In this document: positions 1 through 64,000 of the stretch, in pieces
How positions within the stretch are numbered: position 1 is the first letter of the stretch
Layout: every line of letters begins with the position of its first letter
DNA from: Chitinophagales bacterium
GTDB lineage: Bacteria; Bacillota; UBA5301; DYFA01
DNA: 64,000 bases
Reading direction: 5' to 3'
Assembly: GCA_050260095.1 (NCBI GenBank)
Contig: JBLNBQ010000061.1
Coordinates: 7,261-71,260 of the forward strand
The notes under the pieces: model-generated
Told to the model about the DNA's origin: nothing
Databases searched by the model: none
The model's input: the letters and a program-made list of their open reading frames with translations, nothing else
Position numbers and translations under genes: made by a program

Positions 1-666
1 CAGGGCGCCTTCGCCTTCACCTGGTATCCCGAACCCTTTGAATCCCACGCCACCCTGGCTTATGCAGTCCCCGACGCCGAACTGGGCGCCGCCCAACTGC
101 TGCTTCAGAGCAGCCGTTCCACCACCTCCGGCGGCGAACTCTCAGGCCAGTCGTTGGGCTACGCCTGGGGGCGGCGCGTCGCCCCGCAACTGTCCGCCGG
201 CGTTCAACTCCGGTGGGACGTCCAGCAGGCGACCATCCAGGGGCTCCCCTCGCCGCAGGAGGCGGGCCTCGGCCTCGATGCCGGGTTGCTTTACGATGCG
301 GCGCCCGGCCTCTGGCTGGAGGCGGCCGTCCTCGACGCGTTCGACACGCGGCTGCGCTCCAGCTCAGGGACGACGATCCTTGTGAAGCAGCGCCTCTTCG
401 CCGGGGTGACCCGCCAGCTCCGGCCCGACCTTGCGCTCTCCTTCGCCGGACGGGACCTCACGACTGATCTGAACGGCGCGACCTGGTCTTTCGGCGGCCG
501 CCTCGAGCGCGCCGGCTGGATCTTCACGGGCGAGGCGGGCCTGGGGCCGCACTTCACCTGGTCGCTTGCCGCCCGGATGCCCCGCGGCCGCTGGAGCCTG
601 AGGGCGGTGGCCGAGGGGACGGAGGCGAAGGCCGGTTGCGGCCTCGGAGTGGACGTGCGGTGGTAG
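1..666 (+). CDS. Outer-membrane beta-barrel protein, C-terminal fragment (gene begins upstream of the window)
   Basis: Frame 1 is open from nt 1 to the stop at 666. Alternating amphipathic beta-strand-like segments and a C-terminal ...GLGVDVRW ending in an aromatic residue, as in OM beta-barrel proteins. Confidence 0.4.
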   Translation, partial: QGAFAFTWYPEPFESHATLAYAVPDAELGAAQLLLQSSRSTTSGGELSGQSLGYAWGRRVAPQLSAGVQLRWDVQQATIQGLPSPQEAGLGLDAGLLYDAAPGLWLEAAVLDAFDTRLRSSSGTTILVKQRLFAGVTRQLRPDLALSFAGRDLTTDLNGATWSFGGRLERAGWIFTGEAGLGPHFTWSLAARMPRGRWSLRAVAEGTEAKAGCGLGVDVRW

Positions 667-1793
667 CCCGGGCGGCGGGAGGAAGCGCCCGCCTGACTGC
701 GCCGCGGCTTGGCCTGTTCGACCGCTATGTCCTGCGGGAGTTCGCCGGCCCGTTCCTCTTGGCCATGTTCGCTGTGATCCTCCTGATGCTTTCCGATCAG
801 CTCTTCACGTTGGCCGACTGGCTGCTCGTCAAGCGGGCGCCCGCCGCGCAGGTCTGGCGGCTGCTGGCCTTTCGCCTGCCCGGGCTGTTGGTGCAGGCGC
901 TGCCCATCGCCGCCCTGGTCGGCGCCATGCTCGGCTTCCACCGTTTCTCCCGCGACTCGGAACTGGTGATCATGACGGGGAGCGGCGTCAGCCTGCGCCG
1001 GCTGGTCGCGCCCGTGCTCGCCGTGACCTTCCTCCTGTCGGTCGGCGCCTATTTCACCAACGAACTGGTCGTCCCCGCCGCCAACCACGAGGCGGAGAAC
1101 ACCGTCCGGCGCCTCGTCTTCTCGGAGGTCTCGCCCGAGATCCGGGAAGGCGTCTTCTTCCGCGGCCAGGACGACACCGTCTTCTACATCCGCAAGCTCG
1201 ACCGGGCGCACCTGCTCATGGAAGACGTGATGGTCTTCCAGATGGGCCAAAGCCCGTACCCGGAACTCATCACCGCCCGCACGGCCCGCTTCGGGGCGGG
1301 AATCTGGCACCTGGAGCAGGGGGTCAGCCGGGAGATCGACAAGGAAGGGTTCGTGACCAACGAGGCTCGCTTCAGCAGCCTCGACTTGCGGGTGGACGAG
1401 GGCGTCGACCGCTTCTTCGGCAACCAGAAAACCACCCAGGAGATGAGCCGCCGCGAACTGGCGTCGAACATTCGACTGTTCGGGCGGAGCGGGGTCGACA
1501 TCCGGCCGTTTCTGGTGGACTACCACCTGAAGCTGGCGATGCCGTTCGCCAACTTCTTCTTCACAGTGTTCGGCATCCCCCTGGCCCTTTGGGTGCTGCG
1601 CCGGCCGCGCTCGTCGCGCCTTCTGGGCATCGGCGGGACGGTCGTGCTGGTCCTGACCTACTACGTGCTGACGCCGCTCTGCCGCTCGCTGGGGGTCAAC
1701 GGCATCCTCACCCCCCTGACGGCGGCCTGGCTGCCTTCCCTGAGCTTCGCCGCCCTGGGCGCCTTCCTCTTCACCAGGCTGGAACAGATTTAG
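636..1793 (+). CDS. LptF/LptG-family (YjgP/YjgQ) LPS export permease
   Basis: Motif FDRYVLREF...LLMLSDQLF at the N-terminus and 6 TM segments with a periplasmic domain between TM3 and TM4. Paralogue of the permease at 22591. The true start may be downstream of 636 (non-ATG). Confidence 0.7.
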   Translation: MRPRSGRAVVARAAGGSARLTAPRLGLFDRYVLREFAGPFLLAMFAVILLMLSDQLFTLADWLLVKRAPAAQVWRLLAFRLPGLLVQALPIAALVGAMLGFHRFSRDSELVIMTGSGVSLRRLVAPVLAVTFLLSVGAYFTNELVVPAANHEAENTVRRLVFSEVSPEIREGVFFRGQDDTVFYIRKLDRAHLLMEDVMVFQMGQSPYPELITARTARFGAGIWHLEQGVSREIDKEGFVTNEARFSSLDLRVDEGVDRFFGNQKTTQEMSRRELASNIRLFGRSGVDIRPFLVDYHLKLAMPFANFFFTVFGIPLALWVLRRPRSSRLLGIGGTVVLVLTYYVLTPLCRSLGVNGILTPLTAAWLPSLSFAALGAFLFTRLEQI

Positions 1794-1816
1794 CGCTCGC
1801 AGAGGTAGCAGAGCAG

Positions 1817-2662
1817 ATGATGGTCACCGCCGGCCCGGCCGGCCGCAGAAAAGAGTGGAAAGGGCGCCTCCTGTCGGGGTGCCTGCTTGGGCTGGCCCTC
1901 TTGCTTCTGGCCGGGCGCCTGCCGGCGGCCGCCGCGGCGCCGTCCGCGTCCCCCGAGGCCCCGGTGGCGTCTGACGAAAAGCCTGCGGCCAGGGCGCCGG
2001 CTGATCCCGACACGGTGCAACTTAAGAGCGACGGCGGCTTCAAGTTCGACGCCGAGGCCCAGGTGCTGGTCGCCGAGGGGAATGTGCGCCTGGCGTACCG
2101 GAAGATCAGCCTGGCCGCCGACCGCTTCCGGGTCGACTTGGGGAAAGACCTGGTCCAGGCCGAGGGGCACGTGGTCTTCGTGAAAGGGAGCGACCGGGTC
2201 GAGGCCGCCTCGGGGGTTTACGATCTCAAGAACGAGTCCGGCACCTTCACCGGGGTCAACACCAGCTACCAGGGGGATCAGGTGAAAGGCAAGGTCCTGG
2301 TCACGGGCGAGTCAATGGAAAGCACCAAGTCGCTGTTGCGCCTCACCAAGGCCGACCTCACCACCTGCGACCTGCCCGACCCCCACTATCACCTCGAGGC
2401 CCGGGAGATCGTGATCCATCTCGACGATTACCTGGAGGCTCGCCAGGTCGCGTACTACGAAGGCCGCCTTCGCCTCGTGACGCTGCCTTACCTGGCGATC
2501 CCTCTGAGGAAGGAGAACCAGTTCGAACTGCCGCGGGTCGGCTACTCCAGCGAGGATGGGTGGTTCCTCAAGACCACCTACAACTACTTCCGCTCCAAGT
2601 CGGCGTTTGGGTCGTACTTCCTCGATTGGTACCAGCTCAAGGGGCTGGGCGCCGGGCTCTAG
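1817..2662 (+). CDS. lptD: LptD homologue, N-terminal OstA-like jellyroll part. It is in the same frame as 2765..4192 and separated from it only by one TAG at 2660-2662.
   Basis: Signal peptide (MMVTAGPAGRRKEWKGRLLSGCLLGLALLLLAGRLPAAAAA), OstA/LptA-like N-domain, TTCDLPDPHYHLEAREI motif typical of LptD. A GAGGT RBS lies 10 nt upstream of ATG 1817. Confidence 0.65.
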   Translation: MMVTAGPAGRRKEWKGRLLSGCLLGLALLLLAGRLPAAAAAPSASPEAPVASDEKPAARAPADPDTVQLKSDGGFKFDAEAQVLVAEGNVRLAYRKISLAADRFRVDLGKDLVQAEGHVVFVKGSDRVEAASGVYDLKNESGTFTGVNTSYQGDQVKGKVLVTGESMESTKSLLRLTKADLTTCDLPDPHYHLEAREIVIHLDDYLEARQVAYYEGRLRLVTLPYLAIPLRKENQFELPRVGYSSEDGWFLKTTYNYFRSKSAFGSYFLDWYQLKGLGAGL

Positions 2663-2764
2663 CACAACTACAGCTTCGGCAGCGCCTCCAGGGAGGGGAG
2701 CGGCTGGGCCTACCTTTACGTCAAGGGCGACCGCGCCAAGAACGACAACGACCTCTACCTGGGC

Positions 2765-4192
2765 TTGAATCACGCCCAGCAGTTCGGCGGGAGTTGGCGG
2801 GGGAATCTGGCCGGGACGTACGAGAAGAAGGCCGGCCAGGAGGCGCTCGGCAACTTCAGCCTCCAGGTGAGCCAACAGGCGGGGACCGGGGCGTATACGA
2901 GCCTGAGCACGGTCTACCGGCGACAGGCCGAGGACGCGCTGGGGAGCGCCAGCCTCTCCTTCAACACCGTGCAGCGGCTGCCGGGCAACTGGGAGTGGCG
3001 GTTCCTGGCGACGGGCAACCGCTATCCGCTGTCCACTGGGGAACCCGGCGAGGAGCGGCCCTACGACCAGGTGAGCTATGATACGACCCTGGCGCGGGAG
3101 TTCACTGACTTCACCCTGCGCCTCAGGGCGCGGCAGTCGTTCAAGCCGTCGCTGCTCAGCGTCGCGCCGTCCGGTTCCGACGAGCCGTGGGAGCGGTACA
3201 CCGACTTTCCCGAGGTGAGCGTGGAGAGCAGGAACCTGACCCTAAACGGGCGCCCGCTCCCCTTCACCCTGACCGGCAGCGTCTTCCGGCACGAGGAGTT
3301 TCGCAAGGTCTCGGTCTGGAACTCCGAAACCGGGACGTGGGACGGCCGGTGGACGCTCACCGACCTCGCCACCGGGTCGCTGTCGGGGCGCGTGAACGGG
3401 CTCTCGTACCGCGTGACCCCAAAGCTCACCGCGACCGTGAGCGGGGAAGGCCGGAGCATGTACTACCAGGACGGCGAATACACGATGGGCCTGAGCGTGC
3501 GGCCGGAGTTGACCTACCGGCCGGTTCAGCCGCTCGCCATGAGCTTGCGCTACGACTGGCAGGACAAGCTGGGCAGCAACCCCTTCTCGACCATCGGCAT
3601 GTTCCCGACCCGGATGCTCTACGGCTCCGCCACCTATACGGCCAGAGGGCTGACGGCCGATGTGAGCGCCAGCTACAACCAACTCACCGGCGACCTGCAG
3701 AACATGACCGCCCGGGTGAACTACGGCCGAACTCCCTTCACGGCGAGCGGGGCGCTCAGCTTCGCGGGGAGCGGCCTGGCCCAGACCACCCGGTTCCTGG
3801 GCACTCTGGCCTACCTGCCCAAAGAGACCCAGCAGTACCGCCTGGGGACCACCTACAACCTGGGAACCGACCAACTGGAACGGCTCGACGCGCAGGTCGC
3901 CCAACCCCTGGGCAAGGACTGGCGCGTGGAGCTGACCGCCAGCTACGATGGGGTCGCACAGAGTTTCAGCCGCGGCGAGGTCGGGGTGACCAGGGACATG
4001 CACTGCCGGGAGTTGCGCCTGAGCTACGACGAGGTGACCCGGCAGCTCTGGCTGGAACTGCAGATCAAGGCGTTGCCCGCCCAGCGCTTCCGATTCGGTG
4101 CGACGGAGCAGCGGCTGATGTTCGACACCTCCTCGCTCGGCGGGCTTCTCAGCGACACCGGCGGCAGCGGCGCGACGGGGGTGCCGCGATGA
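2765..4192 (+). CDS. lptD: LptD homologue, C-terminal beta-barrel part (continuation of the 1817 reading frame after the in-frame TAG). It has no signal peptide of its own, so probably one interrupted gene.
   Basis: Same frame as 1817..2662. The sequence between the TAG and the first possible start (HNYSFGSASREGSGWAYLYVKGDRAKNDNDLYLGL) still reads like LptD. Gly/Tyr/Thr-rich beta-strand pattern. The stop overlaps the next start (ATGA at 4189). Confidence 0.6.
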   Translation: MNHAQQFGGSWRGNLAGTYEKKAGQEALGNFSLQVSQQAGTGAYTSLSTVYRRQAEDALGSASLSFNTVQRLPGNWEWRFLATGNRYPLSTGEPGEERPYDQVSYDTTLAREFTDFTLRLRARQSFKPSLLSVAPSGSDEPWERYTDFPEVSVESRNLTLNGRPLPFTLTGSVFRHEEFRKVSVWNSETGTWDGRWTLTDLATGSLSGRVNGLSYRVTPKLTATVSGEGRSMYYQDGEYTMGLSVRPELTYRPVQPLAMSLRYDWQDKLGSNPFSTIGMFPTRMLYGSATYTARGLTADVSASYNQLTGDLQNMTARVNYGRTPFTASGALSFAGSGLAQTTRFLGTLAYLPKETQQYRLGTTYNLGTDQLERLDAQVAQPLGKDWRVELTASYDGVAQSFSRGEVGVTRDMHCRELRLSYDEVTRQLWLELQIKALPAQRFRFGATEQRLMFDTSSLGGLLSDTGGSGATGVPR

Positions 4193-4947
4193 AGGCCGGC
4201 GCCGGCCTTCCGGGCCGCCTGGCTTCTGGGCTGAGGCGACTGCTCTCTTCGGCCTGGTTCGGGGCCCTTTTGGCCTTGCTCGCCGTGGCGCTCGTCGCCT
4301 ATATCGGTCGGGCGCCGGCGCCGCCGCCCGGCAAGGAGCGGCCGGCAGGGGCGGAGGCCAGGGAGACGCCGGGCTTCCACTTCCGCGACATCCGCTTCGT
4401 CGGCCGGACGGCGGGCAAACGCGACTGGGAGTTGGAAGTGGCCAAGGTCACCGCCCCCCGCGACGGCGAGCGGGTGGATTTCTACTACGTTCGTCGGGGC
4501 GTGGTCTACCGGGAGGGGCAGCCCTACCTCAATTTGACCGCTGACGGAGGAGTGTACTACCCCCAACAGAACAATTTCCTGATGCGCGGCCACGTGGTGG
4601 TCTCCCGGGCCAACGGCGACCTCTTGCGGGGGGAGGAACTGCAGTGGAACCCGCTCACCCGCCAGGTGACGAGCCCTCAGCCGGTGGAGGCCAAGGTCGA
4701 AGGGATCTGGTTCAGGGCCAACCGCCTCGTGGTGGACGTCGAGACCGAGACGATGATCGCCTCGGGCCAGGTGGAGTTGGTCAAAGACAACGGCGAGCGG
4801 ATGACCGGCGACACCATCATCTATTCGCTCAAGGACGCGAAGTGGGAGATCCAGGGACCGGTCGAGTTCACGATCCGGCTCGGGGGCGACGATGAGGAAG
4901 CGTTCGTCGCGCCGGGCCTCGGTCAGACAAGGAGTGAACAGGAATGA
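4189..4947 (+). CDS. LptC-like protein (N-terminal TM anchor plus OstA-like fold)
   Basis: ATG 4189 overlaps the lptD stop. TM helix LLSSAWFGALLALLAVALVAYI followed by an OstA/LptC-like beta-jellyroll region. Only the C-terminal part of track ORF 3187..4947 is real. Confidence 0.55.
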   Translation: MKAGAGLPGRLASGLRRLLSSAWFGALLALLAVALVAYIGRAPAPPPGKERPAGAEARETPGFHFRDIRFVGRTAGKRDWELEVAKVTAPRDGERVDFYYVRRGVVYREGQPYLNLTADGGVYYPQQNNFLMRGHVVVSRANGDLLRGEELQWNPLTRQVTSPQPVEAKVEGIWFRANRLVVDVETETMIASGQVELVKDNGERMTGDTIIYSLKDAKWEIQGPVEFTIRLGGDDEEAFVAPGLGQTRSEQE

Positions 4948-5627
4948 CAGGGAGAAAGCGGTCCACACTGCTTCTGGTGCTGGTTCTGGGGCTGGTCGCC
5001 GGACCCCTCCCGGCCGCCCTGGCCGAGGAACTGGCGGCCAAACCGGCCGACCCGCCGAAAAAGGCCAGCGAACTGAAGGTCACGGTCAAGGAGAACAAGC
5101 TCTTCAAGTTCGAGAAGGATGTCGTCACCATCAAAGGCCAGGTGGAGATGGTCAAGGGCGACGTCCGGCTGAGCGCCGGCGACATCGTCTACGACGCCAA
5201 GAAGAAGTTCGCCGTGATCGCCGGGGGCGCCCGGATGGTGCAGGACGACCTCGCCCTGTCCGGCGAGAAGTTCTCCGCCTGGTTCGACGAAGAGCGGTAC
5301 GTCATCGAGACGAAAGTCAGCCTGAGCAAGAAGGACGCCACCGCGGAGAAGAAGGAGAAACTCGCGCTGACCTGCGACCGGTTAGAGTATCGCTCGGGCG
5401 ACAAGACCATGGTCGCCACCGGCAACGTGACCCTCAAGGAGAACGAACGGGTCGCCACCGCCCGCAAGGTCGAGTATCGCGACAAGGAGGCTAAGGTGGT
5501 GCTCGAAGGCGACGTCCTGATCAAGGAGAAGGACGACAAGACCATCCGGGGCGAGCGGTTCATCATCGACACGGACCAGAACGTGGTCGAGGCGGAGGGC
5601 CCGATGGAGATCGAGTTCAAGCTGTAA
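4944..5627 (+). CDS. LptA-like periplasmic OstA-fold protein
   Basis: Signal peptide, then repeated beta-jellyroll motifs (VTIKGQVEMVKGDVRLSAGDIVYD...LEGDVLIKEKDDKTIRGERFIID) as in LptA. ATGA overlap with the upstream gene. Confidence 0.6.
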   Translation: MTGRKRSTLLLVLVLGLVAGPLPAALAEELAAKPADPPKKASELKVTVKENKLFKFEKDVVTIKGQVEMVKGDVRLSAGDIVYDAKKKFAVIAGGARMVQDDLALSGEKFSAWFDEERYVIETKVSLSKKDATAEKKEKLALTCDRLEYRSGDKTMVATGNVTLKENERVATARKVEYRDKEAKVVLEGDVLIKEKDDKTIRGERFIIDTDQNVVEAEGPMEIEFKL

Positions 5628-5677
5628 GACCTTGCCATTCTCCGCGCCAATTGGCGAGGGAAGCGGCATCTAGCTGG

Positions 5678-5686
5678 TGTTATAAT
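5678..5686 (+). promoter_or_regulatory. Extended -10 promoter element TGtTATAAT
   Basis: TGTTATAAT lies in the 90-nt gap before the 5719 gene. A near-identical GGTGTTATAATG element sits upstream of lptC at 20464. Confidence 0.3.
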
Positions 5687-5718
5687 GGTGCGCAGGCGGA
5701 TCGGAGGAGGTCGACGCT

Positions 5719-8277
5719 TTGCGCGCCAGTCTGGCTCACAGCTTCACACCGCTCCGGGACGGCTTCACCGCTGACCTCGCGCGGCTCACGGTGGTCACCG
5801 TACTCGTCCTGTCGCTCCTCGCGGCGGCGACAGCCTGGGCGGTCGACGCCTTCTTCGGGCGGACCGTCTCGGGGCTGGTGGGTCGCGCCGGGGAGAACGA
5901 CTTCGTCCTTTACGTGCGCTCCGACAGCAAGAGCCGCGCCGAGCAGCGGCTCGCGACCTACCTGCCCAAGACCTTCCCCGGCGCCACGTTCAAACCCGGC
6001 CTGACCGTCGCGGGCCAGGCCAATTTCTTCGTCACCCTCCCCGAGGCTTACCGGACCCGTTCCGTCATGGAGAACATCGACAGCACTTTCGGGAGCCTGC
6101 CGGGGTACTCCGGCCACCTCCTGCTCATCGAGCCGAGCATCTTCGTGCACGGCATTCCCGCCGGCGCGTACCGGTTCTTCCTCGACAAGTTTCAGGACCT
6201 GCCGGGGGTGAAGTTGACCTTCGCCAGCGGCCAGGACCTTGTGGTCGCGCTGCAGAAGGGCGGGCGCCCGGAGGACGTCGAGCCGCTGATCAAAAAGGTG
6301 CTGAGCCAGTACCGGGTGGTGGAAGCGCGCTTCCCGATGGGCTACAAGGTGAGCGACCTCGATCGGGTGGGCGCCCAGGCTGCAGCCGCGGCGCAGGCGA
6401 GCCTAAAGGTTCCGGTGACCGACGTGACCCAGAGCGACAAGCAGGATGACTACAGCTCCTTCCTGGGCGCGCTGGTCGAGATGCGCCGGTTCCTGCTCAG
6501 CTACGCTTCGGACATCACCATCAAGCTGGGCCCGGCGGCGTCCCTGCGGAAGGGCGACGAGCTGGTGGCCGGCGCCGGCCTCACCCAAGGGGGGCGCATC
6601 GGTGACCAGGCCCTCCGCATCCTCGTCACCGGGGTCGACGGCGACGTCGCTCACGGGGTGGCGGTGCAGGGCGACACCACGCCTCCGGGTGGGGCGAAGG
6701 CCGCCAAGGCGGCGGCCGACGGCCGGGGCACGCTGATCCCGGCGGGCATGGCCTATCGCGCCCGGCCCAACAACCGGGTGGGCGCGCCGGTCGGCCCGGC
6801 GACCATCCACAACCAGCGCTATGCCCTGATGGCGACTGTCGACGAGAGCGTCAAGCTCCTGAGCCAGCTCCAACTGCTGGCCAAGCACGCCGACACGACC
6901 GCCGCCCGGGTGCAACTGACGCTCGACTCGTTCCAGCAGACCATGAACCGCATGACCGAGGTGCAGTCGGCCCTCGATGGGGTGAAGCGGGGCCTCGCCG
7001 GGCCGCTGGACGGGCTCGGAAAGGTGCAGACGGACAGCCTGGTCGCGGTGTTGAACAAGACGGTGGGGGCCATCGACGACCTGCTCGACCGGATGAACGG
7101 GGTGACCGATGCCAAGGCGGCGATGGACCTGGCCGCCGGCGCCGCGCATCTCCCGCCGGGGACGGATGCGGGGGGTGGCGCCGAGGCGGCGGCCGGGCTG
7201 GGCGCCCAGGGCGCCGGGCTGCCCGGACAGGCGGGGGCGTCGGCCGCCGAGTTGCAGGCCCAGATGGCTGGCCTCTCCTCCACGGCGGCCCAGCAGACCG
7301 ACGCCCTTTCCCAGATCATCGGGAACCTGAATCCGGTCAGCCTGCTGCTGCTCAAGTGGCGGGCCCAGGTGCAGACCACCGCCCTGCAGGTGCAGAACTT
7401 CGGCCTGCTCGCCAAGAACGCGGGCGCGGTCAACGAGTTCATCGACGGCCTGAGCGGCGCCACCGACACCACCGTGGCGGAGATGCAGAAGGTGGACGTG
7501 ACCGGCCTCAAGAGCAGCCTGCAGGAGATTTCGCAGCGGCTCGAAGCCATCGCCCGGATCGACGTGGGGTCCGTCACCAAACAGATGACCTACGTGAAGG
7601 ACTCCCTGCCCAACGTGAAGGACGACCAGCTCGGCCGGTCGGTGCGACTCATCGACCGCTACATCGGCGGCGAGGTGATCCCGGGCGAGCGGCTCCAGTT
7701 CCTGGTGCCGGGCAGCGTGCCGGCGCAGGCGGCCACGGCGGCGGTGAAGAAGGCGGTCGGCGACAACGCCTCCGTGTCGGTGCTGCCGTCGGGTTCGCTG
7801 AAGCCGGACCTCCAGGGTCTCCTCTTCCAGCTGCTCGGGAAGGTCCGGAGCACGGTGGCGGGTCTGATCGCCCTTGGCCTGGTCATGGCCACCCTGGTGC
7901 TCGACCACGCCGTGGTGATCGCGACGCTCTCCAGCGCCGCCCGGGGCCGGCGGTCCGCGATGGTGGCCGGCGTGGTTTATGGCGGGGTGGCCGGAGCCAC
8001 ACTACTTGGGAGCGTCTTCCTCCTCTCCGGGGCGGGCTTCCCGCTCCTGGGCTGGCCGGGCGTCTTCGCCCTCGGCGCCGGCCTGGGAATGTTCGTCGCC
8101 GTCCTGGCCAGGCGGCTGGCCCCCGTCAACCTCGGCGAACTCGAAGCGGGCGAGGCGATGGGCCTGAGCTACGCCAGGATCCTCCGGGAGATCATCATCC
8201 CCGAAGGACGACCCGGGCTGCTCCTGCTCCTGAACCGCAGCAGCATGCTCTTTCCGAGGGAGGCGAGGCAGGCATGA
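5719..8277 (+). CDS. Membrane protein with N-terminal TM anchor, ~620-aa extracytoplasmic coiled-coil-rich domain and C-terminal 3-TM bundle. An FtsX/MacB-like topology with an EAA-like cytoplasmic motif. Putative permease partner of the downstream ABC ATPase.
   Basis: TTG start 5719 with a GGAGGAGG RBS. One N-terminal TM, a long Ala/Gln/Leu-rich heptad region, three C-terminal TMs, a tail ...RRLAPVNLGELEAGEAMGLSYARILREIIIP (EAA-like), and an ATGA overlap with the ATPase gene. Confidence 0.55.
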   Translation: MRASLAHSFTPLRDGFTADLARLTVVTVLVLSLLAAATAWAVDAFFGRTVSGLVGRAGENDFVLYVRSDSKSRAEQRLATYLPKTFPGATFKPGLTVAGQANFFVTLPEAYRTRSVMENIDSTFGSLPGYSGHLLLIEPSIFVHGIPAGAYRFFLDKFQDLPGVKLTFASGQDLVVALQKGGRPEDVEPLIKKVLSQYRVVEARFPMGYKVSDLDRVGAQAAAAAQASLKVPVTDVTQSDKQDDYSSFLGALVEMRRFLLSYASDITIKLGPAASLRKGDELVAGAGLTQGGRIGDQALRILVTGVDGDVAHGVAVQGDTTPPGGAKAAKAAADGRGTLIPAGMAYRARPNNRVGAPVGPATIHNQRYALMATVDESVKLLSQLQLLAKHADTTAARVQLTLDSFQQTMNRMTEVQSALDGVKRGLAGPLDGLGKVQTDSLVAVLNKTVGAIDDLLDRMNGVTDAKAAMDLAAGAAHLPPGTDAGGGAEAAAGLGAQGAGLPGQAGASAAELQAQMAGLSSTAAQQTDALSQIIGNLNPVSLLLLKWRAQVQTTALQVQNFGLLAKNAGAVNEFIDGLSGATDTTVAEMQKVDVTGLKSSLQEISQRLEAIARIDVGSVTKQMTYVKDSLPNVKDDQLGRSVRLIDRYIGGEVIPGERLQFLVPGSVPAQAATAAVKKAVGDNASVSVLPSGSLKPDLQGLLFQLLGKVRSTVAGLIALGLVMATLVLDHAVVIATLSSAARGRRSAMVAGVVYGGVAGATLLGSVFLLSGAGFPLLGWPGVFALGAGLGMFVAVLARRLAPVNLGELEAGEAMGLSYARILREIIIPEGRPGLLLLLNRSSMLFPREARQA

Positions 8278-9170
8278 CGAGTCCGGCGACCGTCCGTCCC
8301 ATCCTCGAGGTGCGCGGCCTGTGCAAGCGCTACGGTGAGACCCCGGTGCTGGCCGGGCTCGACCTAGCCGTGCCAGCCGGCCAGACGCTGGTCATCATGG
8401 GTCCGAGCGGGTGCGGGAAGTCGACCTTTGTGCGCTGCGTGAACCGCCTGCTGCAGCCCGATGCCGGCCAGGTGCTGGTGGAGGGCGTCGACCTCCTGGC
8501 GCTCGACCCGCCGGCCCTGCAGGCGGCGCGGCGGCGCATCGGGTTCGTCTTCCAGCATTCGAACCTGGTGCAGCGCCTGACCGCCTGGCAGAACGTCGCG
8601 CTGGGCCTGATCAGCGCCGGCGTGCCGCGGGAGGACGCCCATGAGCGCGCAGTGGCGGCGCTGGGCCGGGTGGGGCTGGCGGCGAAGGCCGACCGCCGTC
8701 CCGGCCAGCTCTCCGGCGGCGAGCAGCAGCGGGTGGGCATCGCCCGTGCTTTGGCCCTCTCGCCGGCCCTCATGCTCTGGGACGAACCGACCGCCGCCCT
8801 CGACCCGCTGCTGGTGCGGGAGGTGCTCGACGTCATGGAGGAACTCGTGCAGAGCCGCGACCGCACGATGGTCGTGGTCACCCACGAGGTCTCCTTCGCC
8901 CTGCGGGCGGCCGACCGGGTGGTGCTCATGGACCAGGGGCGCGTCGTCGAGGATGGCGCGCCGGAGGAAGTTTTCGGCGCTCCGACCTCGCTGCTCGGAC
9001 AGAGATACCGCCACCTCCTCGAGAGTCTGCCGGCCTTGCCCGGGGAGGGTAAGGCGAGGGCTGGAAAAGGATTCCCTGGGACAGGGGCGAATAACCAACA
9101 ATCGTCCCGCTCCAAGGACATGTCCTCGGCGGCCCGGCGGCCGCAAGGGGGTCATTGCGTTGGCAGTTGA
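8274..9170 (+). CDS. ABC transporter ATP-binding protein (importer-type, GlnQ/MetN-like)
   Basis: Walker A GPSGCGKST, signature LSGGEQQRVGIARAL, Walker B LMLWDEPTAALDP, H-loop VTHE. C-terminal ~55-aa low-complexity extension. Confidence 0.8.
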   Translation: MTSPATVRPILEVRGLCKRYGETPVLAGLDLAVPAGQTLVIMGPSGCGKSTFVRCVNRLLQPDAGQVLVEGVDLLALDPPALQAARRRIGFVFQHSNLVQRLTAWQNVALGLISAGVPREDAHERAVAALGRVGLAAKADRRPGQLSGGEQQRVGIARALALSPALMLWDEPTAALDPLLVREVLDVMEELVQSRDRTMVVVTHEVSFALRAADRVVLMDQGRVVEDGAPEEVFGAPTSLLGQRYRHLLESLPALPGEGKARAGKGFPGTGANNQQSSRSKDMSSAARRPQGGHCVGS

Positions 9171-10014
9171 ACAGGTGACTGATCAAGCGACCCTGGCCCG
9201 GCCCGTGGCGCTCGAGGGGATCGGCCTGCACTCCGGCAAGCCGGTCCGCCTCACGCTGGAGCCGGCGCCGCCCGGAACGGGCTTCCGGTTCGTGCGAGCC
9301 GACCTGCCTGGCGAACCGGTGATCCAGGCTTCGCCCGAGGCGGTCTGCCGGACGAACTTCTGCACGACCCTGGGCGACGGGCACGGCGCGGAGGTGTCGA
9401 CCACCGAACATCTGCTGGCCGCGCTGCGGGGGCTGGGCGTCGCCAACGCCATCCTGCGGCTCACCGGCCCTGAGGTGCCGCTGGGCGACGGCAGCGCGGC
9501 TGTCTTCGCCCGGTTGGTGGCCGAGGCGGGGGTCAAGGGGCAGGGCGAACCGCTGCCGGTCCTCACCCTGGACCGCCCGGTGGCGGTCAGGGCAGGGGAC
9601 GCCGCCCTGGTGGCCGTGCCGGCGCGCCAGGCTCGCTTCTCCTACGTCTTCACCCATCCTCACCCGGTGGTCGGCGTGCAACTCGCCGAGTTCGTTCCGG
9701 GGGAGGATTCCTTTTGCGACGAGGTGGCGCCGGCGCGCACCATCGGTTTTTTGGCCGACATCGAACGGATGCGCGCCCAGGGCCTGGCGCTGGGCGGCAG
9801 CCTTGAATGCGCGGTGGTCATCGGCGAGGAGGGCTACGCCGGCGAGGTGAGGTTCCCCAACGAGCCGGCCCGCCACAAGCTGCTTGACCTGGTCGGCGAT
9901 CTGGCGCTCATCCCGCCGGTCATGGCGCATGTGATCGGCCTGCGGTCGGGGCATGCGCTCAACTCCGCCCTCGCGACGGCGATCCTTGCGGCGGCGCGGT
10001 TGACCGTCGGATAA
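9160..10014 (+). CDS. lpxC: UDP-3-O-acyl-N-acetylglucosamine deacetylase
   Basis: Alignable along its length with E. coli LpxC ([51 protein letters not shown]). Start TTG 9160 or GTG 9175. Confidence 0.85.
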
Positions 10015-10018
10015 AGGC

Positions 10019-10489
10019 GTGGCGGGACGGTCCCGCCGGGAGGTACTGCCATTGGACGTCAAAGAGATCATGGAGATCCTGCCGCACCGCTATCCCTTCC
10101 TCATGGTCGACCGCCTGCTCGAAGTGGAGCCCGGCAAGCGGGCCGTGGGGCTCAAGAACGTCACCATCAATGAACCGCACTTCACCGGCCACTACCCGGG
10201 ACACCCGATCATGCCCGGCGTGCTCATCCTCGAAGCGATGGCCCAGGTCTGCGGCGCCCTTTGGCTCTCCCAGGAGGGCCTCGCCGGCCGCCTGCCGCTC
10301 TTCGCCGGCATCGACGGGGCGCGCTTCCGCCGTCCGGTGGTGCCGGGCGACCAACTCATCATCGAGGTCGAGGTGGACCGGGCCAAAGCGGGGATCGTCA
10401 AGGCCAAGGCCCGGGCGAAGGTCGAGGGGCAACTGGCGGCCGAGGCGGAACTGACGTTCGCCAGCACCCCAAATGAAGCGAAAAAGTGA
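10019..10489 (+). CDS. fabZ: 3-hydroxyacyl-ACP dehydratase
   Basis: [15 protein letters not shown]...[23 protein letters not shown] hot-dog motifs. Alternative starts at 10052 and 10070. Confidence 0.85.
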
Positions 10490-10521
10490 GATATCCAGCC
10501 AATCTTGGTTAGTTGTTTGGG

Positions 10522-10551
10522 TTGGTGAGAGCAGGAGTCCACTGGTAAACT
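10522..10551 (+). promoter_or_regulatory. Possible internal promoter (TTGGTG - 18 nt - TGgTAAACT) in the AT-richer fabZ-lpxA intergenic region
   Basis: This 150-nt gap has lower GC than its flanks and contains a -35-like hexamer plus an extended -10. Confidence 0.2.
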
Positions 10552-10639
10552 GATACTGGCCAACAGCGCCGGTCGGATTTGGGCCCCTCCGGCGGATTAC
10601 TGTGTGAGGGCATGAAACGACCTGGGGGAGGAATTCTAG

Positions 10640-11446
10640 TTGTATCCCGAAACCAAGGTGATCCCGATAGGCCGGAAGATCCACCCGACCGCGATTGTCC
10701 ATCCGGGGGCCAAGCTCCACGCGACCGTGGAGGTCGGGCCGTACTCGGTCATCGGCGAGAACGTGGAGATCGGTGAGGGGACGGTCATCGGCCCGCATGT
10801 CGTGGTCGACGGGTGGACGAGCATCGGCCGGAACAACCGGATTTTCGCCGGGGCGCAGCTCGGCATCGAACCCCAGGACCTGAAGTTCCACGGGGAGAAG
10901 AGCTTCCTCGTCATCGGCGACAACAACCTCATCCGGGAGTACTCCACCATCACGCGAGGCACCGAGGGCGGCGGGGGCGAGACGAGGATCGGCAGCGACA
11001 ACCTGATCATGACCTACGCCCACGTCGACCACGACGTTCAGATCGGCAGCCACTGCGTTATCGTCAACGGCGCGGCGCTTGGCGGGCACGTGGTCGTCGA
11101 GGATCACGTCACCATCGGCGGTCTGACCGGCGTCCACCAGTTCAGCAAGATCGGGCGGATGGCCATGATCGGCGCCTGCACGAAGGTGGTCAAGGATGTC
11201 CCGCCGTTCGTGACGGTGGACGGGCATCCGGCCCGGGTGGTCGGCATCAACGTGGTCGGCCTGCGGCGCAAGGGCGTGCCCCAGGACGTCCGGGAAGAGA
11301 TTAAGCGGGCCTACAAGATCCTGTACCGGTCCGACCTCAACGTCAGCCAAGCCATCGAGCAGATGGAGAACCAGCTGCAGGGGTCCCCGGAGATCGACCA
11401 CTTCATCCGGTTCATTCGCAGCGCCGAGCGGGGCATCTGCCGGTAG
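10640..11446 (+). CDS. lpxA: Acyl-ACP--UDP-GlcNAc O-acyltransferase
   Basis: Left-handed beta-helix hexapeptide repeats. Alignable with E. coli LpxA (IHPTAIV, IGEGTVIGPHVVV, GSDNLIM, HVDHD, AYKILYRS). TTG start directly after an in-frame TAG. Confidence 0.85.
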   Translation: MYPETKVIPIGRKIHPTAIVHPGAKLHATVEVGPYSVIGENVEIGEGTVIGPHVVVDGWTSIGRNNRIFAGAQLGIEPQDLKFHGEKSFLVIGDNNLIREYSTITRGTEGGGGETRIGSDNLIMTYAHVDHDVQIGSHCVIVNGAALGGHVVVEDHVTIGGLTGVHQFSKIGRMAMIGACTKVVKDVPPFVTVDGHPARVVGINVVGLRRKGVPQDVREEIKRAYKILYRSDLNVSQAIEQMENQLQGSPEIDHFIRFIRSAERGICR

Positions 11447-11594
11447 CCGCCTCAGCCCGGAGCGCCGCCGGAAAGGAAAAACTTCTCTCCGTACAGAATA
11501 ACGGAGGGGTTACAGCGGCCACCACGCCACGCGGCTCGACGCTGGCCTGGTGGCTGTTCTCTTTTAGCTGGCGGGACGGCTTGCCCGCAAGACG

Positions 11595-12422
11595 GTGAGG
11601 GGGAAGACGGTGGCGAAGGGCGGGATCGCAATCTTGGCCGGCCGGGGGGTGCTGCCTCTCGAAGCGGCCCGGGAGGCGCGGCGGCGAGGGGAGGAGCCGG
11701 TGGTGGTGACCCTGGTGCCGGAGGTCGAGCCGGGGCTGGCGGCAGAGGCCGCCGTTTTGCACGCCGTTCCGGTGGCCCAATTCGGCCGCTTACTCTCGGT
11801 GCTGCGGGCGGAGGGGGTGACCCGGGCCGTGCTGGCCGGCAAGGTGACGAAAGAACTACTCTACCAGGATTTCGCCCCCGACGCGCGCCTGCGGGCGCTC
11901 CTCGGCCGCGTGCCCGACCGCAACGACGACACGCTCCTGCTCGCCGTCGTGGAGGAGTTGGCCGGCGAGGGGGTCGAGGTGGTCCGCCAGGACGACTACT
12001 TGGGCAACCTGCTCGCCGGGGCGGGACAGATCGCCGGGCGGGCGCCGGATGCCCGGGAGATGGCGGACGTGCGCTACGGTTTCCGGCGGGCCAAGGAGAT
12101 CGCCGGGCTCGACCTGGGCCAGACCGTCGTGGTGAAGAACCTGGCCGTCCTGGCGGTCGAGGCGGTCGAGGGGACCGACGCGTGCCTCAAGCGGGGCGGA
12201 GCGCTGGGCCGGGGCGGGGCGGTCGCGGTGAAGGTGGCCAAGCCCGCGCAGGACCCGCGGTTCGACGTGCCGACCATCGGGCCCGACACGCTGGCCTCCA
12301 TGCGGGACGCCGGCGTGGCCTGCCTGGCGGTCGAGGCGGGGGCGACCTTCGTCGCCGAACCTGACGAAGTGGAGCGTCTGGCCAGCGAGGCCGGACTGGC
12401 TGTGGTAGGGGTCGAGGGATGA
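11595..12422 (+). CDS. lpxI: UDP-2,3-diacylglucosamine hydrolase, LpxI (DUF1009) type
   Basis: IAILAGRGVLP start and DUF1009-like body, positioned between lpxA and lpxB as in LpxI-encoding genomes. The likely true start is GTG 11610. Confidence 0.65.
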   Translation: MRGKTVAKGGIAILAGRGVLPLEAAREARRRGEEPVVVTLVPEVEPGLAAEAAVLHAVPVAQFGRLLSVLRAEGVTRAVLAGKVTKELLYQDFAPDARLRALLGRVPDRNDDTLLLAVVEELAGEGVEVVRQDDYLGNLLAGAGQIAGRAPDAREMADVRYGFRRAKEIAGLDLGQTVVVKNLAVLAVEAVEGTDACLKRGGALGRGGAVAVKVAKPAQDPRFDVPTIGPDTLASMRDAGVACLAVEAGATFVAEPDEVERLASEAGLAVVGVEG

Positions 12423-13555
12423 GGATAATGCTGCTCGCCGGGGAGGCTTCGGGAGACCTGCACGCGGCGGCCCTGGCTCGGGAGCTGAAGGCCCGGCGCC
12501 CGGAGGTGGAACTCTCCGGCATCGGGGGAGAACGGATGGCGGCGGCCGGGGTCAGCCTGCTCTTCGACCCCACCAAAGCCTCGGTGATCGGCTTCGGGGA
12601 GGCGTTGCGCCGGCTGCCCCGCTTCAAACGCTGGCAGAACGAGGTCAAGGCGTACCTGCGGCGCGTCCGGCCCGACGCCTTGGTGCTGGTCGACTTCGGC
12701 GGCTTCAACGTGGGGGTCGCCGAGTACGCTCATCGGATCGGCGTTCCGGCGGTCTACTACATCCCCCCGGCGGCCTGGGCTTGGGGCAGGGGGCGCGCCC
12801 GGCGGCTCGCCAAGGCATGCACCCGGATCGCCTGCGTCCTGCCGATGGAGGTCGAGGTCTACGGCCAGGCCGGGGCGGAGGTGCGCTTCGTCGGCCATCC
12901 GCTGCTTGATGAGGTCCACCCCCGCGGCGACCGCGAGGGGGTGCGGGCCTCCCTCGGGGTGGTCCCGGGCGAGTTGCTGGTCGGTCTTTTGCCCGGCAGC
13001 CGGCGCCAGGAGATCGAGTCGCTCCTTCCCGACATGCTGGCTGCGGCGCGCCTGCTTGAGCAGCGCCGTCCGGGACTCAAGTGGGCGCTCGGCCTCGCGC
13101 CGACGGTGAACCGGGCGCGCCTGGAGGCGCTCGTGGCCGCCGCCGGGCTGCCGGTGAGGCTCGTGCCGGGGGCGCACGCCGTCATGGAGGCGGCTGACGT
13201 CCTCATGGTGGCTTCCGGGACCGCCACCCTGGAAGCGGCCCTCTTCGGCACTCCGATGGTGATGGTTTATCGCGTCAGCCCCCTCACCTACGCGCTCGCC
13301 CGGTGGCTCGTGAAGGTCAGGCATTATGCGCTGCCCAACCTGGTGGCCGGGGAGGAGATCATCCCCGAACTGGTGCAGGAGGAACTCACCCCGGAGCGGC
13401 TGGCTGGCGCGGTGGAATGGTTCCTGGCCGATCCGGCCGGACGGGCGCGAGTGAGCGAGCGCCTGCGGGCCGCGGTGGCCCGGCTCGGAGAGCCGGGGGG
13501 CGCCGGGCGAGCCGCGAAGATCATTCTGGAAGTTGCGGAAGGAACAGGCCGGTGA
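12419..13555 (+). CDS. lpxB: Lipid-A-disaccharide synthase (GT19)
   Basis: MRIMLLAGEASGDLHAAAL N-terminus, LLPGSRRQEIE and ASGTATLEAALFGTPMVMVY motifs. ATGA overlap with lpxI. Confidence 0.8.
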   Translation: MRIMLLAGEASGDLHAAALARELKARRPEVELSGIGGERMAAAGVSLLFDPTKASVIGFGEALRRLPRFKRWQNEVKAYLRRVRPDALVLVDFGGFNVGVAEYAHRIGVPAVYYIPPAAWAWGRGRARRLAKACTRIACVLPMEVEVYGQAGAEVRFVGHPLLDEVHPRGDREGVRASLGVVPGELLVGLLPGSRRQEIESLLPDMLAAARLLEQRRPGLKWALGLAPTVNRARLEALVAAAGLPVRLVPGAHAVMEAADVLMVASGTATLEAALFGTPMVMVYRVSPLTYALARWLVKVRHYALPNLVAGEEIIPELVQEELTPERLAGAVEWFLADPAGRARVSERLRAAVARLGEPGGAGRAAKIILEVAEGTGR

Positions 13556-14805
13556 ACACGCTCGACATGGTGCTGACCGCCAACAGTCCGGGAGAGGTGG
13601 CCGGCTGGGTGAAACCGGCCGCGCCCGCCCTCAAAGAGGCCCTGCCCGGCGCCCGGGTGACGGTCTTCGTCCCGCCGTGCACGTTCGCCAGCGGGTGCGA
13701 ACTGGAGGTCGTCCGGGGGCTGGCAGGCGTCGACGCCGCCTTCGGCCCGGCCGATTTCCTCCGCTACGCCCTGCTCGGAATCGCGCCGGCCGGCTTTCGC
13801 CCGGGACGGCGAGGGGCGGTCCTCTTCCTCGGGGGCGACCTCGCCAACGCGGTGCTCCTGCGCAAGCGCCTGGGTTACCCGGCCGTGGCTTACACGGAAG
13901 GCTTCGTCAACTGGAGCGATTCCTTCGCGCGCTTCGCGGTGCCTTATGCCGCCACGCGGGCCAAGGTTTTGGCCAAGGGGGTGCCCGAGGGGAAGGCGGT
14001 GGTCGTGGGCAACCTGATGCTCGACGCCGTCGTTCCCGTCCGGTCGCCGCAGGAGGTGCGGGAGTCTTTGGACGCCGCTTCCGCCTCCGCCGAACTGGTC
14101 CTGCTCCTGCCGGGGAGCCGGCCGGCCGAGGTGGCGCTGGCTACCCCGCTCTTGGTGCGGGCAGCTGAGCTTCTGCACGCGGCGCGGCCGCAGGCCCGGT
14201 TCGTGCTGAGCCTCTCCCCGTTCGCCCGCCCGGCCCAACTGGCGGAGGCCCTGAGCGGCCGGTACGCGGCGGAGTGGGGCGCCCGGGGCAGCATGGCCCC
14301 CGACGGCGCCCTGATGGCGGGCGACTGCCGCATTCCGGTGCGCCAGGGGGAGCAGTACGACCTGATGGCCGCCGCCGACCTGGCCCTGACCATCCCCGGG
14401 ACCAACACGGCGGAACTGGCTTTTCTGGGCGTCCCGATGGTGGTCGCCCTGCCGCTCAACCACCCGGAGCTGATCCCGGTCGAGGGGCTGGCCGGGCTCA
14501 TCGGGAACCTGCCGCAGGTGGGGAAGGCGTTGAAGCGCCGGCTCATCCCCCGCCTCGCCCAGCGCATCCCGTTCGCCGCCTGGCCGAACCAGCTGGCCGG
14601 CGCATACCTCGTGCCGGAGCTGCGCGGGCAGTTGAGCGCCGCGCAGGTGGCCGAGGAGAGCGAACGCCTGCTGTCCGATCCGGGCCGGCGGGCCGCCATG
14701 GCCTGCGAGCTGCGGCGGGTCATGGGGGAGCCGGGGGCGGCCGGGCGCCTGGCTCGCCTGGTGGCCGAGGTGGTCGCCGAGACGTACGGGGGAGGTGAAG
14801 CCTGA
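13552..14805 (+). CDS. LpxB-like glycosyltransferase (second GT19 family member)
   Basis: LLLPGSRPAEV and IPGTNTAELAFLGVPMVVALP motifs (GT19 C-domain). GTGA overlap with lpxB. The N-terminal part of track ORF 13303 is not real. Confidence 0.55.
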   Translation: MNTLDMVLTANSPGEVAGWVKPAAPALKEALPGARVTVFVPPCTFASGCELEVVRGLAGVDAAFGPADFLRYALLGIAPAGFRPGRRGAVLFLGGDLANAVLLRKRLGYPAVAYTEGFVNWSDSFARFAVPYAATRAKVLAKGVPEGKAVVVGNLMLDAVVPVRSPQEVRESLDAASASAELVLLLPGSRPAEVALATPLLVRAAELLHAARPQARFVLSLSPFARPAQLAEALSGRYAAEWGARGSMAPDGALMAGDCRIPVRQGEQYDLMAAADLALTIPGTNTAELAFLGVPMVVALPLNHPELIPVEGLAGLIGNLPQVGKALKRRLIPRLAQRIPFAAWPNQLAGAYLVPELRGQLSAAQVAEESERLLSDPGRRAAMACELRRVMGEPGAAGRLARLVAEVVAETYGGGEA

Positions 14806-16556
14806 TGGACCGCCGGGCGACCGGGCTCCGCCTGTTGTCCTACATCCGGCCGTACCTGCGCCCCTTCCTCACCGCCCTCTTCGCGATGGTGGTCCTGGCG
14901 GCGATCAACCTCTCCGTCCCATACCTCTTCGGCCAGACCCTCATCGACCGCATCCTGCTGCAGACCAGGAGCCGCACCTACCTCACGCTCCTGGCCGTCG
15001 GGATCGTCTTCCTCTACGTGGTGCGGGGCCTTTTCATGTACGGCTACACCTATTTGACCTCGTTCGTGGGCTTCCGCGTGGTCACCGACCTGCGCCGGGC
15101 CCTCTTCGTCAAGATGCAGGATCTCTCGCTCGCCTTCCACGAACGCCACCGGACCGGGGAACTCATCGCCCGGGTGACGAACGACACCATGCTCGTCCAC
15201 CAGGCGGTGGCCATGGGGCTGGGCGACCTCCTTCTCCAGGGTCTCCAGCTGAGCGGCACCCTGGTCGCGGTCTTCCTGCTCCATTGGCGTCTCGCCCTGA
15301 CGGCGATCGTGGTCTTCCCCCTGATGGCGCTGGTGATCAACCGGTTCGGACGGGTCATCCGCCGGGCCAGCCGCAACATGCAGGAGCGGGTCGCCGAGTT
15401 GACCACCGTGCTGCAGGAGGCGCTCGCCGGCATCCGGATCGTCAAGGCCTTCACCATGGAGGAGCACCAGGCGGACCGCTTCACGCGGCAGAACGAGGCG
15501 AGCTTCGGGGCGAGCCTGAAGAGCGCGCAGGTGGGGGCGACCCTCTCGCCCACCGTCGATTTCCTCTTCGTGACCGCCGTGGCGCTGGTCCTTTGGTTCG
15601 GCGGTTCGGAAGTGCTCGCCGGGCGGCTCACCACCGGGAAGCTGATCGCCTTCTTCGGCTACCTGGCGCTGGCGGCGAACCCGCTCGCCGCGCTCTCCCG
15701 GGTCTACCAGGCGCTCCAGCAGGCGCTGGCCGCCGGCGAACGCATCTTCTCGATCCTCGACGCGGAGCCGGAGGTGGGGGAGAAGCCCGGGGCGAAGCCG
15801 CTGCCGCCCCTGGCAGGCCGGGTCGTCTTCGAGCAGGTGAGCTTCGCCTACGGCGACGGCCCGCCGGTGCTCTCCGGGATCGACCTTACCGTGGAGCCGG
15901 GGAAGGTGGTCGCCCTCGTCGGTCCGAGCGGGGCGGGGAAGACCACCCTCGTCAACCTGTTGCCGCGCTTCTATGACCCGACCGGCGGGCGGATTCTGGT
16001 GGACGGGCACGACCTGCGCGAGGTCACCTTGGAATCGCTCCGCCGGCAGGTCGGGGTCGTGCCGCAGGAGACGATGCTCTTCGGCGTGACGGTCCGCGAG
16101 AACATCGCCTTCGGCCGGCCCGGCGCGTCGGAGGAGGAGATCGTCGCGGCCGCCAAGGCCGCCAACGCGCACGATTTCATCCTGGGCCTGCCGCAAGGCT
16201 ACGACACCGTGCTGGGGGAGCGGGGCGAGAGCCTCTCGGGCGGTCAGCGCCAGCGCATCGCCATCGCCCGGGCGCTTCTGCGCGATCCCCGCCTGCTCAT
16301 CCTCGACGAGGCCACCTCGGCCCTCGACACGGAGGCGGAGCGGGTGGTGCAGGAGGCGCTCGAACGCCTGATGCGGGGGCGCACGACCTTCGTCATCGCC
16401 CACCGCCTGTCGACGGTGCAGTTTGCCGACCAGATCGTCGTGTTGTCGGGAGGAAAGATCGTGGAAGCCGGAACGCACCAGGCCTTGCTGGAGCGGGGCG
16501 GACTCTACCGGCGCCTCTATGACCAGCAGTTTCGGGGGGAGGAGCCTTCAGCATGA
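14805..16556 (+). CDS. msbA: Lipid A/ABC exporter, fused permease-ATPase (MsbA-like)
   Basis: 6-TM exporter domain plus NBD with GPSGAGKTT, LSGGQRQRIAIARAL, ILDEATSALD. Embedded in the lpx operon. Confidence 0.8.
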   Translation: MDRRATGLRLLSYIRPYLRPFLTALFAMVVLAAINLSVPYLFGQTLIDRILLQTRSRTYLTLLAVGIVFLYVVRGLFMYGYTYLTSFVGFRVVTDLRRALFVKMQDLSLAFHERHRTGELIARVTNDTMLVHQAVAMGLGDLLLQGLQLSGTLVAVFLLHWRLALTAIVVFPLMALVINRFGRVIRRASRNMQERVAELTTVLQEALAGIRIVKAFTMEEHQADRFTRQNEASFGASLKSAQVGATLSPTVDFLFVTAVALVLWFGGSEVLAGRLTTGKLIAFFGYLALAANPLAALSRVYQALQQALAAGERIFSILDAEPEVGEKPGAKPLPPLAGRVVFEQVSFAYGDGPPVLSGIDLTVEPGKVVALVGPSGAGKTTLVNLLPRFYDPTGGRILVDGHDLREVTLESLRRQVGVVPQETMLFGVTVRENIAFGRPGASEEEIVAAAKAANAHDFILGLPQGYDTVLGERGESLSGGQRQRIAIARALLRDPRLLILDEATSALDTEAERVVQEALERLMRGRTTFVIAHRLSTVQFADQIVVLSGGKIVEAGTHQALLERGGLYRRLYDQQFRGEEPSA

Positions 16557-17659
16557 AAGCGATGATCCTGGCGGCGGGTGTGGGATCCCGCCTCGACCCA
16601 TTGACCGCCAACCTGCCCAAACCGATGGTGCCCATCGTCAACCGCCCGGCGATGGAACACATCCTGGCGCTCCTGCGAGTCCACGGGGTGACCGAGGTGG
16701 TGGCCAACCTCTGGTACCGTCCGGAGAGCATCACCTCCTACTTCGGCGACGGACAGTCCTTCGGGGCGCGGCTGACCTACTCGAAGGAGGACACCTTGCT
16801 CGGCACGGCCGGCGGGGTGAAACGGGTGGCCGGCTTCTTCGACGGCACCTTCCTCGTGATTGCCGGCGACGCCCTGACGGACATCGACCTTGGCGCCATG
16901 TTGGCCTTCCACCGGCAGCGGGGGGCGCTGGCGACCATCGCGCTCCGGCCGGTGGACGACCCCCGGCACTTCGGCGTCGTGGTGACGGGCGAGGACGGCC
17001 GCATCACCGGCTTCCAGGAGAAGCCGCGGCCGGAGGAGGCGCTCTCCCGCCTTGCCAACACGGGCATCTACCTCTTTGAGCGGGAGGTGCTCGACCTGAT
17101 CCCGGCCGGCGAGGTGTACGACTTCGGCAAGCAGCTCTTCCCGCGCCTGGTCGCCGAAGGGCAGCCCTTCTACGGCTATCGCATGGACGGCTACTGGTGC
17201 GACGTCGGCACGCTGCTCCAGTACCGGCTCGCCCACCAGGACGTGCTGCACGGGCTGGTCCGCCTGCACACGCCCGGGGTCGCGGTGCCCAGCGCCGAGC
17301 GGCCGGTGGTCCTCGGGGAGGGCGCTGTGGTCGAACCGGGCGCCGTCTTGCAGGGACGGGTCATCGTGGGCCCCGGCGCGCGCGTTTCGGCCGGCGCCCG
17401 CCTGCTCGGCGACGTGGTTCTGGGTGCGGGGGTGAAGGTCGGCGAAGGGGCCACGGTGGAAGCGAGCGTCCTGTGGGCCGGCGCCTCGCTCGGCGCCGAG
17501 TGCCGGGTCTCGCAGGCCGTGATCGGACAAGATTGCCGGATCGAGCCGGGCGCGGCGGTGGGCGAGGGGAGCGTGCTCTCCGACACCTGCGTCGTGCAGG
17601 CCTGGGCGGAGGTGGCGGCCGGGTCGATCCTCCGTCCTGGAGAGGTCGTCGGCCGGTGA
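16553..17659 (+). CDS. Sugar-phosphate nucleotidyltransferase with C-terminal left-handed beta-helix (mannose-1-P guanylyltransferase/GlmU-like)
   Basis: MKAMILAAGVGSRLDPLT...PKPMVPIV NTP-transferase motif and C-terminal hexapeptide repeats. ATGA overlap with msbA. Confidence 0.7.
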   Translation: MKAMILAAGVGSRLDPLTANLPKPMVPIVNRPAMEHILALLRVHGVTEVVANLWYRPESITSYFGDGQSFGARLTYSKEDTLLGTAGGVKRVAGFFDGTFLVIAGDALTDIDLGAMLAFHRQRGALATIALRPVDDPRHFGVVVTGEDGRITGFQEKPRPEEALSRLANTGIYLFEREVLDLIPAGEVYDFGKQLFPRLVAEGQPFYGYRMDGYWCDVGTLLQYRLAHQDVLHGLVRLHTPGVAVPSAERPVVLGEGAVVEPGAVLQGRVIVGPGARVSAGARLLGDVVLGAGVKVGEGATVEASVLWAGASLGAECRVSQAVIGQDCRIEPGAAVGEGSVLSDTCVVQAWAEVAAGSILRPGEVVGR

Positions 17660-27076: not shown

Positions 27077-27673
27077 GTGCAAAACAGGGTGGTGGCGGGA
27101 AGATACGCGGCAGCGCTCTTCCGGACTGCGGTGGCCCGCGGCGAGATGGAGCGGGTCGAACGCGACTTGGCGTTACTGGTTTCCACGCTGGGGGCAGAGG
27201 AGAGCCTCCGCCGGTTCCTCGACAGCCCCATGAACCCGCTGGGCGCCAAGAAAGAGCTACTGGGCAAGGTTTTCGGCGACAAGATTTCCCTTACGGTCCG
27301 CAACTTCCTCTTTCTCCTCGTCGACAAGAAACGGCACGAATACCTGGGCGCCATCGCTGAACTTTACCGCGAGCACGTCAACGCGGCCCGGGGCATCACC
27401 GTGGCCAAGGTGCGGTCGGCCCAGCCACTCACCCCGCAGGTGCGGGAAGCCATCCGGGCCAAACTCCGGAATCTGACCGGCCGCGAGATCGAACTGGAAG
27501 AGCAGATCGACGCGTCGGTGGTCGGGGGCGTCTACCTCCGGGTCGGAAACCGGGTGATCGACTACACCATTCAAAAGCAACTTGAGGAGCTGCGAGAGGG
27601 TATTGCCACCGGGCGGATCAACCTGGGGGGTAAGGCCGCCCGCAAACGGGTGCAGTGGAAGAAAGAACAGTAG
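27077..27673 (+). CDS. atpH: F1 ATP synthase delta (OSCP) subunit
   Basis: VAGRYAAALF... OSCP-like, directly upstream of atpA. No F0 genes upstream. Confidence 0.75.
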   Translation: MQNRVVAGRYAAALFRTAVARGEMERVERDLALLVSTLGAEESLRRFLDSPMNPLGAKKELLGKVFGDKISLTVRNFLFLLVDKKRHEYLGAIAELYREHVNAARGITVAKVRSAQPLTPQVREAIRAKLRNLTGREIELEEQIDASVVGGVYLRVGNRVIDYTIQKQLEELREGIATGRINLGGKAARKRVQWKKEQ

Positions 27674-27679
27674 GGGTGA

Positions 27680-29218
<1,539 letters not shown>

Positions 29219-29245
29219 GCGTAAGGCGCCCGGAGGTGAAATAGC

Positions 29246-30247
29246 GTGCAGGGTATCCGGGAGATCAAACGTCGCATCCGGAGCACCAAGAGTACCCGCC
29301 AGATTACCCGGGCCATGAAGATGGAGGCCGCGGCGCGGCTTCGCCGGGCGCAGGAACGGGTGGTGGCCGCCCGGCCCTACGCCGCGAAGATCGAGGAGAT
29401 GTTCCGGCACGTGGCCCGGCACAAGCTCAACCTGGACGATCCGCTCTTCCAGCCGCACGTCGGCGGGAACCGGGTCTGCTACATCGTGATCGCGGCCGAC
29501 CGGGGGCTGTGCGGCGGCTACAACGCCAACATCATCCGGAAGGCGATGGTTCACTCCGACCAGCTCGAGAAGGAGTGGGAAAAGGAGCAACCGGAGGCGC
29601 CGCCGCTGGAGTTCAGCTTCATCACTGTGGGCAAGAAGGCGAGAGAGTTCCTGACCTTCCGCCGCTTCTTCATCCTGCGCGACTGGCATGCGGCTTCAGA
29701 GTTGCCGACGATCGACCTGACCCACCGCATCGCCGAGGATGTCTGTCAGCGGTTCCTGCGGGGTGAGGTCGACCGGGTCTACCTGGTCTATTCCGAGTTC
29801 GTCTCGGTCATGAACCAGCGGCCCACCGTGCAGCAGTTGCTGCCGTTGTCCGTCCCCACCCTCGAGGAAGAGGAAGAGGCCGACAAGGCTGCGGCAGCCG
29901 AAGGCAAGGCGGACCAGGTGCGGAAGGTCGAGCAGAAGGACCGCCGCGAAGGCGGGGAGGCGGAGTCCGGACCCAAGCCGTGGGTTCCCGACTACGTCAT
30001 GGAGCCGTCACCCGAAGTGATCTTCGCCAAGCTGATCCCGCACACCATCGAGATCCGCGTCTTGCAGGCGCTGCTCGAGGGGCGGGCGGGCGAGTTCGGC
30101 GCCCGCATGACGGCGATGGAGAACGCGACCAAGAACGCCGAAGAGATGATCGACCGGTACACGCTCTCCTTCAACCGGGCCCGCCAGGCGGCCATCACGC
30201 AGGAGATCAGCGAGATCATCGGCGGCGTCGAAGCGGCCAAGGTTTAA
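29246..30247 (+). CDS. atpG: F1 ATP synthase gamma subunit (with a ~50-aa acidic insertion)
   Basis: IRSTKSTRQITRAMKMEAAARLRRAQE N-terminus and a conserved C-terminal helix. Insertion LEEEEEADKAAAAEGKADQVRKVEQKDRREGGEAESGPKP. Confidence 0.9.
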   Translation: MQGIREIKRRIRSTKSTRQITRAMKMEAAARLRRAQERVVAARPYAAKIEEMFRHVARHKLNLDDPLFQPHVGGNRVCYIVIAADRGLCGGYNANIIRKAMVHSDQLEKEWEKEQPEAPPLEFSFITVGKKAREFLTFRRFFILRDWHAASELPTIDLTHRIAEDVCQRFLRGEVDRVYLVYSEFVSVMNQRPTVQQLLPLSVPTLEEEEEADKAAAAEGKADQVRKVEQKDRREGGEAESGPKPWVPDYVMEPSPEVIFAKLIPHTIEIRVLQALLEGRAGEFGARMTAMENATKNAEEMIDRYTLSFNRARQAAITQEISEIIGGVEAAKV

Positions 30248-30269
30248 TTTCTGCAGTTGGGGAGGTTAG

Positions 30270-32139
<1,870 letters not shown>

Positions 32140-32160
32140 ATCCTGCGCAAGTCGCTTCGT

Positions 32161-32197
32161 GAGCCCCGCCGTTCCGGCGGGGCTCTCTTCTTGTGTG
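32161..32197 (+). terminator. Intrinsic terminator after atpC
   Basis: GAGCCCCGCCG-ttc-CGGCGGGGCTC 11-bp perfect stem followed by TCTTCTTGTGTG. Confidence 0.55.
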
Positions 32198-32441
32198 CGC
32201 GCGCCCAGTGCAAGCCTTCGTCTACTAGCTGGTGAAAGTCCAGCCGGGGTAAGGGCCAAGCCGCCCCGTAGCTGACCACCGGTGGAAGCGAAGTTGTGGG
32301 AGGCCGGCGGGGCGACCCCGCCTCCTACCCGATCGGCGCGTGCGCCGGCAGGTATGCGCCGTCCAGCCAGCGAATATTTCCCTGCGCAGGGAATGGAAGG
32401 TGGCCGCGGTGCAGGGCCGAAAGGCGGGGCTCAGGGCACTG

Positions 32442-34208
32442 GTGCAGGCGAGGCGGCTCGGCCTTCGGCTGACAAAGCCGTTGGTTTGGGCCGTGCTCTT
32501 CGGCCTGCTGTTTTTGTCCGGCGCCGCTCCGGCGTCCGCCAATCCCTTCACCGAACTTCCGGCCGGCCACTGGAGCTTTGCGGCCCTTGCAGGGCTTGTC
32601 TCCTCCCGGCTGATCGCCCCGCAGGATTTGCTCGACCCTCAGGCGGGGAACCCCGTGATGCGCTTCGAACTGGCGCTGGTGGTGGCCAAGGCGGTCCGCG
32701 CCCTAAATCGCGGGCCGGCCCGTGAGGCGCCCGTCGCGCTCGATCCACTGCTCGACGGATACCGGGTCGGCAGCGGGGCCAAGGCGCGGCCGCTCACTCC
32801 GGCGGAGCGGGAGGCCGTGCGGGCTCTGGTGGCCGAGTTCCTGCCGGAGTTGGAGGTGCTCGGCCTTTCCTTCGCCGGGAGGGGCGAGCCGGCCCAGATG
32901 ACGCCCGCCTCCGAGCCGCTTCCCCTGGCGCCGGCGCCCGGGACGTTCGTGGACCTCGACGACCTTTCGCCCGGTCCGGCGCAGGTCGCCGCCGCGCCAG
33001 CTTCGGCGCCGTCCGCCGCGCCGGAGCCGGTCCCGGCGGAACCGGCTCCGGCCCCGGCTTCCTCACCGGCTCCCCCTTCGGCTGCCGTCCCTGCGGTCGC
33101 GGCCGAACCGTCCGAGCCCCCGTCCCTGCCGTCGCCACCGCCGCCGGAAGCGCCCATGGCGCCGGCCGCCCCGGGTGAGACTGGCCTCCCGGTCGAGCCG
33201 TTGCCCGAACCGGCGAGCGGGCTTCTGCCGGTGGTCGCCGCGGTTGCCCCGATGGTGAACACCCCGGCGGGTGCGGCCGTCCTGCCGGAGGACGCCCTGA
33301 CCCGGCAGGGGACCGGCGCCTTGCCCGGGCAGGTCGTCGTCGAGACGCAATCGACTTATGAGGCGATCCCGTCGGCGAAACCGGTCATCGCGGTGGCGGC
33401 CGCCGTGCAGACGGGCGAGACCCGCCTGCCCGTTCCCGGCGTGAAGGTCAGCGTGGCGCCGACCGTCACAGTCAACAGCGAAGTGGCGCCGGGCGGGGCG
33501 ATCCATCCCCAGGTGGGGTCGGTGGAAGTGCAGGCCAAGGTGCAGATCGCCGGCGTGGAGATGGGCGCCAGCGTCAAGAACGTCCAAGCGCTGGAACCCC
33601 AGGCGCAGGAGAGCCTCGACCTCAAAGTGGGCGGCGTGCCCGAGCAGCACGGGGTCGGGCTCAGCCTCCGTCTCGGTCAGGTGGCGTTCATGACCGACTT
33701 CTCCAAGGTCCGGAAAGACGAGGGCGGCACCGAGCGGCGGCGCTCCTTCGGGCTCGGTTATTCGCTCGGTTCGACGGCCGTGCTCCGCGCCGGGTACCAG
33801 TTGGTCGACCTCGACGCCATCGGCGGCACGAAACCCCGAACCGACGCCTCGCTGGGCGTCAACGTGAACGTGACCCGGGTGGCTTCGGTCTCCGCCGGGA
33901 TGACTCTGGAAGGGATGCGCTCCGACCTCCCTGGCGGCTCGGAGGGGCAACGGACGACGGCCGGCGTCGAGCTGCGCCTGCCGTGGAACACCTTCGCCAC
34001 GGCCGGGCTCGAGCTTTACCGTCCTACGACCGAGAGCGCCGGCACACCGTCGCAGAGCGCTGCCACCGTCGGACTCGGCTACAACTTCGCGCCCAACGGC
34101 ACGCTGCTGGTCGGCTACCGGCTGATCGACTTCGGGACACAGACGGGAGACCCGGCGGAGAAGTCGAGGGAGCAGAGCCTGACCGCCGGGGTGTCGCTGA
34201 GTTTCTGA
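32442..34208 (+). CDS. OmpM-like outer-membrane protein: N-terminal SLH domain, Pro/Ala-rich linker, C-terminal beta-barrel
   Basis: Signal peptide, SLH-like FTELPAGHWSFAALAGLV...RFELALVVAKAV, a long PAPA-rich linker, beta-barrel region ending ...GVSLSF. Start uncertain (GTG 32442 proposed). Confidence 0.55.
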   Translation: MQARRLGLRLTKPLVWAVLFGLLFLSGAAPASANPFTELPAGHWSFAALAGLVSSRLIAPQDLLDPQAGNPVMRFELALVVAKAVRALNRGPAREAPVALDPLLDGYRVGSGAKARPLTPAEREAVRALVAEFLPELEVLGLSFAGRGEPAQMTPASEPLPLAPAPGTFVDLDDLSPGPAQVAAAPASAPSAAPEPVPAEPAPAPASSPAPPSAAVPAVAAEPSEPPSLPSPPPPEAPMAPAAPGETGLPVEPLPEPASGLLPVVAAVAPMVNTPAGAAVLPEDALTRQGTGALPGQVVVETQSTYEAIPSAKPVIAVAAAVQTGETRLPVPGVKVSVAPTVTVNSEVAPGGAIHPQVGSVEVQAKVQIAGVEMGASVKNVQALEPQAQESLDLKVGGVPEQHGVGLSLRLGQVAFMTDFSKVRKDEGGTERRRSFGLGYSLGSTAVLRAGYQLVDLDAIGGTKPRTDASLGVNVNVTRVASVSAGMTLEGMRSDLPGGSEGQRTTAGVELRLPWNTFATAGLELYRPTTESAGTPSQSAATVGLGYNFAPNGTLLVGYRLIDFGTQTGDPAEKSREQSLTAGVSLSF

Positions 34209-34255
34209 GCGGGAGGTTCGCAAAGAACCGGTAACAATTCGGGAGGTGTACTGTG

Positions 34256-35197
34256 ATGTCCACAAAGCCGTTCCTGAGCTGGGACAGGCCCGCCGCTGCC
34301 TTGCTGGCGGCCGTGCTGGTGCTGGTCAACGCCCTGCCTGTTGGCGCCTGGGAGATCTCTTCGGGTCCCTTGGCGGGTTTGACCAGCCTCGAGAAGACGG
34401 TCTATGGGCAGGAGGGGACGGGCCCCATCCTCCAGCGCATCGACACGCTTGAGAAAGACGTGCTCGGCGGCAAGCAGGAAGGGCCGATCGTGGCCCGCCT
34501 CGAAAAGCTCAACTCCACCCTGCGCGGCCAGGGCGATTCGCTCCTCTTCCGCCTCAACGCCTTGGAGTGGTATCTCACCCGGACCCTCTCGGCCGGCGCC
34601 CTCAACCCCCGCCTGACCCAGGTGGAACAGTCGTTCTCCGGCCAGGCTGAGACGGGTCCGCTCGGTCCCCGCCTCGACCGCCTGGCGAAACTCGTCTGGC
34701 CCGACGGCAAGGCGGACGGGGGGCAGGTCCAGCTGGAGAAGGGGACGCTCGTCAAGATCAAGCTCGGGACCGAACTGAGTTCCCAGGCCACCAAGGTGGG
34801 GGACAGGGTCAAGTTCCAGGTGGCGCAGGACGTCAAGGTCGACGGGAAGCTGCTCATCCCCGCCGGGCTCGCCGGGGAAGGCCGGGTGACGGAAGTGGTC
34901 GCCGCCGCCAACCTCGGCCGCGACGGGCGGGTCCGCGTCAACTTTGGCACGATCCCCGCGCTCGACGGGCAGCTCTTCCCGATCGAGGTCGACGAGAAGG
35001 CGACCGAGATGAACAAGTCGCTCCAGTTCGCCGCCGGCGCCGCGATGGCCGGGGTCCTGCTTCTGGGGCCGGTCGGGTTGGTCGGCGGGTACTTCGTCAA
35101 GGGCAAGGACGTGGTGATCCCGATCGGCACCGAGTTCTACGTGTCGATCACGGCGTCGTCACTGGTGACCGGGCTCGCGGTCAGCACCACCAAATAG
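34256..35197 (+). CDS. Secreted hypothetical protein with three internal G-P-[IL]-x-x-R-[IL]-[DE]-x-L-[EA]-K repeats and a C-terminal beta-rich domain
   Basis: Signal peptide, repeats (TGPILQRIDTLEKDVLG / EGPIVARLEKLNSTLRG / TGPLGPRLDRLAKLVW), GGGAGGTG RBS. Confidence 0.4.
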   Translation: MSTKPFLSWDRPAAALLAAVLVLVNALPVGAWEISSGPLAGLTSLEKTVYGQEGTGPILQRIDTLEKDVLGGKQEGPIVARLEKLNSTLRGQGDSLLFRLNALEWYLTRTLSAGALNPRLTQVEQSFSGQAETGPLGPRLDRLAKLVWPDGKADGGQVQLEKGTLVKIKLGTELSSQATKVGDRVKFQVAQDVKVDGKLLIPAGLAGEGRVTEVVAAANLGRDGRVRVNFGTIPALDGQLFPIEVDEKATEMNKSLQFAAGAAMAGVLLLGPVGLVGGYFVKGKDVVIPIGTEFYVSITASSLVTGLAVSTTK

Positions 35198-35251
35198 CAC
35201 GCCGGAAAAACTGGCCGGGGCCCAGCTCCATACCCCAAAGCACTCCCAGGC

Positions 35252-35285
35252 GGCCCTTTCCGCAAGCCGGAAGGGGCCTTTCTCT
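35252..35285 (+). terminator. Intrinsic terminator
   Basis: GGCCCTTTCCG-caagc-CGGAAGGGGCC stem followed by TTTCTCT. Confidence 0.4.
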
Positions 35286-35395
35286 GGGCCGGCATGGGAA
35301 TCTCCCCTGCGATTCCTGGCAGGAGAGGGAATAGCGGAAGCCGTACTTAGCAGAGAACACCTGCCTTGAGGGGCGAGGAACAGGGGAGGAGGAGC

Positions 35396-37024
35396 ATGAG
35401 CGTGCGCCGGGGGAGACTTGCCAACCGGTCCTTACTGCCAGGCCTGTTCGCCCTGGCGCTGTTCCTGCTGCCCTTAAGCGGCCCGGCCCGCGCCGCCGCG
35501 GCCGACTTCCAGCTCTCCGCCGACAGTATCGAGCACGACCTGGGCGCCGGGATCGTCACGGCGTCTGGCGGCGTCAGAGTCCAGCTCGCAGAGATGGAAG
35601 CGCGCGGAAACCTCCTGCGCGCAGACCTGAGCACCCATATACTCTCCATGGAGGGTCCAGTCCTCGTCGCCACCCCCTCCGGCGCGGTGCAGGGGGAGGA
35701 TCTGCGCTACGCCTGGGATCAGCGAACCGGCAGCCTACGAAACGCTCAGTTCGCCAGCGAGGGCGTGAGGTTCAGCGGGGGGGAGGCTGAGTTCGCTGCC
35801 AGTAGCTGGACCTTGCACGATGGCCTGCTCACGAAGTGCGTCTATCCCACGCCGGAGTACGCGCTGCAAGCCAGGGAGATTGCCGTCGACCCCGAGCGGC
35901 AGGTCGCCTACATCCGGGGCGGGCGCCTCGCCTTGTTCGGACACACCATCCTCCCGCTGCCGAATCTGCGCCTCTCGCTCCAGGATACGGAGATCGGCCG
36001 GCTCAGCCGGGGCAATCTCCCGGTGCCGGAGACGGGCTACGATTCCGAGCGCGGCTACTTCCTGGCGCAACGACAGCCGCTCTACCTCTCCGACACCACC
36101 TTCGTCCTGGCGCAGGCTGGGTACGGTTCCGAAGAGGGAGCGCGCCTCGGTCTCTCCGGCCTCTATACGCCTTCTTCTGCCGCCGCCTACCGCTGGGATC
36201 TCGTGTACCAGCAGCGCCCGCCCGTGGCCGACGGCCTGATCCGGGCCGAGGCTGCGCCGGCAATCCACGGGACGGCGGAGTACGAACTCAAAGACGCCGC
36301 CGGCCGGCTCAAGCTCGGCGTCGAGAAGAAAGACGACGAGGCCCGGCGCGACCTCACCTTCCTACCCCGGGTCGAGGTGTCCCCCCGCCCCGTGACCGTG
36401 GCCGGCGTCACGCTCGTGCCCACCTTAGAATGGGCCAATATCCAGGAGGAAGCCAGTGGACAGGCGGCGACGCGCACCCTGGCCGGCCTCTCCTGGTCGG
36501 CTGCGCCGCGGCTCAGCTTGCCGTTCGCCCTGACCTTCTCCGGCGCCGAGAAGCAGACTTGGTACGGCACGGGCGAGGCGCTGACCACCCGCGTCCTCTC
36601 GGGCGCCGTCACCCAGCCGCTCACCGAGGCGCTGCGACTCCAAACCGGCGTGAACGTCCGGCAGTATACCGGCCGGACTCCGTTCGTCTTCGACCAGCCA
36701 GACCGTTACTCCGAAGGCGAGGTGGGGCTAGCCTGGCAATCGGGGGGCAACACGCTTTATGGCGCCGCCGCCTACGACTTGGCCGGGTGGGGAACCGCCG
36801 ACGGCACCCGCGCCTTGCCGGGGCAACCCGCCGCACTCAAAGCCAGCGCCATCCTGGCCTCGGAAGGCTGGCGCGCCAGCGCTGAGGTCCGGTACGAACT
36901 GGGCGAGAAACCGCACTACTCGACTGCTGAACTTGAGCTCACTCGGGTGCTCCACTGCTTCGAGGTGACGCTGAGTGCGGAGCCAGTCGAGAAGAAGATC
37001 GCTTTTGAAGTGAGTTTCCGTTAG
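35396..37024 (+). CDS. Second, shorter LptD-like outer-membrane protein (OstA-like N-domain plus beta-barrel)
   Basis: Strong RBS AGGGGAGGAGGAG, signal peptide ...LLPLSGPARAAAA. TKCVYPTPEYALQAREIAVDPERQVAYIRGGRLALFGHTILPLPNL parallels the LptD motif TTCDLPDPHYHLEAREIVIH...LVTLPYLAIPL of the 1817 gene. Ends ...FEVSFR. Confidence 0.5.
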   Translation: MSVRRGRLANRSLLPGLFALALFLLPLSGPARAAAADFQLSADSIEHDLGAGIVTASGGVRVQLAEMEARGNLLRADLSTHILSMEGPVLVATPSGAVQGEDLRYAWDQRTGSLRNAQFASEGVRFSGGEAEFAASSWTLHDGLLTKCVYPTPEYALQAREIAVDPERQVAYIRGGRLALFGHTILPLPNLRLSLQDTEIGRLSRGNLPVPETGYDSERGYFLAQRQPLYLSDTTFVLAQAGYGSEEGARLGLSGLYTPSSAAAYRWDLVYQQRPPVADGLIRAEAAPAIHGTAEYELKDAAGRLKLGVEKKDDEARRDLTFLPRVEVSPRPVTVAGVTLVPTLEWANIQEEASGQAATRTLAGLSWSAAPRLSLPFALTFSGAEKQTWYGTGEALTTRVLSGAVTQPLTEALRLQTGVNVRQYTGRTPFVFDQPDRYSEGEVGLAWQSGGNTLYGAAAYDLAGWGTADGTRALPGQPAALKASAILASEGWRASAEVRYELGEKPHYSTAELELTRVLHCFEVTLSAEPVEKKIAFEVSFR

Positions 37025-37174
37025 AACATCGCGCAGCCCTCGCGCCGTTCCTTATCGCGGGTTCATCCCTGGCGGCACAGATTCCCTGGCGAATGGTGCT
37101 TGCCACTCGCAAGAGGTGAGCCTCCGGGTGCAGGCGAACTAACGAGTGAAATGCCGAGGAAAGGCAGGAGCGGA

Positions 37175-38365
37175 ATGAACGGGGAACGGACGACCAGTCG
37201 CCAGCCAGCCCAGACCGGCTGGCTGGTTGCAGGGGCGTTGGTGCCTTTCGGAAATGCGTCGCTTGGCCTTCTCCTTTCCCTGGGCGGGTTGGCCGCGGCG
37301 CTTGCCAGAGGGCGACTGCGCTGGAAGATGGCAGACCCTGTGTATGGGCTTTTTCTGGCGCTTCTGGGATGCCTGGCGTTGAGTGCAGCGTTCTCTCCCG
37401 TGCGCGGTGTGGCTGCAGCCCTCTCAACTGGCTACGCCCTGCTGATGGGAGGATACGTCTTCGCAGCTCAGGGCAGCGATCCTGTCTGGATCCGGCGCAG
37501 GTTCGTTCCTACCCTGATGGTAGCCAGCTCAATCTCCTACGCCTTCGCCATCGGCCGGGCTCTGATCACTGACTCCCGGCGGGCAGGCACCCTTGGCAGT
37601 GGAGCCAATGGTTACGGAACGCTGATCATCCTGTGCAGCGGAGTGGCGCTCGGGTACTTGTTGAGCCGCGACGAGCGGCGGCGCTGGCCGGCGCTGGTCG
37701 CGTACGTCGCAGTTGCATCGGTTGCCTTGGCTTTCACACTCTCCCGCGGTGCTTGGCTGGGATTCTTCACGATGCTGGTTGTCCTTGCCCTGTGGAACCC
37801 CCAGTTTCGTCGCTGGCTCTGGCTTGGACTCCTGCCGTTGGCAGTTGCTTTCACGGCCATCCCACGGCTGGCGCCTCGGTTGCTCAGCATTTTCACGGCG
37901 GAAGCCTATTTGTCCCGGGTTTACATCTGGCGCTCGGCCTGGCGGATGATCCAGGACCATCCGCTCACCGGCGTGGGCGCTGGAGTCTTTATGCACGTCT
38001 ACGGGGCGTACGTTCAACCGGGCGCCAGCGAGCAGAGCGTCGCCTACGCTCACAACCTCTTCCTGCAGGTCTGGGCGGAATTTGGACTCATCGGATTCGT
38101 CATCTTCCTGGCCATCTTGGGCCGGGTGCTTTACATGTCCTTCCGTCTCGCCCGCACAGGCGACTCTCTCTACCAGGGTATCTTCGCCGCCTTTCTGGGG
38201 GTGCTCGTTCACCAGCAGGTTGACATCCCTATCTGGGGTATTGAAGTCGGCGGAGCGTTTTGGCTGCTGGTCGGTCTCACAATCAGCTTGTACGTGCACG
38301 AAATGGGGAAAGCGCAAAATGAAGCGGTGCGTGGTCACTGGTGGGGCGGAGTTCATCGGGTCTAG
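37175..38365 (+). CDS. O-antigen ligase/polymerase-family (Wzy_C/WaaL-like) membrane protein
   Basis: About 10 TM segments and the periplasmic loop with AHNLFLQVWAEFGLIG typical of the O-antigen ligase domain. Starts are possible at 37100, 37151 and 37175. Confidence 0.55.
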   Translation: MNGERTTSRQPAQTGWLVAGALVPFGNASLGLLLSLGGLAAALARGRLRWKMADPVYGLFLALLGCLALSAAFSPVRGVAAALSTGYALLMGGYVFAAQGSDPVWIRRRFVPTLMVASSISYAFAIGRALITDSRRAGTLGSGANGYGTLIILCSGVALGYLLSRDERRRWPALVAYVAVASVALAFTLSRGAWLGFFTMLVVLALWNPQFRRWLWLGLLPLAVAFTAIPRLAPRLLSIFTAEAYLSRVYIWRSAWRMIQDHPLTGVGAGVFMHVYGAYVQPGASEQSVAYAHNLFLQVWAEFGLIGFVIFLAILGRVLYMSFRLARTGDSLYQGIFAAFLGVLVHQQVDIPIWGIEVGGAFWLLVGLTISLYVHEMGKAQNEAVRGHWWGGVHRV

Positions 38366-39295
38366 CCTCACCCGCCGGCTGGTCGCCGAGGGTGTTCGGG
38401 TGAGGGTCGTAGACAACCTCTCCACGAGGTCCCTGGCGAACCTGGCCCGCTTGGAACAGGCGGTCGACTTCGTGGAGGGTGACGTCCGGGACAGTGAGCT
38501 TCTGCGGGAGGCTTGCCGCGGTGCGGAAGTTGTCTTCCACCAGGCGGGCATCGCCTCGGTGCAAGCGTCGGTGGAGGATCCGGCGGGCTGCCACGCCGTG
38601 AACGTGGGAGGCACGCTCAACGTCCTCCTGGCGGCCCGGGAGGCGAGGGCACGGCGGGTCGTCTTCGCCTCGTCTTCCTCGGTCTACGGCGACGCGTCCA
38701 CTCTCCCCTTGCGCGAAGAGACGCCGCCACGGCCCTTGTCGCCCTATGCGGCGACCAAACGCTGCGGCGAAGACTACTGCCGGGTCTTCTCAGAGTTATT
38801 CGGCCTGGACACGGTGGCCCTGCGCTACTTCAACGTCTTCGGTCCCCGTCACAACCCGGCCGCCGAGCACGCGGCGGTGATCCCAAAGTTCGTCTTGGCC
38901 GCCTTTCGGGGCGAGAACCGGTCATCCACGGCGACGGAGAACAGTCGCGGGACTTCGTCTTCGTCGAGGATGTAGTCCAGGCGAACCTGCTTGCCGCTCG
39001 GCGGGAGGAACCACTCGGCGGACAAGCCTTGAACGTGGGCACCGGGACTGTGACGAGTCTAAACGGTCTGATTCAAGCGCTGAGTTTGGCACTCGGCCGG
39101 CCTGTTCGCGCTCGTCACGCTGCCCCGCGCCAGGGCGATATCAGACACTCCATGGCCGACCCATCCCGCGCCCGCCAAGCGCTGGGATTTGCCGCGGGTC
39201 ATTCGTTCAGTGAGGGGCTGCGCCTGACCGTCGACTGGTACGCCCGGCAGGTGTTGGGCAGGGCGGACGCCGAGGTGGCGGCAGCCGGGGAGTGA
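38319..39295 (+). pseudogene. NAD-dependent sugar epimerase/dehydratase (UDP-glucose-4-epimerase/WbpP-like) with an apparent frameshift near 38913
   Basis: MKRCVVTGGAEFIGS Rossmann N-terminus and YAATK catalytic motif in frame a up to ...AAFRGE. The conserved PVIHGDGEQSRDFVFVEDVV... continues in frame b to 39295. Confidence 0.6.
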
Positions 39296-39311
39296 TTCCC
39301 GTTCACTCCAA

Positions 39312-39340
39312 TTGACACCCCCGTTCCTGTGTGCTATCAT
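39312..39340 (+). promoter_or_regulatory. Sigma-70/SigA-type promoter: TTGACA - 17 nt - TATCAT
   Basis: Perfect -35, 17-nt spacer, -10 TATCAT, about 27 nt upstream of the SAM riboswitch. Confidence 0.5.
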
Positions 39341-39366
39341 CGGAATGTCCAAGTGAATAATGCGCG

Positions 39367-39475
39367 GACTCATCATGAGCGGCGGAGGGAACGGCCCGAT
39401 GAAGCCCGGCAACCAGGCGGCGGCGCCCAGGTGCCAAGTCCGACAGAATGCCAATTCTGGAAGATGAGACGAGAC
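39367..39475 (+). promoter_or_regulatory. SAM-I (S-box) riboswitch aptamer in the metK leader
   Basis: P1 CTCATC...GATGAG. Conserved GAGGGA, GGCCCGATGAAGCCCGGCAACC, GGTGCCAAGTCC, AGATGAG boxes in the canonical order. Confidence 0.8.
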
Positions 39476-39480
39476 TTCAC

Positions 39481-39514
39481 GCCTCTTCCGAATTGGAGGG
39501 GGCGTAACTTTTTG
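39481..39514 (+). terminator. Riboswitch expression-platform terminator
   Basis: GCCTCTTCC-gaatt-GGAGGGGGC stem followed by GTAACTTTTTG. Confidence 0.5.
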
Positions 39515-39570
39515 TCCCCGTCCTGTTCACCGTGGACCAGGGTAACGCTACGCAGTGGGAGGCTTGCCGC

Positions 39571-40875
39571 ATGTGTCAGGAAGACCGTCTGAACCGCAAC
39601 TTCCTCTTCACCTCGGAGTCGGTGACCGAGGGACATCCCGATAAGATCTGCGATCAGATCTCCGACGCCATCCTCGACGCCATCTTCGAGAAGGACCCCA
39701 ACGCCCGAGTGGCGTGTGAGACCACCGTCACGACCGGGCTCGTGCTCGTGGCGGGCGAGATCTCCTGCGCGTGCTACGTGGATATCCCGGCGCTGGTCCG
39801 CCAGACCATCCGCGACATCGGCTACACCCGGGCCAAGTTCGGCTTCGACGGCGACACCTGCGCGGTGCTGACCGCCATCGACGAGCAGTCGCCCGACATC
39901 GCCCAGGGCGTCAACCAGGCGCTGGAGGTGCGCGGCACCGGCGACACCGATGCCTTCGACGCCATCGGCGCGGGCGACCAGGGCCTCATGTTCGGGTTCG
40001 CCTGCGACGAGACCCCCGAGTTGATGCCGCTGCCGATCTCCTTGGCTCACCAGTTGGCCCGGCGCCTCACCGAAGTCCGCAAGGAGCGGGAGGTCACCTA
40101 CCTGCGGCCCGATGGCAAGACCCAGGTCACGGTGGAATACAGGGAAGACCGTCCCGTTCGGGTCGATACGATCGTCATCTCGACCCAGCATCACCCCGAG
40201 GTCAGCCGGGAAACCATCGAGCAGGACCTGATCGAGAAGGTCATCAAGCCCGTGGTGCCCGCCAAGTACCTCGATGAGCAGACCAAGATCCTCATCAACC
40301 CGTCGGGCCGGTTCGTGGTGGGCGGCCCCCAGGGCGACACGGGGCTCACGGGCCGGAAGATCATCGTCGACACCTACGGCGGCTACGCCCGGCACGGCGG
40401 CGGCGCCTTCTCTGGCAAGGATCCCACGAAGGTGGACCGGTCGGCGGCCTACGCGTTGCGCTATGTTGCCAAGAACGTGGTGGCGGCTGGGCTGGCCGAC
40501 AAGTGCGAGGTCCAGGCGGCCTACGCCATCGGCGTTGCCCACCCGGTCTCCATCATGGTCGACACCTTCGGCACCGGGCGGATTCCCGACGATGCCATCG
40601 CCACGCTCGTCCGGCGCATCTTCGACCTGCGCCCGGCCGCCATCATCGACCACTTCCAGCTGCGCCGGCCGATCTACCGGCAACTGGCGGCCTACGGTCA
40701 CTTCGGCCGGACCGACCTCGACCTGCCGTGGGAGAAGACCGACAAGGTGGCCGAGCTGAAGGCGGGCGCCGAGGAGTTCGTCCGGCACGGTCACGTGCAC
40801 GTGCACGCGCACGAGCACACCCATACTCACACCCACGAGCACGGCGACGACCACGATCACCCGCACGAGCACTGA
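39571..40875 (+). CDS. metK: S-adenosylmethionine synthetase with a His-rich C-terminal tail
   Basis: [57 protein letters not shown]. The C-terminus [31 protein letters not shown] is about 40 aa longer than typical MetK. Confidence 0.9.
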
Positions 40876-40899
40876 GCCGGGCGGGGCGGAGGCGGGCCG

Positions 40900-41286
40900 G
40901 TGAGAGTCGGCGTCGACCTGGTGGATATCGCACGGTTGGGGCGCATCCTCGAGAGGCGCCCCTCCTTCGCGTCCCGGGTCTTCACCGAGGGGGAACTGAG
41001 CCTGGCGGAGGACATGGGGCTCGCGAAGCGGCGGGAGTTCCTGGCCGGCCGGTTCGCCGCCAAGGAGGCGGTCCTCAAGGGCCTCGGCACCGGCCTCGCC
41101 GCGGGGATCGCCTGGCGCGACATCGAAGTTCTCCGGGGGCCGGGCGGCGCCCCTCTGCCCCGGCTCTCGGGGCGGGCGGCGGAGGTCGCGGCGGCCCTCG
41201 GCGTGACGCAGACCCGGCTCTCCCTCTCGCACGACCGCGAGAAGGCGGTGGCCGTGGCGATCATGGAGGAGATTTCGCATCACTGA
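40900..41286 (+). CDS. acpS: Holo-ACP synthase (4'-phosphopantetheinyl transferase)
   Basis: VGVDLVDIARL...FAAKEAVLKGLGTG...SLSHDREKAVAVAI. Confidence 0.8.
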   Translation: MRVGVDLVDIARLGRILERRPSFASRVFTEGELSLAEDMGLAKRREFLAGRFAAKEAVLKGLGTGLAAGIAWRDIEVLRGPGGAPLPRLSGRAAEVAAALGVTQTRLSLSHDREKAVAVAIMEEISHH

Positions 41287-41327
41287 CGGCCCGGGAGCGG
41301 GGCGGGGTTTGGGAAGGAGCGAATGGG

Positions 41328-42125
41328 ATGAGCGGCACGGAACTCAAGGCGGATATCGGCGTCTTCGGTGGCTCGGGCTTCTACGATTTCCTGGGCGATG
41401 TGGAGGAGGTCTGGGTCGAGACGCCCTACGGGCCGCCGAGCGACAGGATCGCCATCGCCCAGGTGGGGGAGAAGCGGGTGGCGTTCCTGCCTCGCCACGG
41501 CAAGGACCACCGGTTCCCCCCGCACATGGTGAATTACCGGGCCAACCTCTGGGCGATGCACAGCCTGGGCGTGAAGCGCCTGATCGGGCCCTGCGCGGCC
41601 GGCAGCCTCCAGCCGCACGTCAAGCCGGGCGAGTTCGTGGTGACCGACCAGTTCGTCAACCGCACCTACGGGCGGAAAGACACCTTCTTCGACGGCCCTC
41701 TGACCTACCACGTGGCGGCCGCCGAACCGTACTGCCCCGTGCTGCGGAAGATCGCGATCGAGGCGGCCAAGGCGGAGGGGATCACCGTTCACGAGACCGG
41801 CACCGTGGTGGTCGTGCAGGGGCCCCGCTTCTCCACCAAGGCCGAGAGCCGGGAGTTCGCCAGCCACGGCTGGGAGGTCATCAACATGACCCAGTATCCC
41901 GAAGGCATCCTCGCCCGGGAGCTGGGCATCTGCTACGTCAACGTGGCGCTAATCACCGACTTCGACGCCGGCCTGGAGGGTCACCCGGAGGTCGAGGCGG
42001 TGACGCACGAGGCCGTGCTCAAGGTCTTCGCGGAGAACAACAGCAAGCTCAAGGGCCTGCTCTTCCGCATGATCGACGCCATCCCCACCGGCGAGCGGCG
42101 GGGGTGCCGCTGCGCTGAGCGGTAG
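41328..42125 (+). CDS. mtnP: S-methyl-5'-thioadenosine phosphorylase
   Basis: IGVFGGSGFYDF, FLPRHGKDHRFPPHMVNYRANLWAM, VINMTQYPEG. A GGGAAGGAG RBS. Confidence 0.8.
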   Translation: MSGTELKADIGVFGGSGFYDFLGDVEEVWVETPYGPPSDRIAIAQVGEKRVAFLPRHGKDHRFPPHMVNYRANLWAMHSLGVKRLIGPCAAGSLQPHVKPGEFVVTDQFVNRTYGRKDTFFDGPLTYHVAAAEPYCPVLRKIAIEAAKAEGITVHETGTVVVVQGPRFSTKAESREFASHGWEVINMTQYPEGILARELGICYVNVALITDFDAGLEGHPEVEAVTHEAVLKVFAENNSKLKGLLFRMIDAIPTGERRGCRCAER

Positions 42126-42190
42126 TTCATACCCCCTGGCAGAGCGGCATACGGTTTAAGCGACTACAGCCTCGCAGGGAGGCGGTTGCC

Positions 42191-42766
42191 GTGGCGTTGA
42201 CGCACAGCCAGAAGCGTGAGCGGATCGCCTCACCCACCCTGAGCGATCTGCAGGCCATCGCAGCGGGCGCGCTGGGGTACGCGCTGTTGGGGGCAGCCTG
42301 CGGCTTCTTGCCGGGCGGGCTGTCCCTTTTCCGTCCGGCTCCCGCGGTGGTGGTGCTGGCCGCCCTCACCGGCGGCCCGGTGGTGGGCTTCGGAGCGGGT
42401 TTTCTGGGAGACCTCCTTTTGGGGCTGTGGCAAGGCGGCCTATGGCTCCACTGGAGCCTGGGCGTGGGCGTGGCCGGCGCTTTGACCGGCCTGCTCTGGC
42501 TCTGGTCCGACGTGGATGCGGCGCCCGCCCTGTCCCGGCGCGACCTCCTCAAGATCGCGTGCTTCAGCACCGCCGGTTTTCTCGCCGGCGCCCTCTTCTC
42601 CGCCCTGGTCGACTTGGCTTTGGGGGCGGCGCTGCCCCTGGCCTTCCTCGCCTGGGCCCTCCCGGCCTGGCTGGTCAACACGTTCTGGGGGACGGTCCTC
42701 GGTTCGCTGGCCCTCACATACCTGAAACGGATCCGCCGGGGTCGCGTCGAGACCCGGCAGGCGTAA
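42191..42766 (+). CDS. Integral membrane protein (about 5 TM, Gly/Ala/Leu-rich), function unknown
   Basis: GTG start with an AGGGAGG RBS, highly hydrophobic. Confidence 0.35.
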   Translation: MALTHSQKRERIASPTLSDLQAIAAGALGYALLGAACGFLPGGLSLFRPAPAVVVLAALTGGPVVGFGAGFLGDLLLGLWQGGLWLHWSLGVGVAGALTGLLWLWSDVDAAPALSRRDLLKIACFSTAGFLAGALFSALVDLALGAALPLAFLAWALPAWLVNTFWGTVLGSLALTYLKRIRRGRVETRQA

Positions 42767-42839
42767 GCCGTTTCCTCTCCGCAGGAGATATCCCCCTCGA
42801 CACGAAGTAATGTTATCCTGGAGGAAAGGCCAAGGGGGT

Positions 42840-43910
42840 ATGGCGGTGAAGGGTCTCATCTTGGCCGGGGGCAAGGGCACCCGGCTGCGTCCCATCACGC
42901 ACACCAGCGCGAAGCAGCTGGTGCCGGTGGCGAACAAGCCCATCCTTTTCTATGCGATCGAGACGCTCAAGGAAGCGGGCGTCGACGACATCGGGATGAT
43001 CATCGGCGATACGGGTGCGGAGGTCAGGGCAGCCGTGGGCGACGGCTCCCGCTGGGGAGTGCGCATCACCTACATCCCGCAGGAGGCGCCGCTGGGCCTG
43101 GCCCACGCCGTGCAGACCGCCAGGGACTTTCTCTACCCCGACCCGTTCGTCATGTTCCTGGGCGACAACCTCATCAAGGGCGGGGTGGTCTCGTTCACGG
43201 AACGGTTCCGGGCGACCCACCCCAACGCCCTCATCCTGCTGACGCACGTGCCCAACCCCCAGGAGTTCGGGGTGGCCGAACTGGTCGACGGCCGGGTGGT
43301 GAACCTGGTTGAGAAGCCGAAGGAGCCCAAGAGTGACCTGGCGCTGGTCGGGGTCTACCTCTTCGACCACCACATCTTCGAAGCCATCGCCCATATCAAG
43401 CCCTCGTGGCGGGGCGAGCTGGAGATCACCGATGCCATCCAGTGGCTGGTTCAAAACGGCTATGCCGTCGAGCCCCACCTGGTCGAGGGCTGGTGGAAGG
43501 ACACGGGGAAGCTCGGCGACCTGCTCGAGGCGAACCGCCTCATCCTGGAGGATATTGCACCCGAGGTCAAGGGCAAAGTGGGAGAGGGAGCCCGGATCGA
43601 AGGCCGCGTCGCGGTGGCGGAGGGCGCCGAGATCGTCGACTCCGTGGTGCGGGGGCCGGCCGTGATCGGCCCGGGGGCCCGGGTGAAGGGTTCCTTCATC
43701 GGTCCGTTCACCTCGGTGGGAGCGGACGTGACGATCGAGAACAGCGAGGTGGAGCACTCCATCATCCTCGCCGGCAGCACCGTGGCCGACCTGGGCGGGC
43801 GCCTGGTCGACTCCTTGATCGGCAAGAACGTCGAGATCCGGAGAGCCGAGGCCAAGCCGCGGGCGTACCGGATGATGGTCGGCGACAACTCGCAGGTTGG
43901 GGTGGTCTAG
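42840..43910 (+). CDS. rmlA: Glucose-1-phosphate thymidylyltransferase (long form)
   Basis: GLILAGGKGTRLRPITHTSAKQLVPVANKP, C-terminal beta-helix domain, AAGGGGGT RBS. Confidence 0.8.
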   Translation: MAVKGLILAGGKGTRLRPITHTSAKQLVPVANKPILFYAIETLKEAGVDDIGMIIGDTGAEVRAAVGDGSRWGVRITYIPQEAPLGLAHAVQTARDFLYPDPFVMFLGDNLIKGGVVSFTERFRATHPNALILLTHVPNPQEFGVAELVDGRVVNLVEKPKEPKSDLALVGVYLFDHHIFEAIAHIKPSWRGELEITDAIQWLVQNGYAVEPHLVEGWWKDTGKLGDLLEANRLILEDIAPEVKGKVGEGARIEGRVAVAEGAEIVDSVVRGPAVIGPGARVKGSFIGPFTSVGADVTIENSEVEHSIILAGSTVADLGGRLVDSLIGKNVEIRRAEAKPRAYRMMVGDNSQVGVV

Positions 43911-43946
43911 CGCTTAGGGCGCGCACGGTCAGAGAGGAGCCGGAAG

Positions 43947-44417
43947 ATGGGCAACAAGCGGCTGATCGACGGGGTCAAGGTCAAGCCCCTAAAGGTCATC
44001 CCCGACGAGCGGGGGCGGCTCATGGAGATGCTGCGGGCCGACGACGAGATCTTCGAGCAGTTCGGCCAGGTCTACCTCACCACCGCCTACCCGGGCGTGG
44101 TCAAGGCCTGGCACTACCACAAGAAGCAGGCCGATCACATGGTGGTCGTCAAGGGGATGATGAAGATCGTCCTCTACGACGACCGGGAGGGCTCGTCGAC
44201 CAGAGGCGAGATCAACGAGTTCTTCCTGGGCGACCACAGCCCCCTCCTGCTCAAGATACCCAAGATGGTATACCACGGCTTCAAGTGCATCAGCGAGACC
44301 GAAGCGATGGTCATCAACGTGCCGACGGAAGTCTACAACTACCAGGAACCCGACGAATACCGGATCGACCCGCACGCAGGGGGCATCCCGTACGACTGGG
44401 CCAGGAAGGACGGTTAG
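43947..44417 (+). CDS. rmlC: dTDP-4-dehydrorhamnose 3,5-epimerase-family cupin (short form)
   Basis: Cupin fold, sits in the rml operon between rmlA and rmlB. Confidence 0.6.
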   Translation: MGNKRLIDGVKVKPLKVIPDERGRLMEMLRADDEIFEQFGQVYLTTAYPGVVKAWHYHKKQADHMVVVKGMMKIVLYDDREGSSTRGEINEFFLGDHSPLLLKIPKMVYHGFKCISETEAMVINVPTEVYNYQEPDEYRIDPHAGGIPYDWARKDG

Positions 44418-44420
44418 GCG

Positions 44421-45431
44421 ATGGAGTTCCGCCGTATCCTCGTCACCGGGGGAGCCGGTTTCATCGGGAGCAACTTCATCCACCACTGGTTGGCGGCGCA
44501 CGAGGGCGAGGTGGTCAACCTCGATCTGTTGACCTACGCCGGGAACCTGGAGAACCTGGCGGCGGTGCAGGACAATCCCCGCTACCGGTTCGTACGGGGA
44601 GACATCGCCGACCGTGAACTGGTGGACCAGGTGCTCGACGGGGTGGACGCGGTGGTCAACTTCGCCGCCGAGTCGCACGTCGACCGTTCCATCCACGATG
44701 CCGGCGCCTTCATCCGCACCAACGTCGGCGGAACCCAGGCGCTGCTCGAGGCGGCCCGTCACCGGGGCGTGAAGCGTTTCCTGCAGGTGTCGACCGATGA
44801 GGTCTACGGCTCGCTGGGGCCGGAGGGGCGCTTCACCGAGGAAAGCCCGCTTCAGCCCAACAGTCCGTATTCGGCCAGCAAGGCCTCGGCCGACCTGCTG
44901 GCGCGGGCCTACCATCACACGTTCGGGCTCGACGTGGTCGTCACTCGGTGTTCGAACAACTACGGGCCTTACCAGTTCCCGGAGAAGCTGATTCCGCTCA
45001 TGGTGACCAACGCCATGGAGAACAAGGAGTTGCCGGTGTACGGCGACGGGCTCAACGTGCGGGACTGGATCCACGTGGCCGACCACTGCCGGGCGATCGA
45101 CGTGGCCCTGACGCGGGGAAAAGCCGGGGAGGTCTACAACATCGGGGCCGGCGAAGAACACACCAACCTCGAACTGGTGCGCAGCATCCTGCGCCTCTTG
45201 GGGAAGCCGGAGACCTTGATCAAGTACGTCAAGGACCGCCCGGGCCACGACCGCCGCTACGCGATCGATCCGGCCAAAGCCCGGCGGGAACTGGGCTGGG
45301 CCCCGCAGGTCGACTTCGCCCGGGGCCTCGCCGACACGGTGAACTGGTACGTGACGAACCGCGCGTGGTGGGAGAAGATCAAGTCCGGCGCGTACCGGGA
45401 TTACTACGCCGCCATGTACGGCGCCCGGTAA
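44421..45431 (+). CDS. rmlB: dTDP-glucose 4,6-dehydratase
   Basis: ILVTGGAGFIGSNF, YSASKASADLL, RCSNNYGPYQFPEKLIP. Confidence 0.9.
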   Translation: MEFRRILVTGGAGFIGSNFIHHWLAAHEGEVVNLDLLTYAGNLENLAAVQDNPRYRFVRGDIADRELVDQVLDGVDAVVNFAAESHVDRSIHDAGAFIRTNVGGTQALLEAARHRGVKRFLQVSTDEVYGSLGPEGRFTEESPLQPNSPYSASKASADLLARAYHHTFGLDVVVTRCSNNYGPYQFPEKLIPLMVTNAMENKELPVYGDGLNVRDWIHVADHCRAIDVALTRGKAGEVYNIGAGEEHTNLELVRSILRLLGKPETLIKYVKDRPGHDRRYAIDPAKARRELGWAPQVDFARGLADTVNWYVTNRAWWEKIKSGAYRDYYAAMYGAR

Positions 45432-45443
45432 GGAGTGGTGGAG

Positions 45444-46331
45444 ATGGCCAGGACGGCCAAGCGAGTGCTGATCACCGGCGCCTGGGGGCAGCTCGGCCAG
45501 GACCTGATGCGCGCTTTCAGCGACGCCACGGTGCTCGGCGTCGGTTCGGTGGAGATGGACATCACCAACGCGGAACACACCAGGCAGGCCATCGCAGAGT
45601 GGCGGCCCGACCTCGTCATCCACTCGGCGGCCTACACCGACGTCGACGGGTGCGAGGCCGACCCCGACCGGGCGTTCAGGGTCAACGCGCTGGGGACGCG
45701 CAACGTGGCGCTCGGGTGCCAGGCTGCCGAGGCAGCCCTGGTCTACGTCTCGACAGATTACGTCTTCGACGGGCGCCGGGTGGGCGTTCCCTACACCGAA
45801 TACGACGCGGTGAGCCCGCTCTCCGTCTACGGACGCTCGAAACTGGCGGGGGAGGAGTACGTCCAGCGCCTCTTGGACCGCTACTTCATCGTGCGTACCT
45901 CGTGGCTCCACGGCCTTTCCGGGAAGAACTTCCTGCGGACCATCCTCTCCTGGGCGAAGCAGGGCAGGGAGCTCACCGTCGTCGACGACCAGGTCGGGTC
46001 GCCGACCTTCACCTTCGACCTCGCCCCGGCCATCCGAAGACTGGCCGAGACGGGGCAGTACGGCCTCTACCACGTCACCAACGCAGGCTCCTGCTCGTGG
46101 CACGCGCTCGCCCAAGAGGCGCTGGGCCTCTTCGCCGGCCGGTGCCCCGAGGTGGCGAAGGTGTCTCTCCGGCCCATCACGACGGAACAAATCGGGCGTC
46201 CGGCGCCGCGCCCCTTCTATTCCGTGTTGCGCAACTACAACCTGGAACTGGCGGGCTTGCCCCGCTTAAGACCCTACCAGGAAGCCCTGCGCGAGTTCAT
46301 CCAGGCCTTGGAACTCGAGCAGGCTGGGTAG
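45444..46331 (+). CDS. rmlD: dTDP-4-dehydrorhamnose reductase
   Basis: VLITGAWGQLG, TDYVFDG, SVYGRSKLAGE. ATG 45444 with an AAGGAG RBS. Confidence 0.85.
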   Translation: MARTAKRVLITGAWGQLGQDLMRAFSDATVLGVGSVEMDITNAEHTRQAIAEWRPDLVIHSAAYTDVDGCEADPDRAFRVNALGTRNVALGCQAAEAALVYVSTDYVFDGRRVGVPYTEYDAVSPLSVYGRSKLAGEEYVQRLLDRYFIVRTSWLHGLSGKNFLRTILSWAKQGRELTVVDDQVGSPTFTFDLAPAIRRLAETGQYGLYHVTNAGSCSWHALAQEALGLFAGRCPEVAKVSLRPITTEQIGRPAPRPFYSVLRNYNLELAGLPRLRPYQEALREFIQALELEQAG

Positions 46332-46349
46332 GACACGGAGGCTGTTGCA

Positions 46350-47471
46350 GTGGCGGGAAAAACCATCCTCATCCTGAGCACCTCTTTCGGCGCCGGGCAT
46401 GTGCGGGCTGCCGAGGCGCTGCGCGACGCCTGCCGGGAGATCGATCCGAAGGGCCGGGTTGAGATCATCGACTTCCTGCGGACGTTCAACAAATACCTCT
46501 CCCGGGTGGCGGAAGAGGCGTACTACGCCATGACCAAACACACGCCCCGGGTCTACAAGTTCTTCTACGAGGTCGAATCCCGGCCGGCCTCGCGGCTCAA
46601 ATCGGTGGAGTCGCGCCTCGGGCGGGGCATGTTGCTGCGGATCATCGACGAGATCAAACCCGACTGCGTCATCTCGACCCACTTCCTCCCGGCGGGGGTC
46701 ATGGATCGCCTCGGTGAGCGGGTCCAGATCCCACAGGGCGTGGTCCTGACCGACTACGAATCGCACCCGATGTGGCTTTATCCGGGAGCCGACGCCTTCT
46801 TCATCGCCCACCCGGGCATGCGGCGGGAACTGATTTCGAGCGGCGTGGACCCAGCCAAGATCCACGTGACCGGCATCCCGATCAAGGCGGAGTTTTCGCA
46901 GGAGCATGACCGGGAGGCCCTGCGGCGGCGGCTCCTCGCCCGGACCGACCTGCCGGTGGTGCTGGTGACGAGTGGCGGGCGGGGCATCGGGCCGCTCATG
47001 GAGGTCCTGGAAGCGCTTGACCGGGTCGAGGTGCCGGTGCAGGTCGCGGTGGTGTCCGGCCGGAACCCGGTGCTGGCCCGCCGGTTGCAGGAGTTCTCCC
47101 GGGGGCTGCGCGTGCCCACGCAGATTCTGGGCTTCGTCAACAACATCCACGAGTGGATGTCGATCGCCGAGGTCATGATCGGCAAGGCGGGGGGGCTCTC
47201 CGTCTCGGAAGCCATCGCCGCCGGGTTGCCGATGGTGATCGTCGCACCGACGCCTGGCCAGGAGGAAGGCAATACGAACTACCTCACCTGGCACGGGGCG
47301 GCGATCCACGTGGCCGAGTTGGAAGACCTCGGCCCCGCGCTCAACCTGCTCCTCTCCACGCCTGAGCGCCTGTCCGACATGCGCCGGGCCGCCCACCGGA
47401 TCGCCCGGCCGAGCGCGGCCCGGGAGGTCGTCCAGACGATGCTGCGGCTCGTCGACGAGCGGCGGGGCTGA
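46350..47471 (+). CDS. UgtP/MGDG-synthase-like glycosyltransferase (GT28 family, diacylglycerol glycosyltransferase)
   Basis: MGDG_synth-like N-domain (ILILSTSFGAGHVRAAEAL) plus GT-B C-domain (GKAGGLSVSEAIAAGLPMVI). Confidence 0.6.
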   Translation: MAGKTILILSTSFGAGHVRAAEALRDACREIDPKGRVEIIDFLRTFNKYLSRVAEEAYYAMTKHTPRVYKFFYEVESRPASRLKSVESRLGRGMLLRIIDEIKPDCVISTHFLPAGVMDRLGERVQIPQGVVLTDYESHPMWLYPGADAFFIAHPGMRRELISSGVDPAKIHVTGIPIKAEFSQEHDREALRRRLLARTDLPVVLVTSGGRGIGPLMEVLEALDRVEVPVQVAVVSGRNPVLARRLQEFSRGLRVPTQILGFVNNIHEWMSIAEVMIGKAGGLSVSEAIAAGLPMVIVAPTPGQEEGNTNYLTWHGAAIHVAELEDLGPALNLLLSTPERLSDMRRAAHRIARPSAAREVVQTMLRLVDERRG

Positions 47472-47594
47472 GCGCGCCACCCTCCTGCCACCATGCAAGG
47501 TTCCTCCAGTGGAGGAATCTTTTATTCTCCGCCGAAAGACAAGCAATCGAGGAATTCTTCTACTTTCCGGTTCGACGGGAAAGGGCGGACGCCG

Positions 47595-48797
47595 ATGCAG
47601 GACCCGGTCGCGGTGCCGCAACCCGGCGGACGGCTGGCCGCGGGTACCAACGGACCCCTGATGCTCGAACGGATCGACGCCGTGATGCACGAGACGGTGG
47701 CGGCGGTTCAGCATGGGAAAGAGAAGATCTTCCAGGTGGGGGATCTGGCGCGGGAAGAACACGCGCGGCTCTCGCAGGACCTGGAAGCTCTCAGAAATGA
47801 ACTCGCCCATCGCACGGTCCACATCGCCGAGTTGGAGCAGAGGGCCCGGCAGGCCCGCACCAGCTTGGCGGAGATCAGCCGCGATTTCAACCACGCCAGC
47901 GAGGAGAGCATCCGCCGCGCCTACGCGACCGCCGAACAGGCCCAGGTCGACCTGTCGGTCGCGCAGGCCCAGGTGGCTGACTTGGTCCGGCGCCGGCAAG
48001 ACCTTGAGGCGCAGCGCCAACGGGTCGCCAACATGATGAGCAAAGCCGAGGAATTGACGACCGCCGTCGGGCTGGCCATCGAGTTCCTCACCGGCCGGAT
48101 TGCCGGGCAGTCATCCACGCTGAGGTATCGCACCAGCGGCATCGGCACGCAGGTCATCAAGGCCCAGGAAGAAGAGCGGCGGCGCATCGCCCGGGAGATT
48201 CACGACGGTCCGGCGCAAGCCATGGCGAACATCGTCCTGCGCGCCGAAATCTGCGAGAAGACCATGGATACCGGCAAGGGCGACCTCAAGGTCGAACTTG
48301 CCGATCTGAAGCGGCTGGCCAAGGACTGCCTGAAGGAGGTCCGCCGGATCATCTTCGACCTGCGCCCCATGACCCTCGACGACCTGGGGCTGGCGCCCAC
48401 CCTCACCCGCTACTGCGAGGAACTCGCCAAACAGGTTCCTTTCCAGATCCGCTTCGTCGTCTACGGCAAGGAGCGGCGCCTCGACGCCGGCGTCGAAGCC
48501 GCCCTGTTCCGCCTCGTCCAGGAGGCCCTCACCAACGCCCGCAAGTATGCGAAGCCCCTCAAGGTGGAGGTCAAGGTCGAGTTCCTCCCGGGCCTGATCC
48601 GCGCCGTGGTCGAGGACGACGGCGTGGGGTTCGACCCGGCCGACCTCCAGCGTCTCCAGGGCAAGAAGGACGAGCACTTCGGGCTGCTAGGCATGCGGGA
48701 GCGGGTGCAGCTCTTCGATGGTGAGCTGACGGTGACCTCGGCGCCGGGCAAGGGGACCACCGTGGTGGCCCAGATCCCGGTGGAAGGGGGGCGTTGA
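47595..48797 (+). CDS. DegS-like cytoplasmic sensor histidine kinase (HisKA_3 + HATPase)
   Basis: DegS sensor-like N-domain (EKIFQVGDLAREEHARL...ISRDFNHASEESIRRAYATAEQAQ), H-box RIAREIHDGPAQAMANI, no TM. ATG 47493 is an alternative start. Confidence 0.7.
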   Translation: MQDPVAVPQPGGRLAAGTNGPLMLERIDAVMHETVAAVQHGKEKIFQVGDLAREEHARLSQDLEALRNELAHRTVHIAELEQRARQARTSLAEISRDFNHASEESIRRAYATAEQAQVDLSVAQAQVADLVRRRQDLEAQRQRVANMMSKAEELTTAVGLAIEFLTGRIAGQSSTLRYRTSGIGTQVIKAQEEERRRIAREIHDGPAQAMANIVLRAEICEKTMDTGKGDLKVELADLKRLAKDCLKEVRRIIFDLRPMTLDDLGLAPTLTRYCEELAKQVPFQIRFVVYGKERRLDAGVEAALFRLVQEALTNARKYAKPLKVEVKVEFLPGLIRAVVEDDGVGFDPADLQRLQGKKDEHFGLLGMRERVQLFDGELTVTSAPGKGTTVVAQIPVEGGR

Positions 48798-48800
48798 GCG

Positions 48801-49472
48801 TTGGCCGGGCACAAGGTGCGCATCCTCGTGGCCGATGACCACGCGCTGATCCGGGAAGGACTCCGCAAGATCCTCGAGTTCGAGGAAGACCTTGAAGTGG
48901 TCGGCGAGAGCGGCGATGGCCCCTCCACCTTGGAACGGGCCCGGCAACTCAAGCCCGACGTGGTGACCCTCGACGTGAGCATGCCCGGGATGAGCGGGCT
49001 GGACGTGGCGCGCGCCCTGCACGAGGAGTTGCCGGGGGTCAAGGTCATCATCCTGACCGTTCACAACGACCAAGACTGCCTGCTGGCGGCGGTCCGCTCG
49101 GGAGGACAGGCCTACCTGCTGAAGGATTCGGAACCGGCGAAGCTCATCGAGGCCATCCGGACCGTCTACCGCGGCGGCACCTTCTTCCCGCCGGAACTCG
49201 TTGGCCACCTCGTCCAGGGCTATCAGAAGGCGACGAGTGAAGTCGCAGCGGCCGGGGAAGCGCTCTCCCGCATCCGCAGCCAGCTGACCGAGCGTGAGAT
49301 CGAAATCCTCAAGCTGATCGCCCGGGGGGCGAACAACCGGGAGATCGCTGACGAGCTGGTCATCTCCGAGAAGACCGTCAAGAACCACGTCAGCAGCATC
49401 CTTCACAAGCTGGAACTCGACGATCGGACCAAGGCCGCGGTCTTCGCCCTCAAGCACCGTCTGGTTGACTGA
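48801..49472 (+). CDS. DegU-like response regulator (REC + LuxR HTH)
   Basis: VRILVADDHALIREG, C-terminal LTEREIEILKLIARGANNREIADELVISEKTVKNHVSSILHKL. Confidence 0.75.
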   Translation: MAGHKVRILVADDHALIREGLRKILEFEEDLEVVGESGDGPSTLERARQLKPDVVTLDVSMPGMSGLDVARALHEELPGVKVIILTVHNDQDCLLAAVRSGGQAYLLKDSEPAKLIEAIRTVYRGGTFFPPELVGHLVQGYQKATSEVAAAGEALSRIRSQLTEREIEILKLIARGANNREIADELVISEKTVKNHVSSILHKLELDDRTKAAVFALKHRLVD

Positions 49473-49612
49473 CCTAGGACCAGAGTCCCAGGGAAATTGA
49501 GTCCACGGGCGGATGGCTTGTCCAGGAAAGCGATGGTACATTTAAGACGAAAGGAGCCTCCGGGGTACGCAGTGAACGGGGGCCAGCAGGCAAGAGAGGG
49601 GAGGTGCCAAAG

Positions 49613-49777
49613 ATGCTGAAGCGGCTTCTCTACGGTGAGGAAGGTCAGGGAATGGTCGAGTACGGTCTTATTATCGCTCTGGTCGCCATCGTCGTCATCG
49701 TGGTCCTGACCACCATGGGCAACAAGCTGAAGGCCACGTTCCAGGGGGTGTCGGACCAGCTCCCCAGCGGTAGCTGA
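49613..49777 (+). CDS. flp: Flp/Fap-family type IVb pilin
   Basis: 54 aa: MLKRLLYGEEGQGMVEYGLIIALVAIVVIVVLTTMGNKL... The G/xxxxEY prepilin motif. GGGGAGG RBS. Too short to appear in the ORF track. Confidence 0.75.
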   Translation: MLKRLLYGEEGQGMVEYGLIIALVAIVVIVVLTTMGNKLKATFQGVSDQLPSGS

Positions 49778-49845
49778 GACCCGGATCCGAAGCAAAGCAC
49801 GGACGCGTGAATAGCGCCCTGACGGGCCAAAAGGAGTGCATCCAG

Positions 49846-50010
49846 ATGTTGAAGCGGCTGCTCCGCGAAGAGGAAGGCCAGGGCATGGTCGAGTACGGTC
49901 TCATCATCGCCCTCGTGGCCATCGTCGTGATCGTCGTCCTCACCACCATGGGCAACAAGCTGAAGTCCACCTTCCAGGGCGTCTCCGACAGCCTGCCGAG
50001 CGGCAGCTGA
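49846..50010 (+). CDS. flp: Flp/Fap-family type IVb pilin (second tandem copy)
   Basis: MLKRLLREEEGQGMVEYGLIIALVAIVVIVVLTTMGNKLKSTFQGVSDSLPSGS, AAAGGAG RBS. Real start inside track ORF 49807. Confidence 0.8.
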   Translation: MLKRLLREEEGQGMVEYGLIIALVAIVVIVVLTTMGNKLKSTFQGVSDSLPSGS

Positions 50011-50052
50011 TCGCCGGGCCCTGCGGAAAGACGGCCTCGGCCTAGCAATGAA

Positions 50053-50092
50053 GAGGGCCCTGCTTGAGCAATCCGGCAGGGCCCTCTCTCCG
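50053..50092 (+). terminator. Strong stem-loop after the second flp gene (attenuator or terminator, weak U-tract)
   Basis: AGAGGGCCCTGC-12 nt-GCAGGGCCCTCT. The tail CTCTCC is not U-rich. Confidence 0.3.
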
Positions 50093-50115
50093 CCAGGCGC
50101 CAGGGGAAGGGAGGA

Positions 50116-50667
50116 ATGGGTGTGACTCCGGTGCGGATCGTCGTCTTGGCGGGGGTGCTCCTGTACGCAGTGGTCAGTGACGTGCGGACGCGGCGGATCC
50201 CGAACCTCCTTACCCTGCCGGGGATTCTGGCCGGACTAGCATTCTTCGCGGTGGAAGGGGGAGTGCGGGGCCTGCTCACCGGGCTGGCGGGAACCGCCGC
50301 CGGGGTTGCCCTCCTCTTCCTGCCGTTCGCCTACGGCGGGATGGGCGCGGGCGACGTCAAGTTGCTGGCGGTCGTCGGAGCCTTCGGCGGCCCCCGGTTC
50401 GCCTTCGTCTCCTTCCTGGGCGCCGCGCTTTTCGGCGGCGTGGTGAGCGGGTTCGTCCTCTGGCGGGAGGGGCGACTGGGCGCCACGCTCCGCGCCGTGC
50501 TCTGGGGCATCGCCGCCTTCGTCTCGCCGGCCATCCCCTTCATGCCGCTCCCCAAGCGCCCCGAGAACGCCCCCCACGCCGGGCCCTGGCCGGGCATCCC
50601 CTACGCGGTGGCGATCACCGTGGGCACGGTGGCCGGCTGGCTCTGGCAGGCGGGGTGGTTGCGGTGA
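50116..50667 (+). CDS. tadV: Prepilin peptidase TadV/CpaA (A24 family)
   Basis: About 6 TM, SDVRTRRIPN and GMGAGDVKL catalytic Asp motifs. Confidence 0.75.
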   Translation: MGVTPVRIVVLAGVLLYAVVSDVRTRRIPNLLTLPGILAGLAFFAVEGGVRGLLTGLAGTAAGVALLFLPFAYGGMGAGDVKLLAVVGAFGGPRFAFVSFLGAALFGGVVSGFVLWREGRLGATLRAVLWGIAAFVSPAIPFMPLPKRPENAPHAGPWPGIPYAVAITVGTVAGWLWQAGWLR

Positions 50668-51068
50668 AACGGGTGAGGCCCGGCCGGAGCCAGCGGGGGC
50701 AGGCCGTCGTCGAGCTGTCGCTCGTCATCACCGTGTTGCTCCTCTTGGTCCTGGGGCTCCTGGCTTTCGGCCAGATCATGCACGCCTACCTTTCTTTGAC
50801 TTATGCCTCCCGGGAAGGCGCCCGGGCGGCTGCCCTGCAGCATTCCGACGCCGACGTGCGCAGTGCCGTGGCCTCCGCCCTGCCGCCGACGATCCCTCAG
50901 GACGAGGTCACCACCACCATCAGCCCCACCGAAGGGGAGCGCCCCCGGGGGACGCCGGTCACGGTCGAACTGCGGTACCGGATTCCCATCGCCATCCCCC
51001 TCCTCGCCCAGGCCATCGGTCGCCAGGAGATCGTCCTGGTCGGCCGCACCACGATGCGGGCAGAGTAG
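50655..51068 (+). CDS. tadE: TadE-like pilus assembly protein
   Basis: RGQAVVELSLVITVLLLLVLGLLAFGQ TadE-like N-terminus. Confidence 0.65.
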   Translation: MVAVKRVRPGRSQRGQAVVELSLVITVLLLLVLGLLAFGQIMHAYLSLTYASREGARAAALQHSDADVRSAVASALPPTIPQDEVTTTISPTEGERPRGTPVTVELRYRIPIAIPLLAQAIGRQEIVLVGRTTMRAE

Positions 51069-51111
51069 AGGGCAGAGCGCGGGCAAGGTTGCGAAGGGAG
51101 AGGTGAGCAGA

Positions 51112-52077
51112 GTGGGTAAGGGTAGCGACTCGGTTCGGCGCAGCCCAGGCGGGCGCCGGCCGCTCGGAGATGAGCGGGGCCAGGTGCTCGTGCTGCTCGC
51201 CGTCTCCATGGTGGCCCTGCTCGGGTTCATGGCGCTCGTGGTGGACGTGGGGCTGCTCTACGGGCAGCGGGCCCGGGCGATGAACGCTTCCGAGGCGGCG
51301 ACGGCGGCCGGCATGCAGTTCCTGCCCGGCGATCCGGGTGGGGCGGTGGCCACCGCCGTGGACTATGCGACGCGCAACGGCTACCAGCCCGAGCAGGTCA
51401 CGGCCGTGGTCGGACCCGACAACAAGCGGCTGGAAGTGACGATCAAGGTGGACGCGCCGCTCTTCTTCGCCAGGGTGCTGGGGTTCAAGGGCGTGCCCAT
51501 CGGCGCCCGGACGGCGGCGCAGGCGGGGGCGGTTCGCTCCGTGAACGGCGCGGTGCCGCTCGGCGTCGAGAAGCAGGCCTTCGTTTACGGCGCCACCTAC
51601 TACCTCAAGAACTCCCCGGGCTATGGCGGCAGCTACAAGGGCAACTTCGGCGCCTTGGCGCTCGGCGGGCGGGGTGGCAGCACCTACGAGGAGAACCTGG
51701 CTCACGGCTACGACGGCGAACTCAAGGTCGGCGACGTGATCGAAACCGAGCCGGGCAACAAGTCGGGGCCGACTAACAGCGGGATCGCCGAGCGCATGAA
51801 CGCTGACCCCCTCGGCACCTACGAGAGCCACCGGGCCGACTCGCCCCGCATCCTCAAGGTGCCGGTCGTGGAGTGGGGCGCCAAGGGCGGGCGCTCCACC
51901 GCCACCGTCGTCGGGTTCGCCGCCTTCTGGCTCGAGGGCGTCGGCGGCTCCGGGCGGGAGTGCTACGTGAGCGGGCGGTTCATGAGACTGGTGACCTCAT
52001 CGGAAGAGGCCGAGCTGGGCACCGGCGACTACACCACTTACGATTACGGGCTCTACACCTACGATCTGGTCGAGTGA
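51112..52077 (+). CDS. TadG-like/Tad-domain pilus-associated protein
   Basis: ERGQVLVLLAVSMVALLGFMALVVDVGLLY (Tad N-terminal domain), Gly/Tyr-rich C-terminus. GTG 51112 within track ORF 50803. Confidence 0.55.
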   Translation: MGKGSDSVRRSPGGRRPLGDERGQVLVLLAVSMVALLGFMALVVDVGLLYGQRARAMNASEAATAAGMQFLPGDPGGAVATAVDYATRNGYQPEQVTAVVGPDNKRLEVTIKVDAPLFFARVLGFKGVPIGARTAAQAGAVRSVNGAVPLGVEKQAFVYGATYYLKNSPGYGGSYKGNFGALALGGRGGSTYEENLAHGYDGELKVGDVIETEPGNKSGPTNSGIAERMNADPLGTYESHRADSPRILKVPVVEWGAKGGRSTATVVGFAAFWLEGVGGSGRECYVSGRFMRLVTSSEEAELGTGDYTTYDYGLYTYDLVE

Positions 52078-52104
52078 CCGGGGGCTCGGCGGGAGGCGAA
52101 GGAC

Positions 52105-53724
52105 ATGCCAGGAAGGCGCATGACGGAATGGTCCAAGGCACTTCGCGGCCGCCCGGCGGCCGTTCTGCTTCTCCTGGCGCTCAGTATGGCAATGGCTGGA
52201 TGCGGCGGAGGTCCCACCGCCGGTTCGGGAACCACCGGCCGGCTGACCGGAAAGGTGACGGTCAGCACGCCCGACGGGCCGGCCCTGGCGGCGAGCGTCA
52301 AGGTCGACGGCACGGTGTACCAGGCGGTGGGCGGGACCTACCTCACCAACTACCTCGCCTACGGCACGCACACGATCACCGTCGGCGCCCCCGGCTATCA
52401 GACCCAGACGAGCGGCGTCAACCTGGCCCAGGCTTATTTGCGGCTCGACTTCGCCTTGAGCCAGGTGCCCGACACGACGGCGCCCACACTTGCCGGGACC
52501 ATGCCCGAGGCGGGGACCACCGGCGTGGACCGCAACACCAAGATCGTGATCACTTTCAGTGAACCCATGAACCAGACCACTGTGACCTCCGCCTTAAGCC
52601 TCTCGCCCGCCGTCCCGCTGCTTTTCAGCTGGGAGGACGACAGTCACCTGACGGTCACCCTCGGCCGGACGCTGGCGGCCGACACCGTCTACACCGTGAC
52701 CGTCGGCCCGGGCGCGCGGGACCGCGCCGGCAACGCGCTGGCGAACCCGGGAAGCTTCAGCTTCACCACCGGGACGGCGGTGGGCGGCGACGGGCGGATC
52801 GCCTTCACCAGCGACAAGACGCACCTGAACAAGGTCTACCTGATGCCGGATCAGCCGTTGGCGGCGGCCACCCCGCTGCTGCCCGACCAGAAAGAGGACC
52901 AGGAACCGGCCTGGTCGCCCGATGGCGTCCGGCTTGTCTTCACCTCCCGGCGCGGCAACCCCTTGGTCACGCAGTTGTTCGTGACCCGGCTCGACACGCC
53001 CAGCCCGGCGCAGGTCATCCCCGGGAGCGTCTATCAGGAGGCGGAGCCGAAGTGGTCGCCGCTGGGCGGGTGGATCGCCTTCAGTTCCATCCGCAACCAG
53101 GTCGAGGGCGACTGGGACATCTTCATCGTGCCCGTGGACGAGCGGGGGGTGGCCACCGGCAGCCCCCGGCAGGTGAACAAGGATCCGGGCGGAATCTATG
53201 GAACGTCCTGGGAGGCGGCGCCCGAGTGGTCGCCCGACGGCACGGTGCTCCTCTTCTCGTCGGACCGGACCGGGAAGCGGCTGATTTACGGCGTGGACGT
53301 GCAGGACCAGGGCGGGAAGGTCGGGGAAACCGCCGGGCTGACAGCCACCTGCCTCACCCCCGACGGCGAGCGGGAAGATGAGCCGGCCTGGTCGCCGGTG
53401 CCCTCGCCCGACGGCACTTGGCGGGTGGCGTACGTCTCCGAGCGCGGCGATACGCCCAACTGGGATCTCTGGCTCATGGACGTCGCCGTCTCCACCGACG
53501 CGGGAGGACACCGCGTGGTGACCGCCCGCGGCCACCGCCAGTTGACCAACTCGCCGGCCAACGAACACAAGCCGGTCTGGTCGCCCGATGGGAACTACAT
53601 CCTGTTCGTCTCGGAAGACGTGACCGGAACGCACCTGCATCGCATAGGCGCTGACGGCACCGGCGAAATCTCGTTCACCACCGGGTTCGCCAAAGAGGGC
53701 GGCCCCGCCTGGTCGTCGCGGTAG
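52105..53724 (+). CDS. Lipoprotein with carboxypeptidase-regulatory-like and Ig-like domains plus a TolB-like (PD40) beta-propeller
   Basis: Lipobox LSMAMAG-C, DTTAPTL...ITFSEPM Ig-like segment, at least 5 repeats of ...PAWSPDG.../EPKWSP/APEWSPDG/KPVWSPDG typical of TolB-like propellers. Confidence 0.55.
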   Translation: MPGRRMTEWSKALRGRPAAVLLLLALSMAMAGCGGGPTAGSGTTGRLTGKVTVSTPDGPALAASVKVDGTVYQAVGGTYLTNYLAYGTHTITVGAPGYQTQTSGVNLAQAYLRLDFALSQVPDTTAPTLAGTMPEAGTTGVDRNTKIVITFSEPMNQTTVTSALSLSPAVPLLFSWEDDSHLTVTLGRTLAADTVYTVTVGPGARDRAGNALANPGSFSFTTGTAVGGDGRIAFTSDKTHLNKVYLMPDQPLAAATPLLPDQKEDQEPAWSPDGVRLVFTSRRGNPLVTQLFVTRLDTPSPAQVIPGSVYQEAEPKWSPLGGWIAFSSIRNQVEGDWDIFIVPVDERGVATGSPRQVNKDPGGIYGTSWEAAPEWSPDGTVLLFSSDRTGKRLIYGVDVQDQGGKVGETAGLTATCLTPDGEREDEPAWSPVPSPDGTWRVAYVSERGDTPNWDLWLMDVAVSTDAGGHRVVTARGHRQLTNSPANEHKPVWSPDGNYILFVSEDVTGTHLHRIGADGTGEISFTTGFAKEGGPAWSSR

Positions 53725-53740
53725 AAACGGAGGGCTTTGG

Positions 53741-54583
53741 ATGCGCAACCGACGACTGCTCCTGCTCCTGGCGCTTGGCTCCGGGCTTCTGACGGCGGTG
53801 ATGGTCTTTTTCTACACCGCCTCCGTGAACAAACGGGCGAGCCAGCCGGCGTTCAAGATGGTGACGGTGGTGGTGGCGCGCACGCCGATCCCGGCCCGCA
53901 CCTCCATCCTCCCCGCCATGCTGGACGTGAAGAGACTGCCCGAACCGGCGGTCCTCCCGAACTACGTGCGCAGCGAAAGCGAGGTCGTCGGGGCGGTGAC
54001 CCGGGACGCGCTGGTGGCCGGGGAGCCGGTGCTCAAGGACCGGCTCTGGCCGAAAGGCACCCAGCCGGGGCTCACCTTCGCCATTCCCGCCGGCAAACGG
54101 GCCGTGACGGTGGCGGTCAACGAGGTGGTGGGGGTGGCCGGCTTCATCAAGCCGGGCGACCTGGTGGATGTCCTGGGGACCTTCGAGAAGGAACTCCTCG
54201 GCGCCGACACCACCGCGACGGTGCTCCAGGCCGTTCAGGTGCTCGCCATCGCCCAGAAGACGAAAGACGAGGGGAAGGACGAGGCGAAGGTCTCGACCAC
54301 CGTCACGCTCGCCGTCACCTTGGAAGAGGCGCAGAAGCTGACGCTGGCGGAGGAGCGGGGCAAGCTGCGGCTCGTCCTGCGCCCGGCGGGGGGAGTGGCC
54401 GACCTGGCCAAGCCGAAGCCGGCTACCGCCGGAGACTTGATCGGGGCGCCGCTCCGGAGCGCCCCGGCGGCCCAGCCCGCCCCCGCCCCGACCCCGCCCA
54501 AGCCGGCCGTCCGGGTTGACTTGTCCCGCCACACGGTCGAGGTCTTCCGGGGCTCCCGCCGCGACACGGTCGAGGTCCAGTAG
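53741..54583 (+). CDS. cpaB: Flp pilus assembly protein CpaB/RcpC
   Basis: N-terminal TM, SAF-like and RcpC regions (GDLVDVLGTF...LAVTLEEAQKLTLAEERGKLRLVLR). Confidence 0.75.
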   Translation: MRNRRLLLLLALGSGLLTAVMVFFYTASVNKRASQPAFKMVTVVVARTPIPARTSILPAMLDVKRLPEPAVLPNYVRSESEVVGAVTRDALVAGEPVLKDRLWPKGTQPGLTFAIPAGKRAVTVAVNEVVGVAGFIKPGDLVDVLGTFEKELLGADTTATVLQAVQVLAIAQKTKDEGKDEAKVSTTVTLAVTLEEAQKLTLAEERGKLRLVLRPAGGVADLAKPKPATAGDLIGAPLRSAPAAQPAPAPTPPKPAVRVDLSRHTVEVFRGSRRDTVEVQ

Positions 54584-54596
54584 GAGGTTGAAGAGC

Positions 54597-56306
54597 GTGC
54601 AGAAGAACAGGCGCCGTTTCCTGAAGACCGTCTTACTCCTGACCCTCGTGCTGCTCTTCGGCAACACGGTCCCCATCGCGGCCGGGGACGAACCGACGCT
54701 GGTCGTGGCGGTCGGCGAATCCCGAATCATAGGCGTGAAAGACCTCGACCGGGTGGCGATCGCCGATCCCAACGTGGCCGACGTGGTGGTCGCCTCCGCA
54801 AGCGAGATCCTCATCAACGGGAAACAGCCGGGTGCCACCAGCCTGCACCTGTGGGAGAAGACCGGGCGGCGGTCGTTCGTCATCCGGGTGGAGGAAGACG
54901 AGACCCTCGCCCGGCAGATCGCCGAGGTGATCGGCGATCCGGGCGTCAAGGTCCGGCTCATCAAGGGGTCGATCCTGCTGGAGGGGACGGTCGCCGATTA
55001 CGCGGCGGTGGCGAGGGCCGAGAAGATCGCCCGGGCCTACAGCGACAAGGTCGTGAACGTGCTTAAGTCGGAGAAGCCGCCCGAGGCGAGCCCGGCCGAG
55101 GTCAGAGCGGAAGCCGAGGCGCGGGCGAGAGCCGAGGCGGAGGCGCGGGCCAAGGCGGAGGCGGAGGCCAAGGCCAAGGCAGAGTCGGAGGCGAAGGCGC
55201 TGGCCGAGAGTGAAGCCAAGGCGAAGAGCGAGGCGGAACTCAAGGCCAAGCAGGAGGCGGAGGCCCAGGCGGCCGCCGCGGAACGCCAGAGGAAGGCCGA
55301 CGCCCTGGCGGCGCTGCCCGGCCAGGTGGAGGCCGCCATCGGGGCGCCCACCGTGAAGGCCCGGCTCTTGGGCGATGTCCTCCTGCTGGAGGGATCGCTC
55401 CCCGAACAGAAGGACGTCGAACGCGCCACCGGCATCGCGACCGCCCTCTCCACCGGTCTCGTGAGCAAGGTCGCCGTCTATCTGACCCTGGCGCCGGTGG
55501 AGCCTCCGCAGGTGCTGCTCCAGGTCCAGGTCGCCGAGGTGTATCAGGATGCCCTGAACAAACTGGGGATCGACTGGGGCGACTTCCAGGGCACCAACGA
55601 ACAGAAACAGTTCATCCCGGGGGAGCAGTGGCTGGGCGAGAACATGGTCACGGGCGTCATCGAGCGGGCGACCTCGCTTGTCGGCCGTATCGATGCCCTG
55701 CTCAAGGATGGTACCGCCAAGCTCCTGGCCGCCCCCTCTCTGCTCACCCGCAGCGGTAAGCAAGCGGATTTCATGGCCGGTGGCGAGATTCCGGTGGTCG
55801 TGTACAGCAAAGACGGCTACGTCATCTACTGGAAGGAGTACGGCGTCAAGTTGTCGATGACGCCGGAGGTCCAACCGAGCGGACGGATCACGGTTCATCT
55901 CAAACCGGAAGTCTCGACGCTCGACTGGGCAAACGGGTCCCGGGTCAACAACGTCTTGATGCCGGCCTTGAAAGTCCGGAGGGCCGAGACAGACGTGGAC
56001 CTCAGAGACAACGCAACCCTAGTTATCGGCGGTCTCATGAACCAGGAAGACGCCCGCAACCTCGAAGGCGTCCCCCTGCTCTCCAAGCTGCCCATCATCG
56101 GCCGGCTCTTTTCGAGCAAGGGCTTCCAGAGCGGGCGGACCCAATTGGTCATCTTCGTCACGCCCAGGCTGATCAAGGACGGCGGCAGCCCCAAGCCGGG
56201 CGACATTACCTCACCGGCGCTTCACCCGGAGACCCCGGGGGTGGAGCCGCCCGCGGCCAAAGCCCCCGTCCCGGCGCCGGCCGCCGGAGAGCGCTCCAGC
56301 AATTAG
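54597..56306 (+). CDS. cpaC: Tad pilus secretin CpaC/RcpA with an Ala/Glu/Lys-rich repeat insertion
   Basis: Signal peptide and a C-terminal secretin domain (GGEIPVVV...GVPLLSKLPIIGRLFSS...LVIFVTPRLI). Insert AEARARAEAEARAKAEAEAKAKAESEAKALAESEAKAKSEAELKAKQEAEAQ at about 55085-55310. GTG 54597 follows an AGGAGG RBS. Confidence 0.75.
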   Translation: MQKNRRRFLKTVLLLTLVLLFGNTVPIAAGDEPTLVVAVGESRIIGVKDLDRVAIADPNVADVVVASASEILINGKQPGATSLHLWEKTGRRSFVIRVEEDETLARQIAEVIGDPGVKVRLIKGSILLEGTVADYAAVARAEKIARAYSDKVVNVLKSEKPPEASPAEVRAEAEARARAEAEARAKAEAEAKAKAESEAKALAESEAKAKSEAELKAKQEAEAQAAAAERQRKADALAALPGQVEAAIGAPTVKARLLGDVLLLEGSLPEQKDVERATGIATALSTGLVSKVAVYLTLAPVEPPQVLLQVQVAEVYQDALNKLGIDWGDFQGTNEQKQFIPGEQWLGENMVTGVIERATSLVGRIDALLKDGTAKLLAAPSLLTRSGKQADFMAGGEIPVVVYSKDGYVIYWKEYGVKLSMTPEVQPSGRITVHLKPEVSTLDWANGSRVNNVLMPALKVRRAETDVDLRDNATLVIGGLMNQEDARNLEGVPLLSKLPIIGRLFSSKGFQSGRTQLVIFVTPRLIKDGGSPKPGDITSPALHPETPGVEPPAAKAPVPAPAAGERSSN

Positions 56307-56326
56307 CGTGAGGCGGGGTGGAGAAG

Positions 56327-57565
56327 ATGGCAGAACAGAGGCGGAAGCTCACCGTTCTGGTGGTGGACGACTCGGCGGAGGCCCGGGAGAACATCCGCAA
56401 ACTCCTGCGTTTCGATGACGAGATCGAGGTGGTTGGCGAGGCCGAGAACGGGCTGGCGGCCTTGGACAAGGCCAAGGACCTGCATCCCGACGTCATCCTC
56501 ATGGATATCAACATGCCGGTGATGGACGGCATCACGGCGACCGAGCGCCTCTCCCTCGACTGCCCGGAGAGCAGCATCGTCATGATCTCGGTGCAGGGCG
56601 AACAGGAGTACCTGCGGAAGGCGATGATGGCCGGCGCCCGGGAGTACCTGACCAAACCCTTCGCCGGCGACGATCTGGCCAACACCATCAAGCGCGTCGC
56701 CGAGCTGGAAGGGAAGCGCCGCCAGCGGCGGCAGGTGGAGCAGGGAGCCGTCGCGCCGGAGGGGAAAGTGATCACGGTCTTCAGCGCCAAGGGCGGGGTG
56801 GGCAAGACCACCCTGGCCGCCAACCTGGCGGTGGCCCTGGCCAAGGAGGCCAAGGCCCGGGTGGCGTTGGTCGATCTCGACCTTCAGTTCGGCACGGTGG
56901 CCGTCCTCATGGATGTCAACCCGGGCCGCACCATCGCCGAGCTGGTCCGGGAGAAGGAGATCGACGCCGAACTGGTCTCCTCCTACCTGGTCGACCACGC
57001 CAGCGGGGTCCGGATCCTGCCTTGCCCGCTCCGGCCGGAGCAGGCCGAGACGGTGAACGCCGGCCACGTCGAGAGGATTCTCGGCACCCTGCGGAAGATG
57101 GCCGACTTCATCATCGTGGACACCCCGCAGTCCTTCAGCGAGACGAGCCTGGTCGCCCTGGACACGGCCGATGTGATCCTGCTCCTGGCTACTCTGGAGC
57201 TGCCGGCGGTCAAGAACGCCAAGCTCGCCCTCGATGTCATGCTGTCCCTCAAGTATCCTCCGGAGAAGATCCGGCTGGTGATCAACCGCTACGCCGACGA
57301 CATCGGGATCCCCCGGGAAGACCTGGAGAAGAGTCTTAGGTTCCCGGTCTCGGCGCGCATCCCCTCCGACGGGCGGGTCGTGGTCCTGTCCGTCAACAAG
57401 GGGATCCCGTTCTACGTCTCCGAACCGGGGGCCAAGGTTTCGCAGGCGGTGAGAGACCTCGCCTTGAACCTGGCCGGCAAGGGCGCGCAGGAGGCGGCGG
57501 CCACCGGAGAGGCGGAGGCGGCCAAGCCCAGGTTTTCGCTGGGAGGGCTCCTCGGGCGGGGCTAG
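56327..57565 (+). CDS. cpaE: CpaE/TadZ: N-terminal response-regulator receiver domain fused to a ParA/MinD-like ATPase
   Basis: LTVLVVDDSAEARENI...DVILMDINMP (REC with phospho-acceptor Asp) then SAKGGVGKTTLAANLA deviant Walker A. Confidence 0.75.
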   Translation: MAEQRRKLTVLVVDDSAEARENIRKLLRFDDEIEVVGEAENGLAALDKAKDLHPDVILMDINMPVMDGITATERLSLDCPESSIVMISVQGEQEYLRKAMMAGAREYLTKPFAGDDLANTIKRVAELEGKRRQRRQVEQGAVAPEGKVITVFSAKGGVGKTTLAANLAVALAKEAKARVALVDLDLQFGTVAVLMDVNPGRTIAELVREKEIDAELVSSYLVDHASGVRILPCPLRPEQAETVNAGHVERILGTLRKMADFIIVDTPQSFSETSLVALDTADVILLLATLELPAVKNAKLALDVMLSLKYPPEKIRLVINRYADDIGIPREDLEKSLRFPVSARIPSDGRVVVLSVNKGIPFYVSEPGAKVSQAVRDLALNLAGKGAQEAAATGEAEAAKPRFSLGGLLGRG

Positions 57566-57612
57566 ATCCGGGGCGGCTTCGCAGGCAAGAGCTGGGGAGG
57601 GAGGGCTGACAC

Positions 57613-58998
57613 ATGTCGCTTCTGGCCCGCATGGAAAGAGAGAAGCAGCAAGGGCAGGCGGAGGGCGCGGATCGACCGGAGCGGCCGGGCAAGGGTTCCG
57701 CCGCGGCGCAGCCGGTGGTCCAGGATCCCCACAAACGCCTGAAGAACCTGGTCCACGAGAAACTCGTCGCGGAGCTGGACCCTAAGCTGATCGAGCGGCT
57801 CGACGGCGGGGATCAGTCGGATGAGGTGCGGGCGGCGATCGAGGCGGTCATCGCTGAAGTGTTGGACGCCGAGGCGCCCAACATGACGCGCACCGACCGG
57901 CAGGCGCTGGTGACGGAGATCATCGACGAGGTGCTGGGGTTCGGGCCGATCAACGGCCTGCTGAACGACCCCAACATCTCCGAGGTCATGGTCAACGGCC
58001 CGCGCCAGGTGTACATCGAACGGAAAGGGAAGCTGGTCTTAACCGACGTAGTCTTCCGGGACAACAACCATGTGATGCACGTCATCGAAAAGATCGTGGC
58101 TCCTCTGGGGCGCCGGATCGACGAGTCGTCGCCGATGGTCGACGCCCGCCTGCCCGACGGCTCGCGCGTGAACGCCATCATCCCGCCGCTCTCCCTGGTG
58201 GGGCCCTGCATCACGATCCGCAAGTTCTCGAAAGACCCGCTGCAGATCAAAGACCTGATCCGCTTCGGGTCCCTGAGCGAACAGATGGCCTGGTTCTTGG
58301 AGGCGTGCGTCAAGTCGCGGCTCAACATCGTCGTCTCGGGCGGGACCGGGTCAGGCAAGACGACCACCCTGAACGTGCTCTCCTCCTTCATTCCCGAGGA
58401 CGAGCGGATCGTCACCGTGGAGGACGCGGCGGAGCTGCAGCTCCGGCAGGACCACGTCGTCTCGCTGGAGTCGCGCCCGCCCAACATCGAGGGGAAGGGG
58501 GCGGTGCACATCCGCGACCTGGTGCGGAACTGCCTCCGGATGCGCCCCGACCGCATCGTGGTCGGCGAGGTGCGCGGCGGCGAGGCGCTCGACATGCTGC
58601 AGGCGATGAACACCGGCCACGACGGGTCGCTCACCACCGGCCACGCCAACAGCCCTCGCGACATGCTGGCCCGCCTGGAGACGATGGTGCTGATGGCGGG
58701 CATGGAGTTGCCGGTCAAGGCCATCCGGGAGCAGATCGCCTCTGCGGTGGACCTCATCGTGCAGCAGTCGCGCCTTAGGGACGGCAGCCGCAAAATCACC
58801 CACATCACCGAGGTGCAGGGCATGGAGGGCGAGATCATCACCCTTCAGGACATCTTCGTCTTCGAACAGCGCGGGGTCGACGAGACCACCGGCAAGATCG
58901 TGGGACGCCATAAGCCGACCGGCATCCGCCCCAAGTTCATCGACAAGTTCTACAACGCTGGCATCCAGGTGCCGCCCGACCTCTTCGTGGCGGACTGA
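57613..58998 (+). CDS. cpaF: Tad pilus ATPase CpaF/TadA (VirB11-family)
   Basis: GGTGSGKTTTLN Walker A, DRIVVGEVRGGEA, and MNTGHDGSLTTGHANS His box. Confidence 0.9.
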   Translation: MSLLARMEREKQQGQAEGADRPERPGKGSAAAQPVVQDPHKRLKNLVHEKLVAELDPKLIERLDGGDQSDEVRAAIEAVIAEVLDAEAPNMTRTDRQALVTEIIDEVLGFGPINGLLNDPNISEVMVNGPRQVYIERKGKLVLTDVVFRDNNHVMHVIEKIVAPLGRRIDESSPMVDARLPDGSRVNAIIPPLSLVGPCITIRKFSKDPLQIKDLIRFGSLSEQMAWFLEACVKSRLNIVVSGGTGSGKTTTLNVLSSFIPEDERIVTVEDAAELQLRQDHVVSLESRPPNIEGKGAVHIRDLVRNCLRMRPDRIVVGEVRGGEALDMLQAMNTGHDGSLTTGHANSPRDMLARLETMVLMAGMELPVKAIREQIASAVDLIVQQSRLRDGSRKITHITEVQGMEGEIITLQDIFVFEQRGVDETTGKIVGRHKPTGIRPKFIDKFYNAGIQVPPDLFVAD

Positions 58999-59018
58999 CC
59001 GGAAAGGAGGAAAGCCGC

Positions 59019-60008
59019 GTGGTTTGGCTGATCGCCGTCTTCGCCTTCATCGCCGCGACCGCCTTCATGCTGCTCCTTTTCTCCGCGCCGGCGGCCGACC
59101 ACAAGCGGATGCGGGAACGGCTGCGCCGTTTCGTCGAGGAGGCGCCCGTGAGCCCGGCCGAAGCGGCGCTCATGGATGAGGCCCGGCGGCGGGGGAAGGT
59201 GGACAAGACGCCCCTGCGGCAACTCCTGAGGGTCGTCAGCCGGGCGTTCGACGCCAAGGCGCCGGCCAAACGCCTTCAGACCGAGTTGGAGCGGGCCGAC
59301 ATCCTGCTCAAGGGCTCCGAGTTCATGGTCATCCAGTTCCTGGTCGCCGGGGCGTTGGCTCTGGCCGGAATCATCATCACCAAGGGAAACCTGCTCGCGG
59401 CCTTGGCTGGGCTGGGAGTGGGCTGCCTCTTGCCCCGCACGTACCTGAAGCGGCGGCAGGCGTCCCGCCAGAAGGCGCTCGGGGGGCAGGTGGCCGAGTC
59501 GCTCACCGTCATCTCGAACTCGCTCAAGGCCGGGTACTCCTTCCTCCAGGCGGTCGAAATGGTGTCGAAGGAGATGCCGCCGCCCATCTCCGTGGAGTTC
59601 GGCCGCCTGATCCGGGAGGTCTCCTTAGGCGTCTCGACGGAGACCGCACTCGAAGCGCTGGCGCAAAGGTCGGGGAACGACGACCTCGACCTGGTCATCA
59701 CCTGCGTGCTGATCCAGCGCCAGGTCGGCGGCAACCTCTCCGAGATCCTGGACACGATCGCGCACACCATCCGGGAGCGCATCCGCATCAAGGGCGAGAT
59801 CAAGACGTTGACGGCGCAGGGACGGTTCTCCGGCATGGTCGTCTCCCTTCTGCCCTTTGCCCTGGGCGGGATGATCTGGGCGATCAACCCCCAATACGTG
59901 AACCAGCTTTTCACTCACCCCCTGGGCCAGAGCATGCTGGTCTTCGCACTCATCTCCGAGGTGATCGGGGCACTGGTCATCCGGAAGGTCACCGATATCG
60001 AGGTGTAA
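59019..60008 (+). CDS. tadB: TadB inner-membrane platform protein (T2SSF domain)
   Basis: GspF-like cytoplasmic domain flanked by TM segments. Confidence 0.8.
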   Translation: MVWLIAVFAFIAATAFMLLLFSAPAADHKRMRERLRRFVEEAPVSPAEAALMDEARRRGKVDKTPLRQLLRVVSRAFDAKAPAKRLQTELERADILLKGSEFMVIQFLVAGALALAGIIITKGNLLAALAGLGVGCLLPRTYLKRRQASRQKALGGQVAESLTVISNSLKAGYSFLQAVEMVSKEMPPPISVEFGRLIREVSLGVSTETALEALAQRSGNDDLDLVITCVLIQRQVGGNLSEILDTIAHTIRERIRIKGEIKTLTAQGRFSGMVVSLLPFALGGMIWAINPQYVNQLFTHPLGQSMLVFALISEVIGALVIRKVTDIEV

Positions 60009-60011
60009 GCC

Positions 60012-60944
60012 ATGTTGCCCCTAGCTATCGCAGCGATGGCGTTCGTGACGGTCAGCCTCGTGCTCTTCGTGGCCTTGGGCGGGGTGGAGGACGATCGCCA
60101 GCGGATCGCCCGCCGTCTGGCGCAACTCGACTCGCTCGAAGGTCCCGCCTACAGCGAGCGGGACAAGGAACTCCGCGTCCCTCTGGTCACCCGGCTGACC
60201 CGGCCGGTGGTGGCGGAACTGGCTCGCCTGGTGGGCCGGTTCACCCCCAAGGGGATGCGGGAAGACATCCGCAAGCGTCTGGCCGCCGCCGGGAACCCCG
60301 GCGGGATGCAGGTCCAGGACTTTCTGGCCTTGAAGGGCCTTCTCTCGCTCGCGCTGCCGCTCGGCCTCTTCCTGCTCCTGGTGCGGGCCAACCCCACCAC
60401 GGCAGCCTTGCTGGCGGCGGTGGGGTTCGGCTTCGGCAACATCCTGCCCGACCTCCTGATCAAGTCGGCCCTGCAGAACCGGCAGAAACAGATCCAGAAG
60501 GCGCTCCCCGATGTCCTCGACCTGCTGACCGTCAGCGTGGAGGCAGGGCTGGCCTTCGACTCCGCCATCGCCAAGGTGGTGGAGAAACTGAAGGGGCCGC
60601 TGGCCGAGGAGTTCACCCGGATGCTCCAGGACATCCGCATGGGCATGCCCCGGCGGGACGCGCTCCGGGAGGTCTCGAACCGAACCGACGTGGCCGACCT
60701 GAACACCTTCATCTCGGCGCTGATCCAGGCGGACACCCTGGGCGTAAGCATCAGCAACGTCTTGCGCATCCAGTCGGAGCAGATGCGATACAAGCGGAAG
60801 CAGCGTTCGGAGGAGGCAGCCATGAAAGCCCCGATCAAGATGCTCTTCCCGCTCATGATCTTCATCTTCCCGACGATCTTCGTCATCCTGCTCGGCCCCG
60901 CCGCCATCCAGGTGATCAACACGTTCAGCCAGATGGGCAAGTAG
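60012..60944 (+). CDS. tadC: TadC inner-membrane platform protein (T2SSF domain)
   Basis: GspF-like domain, C-terminal TM. Adjacent to tadB. Confidence 0.8.
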   Translation: MLPLAIAAMAFVTVSLVLFVALGGVEDDRQRIARRLAQLDSLEGPAYSERDKELRVPLVTRLTRPVVAELARLVGRFTPKGMREDIRKRLAAAGNPGGMQVQDFLALKGLLSLALPLGLFLLLVRANPTTAALLAAVGFGFGNILPDLLIKSALQNRQKQIQKALPDVLDLLTVSVEAGLAFDSAIAKVVEKLKGPLAEEFTRMLQDIRMGMPRRDALREVSNRTDVADLNTFISALIQADTLGVSISNVLRIQSEQMRYKRKQRSEEAAMKAPIKMLFPLMIFIFPTIFVILLGPAAIQVINTFSQMGK

Positions 60945-60949
60945 AGGTA

Positions 60950-61321
60950 ATGGTCATGAAACGGTTCAGCGTCACCAACGCGACCACGGGGGCCTGCCTG
61001 GCCGACCGGGCAGCCCTGGCAGGGAGTTTCTTCGCCCGGCTGCGCGGGCTGCTCGGACGGGAGCGGCTCGAGGAGGGGGACGGCCTCATCCTCCGCCCGT
61101 GCAACAGCGTGCACATGTTCTTCATGCGCTTCGCCATCGATGTGGTCTTCCTGGACCGGGACGGGAAAGTGGTCGGGCTCTCCTACCAGCTTCCGCCGGG
61201 GGCCGTGAGCCCGCTCTTTCCCCGGGCCCGGCAGGCCGTCGAGCTTCCCGCGGGCACGCTGGGCCGCACCGGCACCAAGCTCGGCGACGTGCTGGTGCTC
61301 AGGGCTTGCGCGCCGGATTGA
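60950..61321 (+). CDS. DUF192-domain protein
   Basis: LRGLLGRERLEEGDGLILRPCNSVHMFFMRFAIDVVFLDRDGKVVGL matches the DUF192 core. Starts are possible at 60950 and 60956. Confidence 0.55.
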   Translation: MVMKRFSVTNATTGACLADRAALAGSFFARLRGLLGRERLEEGDGLILRPCNSVHMFFMRFAIDVVFLDRDGKVVGLSYQLPPGAVSPLFPRARQAVELPAGTLGRTGTKLGDVLVLRACAPD

Positions 61322-61440
61322 GCGCGGGCGCGCCTTTCGGGAGGAATCCCGCACCCCGCAAGCGAATGTCTCTTTCGTCTCCTGCGCGAGGCCTGCCGGC
61401 ATCCCCGGTGGGCCTTTTGTCATGCGGGGGGGGGTAGCGG

Positions 61441-63144
61441 GTGCCGGTGTACGACCAGTTGGAGACGGTCTGGGGGCTTGGGACGGCGGAGAATCGCGTT
61501 GCGGAAGTGAGGGTGACGGCCGAGGAGGGGCTCCTGCTGAGTTGGGCGCGGGAAAGGGGTCACGCGTGGGCCAAGCCGCTGGCGTACCCGTTGCCGGCGG
61601 CGCTGGCGGAGGCGCTGGGGGCCATCGCCCGGGCCGCCCTTGACCAGGGGGAAAGGCGAACAGAGCGACTCGGCGCGGCCCTGCGGCGGGAGCTGAAGCG
61701 GCGCGGGCTGCCGGGCCGCTTCGCCGCCGCCGCCCGCGACCTCCGGCGGGAGAGGGGGGAGGGGTTCCCCCCGGCCCAGGAGGTGTCGGCGGTGCGGGCG
61801 GCCCTCGACGGGAGGCGGCTCTTGGCCGCAGAAGTGGCTCGCTTCCTGCCCGCCGGGGTACAGCTCTTTCCCGAGCAGATCCTTCGCAGCTTGGAGTACC
61901 TTCGCCTGACGGGGGAGGTGACCGCGCAGCCCGCGGTCGTCTGGGACGGGGCCGGGTGGCGGTGCGGCCGGTGCGGCAGCCAGCGCATCCAGCCGGCTCC
62001 CTGTGCCACCTGCGGCGACCCGGCGTGCCCTCTCTGCTGCGACTGCAGCGTGCTGGGGGAGGCGCGCGGCTGCCGGCGCCTCTACGCCCGTCCCGGATCC
62101 CCCGCCGGCCATCGTCTGCCCAGCGTGGTGGACCGCGACCCGCCCCTTCCGGCGGCTCTCACCGCGGCCCAGCGCCGGGCCGCCGCGGCGCTGACCTCGT
62201 GGTTCCGCGCGGCGGAATCCCCTCCGGAACTGTTGCTCTGGGCGGTGTGCGGTGCGGGGAAGACCCTCGCCGTGCGGCCCCTGGTGGAGCTGGCCATCGC
62301 CAGCGGCTGGCGGGTGCTGTACATCTCCCCCCGCCGGGAGGTCATCCAGCAGGTGGCACCCGATCTTCCGGCCGGGGCGCTGACGCTCCTCACCACGCAT
62401 CAGGCGCTCAGGTGGGAAGCCGCCTTCGACCTGATCATCCTCGACGAGCCCGATGCGTTCCCCTACCGGGGAAATCTCCTGCTCGAGCAGGCCGTGCGCA
62501 GGGCCGGCCGGCCAGGCTGTCGCCGGGTCTACCTCACGGCCACGCCCGATTGCCAGATGTTGTCAGCCGTCGAGCGCGGGGAGATGGCCCAGGTGCTGTT
62601 GCCCGTGCGCCACCACGGCCAGCCGGTTCCGGTGCCGGAGATGCTCACGATGGAAGGGAGAAGTGAGGGGCGCCTCGGGCGACAAGGAGAAACCCGCCTC
62701 GCTGCCGAAATAATGACGAACCAAGACGATGAGCGGCGGAGCGTCCTTCTGTTCGCGCCCACGGTCGAGTTGTGCGCCGCGGCGCGCCGGGAGTTGGAAG
62801 CCTCCCTGGCGGCTTTGGGGAGACCTCAGCCGGTGTGGTGGGTCCATTCGGGCCACCCTGACCGGAAAGAACTGATAGGTGGCTTTCGGCGAGGCGAGTG
62901 CCGGGCGCTGGTGTCGACCTCGGTCCTGGAGCGAGGCGTGACGTTCCCCGGCGTCGACGTGATCGTCTTGCATGCGGACCATCCGCTCTTCGACCGGGTT
63001 GGCCTGGTTCAGATGGCGGGGCGCGCCGGGAGAACCGCAGGCGATCCGTTCGGGAGGGTCTGGTTCATCGGCGCCCGGGTGAGCGGCGAGATGCTGGCGG
63101 CCCGACACTGGATCACGGCGATGAACGAGGCGGCCCGCCGGTGA
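61441..63144 (+). CDS. comFA: ComFA-like DEAD/DEAH-box helicase (late competence)
   Basis: Cys4 cluster (CGRCG...CATCGDPACPLCC), Walker A CGAGKTL, ILDEPDAF, LTATP, QMAGRAGR. Followed by comFC. Confidence 0.75.
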   Translation: MPVYDQLETVWGLGTAENRVAEVRVTAEEGLLLSWARERGHAWAKPLAYPLPAALAEALGAIARAALDQGERRTERLGAALRRELKRRGLPGRFAAAARDLRRERGEGFPPAQEVSAVRAALDGRRLLAAEVARFLPAGVQLFPEQILRSLEYLRLTGEVTAQPAVVWDGAGWRCGRCGSQRIQPAPCATCGDPACPLCCDCSVLGEARGCRRLYARPGSPAGHRLPSVVDRDPPLPAALTAAQRRAAAALTSWFRAAESPPELLLWAVCGAGKTLAVRPLVELAIASGWRVLYISPRREVIQQVAPDLPAGALTLLTTHQALRWEAAFDLIILDEPDAFPYRGNLLLEQAVRRAGRPGCRRVYLTATPDCQMLSAVERGEMAQVLLPVRHHGQPVPVPEMLTMEGRSEGRLGRQGETRLAAEIMTNQDDERRSVLLFAPTVELCAAARRELEASLAALGRPQPVWWVHSGHPDRKELIGGFRRGECRALVSTSVLERGVTFPGVDVIVLHADHPLFDRVGLVQMAGRAGRTAGDPFGRVWFIGARVSGEMLAARHWITAMNEAARR

Positions 63145-63881
63145 ACGGGCTCGGCGGGAACTTGCTCGACCTGTTGTGGCCGGCGCCGCCGCTCTGCCCG
63201 GGCTGCTGGCAACCGGCTCCCCGCACGGAGCCGGGACGCCTGTGCCGCAGGTGCCGGGAGCGGCTGGTCGTGCTTCGCCCGCCGGTCTGCCGGCGGTGCG
63301 GCCGTCCGGCGGGCGGAGAGGACGAGTGCCGGCAGTGCGCCGGCCGCCCGCGGACCTTCGTGGAGGCCCGGGCGGCGGGCCCGTATGAGGGCGAACTCAA
63401 GCGGCTCGTTCACCGCTTCAAGTTCCGGCGGGAACTGGCGCTCAGGGAGCCACTCGGGCTGCTCCTGGCCGAGACCTTCCGGGCCTGGCCCGAACTCCGG
63501 GCGGCCGAGCTTCTGATTCCGGTGCCGCTCTCGGCCGAGCGACGGGCAGAGCGGGGCTTCAACCAGGCCGAAGAACTGGCCCGGGTGGCCGGTCGGGCGT
63601 TGCGGCTTCCCGCCGTGATGGATGCCCTCGTGCGGGAGCGAGGTGGCCCGGCGCAGTCCCGCCGCAGCCGGCATGACCGGGAGCGCGGCGCGGCCGGGGC
63701 CTTCCGGGTGGCCCGCCCCGGAGCGCTGGCCGGCGCCAGGGTCCTGCTGGTCGACGATGTGCTCACCACCGGGGCGACCGCGGAGGCCTGCAGCCAGGCG
63801 ATGCTGAAGGCGGGGGCCTCGCGGGTTTCGGTGTTGACCTTGGCGACCACCCTGGCGCACGGCCTGGGGGATTCGCCGTAA
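63141..63881 (+). CDS. comFC: ComFC-like phosphoribosyltransferase-family competence protein
   Basis: Double Zn-ribbon N-terminus (CPGC...CRRCRER...CRRCGRP...CRQC) and PRTase motif VLLVDDVLTTGAT. GTGA overlap with comFA. Confidence 0.75.
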   Translation: MNGLGGNLLDLLWPAPPLCPGCWQPAPRTEPGRLCRRCRERLVVLRPPVCRRCGRPAGGEDECRQCAGRPRTFVEARAAGPYEGELKRLVHRFKFRRELALREPLGLLLAETFRAWPELRAAELLIPVPLSAERRAERGFNQAEELARVAGRALRLPAVMDALVRERGGPAQSRRSRHDRERGAAGAFRVARPGALAGARVLLVDDVLTTGATAEACSQAMLKAGASRVSVLTLATTLAHGLGDSP

Positions 63882-63909
63882 GTCCACGCTTGTTTGGGAG
63901 GCACTCGAA

Positions 63910-64000
63910 GTGCAACTGCGCAACTGCGTCCGCTGCGGCAAGATGTTCATGTGCATCTCGAAACGGATCTGCCCCGCCTGTCAAGAGGAGATGGACAAGC
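63910..64000 (+). CDS. YvyF-like zinc-ribbon protein (TIGR03826, 'flagellar operon protein'), 5' fragment running off the window
   Basis: VQLRNCVRCGKMFMCISKRICPACQEEMDK. The Cys-x2-Cys...Cys-x2-Cys start resembles B. subtilis YvyF, and the comFA-comFC-yvyF order is conserved in Firmicutes. Confidence 0.4.
   Translation, partial: MQLRNCVRCGKMFMCISKRICPACQEEMDK

What the first reader, a model, noticed from the sequence alone, without database searches (positions are those of the whole stretch)
2600..2770. lptD reading frame interrupted by a single in-frame TAG
Frames 1817..2662 and 2765..4192 are the same frame, separated only by TAG at 2660-2662. The translated sequence on both sides (…WYQLKGLGAGL * HNYSFGSASREGSGWAYLYVKGDR…) reads as one continuous LptD. 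The downstream part has no signal peptide or convincing start/RBS of its own. This is either a nonsense-mutated (pseudogenised) essential OM LPS insertase, a base-call error, or stop-codon read-through. A second, intact LptD-like gene at 35396 could compensate.
Basis: seen in the sequence. Interest (0 to 1): 0.55.

Follow-up and report, generated by a model that had tools for sequence, protein, structure and literature searches.

The report
One-base premature stop in lptD
A gene for the outer-membrane lipopolysaccharide insertase LptD is cut in two by one A-to-T base change that turns a conserved lysine codon into a stop; other assemblies of the same species carry the intact gene, so this is an ordinary private mutation or consensus error, not a new coding mechanism.

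Summary
TAG at 2660-2662 is the only interruption of a 791-codon frame (1817-4192). GenBank annotates the two halves as separate hypothetical proteins.

The gene is a divergent LptD. It sits between lptF/G and lptC-lptA, and its predicted structure matches solved LptD structures (Foldseek E 1e-24).

All nine orthologues are continuous and have Lys at this position. The closest relative uses AAG. Two independent assemblies of the same species (99.9% nt identity) encode a 791-aa protein identical to the window's translation except for Lys282. The TAG is therefore a single A-to-T change at nt 2660, seen only in this assembly.

The downstream part shows no decay: dN/dS is about 0.2 on both sides, and it differs from the intact allele by two synonymous changes only. 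TAG ends about 20 other likely genes in the window. No Pyl-tRNA gene, no unusual RNA structure and no restart signal is present.

- **Most likely (about 0.55):** a very young nonsense allele present in one sample's population.
- **Main rival (about 0.35):** a consensus or base-call error.
- **Unlikely:** recoding, a split gene or an old pseudogene.

Only read-level data can separate the first two. Interest is low.

The parts
1817..2662 (+). N-terminal fragment of lptD, 281 codons plus TAG. It holds the signal-peptide-like N-terminus, the beta-jellyroll and the first barrel strands. GenBank annotates it as hypothetical protein ACM3RP_04260.
   Evidence: P0023; weak LptD_N hit; NCBIfam LptD model over residues 74-250; AF2 strands 67-229
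2660..2662 (+). Premature TAG at codon 282. T2660 replaces the A of AAG (Lys), which is conserved in all orthologues.
2663..4192 (+). Remainder of the lptD frame, 509 codons plus TGA, encoding most of the beta-barrel. GenBank annotates it from TTG 2765 as hypothetical protein ACM3RP_04265.
   Evidence: (P0002)
660..1793 (+). lptF/lptG-family permease gene immediately upstream. It ends in a genuine TAG.
   Evidence: PF03739, E 6e-84
4189..4947 (+). lptC-like gene. Its start overlaps the lptD stop by 4 nt.
   Evidence: PF06835, E 4e-11
4944..5627 (+). lptA-like gene (OstA / LptD_N domain).
   Evidence: PF03968, E 1e-12
35396..37024 (+). Shorter LptD-like paralogue, 542 aa, intact (ACM3RP_04415).
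   Evidence: hhalign 97% over the N-terminal ~240 aa; best fold hits LptD, E 2e-14, low TM

Best explanation
The gene 1817-4192 is the LptD of a high-GC bacterium with an outer membrane, probably a diderm Bacillota. LptD is the outer-membrane beta-barrel that receives lipopolysaccharide from the LptC-LptA bridge and inserts it into the outer leaflet. In this assembly one base, T2660, replaces the A of the conserved Lys282 codon AAG and creates TAG. I judge this most likely a real, very recent nonsense allele carried by DNA molecules of the population in one sample (the SRR24035586-type haplotype), which the MAG consensus picked up. Translation would stop after residue 281. The product would be a periplasmic jellyroll plus a few barrel strands, without most of the barrel and without the C-terminal cysteine (C730). 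It could not form the translocon. The downstream 509 codons have no start, RBS or signal peptide and would not be expressed usefully. Shown: the one-base difference, the conserved Lys, the intact allele in two sibling samples, and the absence of decay. Inferred: that the T is in real molecules and is not an error, and that the allele is null.
For: Orthologues:
- All nine have Lys at the site and are continuous.
- The closest relative (74% aa identity) has AAG there and the same lptFG-lptD-lptC order.

Same species:
- An intact 791-aa allele, P0024, is identical to the window's translation except K282. It occurs in two independent assemblies, SRR24035587 and SRR24035588.
- Window versus those contigs: 99.9% nt identity and no indels.
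- Over 21.3 kb compared with seven independent contigs there are 19 SNVs: 14 synonymous, 4 conservative missense and 1 nonsense. This is the signature of real polymorphism under purifying selection, not random error.
- The window-specific synonymous alleles T3079 and T3106 are reproduced exactly in an independent assembly of SRR24035586. L018 and L019 are 100% identical to the window. The window's haplotype in this gene is therefore real.

No decay: dN/dS against the orthologue is 0.22 upstream and 0.19 downstream of the stop, so the change is very recent.

LptD identity:
- The AF2 model (pLDDT 78) shows a jellyroll plus a large barrel.
- The top 37 PDB fold hits are all LptD, best E 1e-24.
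- Distant phmmer hits carry PF04453 and PF03968.
Against: - The T allele is seen only in this one deposited assembly.
- The independent assembly of the matching sample has a gap (window 2202-2684) exactly over the site, so T2660 is unconfirmed.
- LptD is essential in most studied LPS-producing bacteria (my own knowledge) and is under strong purifying selection here. A null allele as the dominant genotype is therefore unlikely a priori.
- Sequencing platform and coverage of the MAG are not known to me.
Confidence: 0.55

Rival explanations
1. Technical artefact. T2660 is a base-call, PCR-duplicate or assembly-consensus error in a low-coverage stretch of the MAG, and the organism's gene is intact AAG.
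For: - The TAG is found in one assembly only. Two sibling assemblies have AAG and an otherwise identical protein.
- The gene is strongly constrained and shows no decay.
- Independent contigs from the matching sample are short (1.9-2.9 kb) and break around the site, at 2201 and 2685. This suggests low or uneven coverage there.
- The window has one further private allele (G53992) that even the matching sample's independent contig does not share.
Against: - The assemblies agree without a single indel over 21 kb, and their differences are overwhelmingly synonymous. The consensus is accurate and its differences look biological.
- De Bruijn assemblers need the erroneous k-mers in several reads, and those k-mers must outcompete the true path. 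This rests on general knowledge, not a test here.
- The other private allele (53992) is synonymous.
Confidence: 0.35
2. The TAG is decoded, by pyrrolysine insertion, a suppressor tRNA or programmed read-through, so a full-length LptD is still made.
For: - The stop replaces a lysine codon, and pyrrolysine is a lysine derivative. The frame is perfectly preserved downstream.
- The base after the stop is C, which is a weak termination context in E. coli (my recollection of the termination-context literature; not checked here).
Against: - No relative has TAG here. All have Lys or AAG.
- TAG ends about 20 of the roughly 55 likely genes in the window, including lptF/G immediately upstream. 9 of 20 genuine TAG stops are also followed by C.
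- The only tRNA call in the window is a Ser tRNA.
- The downstream RNA folds no better than shuffled sequence (z +0.95). There is no Rfam element in 1-10000.
Confidence: 0.04
3. A long-standing pseudogene. LptD has been lost in this lineage and its role taken over by the 542-aa LptD-like paralogue at 35396-37024.
For: An intact LptD-like paralogue exists next to an O-antigen-ligase-like gene.
Against: - Downstream dN/dS is 0.19, with no frameshifts or further stops. The protein is identical to the intact allele.
- Two of three samples of the same species have the intact gene.
- Relatives with an intact 791-aa LptD also keep the paralogue. P0005 and P0041 both come from JGI and both list a longest contig of 850,528 bp, apparently the same contig. 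The paralogue is therefore not a replacement.
Confidence: 0.03
4. A genuinely split gene: the jellyroll and the barrel are made as two separate functional proteins.
For: GenBank annotates two ORFs.
Against: - The break falls inside a predicted barrel strand (residues 276-287), not at the domain boundary.
- The second ORF has no RBS and no signal peptide, and it would lose 34 conserved residues.
- No orthologue is split.
Confidence: 0.01

Closest known systems
LptD (Imp/OstA), the outer-membrane LPS translocon of Proteobacteria (e.g. PDB 4q35, 5iv9, 4rhb)
   Same: - Signal-peptide-like N-terminus, periplasmic beta-jellyroll, then a very large C-terminal beta-barrel.
- Best structural matches over the full length are LptD chains (E 1e-24, TM 0.44-0.51).
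- It is encoded with lptF/G, lptC and lptA.
- A conserved Cys closes the jellyroll (C184) and another lies near the C-terminus (C730). This recalls the inter-domain disulfides of E. coli LptD (my own knowledge).
   Different: - Only 11-13% sequence identity to solved LptDs.
- No Pfam PF04453 hit. The LptD_N hit is below cut-off.
- The NCBIfam LptD models score 31 bits against cut-offs above 900.
- No PDB hit by sequence profile.
- No LptE was looked for.
Strain-specific nonsense alleles or 'internal stop' pseudogene calls in bacterial genomes and MAGs
   Same: A single substitution creates a stop in an otherwise intact ORF. The annotation pipeline splits the gene into two hypothetical proteins. 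Sibling genomes are intact.
   Different: The gene hit is one that is normally indispensable, and no decay has followed. It is therefore not an established pseudogene.
Pyrrolysine (UAG) recoding in Bacillota and Deltaproteobacteria
   Same: An in-frame UAG in a Bacillota-like genome, at a position where relatives have lysine.
   Different: No pylT in the window. UAG is a frequent genuine terminator here. There is no conserved UAG in orthologues. The gene is not a methylamine methyltransferase or any other known Pyl protein.

Membership tests
LptD (LPS-assembly outer membrane protein) | N-terminal OstA/LptD_N beta-jellyroll domain (PF03968) | tested here: met
   By sequence the evidence is weak: Pfam E 0.0023, 18.6 bits against a cut-off of 20.4, and the NCBIfam LptD model covers residues 74-250 at E 7e-8. 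The AF2 model shows about 12 consecutive strands at 67-229, and full-length LptD chains are the best fold matches.
LptD (LPS-assembly outer membrane protein) | Sequence match to the C-terminal LptD barrel family (PF04453) at the curated threshold | tested here: not met
   No Pfam hit for the full-length protein or for the C-terminal part. No NCBIfam hit for the C-terminal part. Homology shows only indirectly, through phmmer hits (E 6e-20 to 1e-4) to proteins that carry PF04453.
LptD (LPS-assembly outer membrane protein) | Very large C-terminal beta-barrel fold joined to the jellyroll | tested here: met
   AF2 model, pLDDT 78, with strands from 240 to 750. The top 37 Foldseek PDB hits are all LptD. 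E is 1e-24 to 1e-18 for the full-length chains, TM 0.38-0.51 across all 37 is not computed; for full-length chains it is 0.38-0.51.
LptD (LPS-assembly outer membrane protein) | Genomic association with other Lpt components | tested here: met
   lptF/G lies upstream, and lptC and an lptA-like gene lie downstream, in the window and in L001, L002 and L003.
LptD (LPS-assembly outer membrane protein) | Inter-domain disulfide between the N-terminal domain and the barrel C-terminus | not testable with these tools
   C184 is invariant and C730 nearly invariant in the family alignments. This is consistent with such a bond but does not prove it.
LptD (LPS-assembly outer membrane protein) | LPS insertion activity and an LptE-like plug partner | not tested
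   No LptE search was done. Activity needs an experiment.
Established (decaying) pseudogene | Relaxed selection or additional disabling lesions downstream of the first lesion | tested here: not met
   dN/dS is 0.19 downstream against 0.22 upstream. The downstream 509 residues are identical to the intact allele, with only two synonymous differences.
Established (decaying) pseudogene | The lesion is shared by other genomes of the lineage | tested here: not met
   Two same-species assemblies and all nine orthologues are intact.
Pyrrolysine / UAG recoding | pylT (tRNA-Pyl, CUA anticodon) and pylSBCD genes | tested here: inconclusive
   There is none in the 64-kb window. The only tRNA call is Ser-CGA. 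The rest of the genome is not available.
Pyrrolysine / UAG recoding | UAG avoided as a terminator; in-frame UAG conserved in orthologues | tested here: not met
   About 20 high-GC3 ORFs in the window end in TAG. Orthologues have Lys or AAG.
Programmed stop-codon read-through | Conserved stop plus a stimulatory downstream context or structure | tested here: not met
   The stop is not conserved. The downstream 100 nt fold no better than shuffles (z +0.95). The +4 C is shared by 9 of 20 ordinary TAG stops.

The most novel reading that the evidence does not exclude
The nonsense allele is real and dominant in one natural population. In that case this LPS-producing diderm Bacillota-like bacterium would tolerate loss of its canonical LptD. 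Tolerance could come from the conserved 542-aa LptD-like paralogue at 35396-37024, or from low-level UAG read-through that inserts Lys, Gln or Tyr.
Probability: 0.12. Interest if true: 0.45.

Novelty: already known. Interest (0 to 1): 0.12.

Why it matters
Mainly for annotation quality. GenBank carries two 'hypothetical proteins' (ACM3RP_04260 and ACM3RP_04265) that are really one LptD gene with a single-base lesion. Automated envelope or metabolic inference from this MAG would miss LptD.

The family itself is a divergent LptD lineage of diderm Bacillota-like MAGs. Pfam and NCBIfam barely detect it, so a dedicated model would improve annotation.

If the null allele proved real and dominant, it would be a small natural experiment on whether LptD is dispensable outside Proteobacteria. 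Nothing here suggests a new coding mechanism.

Tried and rejected
- **Genetic-code or TAG reassignment:** rejected, because TAG ends many likely genes in the window, including the gene immediately upstream.
- **Same-frame ORF pairs separated by one stop across the window:** many exist in this 68% GC sequence. Those checked have their own start and RBS, so they do not indicate a general read-through pattern.
- **JGI metagenome scan** with GCCGGGCTCNNNCACAACTACAGC: no match.
- **GTDB representative genomes:** only distant relatives at 51% identity or less were found. The source species is not represented.
- **Exact look-up of the 475-aa fragment:** not on record.
- **Recovering the missing SRR24035586 contig over the site:** I guessed fragment boundaries (2204-2662 and 2174-2662) and found nothing. 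This is uninformative.
- **PDB by sequence profile:** no hit. **Pfam on the full-length protein:** no hit.
- **Rfam on 1-10000:** no hit. **RNA fold downstream of the TAG:** not better than chance.
- **852-aa ORF downstream of lptA:** tested as another LptD relative and found unrelated (hhalign probability 0.1%).
- **Literature on PRJNA950955 (PMC13001172):** it describes an Illumina HiSeq paddy-soil metagenome from which a related MAG (L005) was binned. I could not establish that the window's MAG or the runs SRR24035586-88 belong to it.

Full report
**1. The observation**

The window is 64 kb at about 68% GC. TAG lies at 2660-2662. It is in frame with ATG 1817 and with the TGA at 4190-4192, and it is the only stop in 792 codons. 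The first in-frame start codon after it is TTG 2765, and there is no Shine-Dalgarno-like sequence in the 20 nt before it.

**2. The source record**

Exact look-ups show the window comes from a 77,614-bp contig of an NCBI MAG labelled 'Chitinophagales bacterium'. There the two halves are annotated as separate hypothetical proteins: ACM3RP_04260 (281 aa, P0023) and ACM3RP_04265 (475 aa from TTG 2765, P0002).

**3. What the gene is**

- **Context.** Upstream lies an LptF/LptG-family permease gene (PF03739, E 6e-84). Downstream lie lptC (PF06835) and an lptA-like gene (PF03968), with a 4-nt overlap between the lptD stop and the lptC start. The same order occurs in the closest relative (L001) and in same-species contigs (L002, L003).
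- **Sequence evidence is weak.**
  - LptD_N scores 18.6 bits, below Pfam's cut-off.
  - There is no PF04453 hit.
  - An NCBIfam LptD model covers only residues 74-250, at 31 bits.
  - A family profile finds nothing in the PDB by sequence.
  - phmmer does link the protein, at E 6e-20 to 1e-4, to proteins that carry PF04453, PF03968 or PF19838.
- **Fold evidence is clear.**
  - An AlphaFold2 model of the intact allele (mean pLDDT 78) shows an N-terminal helix at 14-32. Read by eye, this has a signal-peptide-like sequence (RRK, a hydrophobic core, AAAAA).
  - It then shows a jellyroll of strands at 67-229 and a very large barrel from 240 to 750.
  - Foldseek against the PDB returns LptD chains as the top 37 hits, best E 1e-24 and TM about 0.5 over roughly 800 columns.
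- **Cysteines.** C184 at the end of the jellyroll is invariant and C730 near the C-terminus is nearly invariant. This recalls the inter-domain disulfides of E. coli LptD (my own knowledge, not tested).

I therefore file the gene as a divergent LptD on fold and context, not on curated sequence thresholds.

**4. What the TAG replaces**

Nine orthologues align across the site without a gap, and every one has Lys there (motif G-L-K-H-N/D-Y). They are 49-74% identical to the window's protein and 620-791 aa long; one is a partial record.

The closest relative uses AAG, flanked by identical codons CTC and CAC AAC TAC AGC.

The 90%-identity cluster that holds the two GenBank fragments also holds a 791-aa protein, P0024. 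It is identical to the window's conceptual translation except for K at 282. It is encoded on two independent Logan assemblies, SRR24035587 (L002) and SRR24035588 (L003). Both have A where the window has T at 2660.

The lesion is therefore one A-to-T transversion, AAG to TAG.

**5. Age of the lesion**

Against the L001 orthologue, dN/dS is 0.22 upstream and 0.19 downstream of the stop. Amino-acid identity is 73% upstream and 75% downstream. Relative to the intact same-species allele, the downstream 509 codons carry only two synonymous differences, TAT/TAC at 3079 and ACT/ACC at 3106. Nothing has decayed. If the change is real, it is very young.

**6. Real allele or artefact?**

I recovered seven independent contigs of the same species from three consecutive runs, SRR24035586, -87 and -88. 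Together they cover 21.3 kb of the window. Two further SRR24035586 contigs, L018 and L019, followed.

- **No indels.**
- **19 substitutions:** 14 synonymous, 4 conservative missense and the one nonsense. That spectrum fits real polymorphism under purifying selection, not random error.
- **Haplotype match.**
  - Contigs from SRR24035586 match the window exactly: L013, L014, L018 and L019 are 100% identical, and L017 has one mismatch.
  - The match includes T3079 and T3106.
  - So the window's haplotype in this gene is independently reproduced.
- **The gap.**
  - In that sample's independent assembly lptD is fragmented. L019 ends at window 2201, and L018 runs from 2685 to 5370.
  - T2660 falls in the 483-nt gap and is neither confirmed nor refuted.
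  - Two guessed look-ups of the missing fragment found nothing.

Short-read de Bruijn assemblies rarely fix substitution errors (general knowledge), and the surrounding differences look biological. I therefore favour a real variant present in molecules of that sample (about 0.55) over a consensus or base-call artefact (about 0.35). Only read-level data can settle this.

Against a real variant: the T allele is seen only in this assembly, the gene is strongly constrained, and the short contigs suggest low coverage.

**7. Alternatives that involve decoding**

- TAG ends about 20 of the high-GC3 ORFs in the window, including lptF/G at 1791-1793.
- 9 of 20 such TAG stops are followed by C, as the internal one is.
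- The only tRNA call in the window is Ser-CGA.
- The 100 nt after the stop fold no better than shuffled sequence (z +0.95).
- No Rfam family matches in 1-10000.
- No orthologue has a stop at this position.

Pyrrolysine, suppression and programmed read-through are therefore unsupported, at about 0.04 together.

A genuinely split gene is also contradicted. The break lies inside predicted strand 276-287 of the barrel. The second ORF lacks a start signal and a signal peptide. No relative is split.

**8. The paralogue**

ORF 35396-37024 (542 aa, ACM3RP_04415) aligns with the LptD family profile over its N-terminal ~240 residues (hhalign probability 97%, 29% identity). It keeps the two cysteine motifs, as read from the sequence. 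Its model (pLDDT 70) has LptD as best fold match (E 2e-14), but with TM of only about 0.3.

It has orthologues at 44-50% identity in related MAGs. One of them, P0041, shares its source (JGI) and its longest-contig length (850,528 bp) with the full-length LptD orthologue P0005, so the two are apparently on the same contig. The paralogue is thus a conserved, distinct gene that coexists with an intact LptD. Whether it could compensate is unknown.

**9. Consequence if the allele is real (inference)**

Termination after residue 281 would release a secreted jellyroll with a few barrel strands. That product cannot form the translocon or the C184-C730-type link. The rest would not be translated or exported. 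This would be a null allele of a gene that is essential in most studied LPS producers (my own knowledge).

**10. Verdict**

It is ordinary: a one-base lesion private to a single assembly, in an otherwise intact, selectively maintained, divergent lptD. The practical value is in correcting the annotation. Interest is low.

Noticed in passing
window 35396-37024 (+): A second, shorter LptD-like protein (542 aa) with a jellyroll-like N-terminus, both conserved Cys motifs and LptD as best fold match. It lies next to an O-antigen-ligase-like gene (37100-38365, Wzy_C) and downstream of a porin-like gene (32340-34208). It is conserved in relatives that also have the 791-aa LptD, so these bacteria carry two LptD-type barrels.
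   Followed up: partly
window 5719-8277 (+): An 852-aa ORF at the end of the lptFG-lptD-lptC-lptA cluster. It has coding-like GC3 (0.92) and is conserved in L002 and L003. It has no Pfam or NCBIfam hit and no relation to the LptD profile. Function unknown.
   Followed up: partly
whole window (source record): The NCBI record is labelled 'Chitinophagales bacterium'. The LptD relatives, however, are MAGs mostly labelled Bacillota or Firmicutes, and the ATP synthase beta subunit clusters at 90% identity or more with a 'Bacillota bacterium' protein. At 68% GC and with an LPS-transport gene cluster, a diderm Bacillota (Limnochordia-like) origin seems more likely. The taxonomic label looks wrong. Related MAGs labelled 'Betaproteobacteria bacterium' (P0007, P0043) look similarly mislabelled.
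   Followed up: partly
window 42726-49472 (+): Seven consecutive ORFs, including dTDP-rhamnose pathway genes such as the 3,5-epimerase and the 4,6-dehydratase, all lie in the same reading frame and are separated only by single stops and short gaps. Each has a candidate start codon close to the preceding stop, most with a plausible RBS, and two of them are annotated as separate genes at NCBI. This appears to be coincidence and not one interrupted gene.
   Followed up: partly
window 39532-40875 (+), C-terminal ~30 codons: The S-adenosylmethionine-synthetase-like protein ends in a histidine-rich tail ([29 protein letters not shown]). This looks like a metal-binding extension.
   Followed up: no
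window 8469-8562 (+): ARAGORN calls a 94-nt tRNA-Ser (CGA). Rfam at gathering threshold reports nothing in 1-10000, and the position lies inside an ORF called as a gene in L002 and L003 (window ~8274 onward). The tRNA call is doubtful.
   Followed up: partly
window 1-8736, 16389-18760, 28768-30766, 48338-56536 versus L002, L003, L013-L019: Microdiversity among three consecutive SRA runs of the same species: 19 SNVs in 21.3 kb, 14 of them synonymous, and no indels. The window's haplotype matches run SRR24035586. The window-specific alleles at 3079, 3106 and 5384 are all GC-to-AT changes to rare codons.
   Followed up: yes
window 49600-56540 (+): A Tad/Flp-type pilus locus. It has two tandem Flp/Fap pilin genes, a prepilin peptidase, TadE, RcpC and a secretin, and a CpaF-family ATPase gene lies further downstream at 57613-58998.
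   Followed up: no

What the first reader, a model, noticed from the sequence alone, without database searches (positions are those of the whole stretch)
34256..37024. Second, compact LptD-like OM protein preceded by a secreted repeat protein
The 552-aa protein (35396-37024) carries the LptD-type jellyroll/barrel junction motif (TKCVYPTPEYALQAREIAVDPE...ILPLPNL) and a strong RBS, but is about 240 aa shorter than the first LptD. Immediately upstream, and separated from it by a terminator-like hairpin, is a signal-peptide protein with three G-P-[IL]-x-x-R-[IL]-[DE]-x-L-[EA]-K repeats and a beta-rich C-domain. No LptE-like lipoprotein is evident. If the canonical lptD is a pseudogene, this could be the functional LPS translocon, or an OstA-C-family transporter for a different glycolipid.
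Basis: partly seen in the sequence, partly recalled or inferred. Interest (0 to 1): 0.5.

Follow-up and report, generated by a model that had tools for sequence, protein, structure and literature searches.

The report
Compact LptD paralogue of diderm Firmicutes
This is a short version of the outer-membrane protein that inserts lipopolysaccharide, sitting beside a conserved unknown partner protein; the same arrangement is already described in other two-membraned Firmicutes, so it is a new example rather than a new kind of system.

Summary
ORF 35396-37024 encodes a 542-aa signal-peptide protein (552 aa only from the upstream TTG). It has an LptA/OstA-type jellyroll, the LptD junction motif and a reduced beta-barrel of about 18-20 strands.

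Pfam PF04453 does not match, but other evidence places it in the LptD superfamily:
- Its family profile hits solved LptD (E 2.8e-4).
- The 31 best Foldseek matches are all LptD.
- It aligns end to end with the 790-aa LptD of the lpt operon (98%).

That long copy (1817-4192) carries one in-frame TAG where homologues have Lys. Relatives keep both copies intact, so the compact gene is a conserved paralogue, not a replacement.

The same pair is published for Acetonema longum (480 aa/16 strands plus 729 aa/26 strands), where the compact copy was judged the functional LptD.

The upstream 313-aa protein has six helical repeats, not three. It also has a VirB10-C-terminal-like beta domain with an inserted glycine zipper. 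It precedes a compact LptD in genomes from 46 to 68% GC, recalling Veillonella Vpar_0646-lptD.

Verdict: a new member of a known kind. The partner protein is the more interesting lead.

The parts
35396..37024 (+). Compact LptD-like outer-membrane protein, 542 aa. Layout: signal peptide about residues 1-33, beta-jellyroll about 38-180, junction/beta1 motif 146-230, beta-barrel about 205-542. Its only two Cys are at 148 and 521.
35383..35394 (+). Shine-Dalgarno sequence GGGGAGGAGGAG in front of the ATG at 35396.
   Evidence: Read directly from the sequence.
35252..35278 (+). Terminator-like hairpin (11 bp, 8 G-C pairs, then TTTCTCT) between the 313-aa gene and the compact lptD.
34256..35197 (+). 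Secreted 313-aa companion protein. It has a signal peptide, six ~20-residue helical repeats (residues 36-153), and a VirB10/TrbI-C-terminal-like beta domain (155-244 plus 293-308) with an inserted helix and glycine zipper (247-281). It has no Cys.
   Evidence: Synteny.
32340..34208 (+). OmpM-like outer-membrane protein: SLH-like N-terminal motif, Pro/Ala-rich linker and a porin-type barrel. This is always the kind of gene directly upstream of the 313-aa gene.
   Evidence: Porin_4, OMP_b-brl. (weak SLH hit in the L015 orthologue). Synteny.
37100..38365 (+). Wzy_C / O-antigen-ligase-like membrane protein directly downstream. No terminator is predicted between it and the compact lptD.
38319..39295 (+). 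NAD-dependent sugar epimerase/dehydratase, frameshifted near 38905-38915. It is the last gene of the unit, before the metK SAM riboswitch.
1817..4192 (+). Long LptD paralogue, 790 aa if read through, in the order lptF/G-lptD-lptC-lptA. It has an in-frame TAG at 2660-2662 where 6 of 6 homologues have Lys.
21838..22557 (+). LptB, the only ATPase in the window that passes the LptB equivalog cut-off. It would energise transport to either LptD.
   Evidence: TIGR04406, 366 bits against a cut-off of 240.
22591..23691 (+). LptF/G-family permease, second copy. The first copy is at 636-1793.
4189..5627 (+). lptC (4189-4947; its ATG overlaps the stop codon of the long lptD) and lptA (4944-5627). These are the jellyroll bridge proteins that would feed an LptD N-terminal domain.

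Best explanation
The 542-aa protein is the compact form of the LPS translocon LptD, of the kind typical of two-membraned Firmicutes and also seen in MAGs labelled Armatimonadota.

Proposed mechanism (inferred from established E. coli LptD knowledge, not shown here):
- Its N-terminal OstA/LptA-type jellyroll joins the periplasmic LptC-LptA bridge. That bridge is driven by LptB (21838-22557) and the LptF/G permeases.
- LPS slides along the jellyroll groove to the junction, where the conserved T-x-C...P-x-P motif sits. Cys148 is probably disulfide-linked to Cys521 in the penultimate barrel strand.
- LPS then leaves sideways through a proline-containing beta1/last-strand seam of a reduced barrel of about 18-20 strands. 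This would work without an LptE lipoprotein plug.

The gene heads a small LPS-glycan unit (O-antigen-ligase-like Wzy_C plus an epimerase). It follows a conserved pair: an OmpM-like protein and a 313-aa protein. The 313-aa secreted protein has helical repeats, a VirB10-like beta domain and a glycine zipper. It is a conserved companion and most likely an outer-membrane accessory factor of this translocon.

Shown here: the homology, the architecture, the paralogy and the conserved synteny. Inferred: the substrate, the disulfide, the gate and the partner role.
For: Homology to LptD:
- NCBIfam LptD PRK03761, E 0.0056, residues 146-240.
- The family profile's best PDB hit is LptD 8h1r, E 2.8e-4, query residues 44-198.
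- Foldseek ranks 1-31 are all LptD, E from 2e-14 to 3e-4.
- hhalign against the long operon paralogue family gives 98%, E 1.4e-13, over residues 34-542.

Architecture:
- The AlphaFold2 model (pLDDT 69.9) has a jellyroll at 39-179 followed by 19 long strands, plus a poorly modelled conserved beta1 segment.
- There are exactly two Cys, at 148 and 521. Both are at least 90% conserved in 74 relatives.

Family:
- 2064 relatives at E<=1e-3, with a bimodal length distribution.
- In a sample of 74 relatives, 43 hit LptD_N and 15 hit DUF3769.
- The compact and long profiles split the relatives into classes below and above 600 aa.

Context:
- The order OmpM-like barrel, then a ~310-aa protein, then compact LptD, then glycan genes is kept in L001, L002, L004, L005, L013, L014 and L015.
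- A distant 46%-GC contig (L016) has the companion gene overlapping a 536-aa LptD-like gene.

Literature:
- A. longum has a 480-aa, 16-strand LptD that matches LptD HMMs and is detected by proteomics. It also has a 729-aa, 26-strand paralogue that is not detected (PMC13018214).
- The V. parvula LptD (Vpar_0647) is found in the outer membrane, preceded by the conserved unknown proteins Vpar_0645 and Vpar_0646 (PMC5491611).
- As in A. longum, the compact profile, not the long one, finds solved LptD.
Against: - PF04453 (the LptD barrel model) gives no match at E<=1.
- The long paralogue, not this gene, sits in the lptF/G-lptD-lptC-lptA operon and is translationally coupled to lptC. On context alone the long copy would be the LPS translocon.
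- PF04453-bearing proteins score higher with the long profile. That set was retrieved using the long query, so the comparison is biased.
- The barrel model is only moderately confident, and the junction (residues 182-223) is below pLDDT 50.
- A terminator-like hairpin separates the companion gene from the compact lptD.
- The companion also occurs without a downstream LptD-like gene, in L011 and L012.
Confidence: 0.6

Rival explanations
1. Division of labour. The long, operon-encoded 790-aa protein is the LPS translocon. The compact paralogue uses the same Lpt bridge to export a different lipid-anchored cargo. Candidates are O-antigen-capped or otherwise glycosylated lipid, another glycolipid, or surface proteins, as has been claimed for the Borrelia LptD homologue.
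For: - The long copy lies in lptF/G-lptD-lptC-lptA and overlaps the lptC start.
- The compact copy always sits at the 5' edge of variable polysaccharide clusters containing Wzz, Polysacc_synt_2, glycosyltransferases and Wzy_C.
- In L011 the same position is taken by a Wza-like Poly_export protein followed by Wzz.
- Both paralogues are retained intact in several genomes, which suggests non-redundant roles.
- The Borrelia precedent is discussed in PMC11784454.
Against: - In A. longum the compact form is the one expressed and detected, and the authors conclude it is the functional LptD.
- In V. parvula the LptD identified lies outside the diderm cluster, in a ~3.3-kb three-gene cluster, which implies a short protein.
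- In L015 the LptF/G gene is not followed by a long LptD.
- Only one LptB is present.
- O-antigen ligase acts on lipid A-core, so the glycan context is also what an LPS translocon would have.
Confidence: 0.3
2. Back-up that has taken over. In this particular genome the long lptD is a true pseudogene, so the compact paralogue is now the only LPS translocon.
For: - There is an in-frame TAG at 2660-2662 where 6 of 6 homologues have Lys.
- NCBI annotated only the 475-aa C-terminal fragment (P0157).
- The compact gene is intact and has a strong ribosome-binding site.
Against: - There is a single AAG-to-TAG change and no other decay. Both halves keep GC3 of 0.81-0.91, and the read-through protein is 74% identical to P0156 over 100% of its length.
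- The same MAG window has a frameshifted epimerase, so consensus or assembly error is a live explanation.
- Relatives keep both genes intact.
Confidence: 0.08
3. Not LptD-related: a generic porin-like barrel whose motif resemblance to LptD arises by chance.
Against: - The profile hit to LptD covers the jellyroll and junction.
- 31 of the top 31 Foldseek hits are LptD.
- Paralogy with the operon LptD runs end to end.
- 43 of 74 relatives carry LptD_N.
Confidence: 0.02

Closest known systems
Acetonema longum LptD F7NLY8 (480 aa, jellyroll plus a 16-strand barrel) and its long paralogue F7NII2 (729 aa, about 26 strands); PMC13018214
   Same: - A compact and a long LptD-like protein in one diderm Firmicute, both near LPS genes.
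- No LptE.
- The compact form is the one recognised by LptD profiles.
- Similar size classes: 542 and 790 aa here.
   Different: - The protein here is about 60 aa longer, and the model suggests 18-20 rather than 16 strands, at moderate confidence.
- Different lineage: high-GC MAGs whose relatives are labelled Limnochordia/Bacillota.
- Sequence orthology was not tested.
- Here the long copy lies inside the lpt operon and carries a stop codon.
Veillonella parvula lptD cluster Vpar_0645-0646-0647 (PMC5491611)
   Same: - An LptD located away from the core lpt/lipid A genes.
- It is preceded by a conserved secreted protein of unknown function that is detected in the outer membrane and was proposed as an LptE equivalent.
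- Sugar-nucleotide genes lie downstream.
- The L016 triad (150, 403 and 536 aa; 3279 bp) matches the size of the V. parvula cluster (3259 bp, with Vpar_0645 at 15 kDa).
   Different: - Homology between the 313-aa protein and Vpar_0646 is inferred from synteny and size only.
- No small Vpar_0645-like gene is present here. An OmpM-like barrel gene is upstream instead.
Canonical proteobacterial LptD/LptE (E. coli, Shigella, Klebsiella structures)
   Same: - N-terminal jellyroll.
- The T-x-C...P-x-P-x-Y junction motif followed by the P-x-x-G-Y-(D/S)-S-x-x-G start of the barrel.
- A Cys near the end of the jellyroll and a Cys near the C-terminus, comparable to C173-C725 of E. coli (from my own knowledge).
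- Best structural matches.
   Different: - About 240 aa shorter, with roughly 6-8 fewer strands.
- No PF04453 match.
- No LptE.
- Only one Cys pair.
VirB10/TrbI/ComB10 C-terminal domain of type IV secretion systems (for the 313-aa companion)
   Same: - An insertion at the position of the VirB10 membrane-spanning antenna.
   Different: - No type IV secretion genes nearby.
- The insertion is a glycine zipper rather than a two-helix antenna.
- The N-terminal part is a six-repeat helical domain.
- The window protein has no Pfam TrbI hit, and relatives give only weak ones.

Membership tests
LptD superfamily (OstA) | N-terminal OstA/LptA-type beta-jellyroll | tested here: met
   - Profile hit to the LptD 8h1r jellyroll, E 2.8e-4.
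- The model shows 12 strands at residues 39-179.
- PF03968 matches 43 of 74 relatives, though not the window protein itself.
LptD superfamily (OstA) | C-terminal barrel recognised by Pfam PF04453 (LptD/OstA_C) | tested here: not met
   No Pfam family at E<=1. Only 1 of 74 relatives matches PF04453. The long paralogue family fails as well.
LptD superfamily (OstA) | Jellyroll-barrel junction motif and an inter-domain Cys pair | tested here: met
   The motif is aligned to LptD. C148 and C521 are the only Cys and are at least 90% conserved. The disulfide bond itself cannot be tested with these tools.
LptD superfamily (OstA) | 26-stranded barrel | tested here: not met
   The model has 19 long strands plus an unmodelled beta1, giving about 18-20. 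The long paralogue has about 214 extra aligned columns.
LptD superfamily (OstA) | LptE lipoprotein plug partner | tested here: not met
   The lipobox scan of the window finds only a 539-aa candidate at 52105. The neighbouring 313-aa protein has no Cys. The rest of the genome could not be searched.
Compact LptD of diderm Firmicutes (A. longum F7NLY8 / V. parvula Vpar_0647 type) | A 480-540-aa protein with a jellyroll and a reduced barrel | tested here: met
   542 aa, with the architecture shown. Compact relatives of 425-550 aa dominate the family. The strand number (16 reported for A. longum) is not reproduced exactly.
Compact LptD of diderm Firmicutes (A. longum F7NLY8 / V. parvula Vpar_0647 type) | Co-occurrence with a long, ~26-strand OstA-like paralogue | tested here: met
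   - In the window: 1817-4192 and 35396-37024.
- On one JGI contig (L009 and L001).
- In GCA_050260635.1 (L010 and L002).
- QME79_00345 (the long LptD homologue, P0159) and QME79_00485 (the 313-aa companion homologue, P0178) are both listed with a longest contig of 187,517 bp. I take this to be one contig. A compact LptD next to QME79_00485 is inferred, not looked up.
Compact LptD of diderm Firmicutes (A. longum F7NLY8 / V. parvula Vpar_0647 type) | A conserved secreted protein of unknown function encoded just upstream | tested here: met
   Adjacent in the window and in L002, L005, L013, L014, L015 and L016. Separated by 2-7 inserted genes in L001 and L004.
Compact LptD of diderm Firmicutes (A. 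longum F7NLY8 / V. parvula Vpar_0647 type) | Sequence orthology to F7NLY8 / Vpar_0647 | not testable with these tools
VirB10/TrbI C-terminal domain (313-aa companion) | VirB10-type beta-barrel fold | tested here: met
   [not shown]
VirB10/TrbI C-terminal domain (313-aa companion) | Pfam PF03743 match and a type IV secretion gene context | tested here: not met
   No Pfam hit for the window protein. PF03743 gives only E 0.0046 for the L015 orthologue, plus one precomputed hit (P0208). No T4SS genes appear in any locus.

The most novel reading that the evidence does not exclude
The 313-aa secreted protein is the missing accessory subunit of the LptE-less compact LptD throughout diderm Firmicutes, that is, the Vpar_0646 family. 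It has helical repeats and a VirB10-like beta domain whose antenna is replaced by a glycine zipper. In this reading its glycine-zipper hairpin inserts in or beside the small barrel, doing the job of LptE as plug or assembly factor. The compact and long LptDs would then be two outlets of one Lpt bridge, each with a different cargo.
Probability: 0.2. Interest if true: 0.65.

Novelty: new member of a known kind. Interest (0 to 1): 0.4.

Why it matters
How bacteria outside the Proteobacteria insert LPS without LptE is still poorly understood. This locus adds a high-GC lineage, whose relatives are labelled Limnochordia, to the two published Negativicutes cases.

- It shows that the compact/long LptD pair and the upstream companion gene are conserved over wide sequence and GC distance.
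- It gives the companion a first structural handle: a VirB10-like domain plus a glycine zipper.
- That makes the 2017 suggestion of an LptE equivalent in Veillonella directly testable, by co-folding, pull-downs or depletion.

As a genome feature in itself it is not surprising to a specialist.

Tried and rejected
- Pfam and NCBIfam on the single sequence gave almost nothing. Family profiles were needed.
- Two complete parallel Lpt machines: rejected. The ATPase at 8292-9170 is not LptB-like; its best matches are GlnQ-type and fall below cut-off. Only 21838-22557 passes the LptB model.
- The 313-aa protein as LptE: rejected as a homologue. It has no Cys and no lipobox, its fold is VirB10-like, and it has no PDB sequence hit.
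- Deciding which paralogue is 'more canonical' was inconclusive. PF04453-bearing proteins prefer the long profile, but that set was chosen with the long query. Solved LptDs are found only by the compact profile.
- Supplementary files of PMC13018214 are not held.
- Naming of relatives gave Armatimonadota, Limnochordales and Bacillota labels but no Negativicutes.
- The 198-nt spacer folds no better than shuffled sequence overall (z -0.82). Only the local hairpin stands out.
Full report
**What is at the coordinates**

The window is about 67% GC, and nearly all genes are on the + strand.

ORF 35396-37024 (ATG start) encodes 542 aa. The ATG is preceded by GGGGAGGAGGAG at 35383-35394. The protein begins with a signal-peptide-like segment. 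The motif TKCVYPTPEYALQAREIAVDPE...ILPLPNL is at residues 146-190.

The upstream ORF 34256-35197 (313 aa) is also secreted. A hairpin of 11 bp (8 G-C pairs) followed by TTTCTCT lies at 35252-35278.

**Is it LptD-like?**

Single-sequence Pfam finds nothing at E<=1. NCBIfam gives only a sub-threshold LptD hit (PRK03761, E 0.0056) on residues 146-240.

The criterion is too strict, though. PF04453 also fails on the long LptD of the lpt operon and on 73 of 74 relatives.

With a six-member family alignment:
- The best hit among all PDB sequences is LptD 8h1r (E 2.8e-4). It covers the jellyroll and the T-x-C...P-x-P-x-Y junction.

An AlphaFold2 model (pLDDT 69.9) shows a jellyroll at residues 39-179 followed by 19 long strands. 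The highly conserved segment 182-223 is poorly modelled. With this model:
- Foldseek ranks 1-31 are all LptD structures.

Profile-profile comparison with the family of the long paralogue gives 98% probability (E 1.4e-13) from residue 34 to 542. The long protein has about 214 extra columns, all in the barrel. This fits about 18-20 strands here against about 26 there.

The protein has exactly two cysteines, C148 and C521. Both are at least 90% conserved among 74 distant relatives. From my own knowledge, this resembles the inter-domain C173-C725 disulfide of E. coli LptD. The bond itself is inferred.

**The other LptD**

It lies between an LptF/G permease (636-1793) and lptC, whose ATG at 4189 overlaps the lptD stop, followed by lptA.

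It is interrupted by a single TAG at 2660-2662. All six aligned homologues have Lys at that position. That is the only in-frame stop between 1817 and the natural stop. The read-through sequence is 74% identical to P0156 over its full length.

An epimerase in the same window (38319-39295) is frameshifted near 38905-38915. Consensus error is therefore as likely as true pseudogenisation.

Related genomes carry both genes intact:
- On JGI contig Ga0484001_0000007 the long copy (767 aa, L009) lies about 35 kb upstream of the compact copy (L001).
- GCA_050260635.1 has both (L010, L002).

So the compact gene is a conserved paralogue, not a by-product of decay.

**Family and distribution**

A full HMMER scan of 1.84 billion representatives finds 2064 relatives at E<=1e-3 and 424 at E<=1e-10. 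Lengths are bimodal, at 425-550 and 675-775 aa.

Separate compact and long profiles split 174 relatives. The compact profile wins for 99, of which 88 are under 600 aa. The long profile wins for 75, of which 49 are 600 aa or more.

Source names point to Bacillota/Firmicutes, Limnochordales, Halanaerobaculum and Armatimonadota. The labels of the closest MAGs (Chitinophagales, Betaproteobacteria, Bacteroidota, Aneurinibacillus) contradict one another and look unreliable.

**Context**

In seven related loci the order is an OmpM-like barrel gene, a ~305-340-aa gene, the compact LptD, then polysaccharide genes. The polysaccharide genes include Wzz, Polysacc_synt_2, aminotransferases, glycosyltransferases and Wzy_C. 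metK often comes after them.

In two loci, 2-7 unrelated genes are inserted between the companion and the compact LptD (L001, L004).

In the window the compact gene is followed directly by a Wzy_C/O-antigen-ligase-like gene and the epimerase. The unit ends at the SAM riboswitch of metK, 39367-39470.

Only one ATPase passes the LptB model: 21838-22557, 366 bits. I therefore read the system as one inner-membrane Lpt engine with two outer-membrane LptD-type proteins. It does not look like two parallel machines.

**The upstream protein**

Its family has 57 clusters, all unannotated, from Bacillota/Limnochordia MAGs.

A 48-sequence alignment gives a good model, pLDDT 81.9. The model shows:
- a signal helix;
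- a beta domain (155-244 plus 293-308) interrupted by a helix and a low-confidence glycine zipper (AAGAAMAGVLLLGPVGLVGG).

There is no T4SS context. The protein has no Cys, so it is not a lipoprotein. There is no PDB sequence hit.

In a distant 46%-GC contig (L016), a 403-aa homologue overlaps the start of a 536-aa protein. hhalign relates that protein to the compact LptD over the jellyroll and junction (81%, E 1.2e-5). The pairing therefore survives large divergence.

The companion also occurs without a downstream LptD-like gene. In L011 it is followed by a Wza-like exporter, and in L012 by metabolic genes. It is always directly downstream of a putative outer-membrane barrel gene: one with a porin or OMP-barrel Pfam match in most loci, an unannotated 430-488-aa gene in L011 and L012. 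So a role tied to the OmpM-like protein cannot be excluded.

**Comparison with the literature**

- Antunes et al. 2016 could not find LptD in diderm Firmicutes (PMC5007114).
- Poppleton et al. 2017 detected V. parvula LptD (Vpar_0647) in the outer membrane. It lies outside the diderm cluster. It is preceded by the secreted unknowns Vpar_0645 (15 kDa) and Vpar_0646. Vpar_0646 and lptD are syntenic in all Negativicutes. The authors suggested that Vpar_0645 and Vpar_0646 might be LptE equivalents (PMC5491611).
- The L016 triad of 150, 403 and 536 aa spans 3279 bp, against 3259 bp for the V. parvula cluster. This agreement is circumstantial.
- The 2026 A. longum study reports two LptD-like proteins. 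F7NLY8 has 480 aa and 16 strands, matches LptD HMMs and is detected. F7NII2 has 729 aa and about 26 strands, does not match and is not detected. The authors conclude that the compact one is the functional LptD, and they find no LptE (PMC13018214).
- The same asymmetry appears here. The compact profile finds solved LptD, and the long profile finds nothing even at E<=10.

No paper in the held library follows up Vpar_0646.

**Verdict**

The finding is real, and its core reading is right: a second, compact LptD-type protein.

It most likely works as an LptE-independent LPS translocon of the diderm-Firmicute type (confidence about 0.6). The main rival is a division of labour in which the operon-encoded long copy handles LPS and the compact copy another lipid-linked cargo (about 0.3).

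It is a new member of a known kind. The most promising lead is the conserved companion, predicted here to combine a VirB10-like domain with a glycine zipper. Its possible role as the accessory subunit of compact LptD is untested.

Noticed in passing
window 2660-2662 (within 1817-4192): A single in-frame TAG interrupts the long, operon-encoded lptD where six of six homologues have Lys (AAG to TAG). It is the only in-frame stop, and both halves keep coding-type GC3. It could be a real nonsense mutation or a consensus error.
   Followed up: partly
window 38319-39295, shift near 38905-38915: The NAD-dependent epimerase/dehydratase downstream of the Wzy_C gene is split over two reading frames ('...FVLAAFRGE' in one frame, then 'PVIHGDGEQSRDF...' in another). 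This is a second disrupted gene in the same window. It raises the chance that the MAG consensus contains errors.
   Followed up: partly
window 39367-39470: A SAM riboswitch (RF00162, 82.8 bits) lies upstream of metK (39532-40875). A promoter-like site is at 39312-39340 and a terminator-like hairpin at 39479-39505.
   Followed up: yes
window 5719-8277 and 8292-9170: A conserved 852-aa protein with no Pfam or NCBIfam match (817-835 aa in relatives) sits between lptA and an ABC ATPase. That ATPase is not LptB-like; its best matches are GlnQ-type and fall below cut-off. This is an unexplained conserved pair inside the lpt/lipid A cluster.
   Followed up: partly
window 20516-25011: A second lpt locus: an LptA-like domain at the C-terminal end of ORF 20516-21841, the true LptB (21838-22557), a second LptF/G permease (22591-23691) and a DUF3084 protein (23731-25011). 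In relatives (L011, L012, L015) DUF3084 is followed by a large SLH protein, RuvX and then the barrel/companion genes. The atp operon appears to have been inserted between these blocks in this lineage.
   Followed up: partly
locus L011 9044-14642: In a 46.5%-GC relative, the gene after the companion homologue is an 893-aa Poly_export/SLBB (Wza-like) protein. It is followed by Wzz/GNVR, a tyrosine-kinase-like ATPase and CpsB. So a different outer-membrane polysaccharide exporter occupies the slot of the compact LptD.
   Followed up: no
window 32340-34208: The 622-aa barrel protein upstream has an SLH-like N-terminal motif (FTELPAGHWSFAALAGLV), a ~200-residue Pro/Ala-rich linker and a Porin_4/OMP_b-brl C-terminus. 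This is an OmpM-like tether. Pfam SLH itself does not hit it.
   Followed up: partly
source labels of P0001, P0006, L006, L008: Clearly related MAGs are labelled Chitinophagales, Betaproteobacteria, Aneurinibacillus and Bacteroidota. More distant homologues are labelled Bacillota, Limnochordia or Limnochordales. The gene content is also typical of published diderm Firmicutes: OmpM-like protein, LpxI, no LptE found in the window. The submitter taxonomy looks wrong.
   Followed up: partly
window 42810-49472: There are dTDP-rhamnose pathway-like genes: NTP_transferase, dTDP-sugar isomerase, 4,6-dehydratase and RmlD. They are followed by an MGDG-synthase-like glycosyltransferase and a DegS/DegU-type two-component system. 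So further glycan genes lie a few kb downstream of the compact lptD unit.
   Followed up: no

What the first reader, a model, noticed from the sequence alone, without database searches (positions are those of the whole stretch)
40779..40875. MetK with a histidine-rich C-terminal tail
An otherwise canonical SAM synthetase ends in [28 protein letters not shown], an alternating His/x tract absent from standard MetK. It resembles natural metal-binding (Ni/Zn/Co) His-rich tails. It may link SAM synthesis to metal status or act as a metal chaperone or storage tail. The encoding DNA is a CAC/GAG-type low-complexity repeat that could also be prone to length variation.
Basis: seen in the sequence. Interest (0 to 1): 0.5.

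Follow-up and report, generated by a model that had tools for sequence, protein, structure and literature searches.

The report
MetK with natural histidine-rich tail
An ordinary SAM-making enzyme (MetK) in an uncultured, outer-membrane-bearing Bacillota lineage ends in a real, length-variable tail in which every second residue is histidine; it is most likely a metal-binding appendage of a familiar kind that has not been described on this enzyme.

Summary
The metK gene (39571-40875, +) encodes a complete S-adenosylmethionine synthetase of 404 residues plus a 30-residue tail, [30 protein letters not shown]. The tail has 14 His; the core has 2% His. The tail is not an artefact. The three closest relatives, from three independent assemblies with conserved gene order, also carry a His-rich tail starting at the same residue with the invariant motif R-H-G-H-[L/V]-H. 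Their tails are 12, 25 and 35 residues long. The nearest relative (~89% nt identity) differs from the window by a clean in-frame 54-nt indel inside the tract. No other MetK examined has such a tail: 117 other top homologues, 80 genome loci, 119 C-terminal fragments and the best 150 library representatives. AlphaFold predicts that the tail is disordered. The gene sits behind a SAM-I riboswitch with a promoter and a terminator. The 64-kb window holds no metal-homeostasis gene and no other His-rich tract. The best reading is a clade-specific (His-X)n extension that grows and shrinks by hexanucleotide slippage and binds Ni/Zn/Co/Cu, like the tails of SlyD, UreE and GroEL1. Metal binding and any link to SAM synthesis remain untested. 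It is a new variant of a known kind, of modest interest.

The parts
39312..39340 (+). sigma-70-like promoter (TTGACA, 17 nt, TG-TATCAT) for the metK leader
   Evidence: 11 of 12 matches. One site was found against 0.2 expected in shuffles. This is a consensus match only.
39367..39470 (+). SAM-I (S-box) riboswitch aptamer
   Evidence: RF00162, 82.8 bits (gathering score 44.4), E = 4.8e-18, full length. It is conserved upstream of metK in L001, L002 and L204.
39479..39515 (+). riboswitch expression platform: intrinsic terminator hairpin (12 bp) and T-run
   Evidence: stem 39479-39505, followed by AACTTTTTGT.
39571..40782 (+). metK core, residues 1-404: complete S-adenosylmethionine synthetase, including the clade-specific N-terminal MCQEDRL and Cys66
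   Evidence: PF00438, PF02772 and PF02773, E = 1e-45 to 2e-69. E = 8e-180 to PDB 7r3b; clade-specific residues. RBS GGGAGG at 39557-39562.
40783..40875 (+). His-rich (His-X)n tail, residues 405-434, plus the TGA stop; the invariant R-H-G-H-V-H start is at 40783-40800
   Evidence: AlphaFold: helix 393-406 is confident and residues 414-434 have pLDDT below 50.
40798..40851 (+). 54-nt (18-codon) in-frame segment present here and absent from the closest relative L083; exact placement is ambiguous within the CAC repeats
   Evidence: alignment of window and L083; codon listing.
40900..41286 (+). acpS (holo-ACP synthase), 24 nt downstream with no terminator between, so probably co-transcribed
   Evidence: PF01648, E = 4e-18; no terminator between the genes. 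The gene is also present in L083 and absent at this position in L001, L002 and L204.
41328..42125 (+). PNP_UDP_1-family phosphorylase (probably MTA phosphorylase), the conserved downstream partner of metK in this lineage
   Evidence: PF01048, E = 3.6e-44. Synteny.

Best explanation
The gene is the housekeeping, SAM-riboswitch-controlled MetK of an uncultured high-GC diderm Bacillota lineage. In this small clade the enzyme has gained an intrinsically disordered C-terminal extension that starts right after the last helix with a fixed H-G-H-[L/V]-H motif. The extension continues as a (His-X)n tract whose length changes by in-frame gain and loss of hexanucleotide (CAC-NNN) units. The steps that are shown are these: the tail is real and in frame, it is inherited across the clade, its length varies, it is predicted to be disordered, and it is specific to MetK within the DNA available. 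The steps that are inferred are these. The tail binds several soft divalent cations per chain (Ni2+, Zn2+, Co2+, Cu2+), which would mean many per tetramer. An abundant cytosolic enzyme would then double as a low-specificity metal buffer or reservoir, as the tails of SlyD, UreE and mycobacterial GroEL1 do. The tail is probably dispensable for catalysis.
For: The tail is present in four independent assemblies at the same position (residue 405), and all four share R-H-G-H-[L/V]-H. They are the window, L083 (JGI 3300038998), L001 (GCA_020725425.1) and L002 (JGI 3300045950), at 81-89% nt identity in the core. The loci are orthologous: all four have a PNP_UDP_1 phosphorylase gene downstream of metK; the window, L001 and L002 also share an ECF-riboflavin S-component gene and the SAM-I riboswitch. 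His is retained while the codons drift (CAC/CAT) and the X residues change freely (V, A, E, T, D, P, L, S, G). L001 and L083 keep 11 of 35 and 6 of 12 His without any detectable DNA tandem repeat. The window and L002 carry different hexamer arrays, CACGTG/CACGAG/CACACC against CACGAC. His content therefore persists beyond any single recent slippage event. All indels are in frame (54 nt against L083). His codons are not favoured by a 68% GC genome. Residues 414-434 are predicted disordered after a confident helix at 393-406. A MetK crystal structure, 7r3b, ends in a His run that is probably an engineered tag, and that run aligns with the start of the native tail. This suggests the C-terminus tolerates such an appendage. 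The HGHXaaH motif binds Ni/Zn in T. thermophilus SlyD. The K. aerogenes UreE tail HGHHHAHHDHHAHSH holds most of that protein's Ni yet is dispensable. SlyD tails vary between species (PMC7055735). The GroEL1 tail binds Cu(II) (PMC10170517).
Against: No metal binding was measured. No Ni, Zn, Co or Cu uptake, efflux, chaperone or regulator gene lies in the 64-kb window or in the 10-13 kb around the orthologues. Length and sequence are poorly conserved beyond the first six residues, and the closest relative manages with only 12 residues. That is what a weakly selected or neutral low-complexity tract would also look like. Slippage of CAC-NNN units can regenerate His periodicity without selection. 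Only four tail-bearing sequences are known, so no formal test of selection was possible. MetK's own cofactors, Mg2+ and K+, are not bound by His-rich peptides (established coordination chemistry).
Confidence: 0.5

Rival explanations
1. The tail is a neutral or nearly neutral low-complexity expansion. A hexanucleotide repeat at the 3' end of metK drifts in length, is tolerated because the C-terminus is solvent-exposed, and has no selected function.
For: Imperfect 6-nt repeats occur in the window and in L002. Tail length ranges from 12 to 35 residues among close relatives, and there is a 54-nt indel at ~89% nt identity. Little is conserved past HGHxH. No functional gene context was found. A MetK with what is probably an engineered C-terminal His tag folds and crystallises.
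Against: The tract is retained in every clade member across about 18-19% nucleotide divergence, where roughly 30% of core codons carry synonymous changes. His persists in L001 and L083 without a DNA repeat. The window and L002 show independent expansions with different hexamers. The first six residues are invariant. Neutral extensions in a 68% GC genome would be expected to be rich in Ala, Gly, Pro and Arg rather than His.
Confidence: 0.3
2. The tail is a regulatory tail. Binding of a transition metal, or protonation of His near pH 6-6.5, changes MetK activity or drives tetramers into higher-order assemblies. SAM synthesis would then be coupled to metal or pH status.
For: There would be four tails per tetramer if the usual MetK quaternary structure holds (established knowledge, not tested here). 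Poly-His motifs can mediate metal-dependent oligomerisation (PMC10382482, abstract seen). Ni binding to the SlyD tail reversibly inhibits its PPIase activity (PMC7055735). The same clade has other specific changes: Cys2 in an N-terminal MCQEDRL extension, and Cys66, which creates a C66-x-C68 pair three residues after the conserved GE motif.
Against: A regulatory element would be expected to keep a defined length and sequence, whereas this tail ranges from 12 to 35 residues. SAM supply is already controlled by the SAM-I riboswitch. There are no data on activity.
Confidence: 0.12
3. The tail is an artefact: an assembly or sequencing error, a frameshift, or loss of the true stop codon creates a tail that does not really exist.
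For: A neighbouring gene (epimerase, 38319-39295) does carry an apparent 1-nt frameshift, so the assembly or genome is not free of indels. Low-complexity DNA is prone to errors.
Against: The frame is continuous from the MetK core. Three other independent assemblies have a homologous tail at the same residue, all in frame and each followed by a stop. The stop codon differs between relatives (TGA, TAA, TAG) while the frame is kept.
Confidence: 0.02

Closest known systems
SlyD C-terminal metal-binding tail (E. coli, H. pylori; minimal HGHXaaH site in Thermus thermophilus SlyD)
   Same: Both are unstructured C-terminal appendages, rich in His and acidic residues, on an abundant housekeeping cytosolic protein. 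Both vary between species. The invariant start of the MetK tail, H-G-H-[L/V]-H, fits the HGHXaaH motif that binds one Ni(II) or Zn(II) in T. thermophilus SlyD (PMC7055735).
   Different: The carrier here is a biosynthetic enzyme, not a chaperone. The MetK tail has no Cys. No HypB or hydrogenase context is seen. Metal binding is untested.
Klebsiella aerogenes UreE His-rich C-terminus (HGHHHAHHDHHAHSH)
   Same: Both are terminal tails that begin with HGH and hold a high share of His. In UreE the tail holds most of the bound Ni but is dispensable for the protein's core function, and it is absent from orthologues in other species (PMC7055735). That is the behaviour proposed here.
   Different: UreE is a dedicated Ni chaperone encoded in a urease operon. 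MetK has no known role with transition metals. The MetK tract is strictly alternating (HX)n rather than made of His runs.
Mycobacterial GroEL1 (Cpn60.1) His-rich C-terminal tail (DHDHHHGHAH)
   Same: Both are clade-specific His-rich C-termini on an otherwise universal housekeeping protein, and a role in metal homeostasis has been proposed for GroEL1. Both have His alternating with Asp. The GroEL1 peptide binds Cu(II) (PMC10170517).
   Different: The GroEL1 tail replaces the ancestral Gly/Met-rich tail of one of two paralogues. The MetK tail is an addition. GroEL1's tail is also shorter, at about 10 residues.
Lineage-specific expansion of His-rich loops in metal transporters (RcnA of cable bacteria; (HX)n loops of ZIP and CDF transporters)
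   Same: In both cases a His-rich low-complexity tract expands in one lineage. The RcnA loop has 33-53 His in cable bacteria against 17 in E. coli (PMC11247825). Alternating (HX)n is the classic Zn-binding loop pattern of ZIP and CDF proteins (my own knowledge, not tested here).
   Different: Those tracts are internal cytoplasmic loops of membrane transporters with a demonstrated link to metals. This one is a soluble enzyme's terminus.
Recombinant C-terminally His-tagged MetK (for example PDB 7r3b)
   Same: Both are MetK followed by a C-terminal His run. The run in 7r3b aligns with the first residues of the native tail.
   Different: The His run in 7r3b is probably engineered (inferred from the sequence), and its chain stops about 26 residues before the end of the native tail. 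The tail here is natural, 30 residues long, alternating, and inherited within a clade.

Membership tests
S-adenosylmethionine synthetase (MetK / methionine adenosyltransferase, EC 2.5.1.6) | Three-domain architecture (S-AdoMet_synt N, M and C domains), full length | tested here: met
   PF00438 (residues 10-108), PF02772 (132-248) and PF02773 (250-389). All cover the full profile and score far above their cut-offs.
S-adenosylmethionine synthetase (MetK / methionine adenosyltransferase, EC 2.5.1.6) | Signature motifs GHPDK, GAGDQG, D-x-G-x-TGRKII and GGGAFSGKD | tested here: met
   Read directly in the translation: [37 protein letters not shown] and [17 protein letters not shown]. These residues are invariant in the 48-sequence alignment.
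S-adenosylmethionine synthetase (MetK / methionine adenosyltransferase, EC 2.5.1.6) | Close similarity to enzymes with solved structures | tested here: met
   E = 8e-180 to 7r3b and E = 2e-154 to E. coli MetK (1fug), aligned from residue ~9-12 of the query through residues 397-408.
S-adenosylmethionine synthetase (MetK / methionine adenosyltransferase, EC 2.5.1.6) | SAM-responsive regulation typical of Bacillota metK (S-box leader) | tested here: met
   RF00162 at 82.8 bits, with a promoter-like site and a terminator, conserved in the relatives.
S-adenosylmethionine synthetase (MetK / methionine adenosyltransferase, EC 2.5.1.6) | Catalytic activity (ATP + Met -> SAM) | not testable with these tools
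   This needs an enzyme assay.
Natural His-rich metal-binding tails (SlyD / UreE / GroEL1 type; a functional class, not a homologous family) | Terminal segment with roughly 30% His or more, together with acidic residues | tested here: met
   14 of 30 His and 6 Asp/Glu. The relatives have 6 of 12, 11 of 35 and 8 of 25 His.
Natural His-rich metal-binding tails (SlyD / UreE / GroEL1 type; a functional class, not a homologous family) | Intrinsically disordered appendage outside the folded domain | tested here: met
   pLDDT is below 50 for residues 414-434, after a confident helix at 393-406. This is a prediction only.
Natural His-rich metal-binding tails (SlyD / UreE / GroEL1 type; a functional class, not a homologous family) | Variable in length, and present or absent among orthologues | tested here: met
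   tails are 12-35 residues long within the clade and absent from all other MetKs examined.
Natural His-rich metal-binding tails (SlyD / UreE / GroEL1 type; a functional class, not a homologous family) | Measured binding of several Ni/Zn/Co/Cu ions | not testable with these tools
   This needs ICP-MS, ITC or IMAC on the protein with and without the tail.
Natural His-rich metal-binding tails (SlyD / UreE / GroEL1 type; a functional class, not a homologous family) | Genomic or functional association with a metalloenzyme maturation or metal homeostasis system | tested here: not met
   Searches (Pfam scan of about 50 window genes; related loci): the neighbours are LPS and polysaccharide synthesis, ATP synthase, a Tad pilus, acpS and an MTA phosphorylase-like gene. 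Only 64 kb of the genome was visible.

The most novel reading that the evidence does not exclude
In this diderm Bacillota lineage MetK would have been recruited as a dual-function protein. The (His-X)n tail, perhaps acting with the clade-specific Cys2 and the Cys66-x-Cys68 pair, would sense or store a transition metal (Ni, Co or Zn). Through this it would either gate SAM synthesis or oligomerisation according to metal status, or supply metal to metalloenzymes. That would be a direct physical link between one-carbon/methylation metabolism and metal homeostasis.
Probability: 0.1. Interest if true: 0.55.

Novelty: new variant of a known kind. Interest (0 to 1): 0.3.

Why it matters
If the tail binds metal in vivo, it adds a core biosynthetic enzyme to the short list of housekeeping proteins (SlyD, GroEL1, HspA) that carry His-rich metal-buffering tails. 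It would also give a clean natural series for asking how much His-rich tail is selected for, because close relatives carry 12, 25, 30 and 35 residues, partly through independent hexamer expansions. In practice the protein should purify on IMAC resin without a tag. Annotators should not trim the tail as an artefact. The finding does not bear on any long-standing open question.

Tried and rejected
1. A metagenome scan with a clade-specific degenerate pattern (G-A-[DE]-E-[FY]-[LV]-R-H-G-H-[LV]-H) found 0 hits. The same pattern matches L001, L002 and L083, so the scanned collection simply lacks those samples.

2. A second metagenome scan used W-E-x-x-D, a 21-51 nt gap and (CAY NNN)x5. Most were (CA)n-type simple repeats. 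The scan was uninformative.

3. A homologue search with only the C-terminal 69-74 residues returned almost only short fragments and did not even list P0001 or P0002. It did yield one useful new fragment, P0121.

It served only as an 80-genome negative control for tails.

5. A phmmer search of the C-terminal 101 residues against 1.84 billion representatives found no (HX)n tail among the best 150. Close MetKs collapse into a few clusters at 50% identity, so this is weak negative evidence.

6. A PDB search with the tail alone found nothing, as expected for low-complexity sequence.

7. Literature searches found no paper on a natural His-rich MetK tail.

8. The idea that His-rich tails are a general habit of this genome was rejected for the DNA available. 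No other in-frame His-rich tract occurs in the window. In L001, L002, L083 and L204, which hold about 30 kb, the scan turned up only one other open frame, an unannotated 103-codon minus-strand frame in L001 with 6 His in 15.

9. The antisense ORF 39373-41283 was rejected as a GC-rich shadow frame.

10. The organism could not be named. The best AtpD hit is an unnamed 'Bacillota bacterium' MAG at 93% identity, and the next named taxa are at about 77%.

Full report
**1. What is in the sequence**

The + strand ORF that ends at 40875 starts most plausibly at ATG 39571. A GGGAGG ribosome-binding site lies 8 nt upstream. The 434-residue product has the three MetK Pfam domains over residues 10-389, with E-values of 1e-45 to 2e-69. 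It matches solved S-adenosylmethionine synthetases at E = 8e-180 (7r3b) and 2e-154 (E. coli 1fug). Those alignments end between residues 397 and 408.

The signature motifs [22 protein letters not shown] and GGGAFSGKD are all present and invariant in a 48-sequence alignment. The gene is therefore a bona fide housekeeping metK.

After residue 404 comes [30 protein letters not shown] (40783-40875).

- It has 14 His and 6 Asp/Glu in 30 residues.
- The core has 8 His in 404 residues, giving a binomial P of about 1.5e-16.
- It is the only marked His-rich tract in any frame of the window.
- The DNA is an imperfect hexanucleotide repeat of CACGTG, CACGAG and CACACC units.
- GC3 profiling supports only the + frame as coding. 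The 636-codon antisense ORF is a shadow frame of GC-rich DNA.

**2. Is the tail real?**

The exact protein is not in the 5.8-billion-protein collection. The two best hits are P0001 (87% identity, 439 aa, from NCBI MAG GCA_020725425.1) and P0002 (84%, 429 aa, from JGI 3300045950). Both are longer than normal MetKs, and both end in His-rich tails:

- P0001: RHGHLHDHPHAEGAHHEHVHLHSHDGAREAAAYKE
- P0002: RHGHLHDHDHDHGHAGAPEAAAHQE

A search with the C-terminal region found a fourth sequence, P0121 (JGI 3300038998). It ends in RHGHVHEHPHEH.

The four loci are orthologous.

- In the window, L001 and L002, metK follows a SAM-I riboswitch and is followed by a PNP_UDP_1 phosphorylase gene and an ECF-riboflavin S-component gene.
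- L083 is a short contig that begins inside metK, so only its phosphorylase gene can be seen.
- The window and L083 both have acpS inserted after metK.

In every case the tail starts at the same residue (405) with R-H-G-H-[L/V]-H, is in frame with the core, and ends in a stop codon. The stop is TGA, TAA or TAG in different relatives. An assembly artefact or frameshift is therefore excluded for practical purposes.

**3. How the tail varies**

L083 is about 89% identical to the window in the flanking coding DNA; the differing codons are 28 synonymous and 5 non-synonymous out of 106. It differs in the tail by one clean 54-nt (18-codon) indel at window 40798-40851, bounded by CAC codons. The surviving His codons show synonymous CAC/CAT changes.

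L001 and L002 are 81-82% identical in the core, and about 30% of their codons carry synonymous differences. Beyond the first six to ten residues their tails cannot be aligned with the window's tail. Even so, they keep 11 of 35 and 8 of 25 His.

At the DNA level the four tails differ:

- L002 has a clear CACGAC hexamer array (6.8 copies, 85% matches).
- The window has different and weaker hexamer arrays.
- L001 and L083 have no detectable tandem repeat at all.

The tract has therefore expanded independently, with different units, in at least two branches. His richness also persists where the DNA repeat has decayed.

A more distant syntenic relative, P0033 (74% identity), ends in ...ERGAHQHAAAVREH. 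That is only 3 His, and its ending resembles the EAAAxxE ends of L001 and L002. This looks like a weakly His-containing ancestral extension.

**4. How widespread is it?**

No (His-X)n tail was found in any of the following:

- the other 117 of the best 120 full-length homologues, which are Bacillota MetKs at 79% identity or less;
- the MetK genes at 80 genome loci that scan returned, mostly Bacillota;
- 119 C-terminal fragments;
- the best 150 of 4,740 representative proteins that match the C-terminal 101 residues in a 1.84-billion-protein library.

Two metagenome DNA scans were uninformative. Full-text searches found no paper describing a natural His-rich MetK. The feature is confined, as far as could be seen, to one small uncultured clade.

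**5. Structure and surroundings**

AlphaFold2 was run with 48 sequences and gave a mean pLDDT of 70. It models a confident C-terminal helix at residues 393-406, so the tail begins exactly where the helix ends. Residues 414-434 have pLDDT below 50, which indicates disorder.

PDB chain 7r3b carries what looks like an engineered C-terminal His tag, and that tag aligns with the start of the native tail. This suggests MetK tolerates such an appendage.

Upstream of the gene lie, in order:

- a promoter-like site at 39312-39340 (11 of 12 matches);
- the SAM-I aptamer at 39367-39470 (82.8 bits);
- a 12-bp terminator hairpin with a T-run at 39479-39515.

No terminator separates metK from acpS (40900-41286) or from the phosphorylase gene (41328-42125). 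The three genes are probably one SAM-regulated transcript.

The rest of the window was scanned with Pfam, about 50 genes in all. It encodes lipid A and LPS synthesis and export, the F-type ATP synthase, rhamnose and polysaccharide genes, a DegS/DegU-like two-component system, and a Tad pilus with a secretin. There is no gene for Ni, Zn, Co or Cu handling.

The organism is an uncultured Bacillota with 68% GC and an outer-membrane gene set. Its best AtpD hit is an unnamed 'Bacillota bacterium' MAG at 93% identity. The next named taxa are at about 77%.

**6. Most likely mechanism**

The following points are shown:

- The extension is clade-specific, in frame and predicted to be disordered.
- It has a fixed HGHxH start.
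- It changes length in multiples of six nucleotides.

The following points are inferred:

- The tail chelates soft divalent cations.

The inference rests on chemistry and on analogy:

- HGHXaaH is the crystallographically defined Ni/Zn site of T. thermophilus SlyD.
- The K. aerogenes UreE tail HGHHHAHHDHHAHSH holds most of that protein's Ni, yet can be deleted without loss of urease activation.
- The E. coli SlyD tail binds up to seven Ni ions and varies between species (PMC7055735).
- The GroEL1 tail DHDHHHGHAH binds Cu(II) (PMC10170517).
- His-rich loops expand in particular lineages, as in the RcnA of cable bacteria (PMC11247825).

By analogy, an abundant tetrameric enzyme with four such tails would act as a low-specificity metal buffer or reservoir, and the tail would be dispensable for catalysis. 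I put about 0.5 on this being the selected function. In vitro metal binding as such is much more likely.

His ligands do not suit MetK's own cofactors, Mg2+ and K+. A role in supplying the active site is therefore unlikely.

**7. Rivals**

- *A neutral slippage-driven tract (about 0.3).* This fits the loose conservation and the 12-residue version in the closest relative. It fits less well with retention in all clade members, with His persisting without a DNA repeat, with the independent expansions, and with His enrichment against the genome's GC bias.
- *A regulatory tail that senses metal or pH (about 0.12).* This is the interesting reading, but no evidence speaks for it. The only hints are the clade-specific Cys2 and Cys66 and precedents for metal-dependent poly-His oligomerisation (PMC10382482) and for Ni inhibition of SlyD.
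- *An artefact (about 0.02).* This is excluded by the four independent assemblies.

**8. Verdict**

The resemblance to metal-binding tails and the length variation hold up. The proposed link to metal status or a chaperone role is untested and has no support from gene context.

The gene is a full member of the MetK family. The tail belongs to the known functional class of natural His-rich tails by composition, predicted disorder and variability. The defining biochemical property was not testable, and the metal-system context was not found.

Novelty: a new variant of a known kind, namely a His-rich tail on MetK, which was not described in the literature searched. Interest is modest at 0.3. It is a neat natural series for studying how His-rich tails evolve and a natural IMAC handle, but it is neither a surprise to specialists nor a route into an open question.

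Noticed in passing
window 38319-39295 (frameshift near 38917-38925): An NAD-dependent sugar epimerase gene is split over two reading frames. Frame A matches PF01370 positions 2-197 of 240 and then runs into a stop. The conserved continuation, PVIHGDGEQSRDFVFVEDV..., lies in the ORF 38513-39295. This looks like a 1-nt deletion at ...GAGAACCGGTC..., so the gene is either a pseudogene or carries an assembly indel.
   Followed up: partly
window 468-23688: A complete-looking lipid A / LPS cluster is present. It comprises LptF/G (468-1790 and 22558-23688), LptA-like (4938-5624), LpxC (8641-10011), FabZ (10004-10486), LpxA (10640-11443), LpxI (11568-12419), LpxB (12365-13552), MsbA-like (14799-16553) and LptB-like (21838-22554). 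Combined with 68% GC and Bacillota-like MetK and AtpD, it marks the organism as a diderm (outer-membrane-bearing) Bacillota whose closest relatives are unnamed MAGs.
   Followed up: partly
window 32340-34205 and 50068-60941: A Porin_4-like protein is encoded directly after the ATP synthase operon. A Tad/Flp-type pilus cluster is also present, with an A24 prepilin peptidase, RcpC/CpaB, a secretin (54516-56303), a TadZ-like ATPase fused to a receiver domain (56312-57562), a T2SSE ATPase and two T2SSF proteins. The secretin is further evidence for an outer membrane.
   Followed up: no
window 39574-39576 (Cys2) and 39766-39768 (Cys66) in metK: The tail-bearing clade also shares an N-terminal MCQEDRL extension with Cys2, which is also present in the more distant P0033. 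It shares a Thr-to-Cys change at residue 66 as well; 116 of 118 other homologues have Thr there. This creates C66-A-C68 three residues after the conserved GE motif. Whether these cysteines relate to the His tail (a metal or redox site) is unknown.
   Followed up: partly
window 40900-41286; L083 532-804: acpS (holo-ACP synthase) is inserted between metK and the MTA-phosphorylase-like gene, but only in the window and its closest relative L083. It is absent at that position from L001, L002 and L204. With no terminator in between, acpS probably comes under SAM-riboswitch control in this sub-lineage.
   Followed up: partly
window 5719-8274, 35366-37021, 2663-4189, 17197-18918, 25367-26506, 34235-35194, 50803-52074: Several large ORFs have coding-like GC3 (17197-18918 did not pass that filter) and no Pfam match at E <= 1e-5, including proteins of 852 and 552 residues. 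Some sit inside or beside the LPS and envelope clusters, so they may be lineage-specific envelope proteins.
   Followed up: no
L204 227-1498 (P0033): A more distant syntenic MetK (74% identity, from Logan SRR25508614) ends in ...ERGAHQHAAAVREH. This tail is short and only weakly His-containing, and its last residues resemble the EAAAxxE ends of L001 and L002. It may be the ancestral state from which the (His-X)n tracts expanded.
   Followed up: partly

What the first reader, a model, noticed from the sequence alone, without database searches (positions are those of the whole stretch)
52105..53724. TolB-like beta-propeller lipoprotein embedded in the Tad pilus operon
Between the tadG-like gene and cpaB lies a 539-aa lipoprotein combining a carboxypeptidase-regulatory-like domain, an Ig-like domain and a multi-bladed PD40/TolB-type propeller (repeated 'AWSPDG' blades). 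This position in Tad loci is usually occupied by the small pilotin CpaD/TadD. Here it may act as an OM- or peptidoglycan-interacting pilotin for the secretin.
Basis: partly seen in the sequence, partly recalled or inferred. Interest (0 to 1): 0.5.

Follow-up and report, generated by a model that had tools for sequence, protein, structure and literature searches.

The report
Propeller lipoprotein in Tad pilus operon
A 539-residue lipoprotein with two Ig-like domains and a TolB-type six-bladed propeller is a conserved, clade-specific extra gene in the Tad pilus operon of a small uncultured group of outer-membrane-bearing Bacillota; what it does is untested, and it is modestly novel, not a surprise.

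Summary

It is not an insertion. At least five further independent loci (27-48% identity) carry an orthologue in the same tadG-X-cpaB-secretin slot. All ten family members I have, including three known only as protein sequences, keep the lipobox.

The family is tiny: four full-length representatives among the 150 best hits from 1.84 billion. None of 80 generic PD40 loci has Tad genes nearby. Sister Tad operons with the same gene order lack it and leave the slot empty, so it is a lineage-specific addition and does not replace CpaD or TadD.

It is not TolB: no TolB_N domain, 97 bits against a cut-off of 343, and no tol-pal context. An outer-membrane pilotin role is disfavoured, because published surveys find the Lol pathway practically absent from diderm Terrabacteria.

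My best reading, which is inferred, is a membrane-tethered periplasmic scaffold on the secretin/CpaB conduit, probably anchored in the inner membrane.

The parts
52105..53724 (+). Gene X: a 539-aa lipoprotein with a beta-sandwich, a Big_5 Ig domain and a six-bladed PD40 propeller
   Evidence: ORF and translation; Pfam; AF2 model with pLDDT 88.5; orthologues in the same slot
52105..52203 (+). Signal peptide and lipobox (aa 1-33; Cys33 codon at 52201-52203)
   Evidence: The sequence reads LSMAMAG|C. G32 and C33 are invariant in all 10 family members. AF2 places a helix at 17-29 followed by a disordered Gly-rich linker.
52234..52458 (+). N-terminal beta-sandwich (aa 44-118), CarboxypepD_reg/PEGA-like
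   Evidence: Pfam gives 2e-4, below the cut-off here; the L088 orthologue is above the cut-off. AF2 predicts an all-beta domain with pLDDT 85-96.
52471..52770 (+). Big_5 bacterial Ig-like domain (aa 123-222)
   Evidence: Pfam PF13205 at 5e-23, covering the full profile length
52792..53721 (+). Six-bladed PD40 (TolB-type) beta-propeller (aa 230-539). It carries a family-specific blade-4 loop (aa 399-416, with invariant G407, E408, G411) and a long blade-5 hairpin (aa 454-479).
51103..52077 (+). TadG-like minor pilin gene directly upstream. The start is approximate, and the stop is 27 nt before X.
   Evidence: Pfam Tad and Tad_C; the start was inferred by alignment to orthologues
50655..51068 (+). 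TadE-like minor pilin gene
   Evidence: ORF; the orthologous genes carry PF07811 TadE
50116..50667 (+). Prepilin peptidase (CpaA/TadV)
   Evidence: Pfam Peptidase_A24 at 2e-20
49604..50010 (+). Two tandem Flp pilin genes (49604-49777 and 49807-50010)
   Evidence: The ORF translations have the Flp-type motif G-MVEYGLI; orthologues hit PF04964
53741..54583 (+). CpaB/RcpC alignment-complex gene, starting 16 nt after the X stop
   Evidence: Pfam RcpC at 8e-32 plus SAF; RBS and start codon
54597..56306 (+). Tad secretin (CpaC/RcpA-like) with an N-domain, one BON domain and the secretin domain. It has a type-I signal peptide, not a lipobox.
   Evidence: Pfam; corrected GTG start with a GGAGG upstream
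56318..60944 (+). REC-ParA (TadZ/CpaE), CpaF ATPase, TadB and TadC
   Evidence: Pfam
47493..49472 (+). DegS/DegU-like two-component system directly upstream of flp, conserved in all related Tad loci
   Evidence: Pfam; synteny

Best explanation
X is a dedicated, vertically inherited accessory component of the Tad (type IVc) pilus machine in one small uncultured clade of LPS-bearing Bacillota.

It is co-transcribed with tadG and cpaB. It is exported by Sec and lipidated at Cys33, which tethers it to a membrane facing the periplasm. That membrane is most probably the cytoplasmic membrane, because diderm Terrabacteria are reported to lack Lol.

A short Gly-rich linker and two rigid beta-sandwich/Ig domains form a stalk. 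A distant orthologue has three such domains. The stalk holds a TolB-type six-bladed propeller away from the membrane.

The propeller has no catalytic partner domain, so it acts as a protein-binding platform. The likely binding surface is the conserved, family-specific insertions of blades 4-5. The likely partner is the periplasmic conduit formed by the CpaB ring and the secretin N-domains, which X would stabilise or position.

Functionally this resembles PilP or GspC in related machines, CpaI or CpaD in Caulobacter, and the propeller lipoprotein BamB on BamA.

What is shown: the architecture, the lipobox, operon membership, conservation and clade restriction. What is inferred: which membrane anchors it, which partner it binds and what effect that has.
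For: Operon coupling:
- The gaps are 27 nt and 16 nt, each with an RBS.
- There is no promoter-like or terminator-like site on the + strand between tadG and cpaB.
- GC3 is 0.89, the same as its neighbours.

Conservation:
- Orthologues sit in the same slot in L001, L002, L004, L007, L088 (36-48% identity) and L090 (27-31% identity; it has an extra fn3 domain and an extra blade).
- The lipobox is kept in all 10 members.

Specificity:
- None of 80 generic PD40 loci has Tad genes nearby.
- Only 4 full-length representatives appear among the 150 best hits from 1.84 billion proteins.

Structure:
- The N-terminal Ig pair resembles the stalk domains A/B of membrane-anchored LdtMt2.
- No enzymatic domain was found.
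- Blades 4-5, with their family-specific loop and hairpin, are the most conserved part.

Literature:
- Lol is practically absent in Terrabacteria, and no outer-membrane lipoproteins are known in Veillonella (10.1101/2021.05.31.446380; PMC10665443).
- Tad machines elsewhere use non-homologous accessory periplasmic parts: CpaD, CpaI and TadD (PMC13170226; PMC10499894).
- CpaB/RcpC forms the ring that binds the secretin N-domain (PMC12307814).

Weak hint: the closest X-less sister operons have secretins with 3-7 BON repeats, or an extra N-domain+BON protein. X-bearing loci have 0-2 BON repeats.
Against: - No interaction was tested.
- X is the fastest-evolving gene of the operon, at 42-48% identity against 60-82% for the core genes. 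That fits a peripheral or even surface-exposed protein as well as a scaffold.
- The link between BON repeats and X rests on one evolutionary event. Anaerosporomusa also contradicts it: its secretin is short (416 aa, no BON) and it has no X.
- Lol status was not checked in these particular genomes, and Halanaerobiales do have LolA (PMC5007114).
- Sister Tad operons work without X, so it is not a core requirement.
Confidence: 0.45

Rival explanations
1. Outer-membrane pilotin or peptidoglycan-anchoring partner of the secretin. X would be sorted to the inner leaflet of the outer membrane and would escort or stabilise the CpaC multimer, as TadD or CpaD do.
For: - The lipobox is conserved.
- The operon has no TPR lipoprotein of the TadD/CpaO kind and no CpaD-like gene.
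- Pilotin folds and binding modes are not conserved between systems (PMC10499894), so a propeller is not excluded.
- The secretin itself has only a type-I signal peptide.
Against: - Lol and outer-membrane lipoproteins are reported as practically absent from diderm Terrabacteria (10.1101/2021.05.31.446380; PMC10665443).
- Sister operons with homologous secretins have no X and no substitute lipoprotein in the operon.
- X is 539 aa with a stalk, unlike the compact pilotins.
- No peptidoglycan-binding domain (LysM, OmpA, AMIN, SPOR) was detected.
Confidence: 0.15
2. Partner of the minor pilins: a priming-complex, tip or adhesin factor analogous to the propeller protein PilY1 of type IVa pili. X would bind TadE/TadG at the base or tip of the Flp filament, or act as a surface adhesin.
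For: - X follows tadE-tadG directly.
- PilY1 is a precedent for a propeller protein encoded with minor pilins (PMC11525922).
- X is the fastest-evolving gene of the operon, as is typical of exposed adhesins.
- Big_5 and PD40 domains are common in surface proteins.
Against: - An invariant lipobox argues for permanent membrane tethering.
- There is no pilin-like N-terminus.
- The propeller is TolB-type PD40, not the PilY1/PilC fold.
- The closest sister operons have TadE and TadG orthologues (L092 TadG aligns throughout) but no X.
Confidence: 0.15
3. A functionally unrelated periplasmic PD40 lipoprotein that merely rides in the operon. It would have been fixed by chance in the ancestor of the clade.
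For: - PD40/Big_5 proteins are extremely common: 291,731 hits at E<=1e-3.
- The gene is absent from sister Tad operons.
- No Tad-specific motif could be identified.
Against: - The position and tight spacing are kept across lineages that have diverged to 27% identity, even while the domain composition changed.
- None of 80 other PD40 loci is near Tad genes.
- No independent transcription signals were found.
Confidence: 0.1

Closest known systems
TolB (Tol-Pal system periplasmic protein)
   Different: - No TolB_N domain.
- A lipobox instead of a cleaved type-I signal peptide.
- Two Ig-like domains at the N-terminus.
- NCBIfam TolB equivalog score 97 bits against a cut-off of 343.
- No tolQRA or pal genes nearby.
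TadD/CpaO, the TPR lipoprotein pilotin of Tad secretins
   Same: A lipoprotein encoded in a Tad locus.
   Different: TadD is a small all-helical TPR protein that binds the C-terminus of RcpA and is anchored in the outer membrane (PMC10499894). X is all-beta, 539 aa, has no TPR hit, and lives in a lineage reported to lack Lol.
CpaD and CpaI of the Caulobacter Tad machine
   Same: Lineage-restricted, non-core periplasmic or lipoprotein accessories that decorate or bridge the secretin and the CpaB ring (PMC13170226).
   Different: CpaD is a 225-aa OmpA-like outer-membrane lipoprotein encoded after cpaC, and CpaI is a small periplasmic protein. X shows no sequence or fold similarity to either and sits at a different operon position.
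PilP (T4aP) and GspC (T2SS) inner-membrane-tethered secretin connectors
   Same: Membrane-tethered periplasmic proteins that link the inner-membrane platform to the secretin N-domains (PMC10499894 discussion). PilP is an inner-membrane lipoprotein (own knowledge).
   Different: They use a single small HR beta-domain, not a propeller, and there is no homology. In Tad systems the connector role is already filled by CpaB/RcpC (PMC12307814).
BamB and leptospiral Lp49 (propeller lipoproteins)
   Same: Lipid-anchored beta-propeller scaffolds. Lp49 also combines an Ig-like domain with a propeller, and it appears among the Foldseek hits (3bws).
   Different: BamB is an 8-bladed outer-membrane lipoprotein of the Bam complex (own knowledge). 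Lp49 has no known function. Neither is linked to a pilus system.

Membership tests
TolB (Tol-Pal) | N-terminal TolB_N alpha/beta domain that contacts TolA | tested here: not met
   No TolB_N hit in Pfam. In the AF2 model the N-terminal half is two beta-sandwich domains.
TolB (Tol-Pal) | Six-bladed PD40 propeller | tested here: met
TolB (Tol-Pal) | Score above the curated equivalog cut-off (TIGR02800) | tested here: not met
   97.4 bits against a cut-off of 343.15
TolB (Tol-Pal) | Encoded in a tolQRA-tolB-pal operon | tested here: not met
   The neighbours are tad genes. No OmpA-family/Pal or TolQ/R/A genes were found among the annotated window genes.
Bacterial lipoprotein | Sec signal peptide ending in a lipobox [LVAM][ASTG][GA]C | tested here: met
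   The sequence is MAMAG|C33. G-C is invariant in 10 family members. Actual lipidation is not testable here.
Pfam Big_5 (PF13205) | Score above the gathering cut-off | tested here: met
   82.2 bits against 23.6
Pfam CarboxypepD_reg (PF13620) | Score above the gathering cut-off | tested here: inconclusive
   22.1 bits against 32.3 in the window protein. The L088 orthologue scores 34.8. AF2 shows a beta-sandwich.
TadD/CpaO pilotin family | TPR fold that binds the secretin C-terminus | tested here: not met
   No TPR hit; the model is all-beta
Secretin pilotin (functional class) | Outer-membrane localisation and a requirement for secretin targeting or assembly | not testable with these tools
   This needs fractionation and genetics. 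The literature argues against Lol in diderm Terrabacteria (10.1101/2021.05.31.446380; PMC10665443).
Tad (type IVc) pilus gene cluster component | Conserved co-linear position inside the flp-tadE-tadG-cpaB-cpaC-cpaE-cpaF-tadBC operon in independent genomes | tested here: met
   Same slot in L001, L002, L004, L007, L088 and L090. It is absent from the sister loci L092, L094, L095, L096, L097, L098 and L099, so it is clade-specific and not a core component.

The most novel reading that the evidence does not exclude
X is a previously unrecognised structural subunit of the Tad machine in Lol-less diderm Bacillota. It would be an inner-membrane-anchored lipoprotein that rises on an Ig stalk and rings the CpaB/secretin conduit with TolB-type propellers. 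In that role it would do the job handled elsewhere by Lol-dependent pilotins or outer-membrane lipoproteins (TadD, CpaD), or by expanded BON-repeat secretin N-termini. If so, it would show how trans-envelope pili are built in Terrabacteria that have no outer-membrane lipoproteins.
Probability: 0.2. Interest if true: 0.6.

Novelty: new variant of a known kind. Interest (0 to 1): 0.35.

Why it matters
How secretin-based machines are assembled and held across the envelope in diderm Bacillota is largely unknown. These bacteria have an OmpM-tethered outer membrane and apparently no Lol pathway or outer-membrane lipoproteins.

A conserved, operon-embedded propeller lipoprotein gives a concrete candidate for a lineage-specific solution. 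It also adds to the evidence that Tad machines recruit non-homologous accessory parts in different lineages.

The impact is limited in three ways. The family is confined to a handful of uncultured genomes. Its domains are generic. Closely related Tad operons function without it.

Tried and rejected
- **Genome-collection scan with a CpaB alignment.** It returned only two loci, one of them already known. The window's own genome was not found, so no clean taxonomy came from it.
- **Metagenome scan with the X alignment.** It gave 80 loci, all matching only at propeller level (26-34% identity). None had Tad genes nearby. This helps as a specificity control but added no orthologues.
- **Profile search of 1.84 billion representatives.** The top of the list is flooded by giant Big_5-repeat proteins. 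Only P0001, P0003, P0263 and P0282 are true full-length family members.
- **afdb50 fold search.** The library was not available.
- **Idea that the long secretin in X-less loci contains a fused X-like part.** Rejected: the extra ~450 aa are BON repeats.
- **Idea that X compensates for short secretins.** Weakened, because Anaerosporomusa has a 416-aa secretin without BON repeats and without X.
- **True TolB.** Rejected.
- **Recent horizontal insertion.** Rejected on composition and synteny.
- **Twin-arginine export.** No motif is present.
- **Literature searches.** Searches for TolB-like or propeller proteins in Tad/Flp loci, and for Tad pili in Limnochordia, found nothing.
- **Taxon labels of the MAGs.** Chitinophagales, Betaproteobacteria and Aneurinibacillus are inconsistent with the AtpD and CpaB relatives and were not trusted.

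Full report
**1. Observation**

The ORF at 52105..53724 (+) is real and encodes 539 aa. GGGAGG lies 8 nt upstream of the ATG.

Pfam finds three domain types:
- PD40 repeats at 3e-34.
- A full-length Big_5 Ig-like domain at aa 123-222 (5e-23).
- A weak CarboxypepD_reg/PEGA-like domain at aa 47-118. It scores 22 bits, below the 32.3-bit cut-off. The L088 orthologue passes with 34.8 bits.

The N-terminus is a Sec signal peptide ending in the lipobox MAMAG|C33. Five W-S-P-x-G blade motifs are present.

An AlphaFold2 model built on a 59-sequence alignment is confident (mean pLDDT 88.5, pTM 0.69). It shows, in order:
- a signal helix;
- a disordered Gly-rich linker;
- a beta-sandwich at 44-118;
- an Ig domain at 129-222;
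- a six-bladed propeller at 231-536.

**2. Genomic setting**

On the + strand the gene sits inside a complete Tad (type IVc) pilus operon:

| Gene | Coordinates |
|---|---|
| DegS/DegU-like two-component system | 47493-49472 |
| Two Flp pilins | 49604-50010 |
| Prepilin peptidase | 50116-50667 |
| TadE | 50655-51068 |
| TadG | ~51103-52077 |
| X | 52105-53724 |
| CpaB/RcpC | 53741-54583 |
| Secretin | 54597-56306 |
| REC-ParA (TadZ/CpaE) | 56318-57565 |
| CpaF | 57613-58998 |
| TadB | 59019-60008 |
| TadC | 60012-60944 |
| DUF192 | 60950-61321 |

The secretin start was corrected from the ORF list to the GTG at 54597.

The gaps flanking X are 27 nt and 16 nt. No promoter-like or terminator-like site lies on the + strand between tadG and cpaB. 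X has GC 0.69 and GC3 0.89, like its neighbours.

The first 26 kb of the window carry LPS synthesis and export genes: LpxA/C/I/B, MsbA and LptA/B/C/F/G. The nearest AtpD relatives are a 'Bacillota bacterium' MAG at 93% identity and a JGI metagenome protein at 90%. Named Firmicutes follow at about 77%. The host is therefore an uncultured, high-GC, outer-membrane-bearing Bacillota.

**3. Is it a conserved part of the operon?**

Yes, within one clade. A word-indexed search found only five full-length relatives, at 37-48% identity. All other hits matched only the propeller or only Big_5.

Contexts could be retrieved for P0003, P0004 and P0005. In each, the orthologue sits between tadG and cpaB in an otherwise co-linear region running from the rml genes to comFA.

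Searching from the CpaB side gave three more cases:
- L007, at 44% identity.
- L088, 535 aa.
- L090, a much more distant orthologue of 667 aa at 27-31% identity. It keeps the lipobox and the slot but has an extra fn3 domain and an extra blade.

A filter-free profile search of 1.84 billion representatives added only two more full-length members, P0263 and P0282. Both have a lipobox.

All ten members keep G-C at the cleavage site.

**4. How far does it extend?**

Not far. Sister operons have the same order (DegSU, flp, tadE, tadG, cpaB, secretin, cpaE, cpaF, tadBC), and their CpaB is 42-55% identical to the window's. All of them lack X.

| Locus | What follows tadG | Secretin |
|---|---|---|
| L092/L093 | cpaB directly | 1001 aa, 7 BON |
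| L096 | cpaB directly | 1022 aa, at least 4 BON |
| L098 | cpaB directly | 791 aa, at least 3 BON |
| L094 | cpaB directly | 279-aa N-domain+BON protein, then 599 aa |
| L095 | cpaB directly | 471-aa protein with no Pfam hit in the secretin slot |
| L097 ('Limnochordia bacterium' MAG) | a second TadG-like gene and a 112-aa unknown | cut by the contig end |
| L099 (Anaerosporomusa, Negativicutes) | rearranged locus, no X | 416 aa, no BON |

None of 80 generic PD40 loci from metagenomes has Tad genes nearby. X is therefore a lineage-specific addition to the operon. The slot is not one normally filled by CpaD or TadD. In Caulobacter, cpaD follows cpaC (PMC13170226).

**5. What it is not**

*Not TolB.*
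- There is no TolB_N domain.
- The TolB equivalog model scores 97 bits against a cut-off of 343.
- It has a lipobox instead of a type-I signal peptide.
- No tol or pal genes are nearby.

*Not a TadD/CpaO or CpaD homologue.* There is no TPR or OmpA-like hit, and the fold is all-beta.

No catalytic domain accompanies the propeller.

**6. Mechanism (inferred)**

The architecture is a lipid anchor, a flexible linker, a stalk of two or three Ig-like domains, and a propeller. That is the plan of a membrane-tethered binding module held at a set distance from the membrane. The N-terminal Ig pair resembles the stalk domains A/B of membrane-anchored LdtMt2.

Conservation is even across the domains, at 46-47%. 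It is highest in blades 4-5, at 52-55%. Those blades carry a family-specific loop (aa 399-416; G407, E408 and G411 invariant; low pLDDT) and a long hairpin (aa 454-479). This is a plausible partner-binding surface.

Published surveys find Lol practically absent from Terrabacteria, and no outer-membrane lipoproteins are known in Veillonella (10.1101/2021.05.31.446380; PMC10665443). Halanaerobiales do have LolA (PMC5007114). On that basis the default expectation is retention in the cytoplasmic membrane.

In Tad machines the CpaB/RcpC ring binds the secretin N-domain (PMC12307814). Different lineages add non-homologous accessories, namely CpaD, CpaI and TadD (PMC13170226; PMC10499894).

I therefore favour this model: X is an accessory periplasmic scaffold that docks on the CpaB/secretin conduit, or possibly on the minor pilins, and stabilises or positions it.

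One weak hint supports it. The closest X-less operons have secretins with 3-7 BON repeats or an extra N-domain+BON protein, whereas X-bearing operons have 0-2. This rests on a single evolutionary split, and Anaerosporomusa contradicts it.

**7. Rivals**

- *Outer-membrane pilotin.* For: the lipobox; no other candidate pilotin in the operon; pilotin folds are not conserved. Against: the Lol argument; sister secretins manage without X.
- *PilY1-like partner of TadE/TadG, or an adhesin.* For: adjacency to the minor pilin genes; the fastest evolution in the operon, at 42-48% against 60-82% for core genes. Against: the invariant lipobox; a different propeller family.
- *Unrelated hitch-hiker.* Against: positional conservation down to 27% identity.

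**8. Verdict**

The finding is a real, conserved, clade-restricted extra component of a known system, built from generic domains, with no experimental or literature precedent in Tad loci.

- Novelty: a new variant of a known kind.
- Interest: moderate to low (0.35).
- What would raise it: evidence that X replaces Lol-dependent pilotins in Lol-less diderms.

Noticed in passing
window 636-26000: A large LPS/outer-membrane gene cluster lies on the same contig as the Tad operon. It includes LptF/G (636-1793 and 22591-23691), LptC-like (3187-4947), LptA-like (4944-5627), LpxC (8641-10014), LpxA (10640-11446), LpxI (11595-12422), LpxB (12419-13555), MsbA-like (14805-16556) and an LptD_N-like gene (20516-21841). 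This shows the host is a diderm Bacillota.
   Followed up: partly
L092:8878-11883, L096:4502-7570, L098:7871-10246, L094:7951-10609, compared with window 54597-56306: The number of BON repeats in the Tad secretin varies from 0 to 7 between closely related operons. One locus splits off a separate N-domain+BON protein. Long multi-BON secretins occur in the nearest X-less loci. Anaerosporomusa, though, has a short BON-less secretin and no X.
   Followed up: partly
window 47493-49472 and 56318-57565: A DegS/DegU-like two-component system lies directly upstream of flp in every related Tad locus, with at least a DegS-like kinase next to flp even in the rearranged Anaerosporomusa locus. In addition, TadZ/CpaE carries an N-terminal receiver domain. 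Together these suggest that this Tad system is controlled by phosphorelay.
   Followed up: no
window 49604-50010: The window has two tandem, nearly identical Flp pilin genes, where the related loci have one.
   Followed up: no
window 60950-61321: A DUF192 gene directly follows tadC in all X-bearing loci. It is followed by comFA/comFC-like competence genes at 61441-63881.
   Followed up: no
window 54516-54597 and 50803-51103: The mechanical ORF starts are too long for two genes. The secretin most likely starts at the GTG at 54597, which has a GGAGG 9 nt upstream and is followed by a signal peptide. TadG most likely starts near 51103, judged from alignment to orthologues.
   Followed up: yes
source records of P0001, L002/L006 and L007: The NCBI organism labels of the MAGs carrying this locus are Chitinophagales, Betaproteobacteria and Aneurinibacillus. 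These conflict with the gene content and with the AtpD and CpaB relatives, all of which are Bacillota. The labels are probably binning or labelling errors.
   Followed up: partly
L090:5982-7985: The distant orthologue of X (667 aa) has gained an fn3 domain in the stalk and an extra PD40 blade. It lacks the blade-4 GG-x-x-GE loop. So stalk length and blade number are plastic within the family.
   Followed up: partly
window 32340-34208: A 622-aa ORF has a weak Porin_4 match (4e-6) and lies between the ATP synthase and O-antigen ligase genes. It could be an OmpM-type outer-membrane porin or tether. I did not check it for an SLH domain.
   Followed up: no
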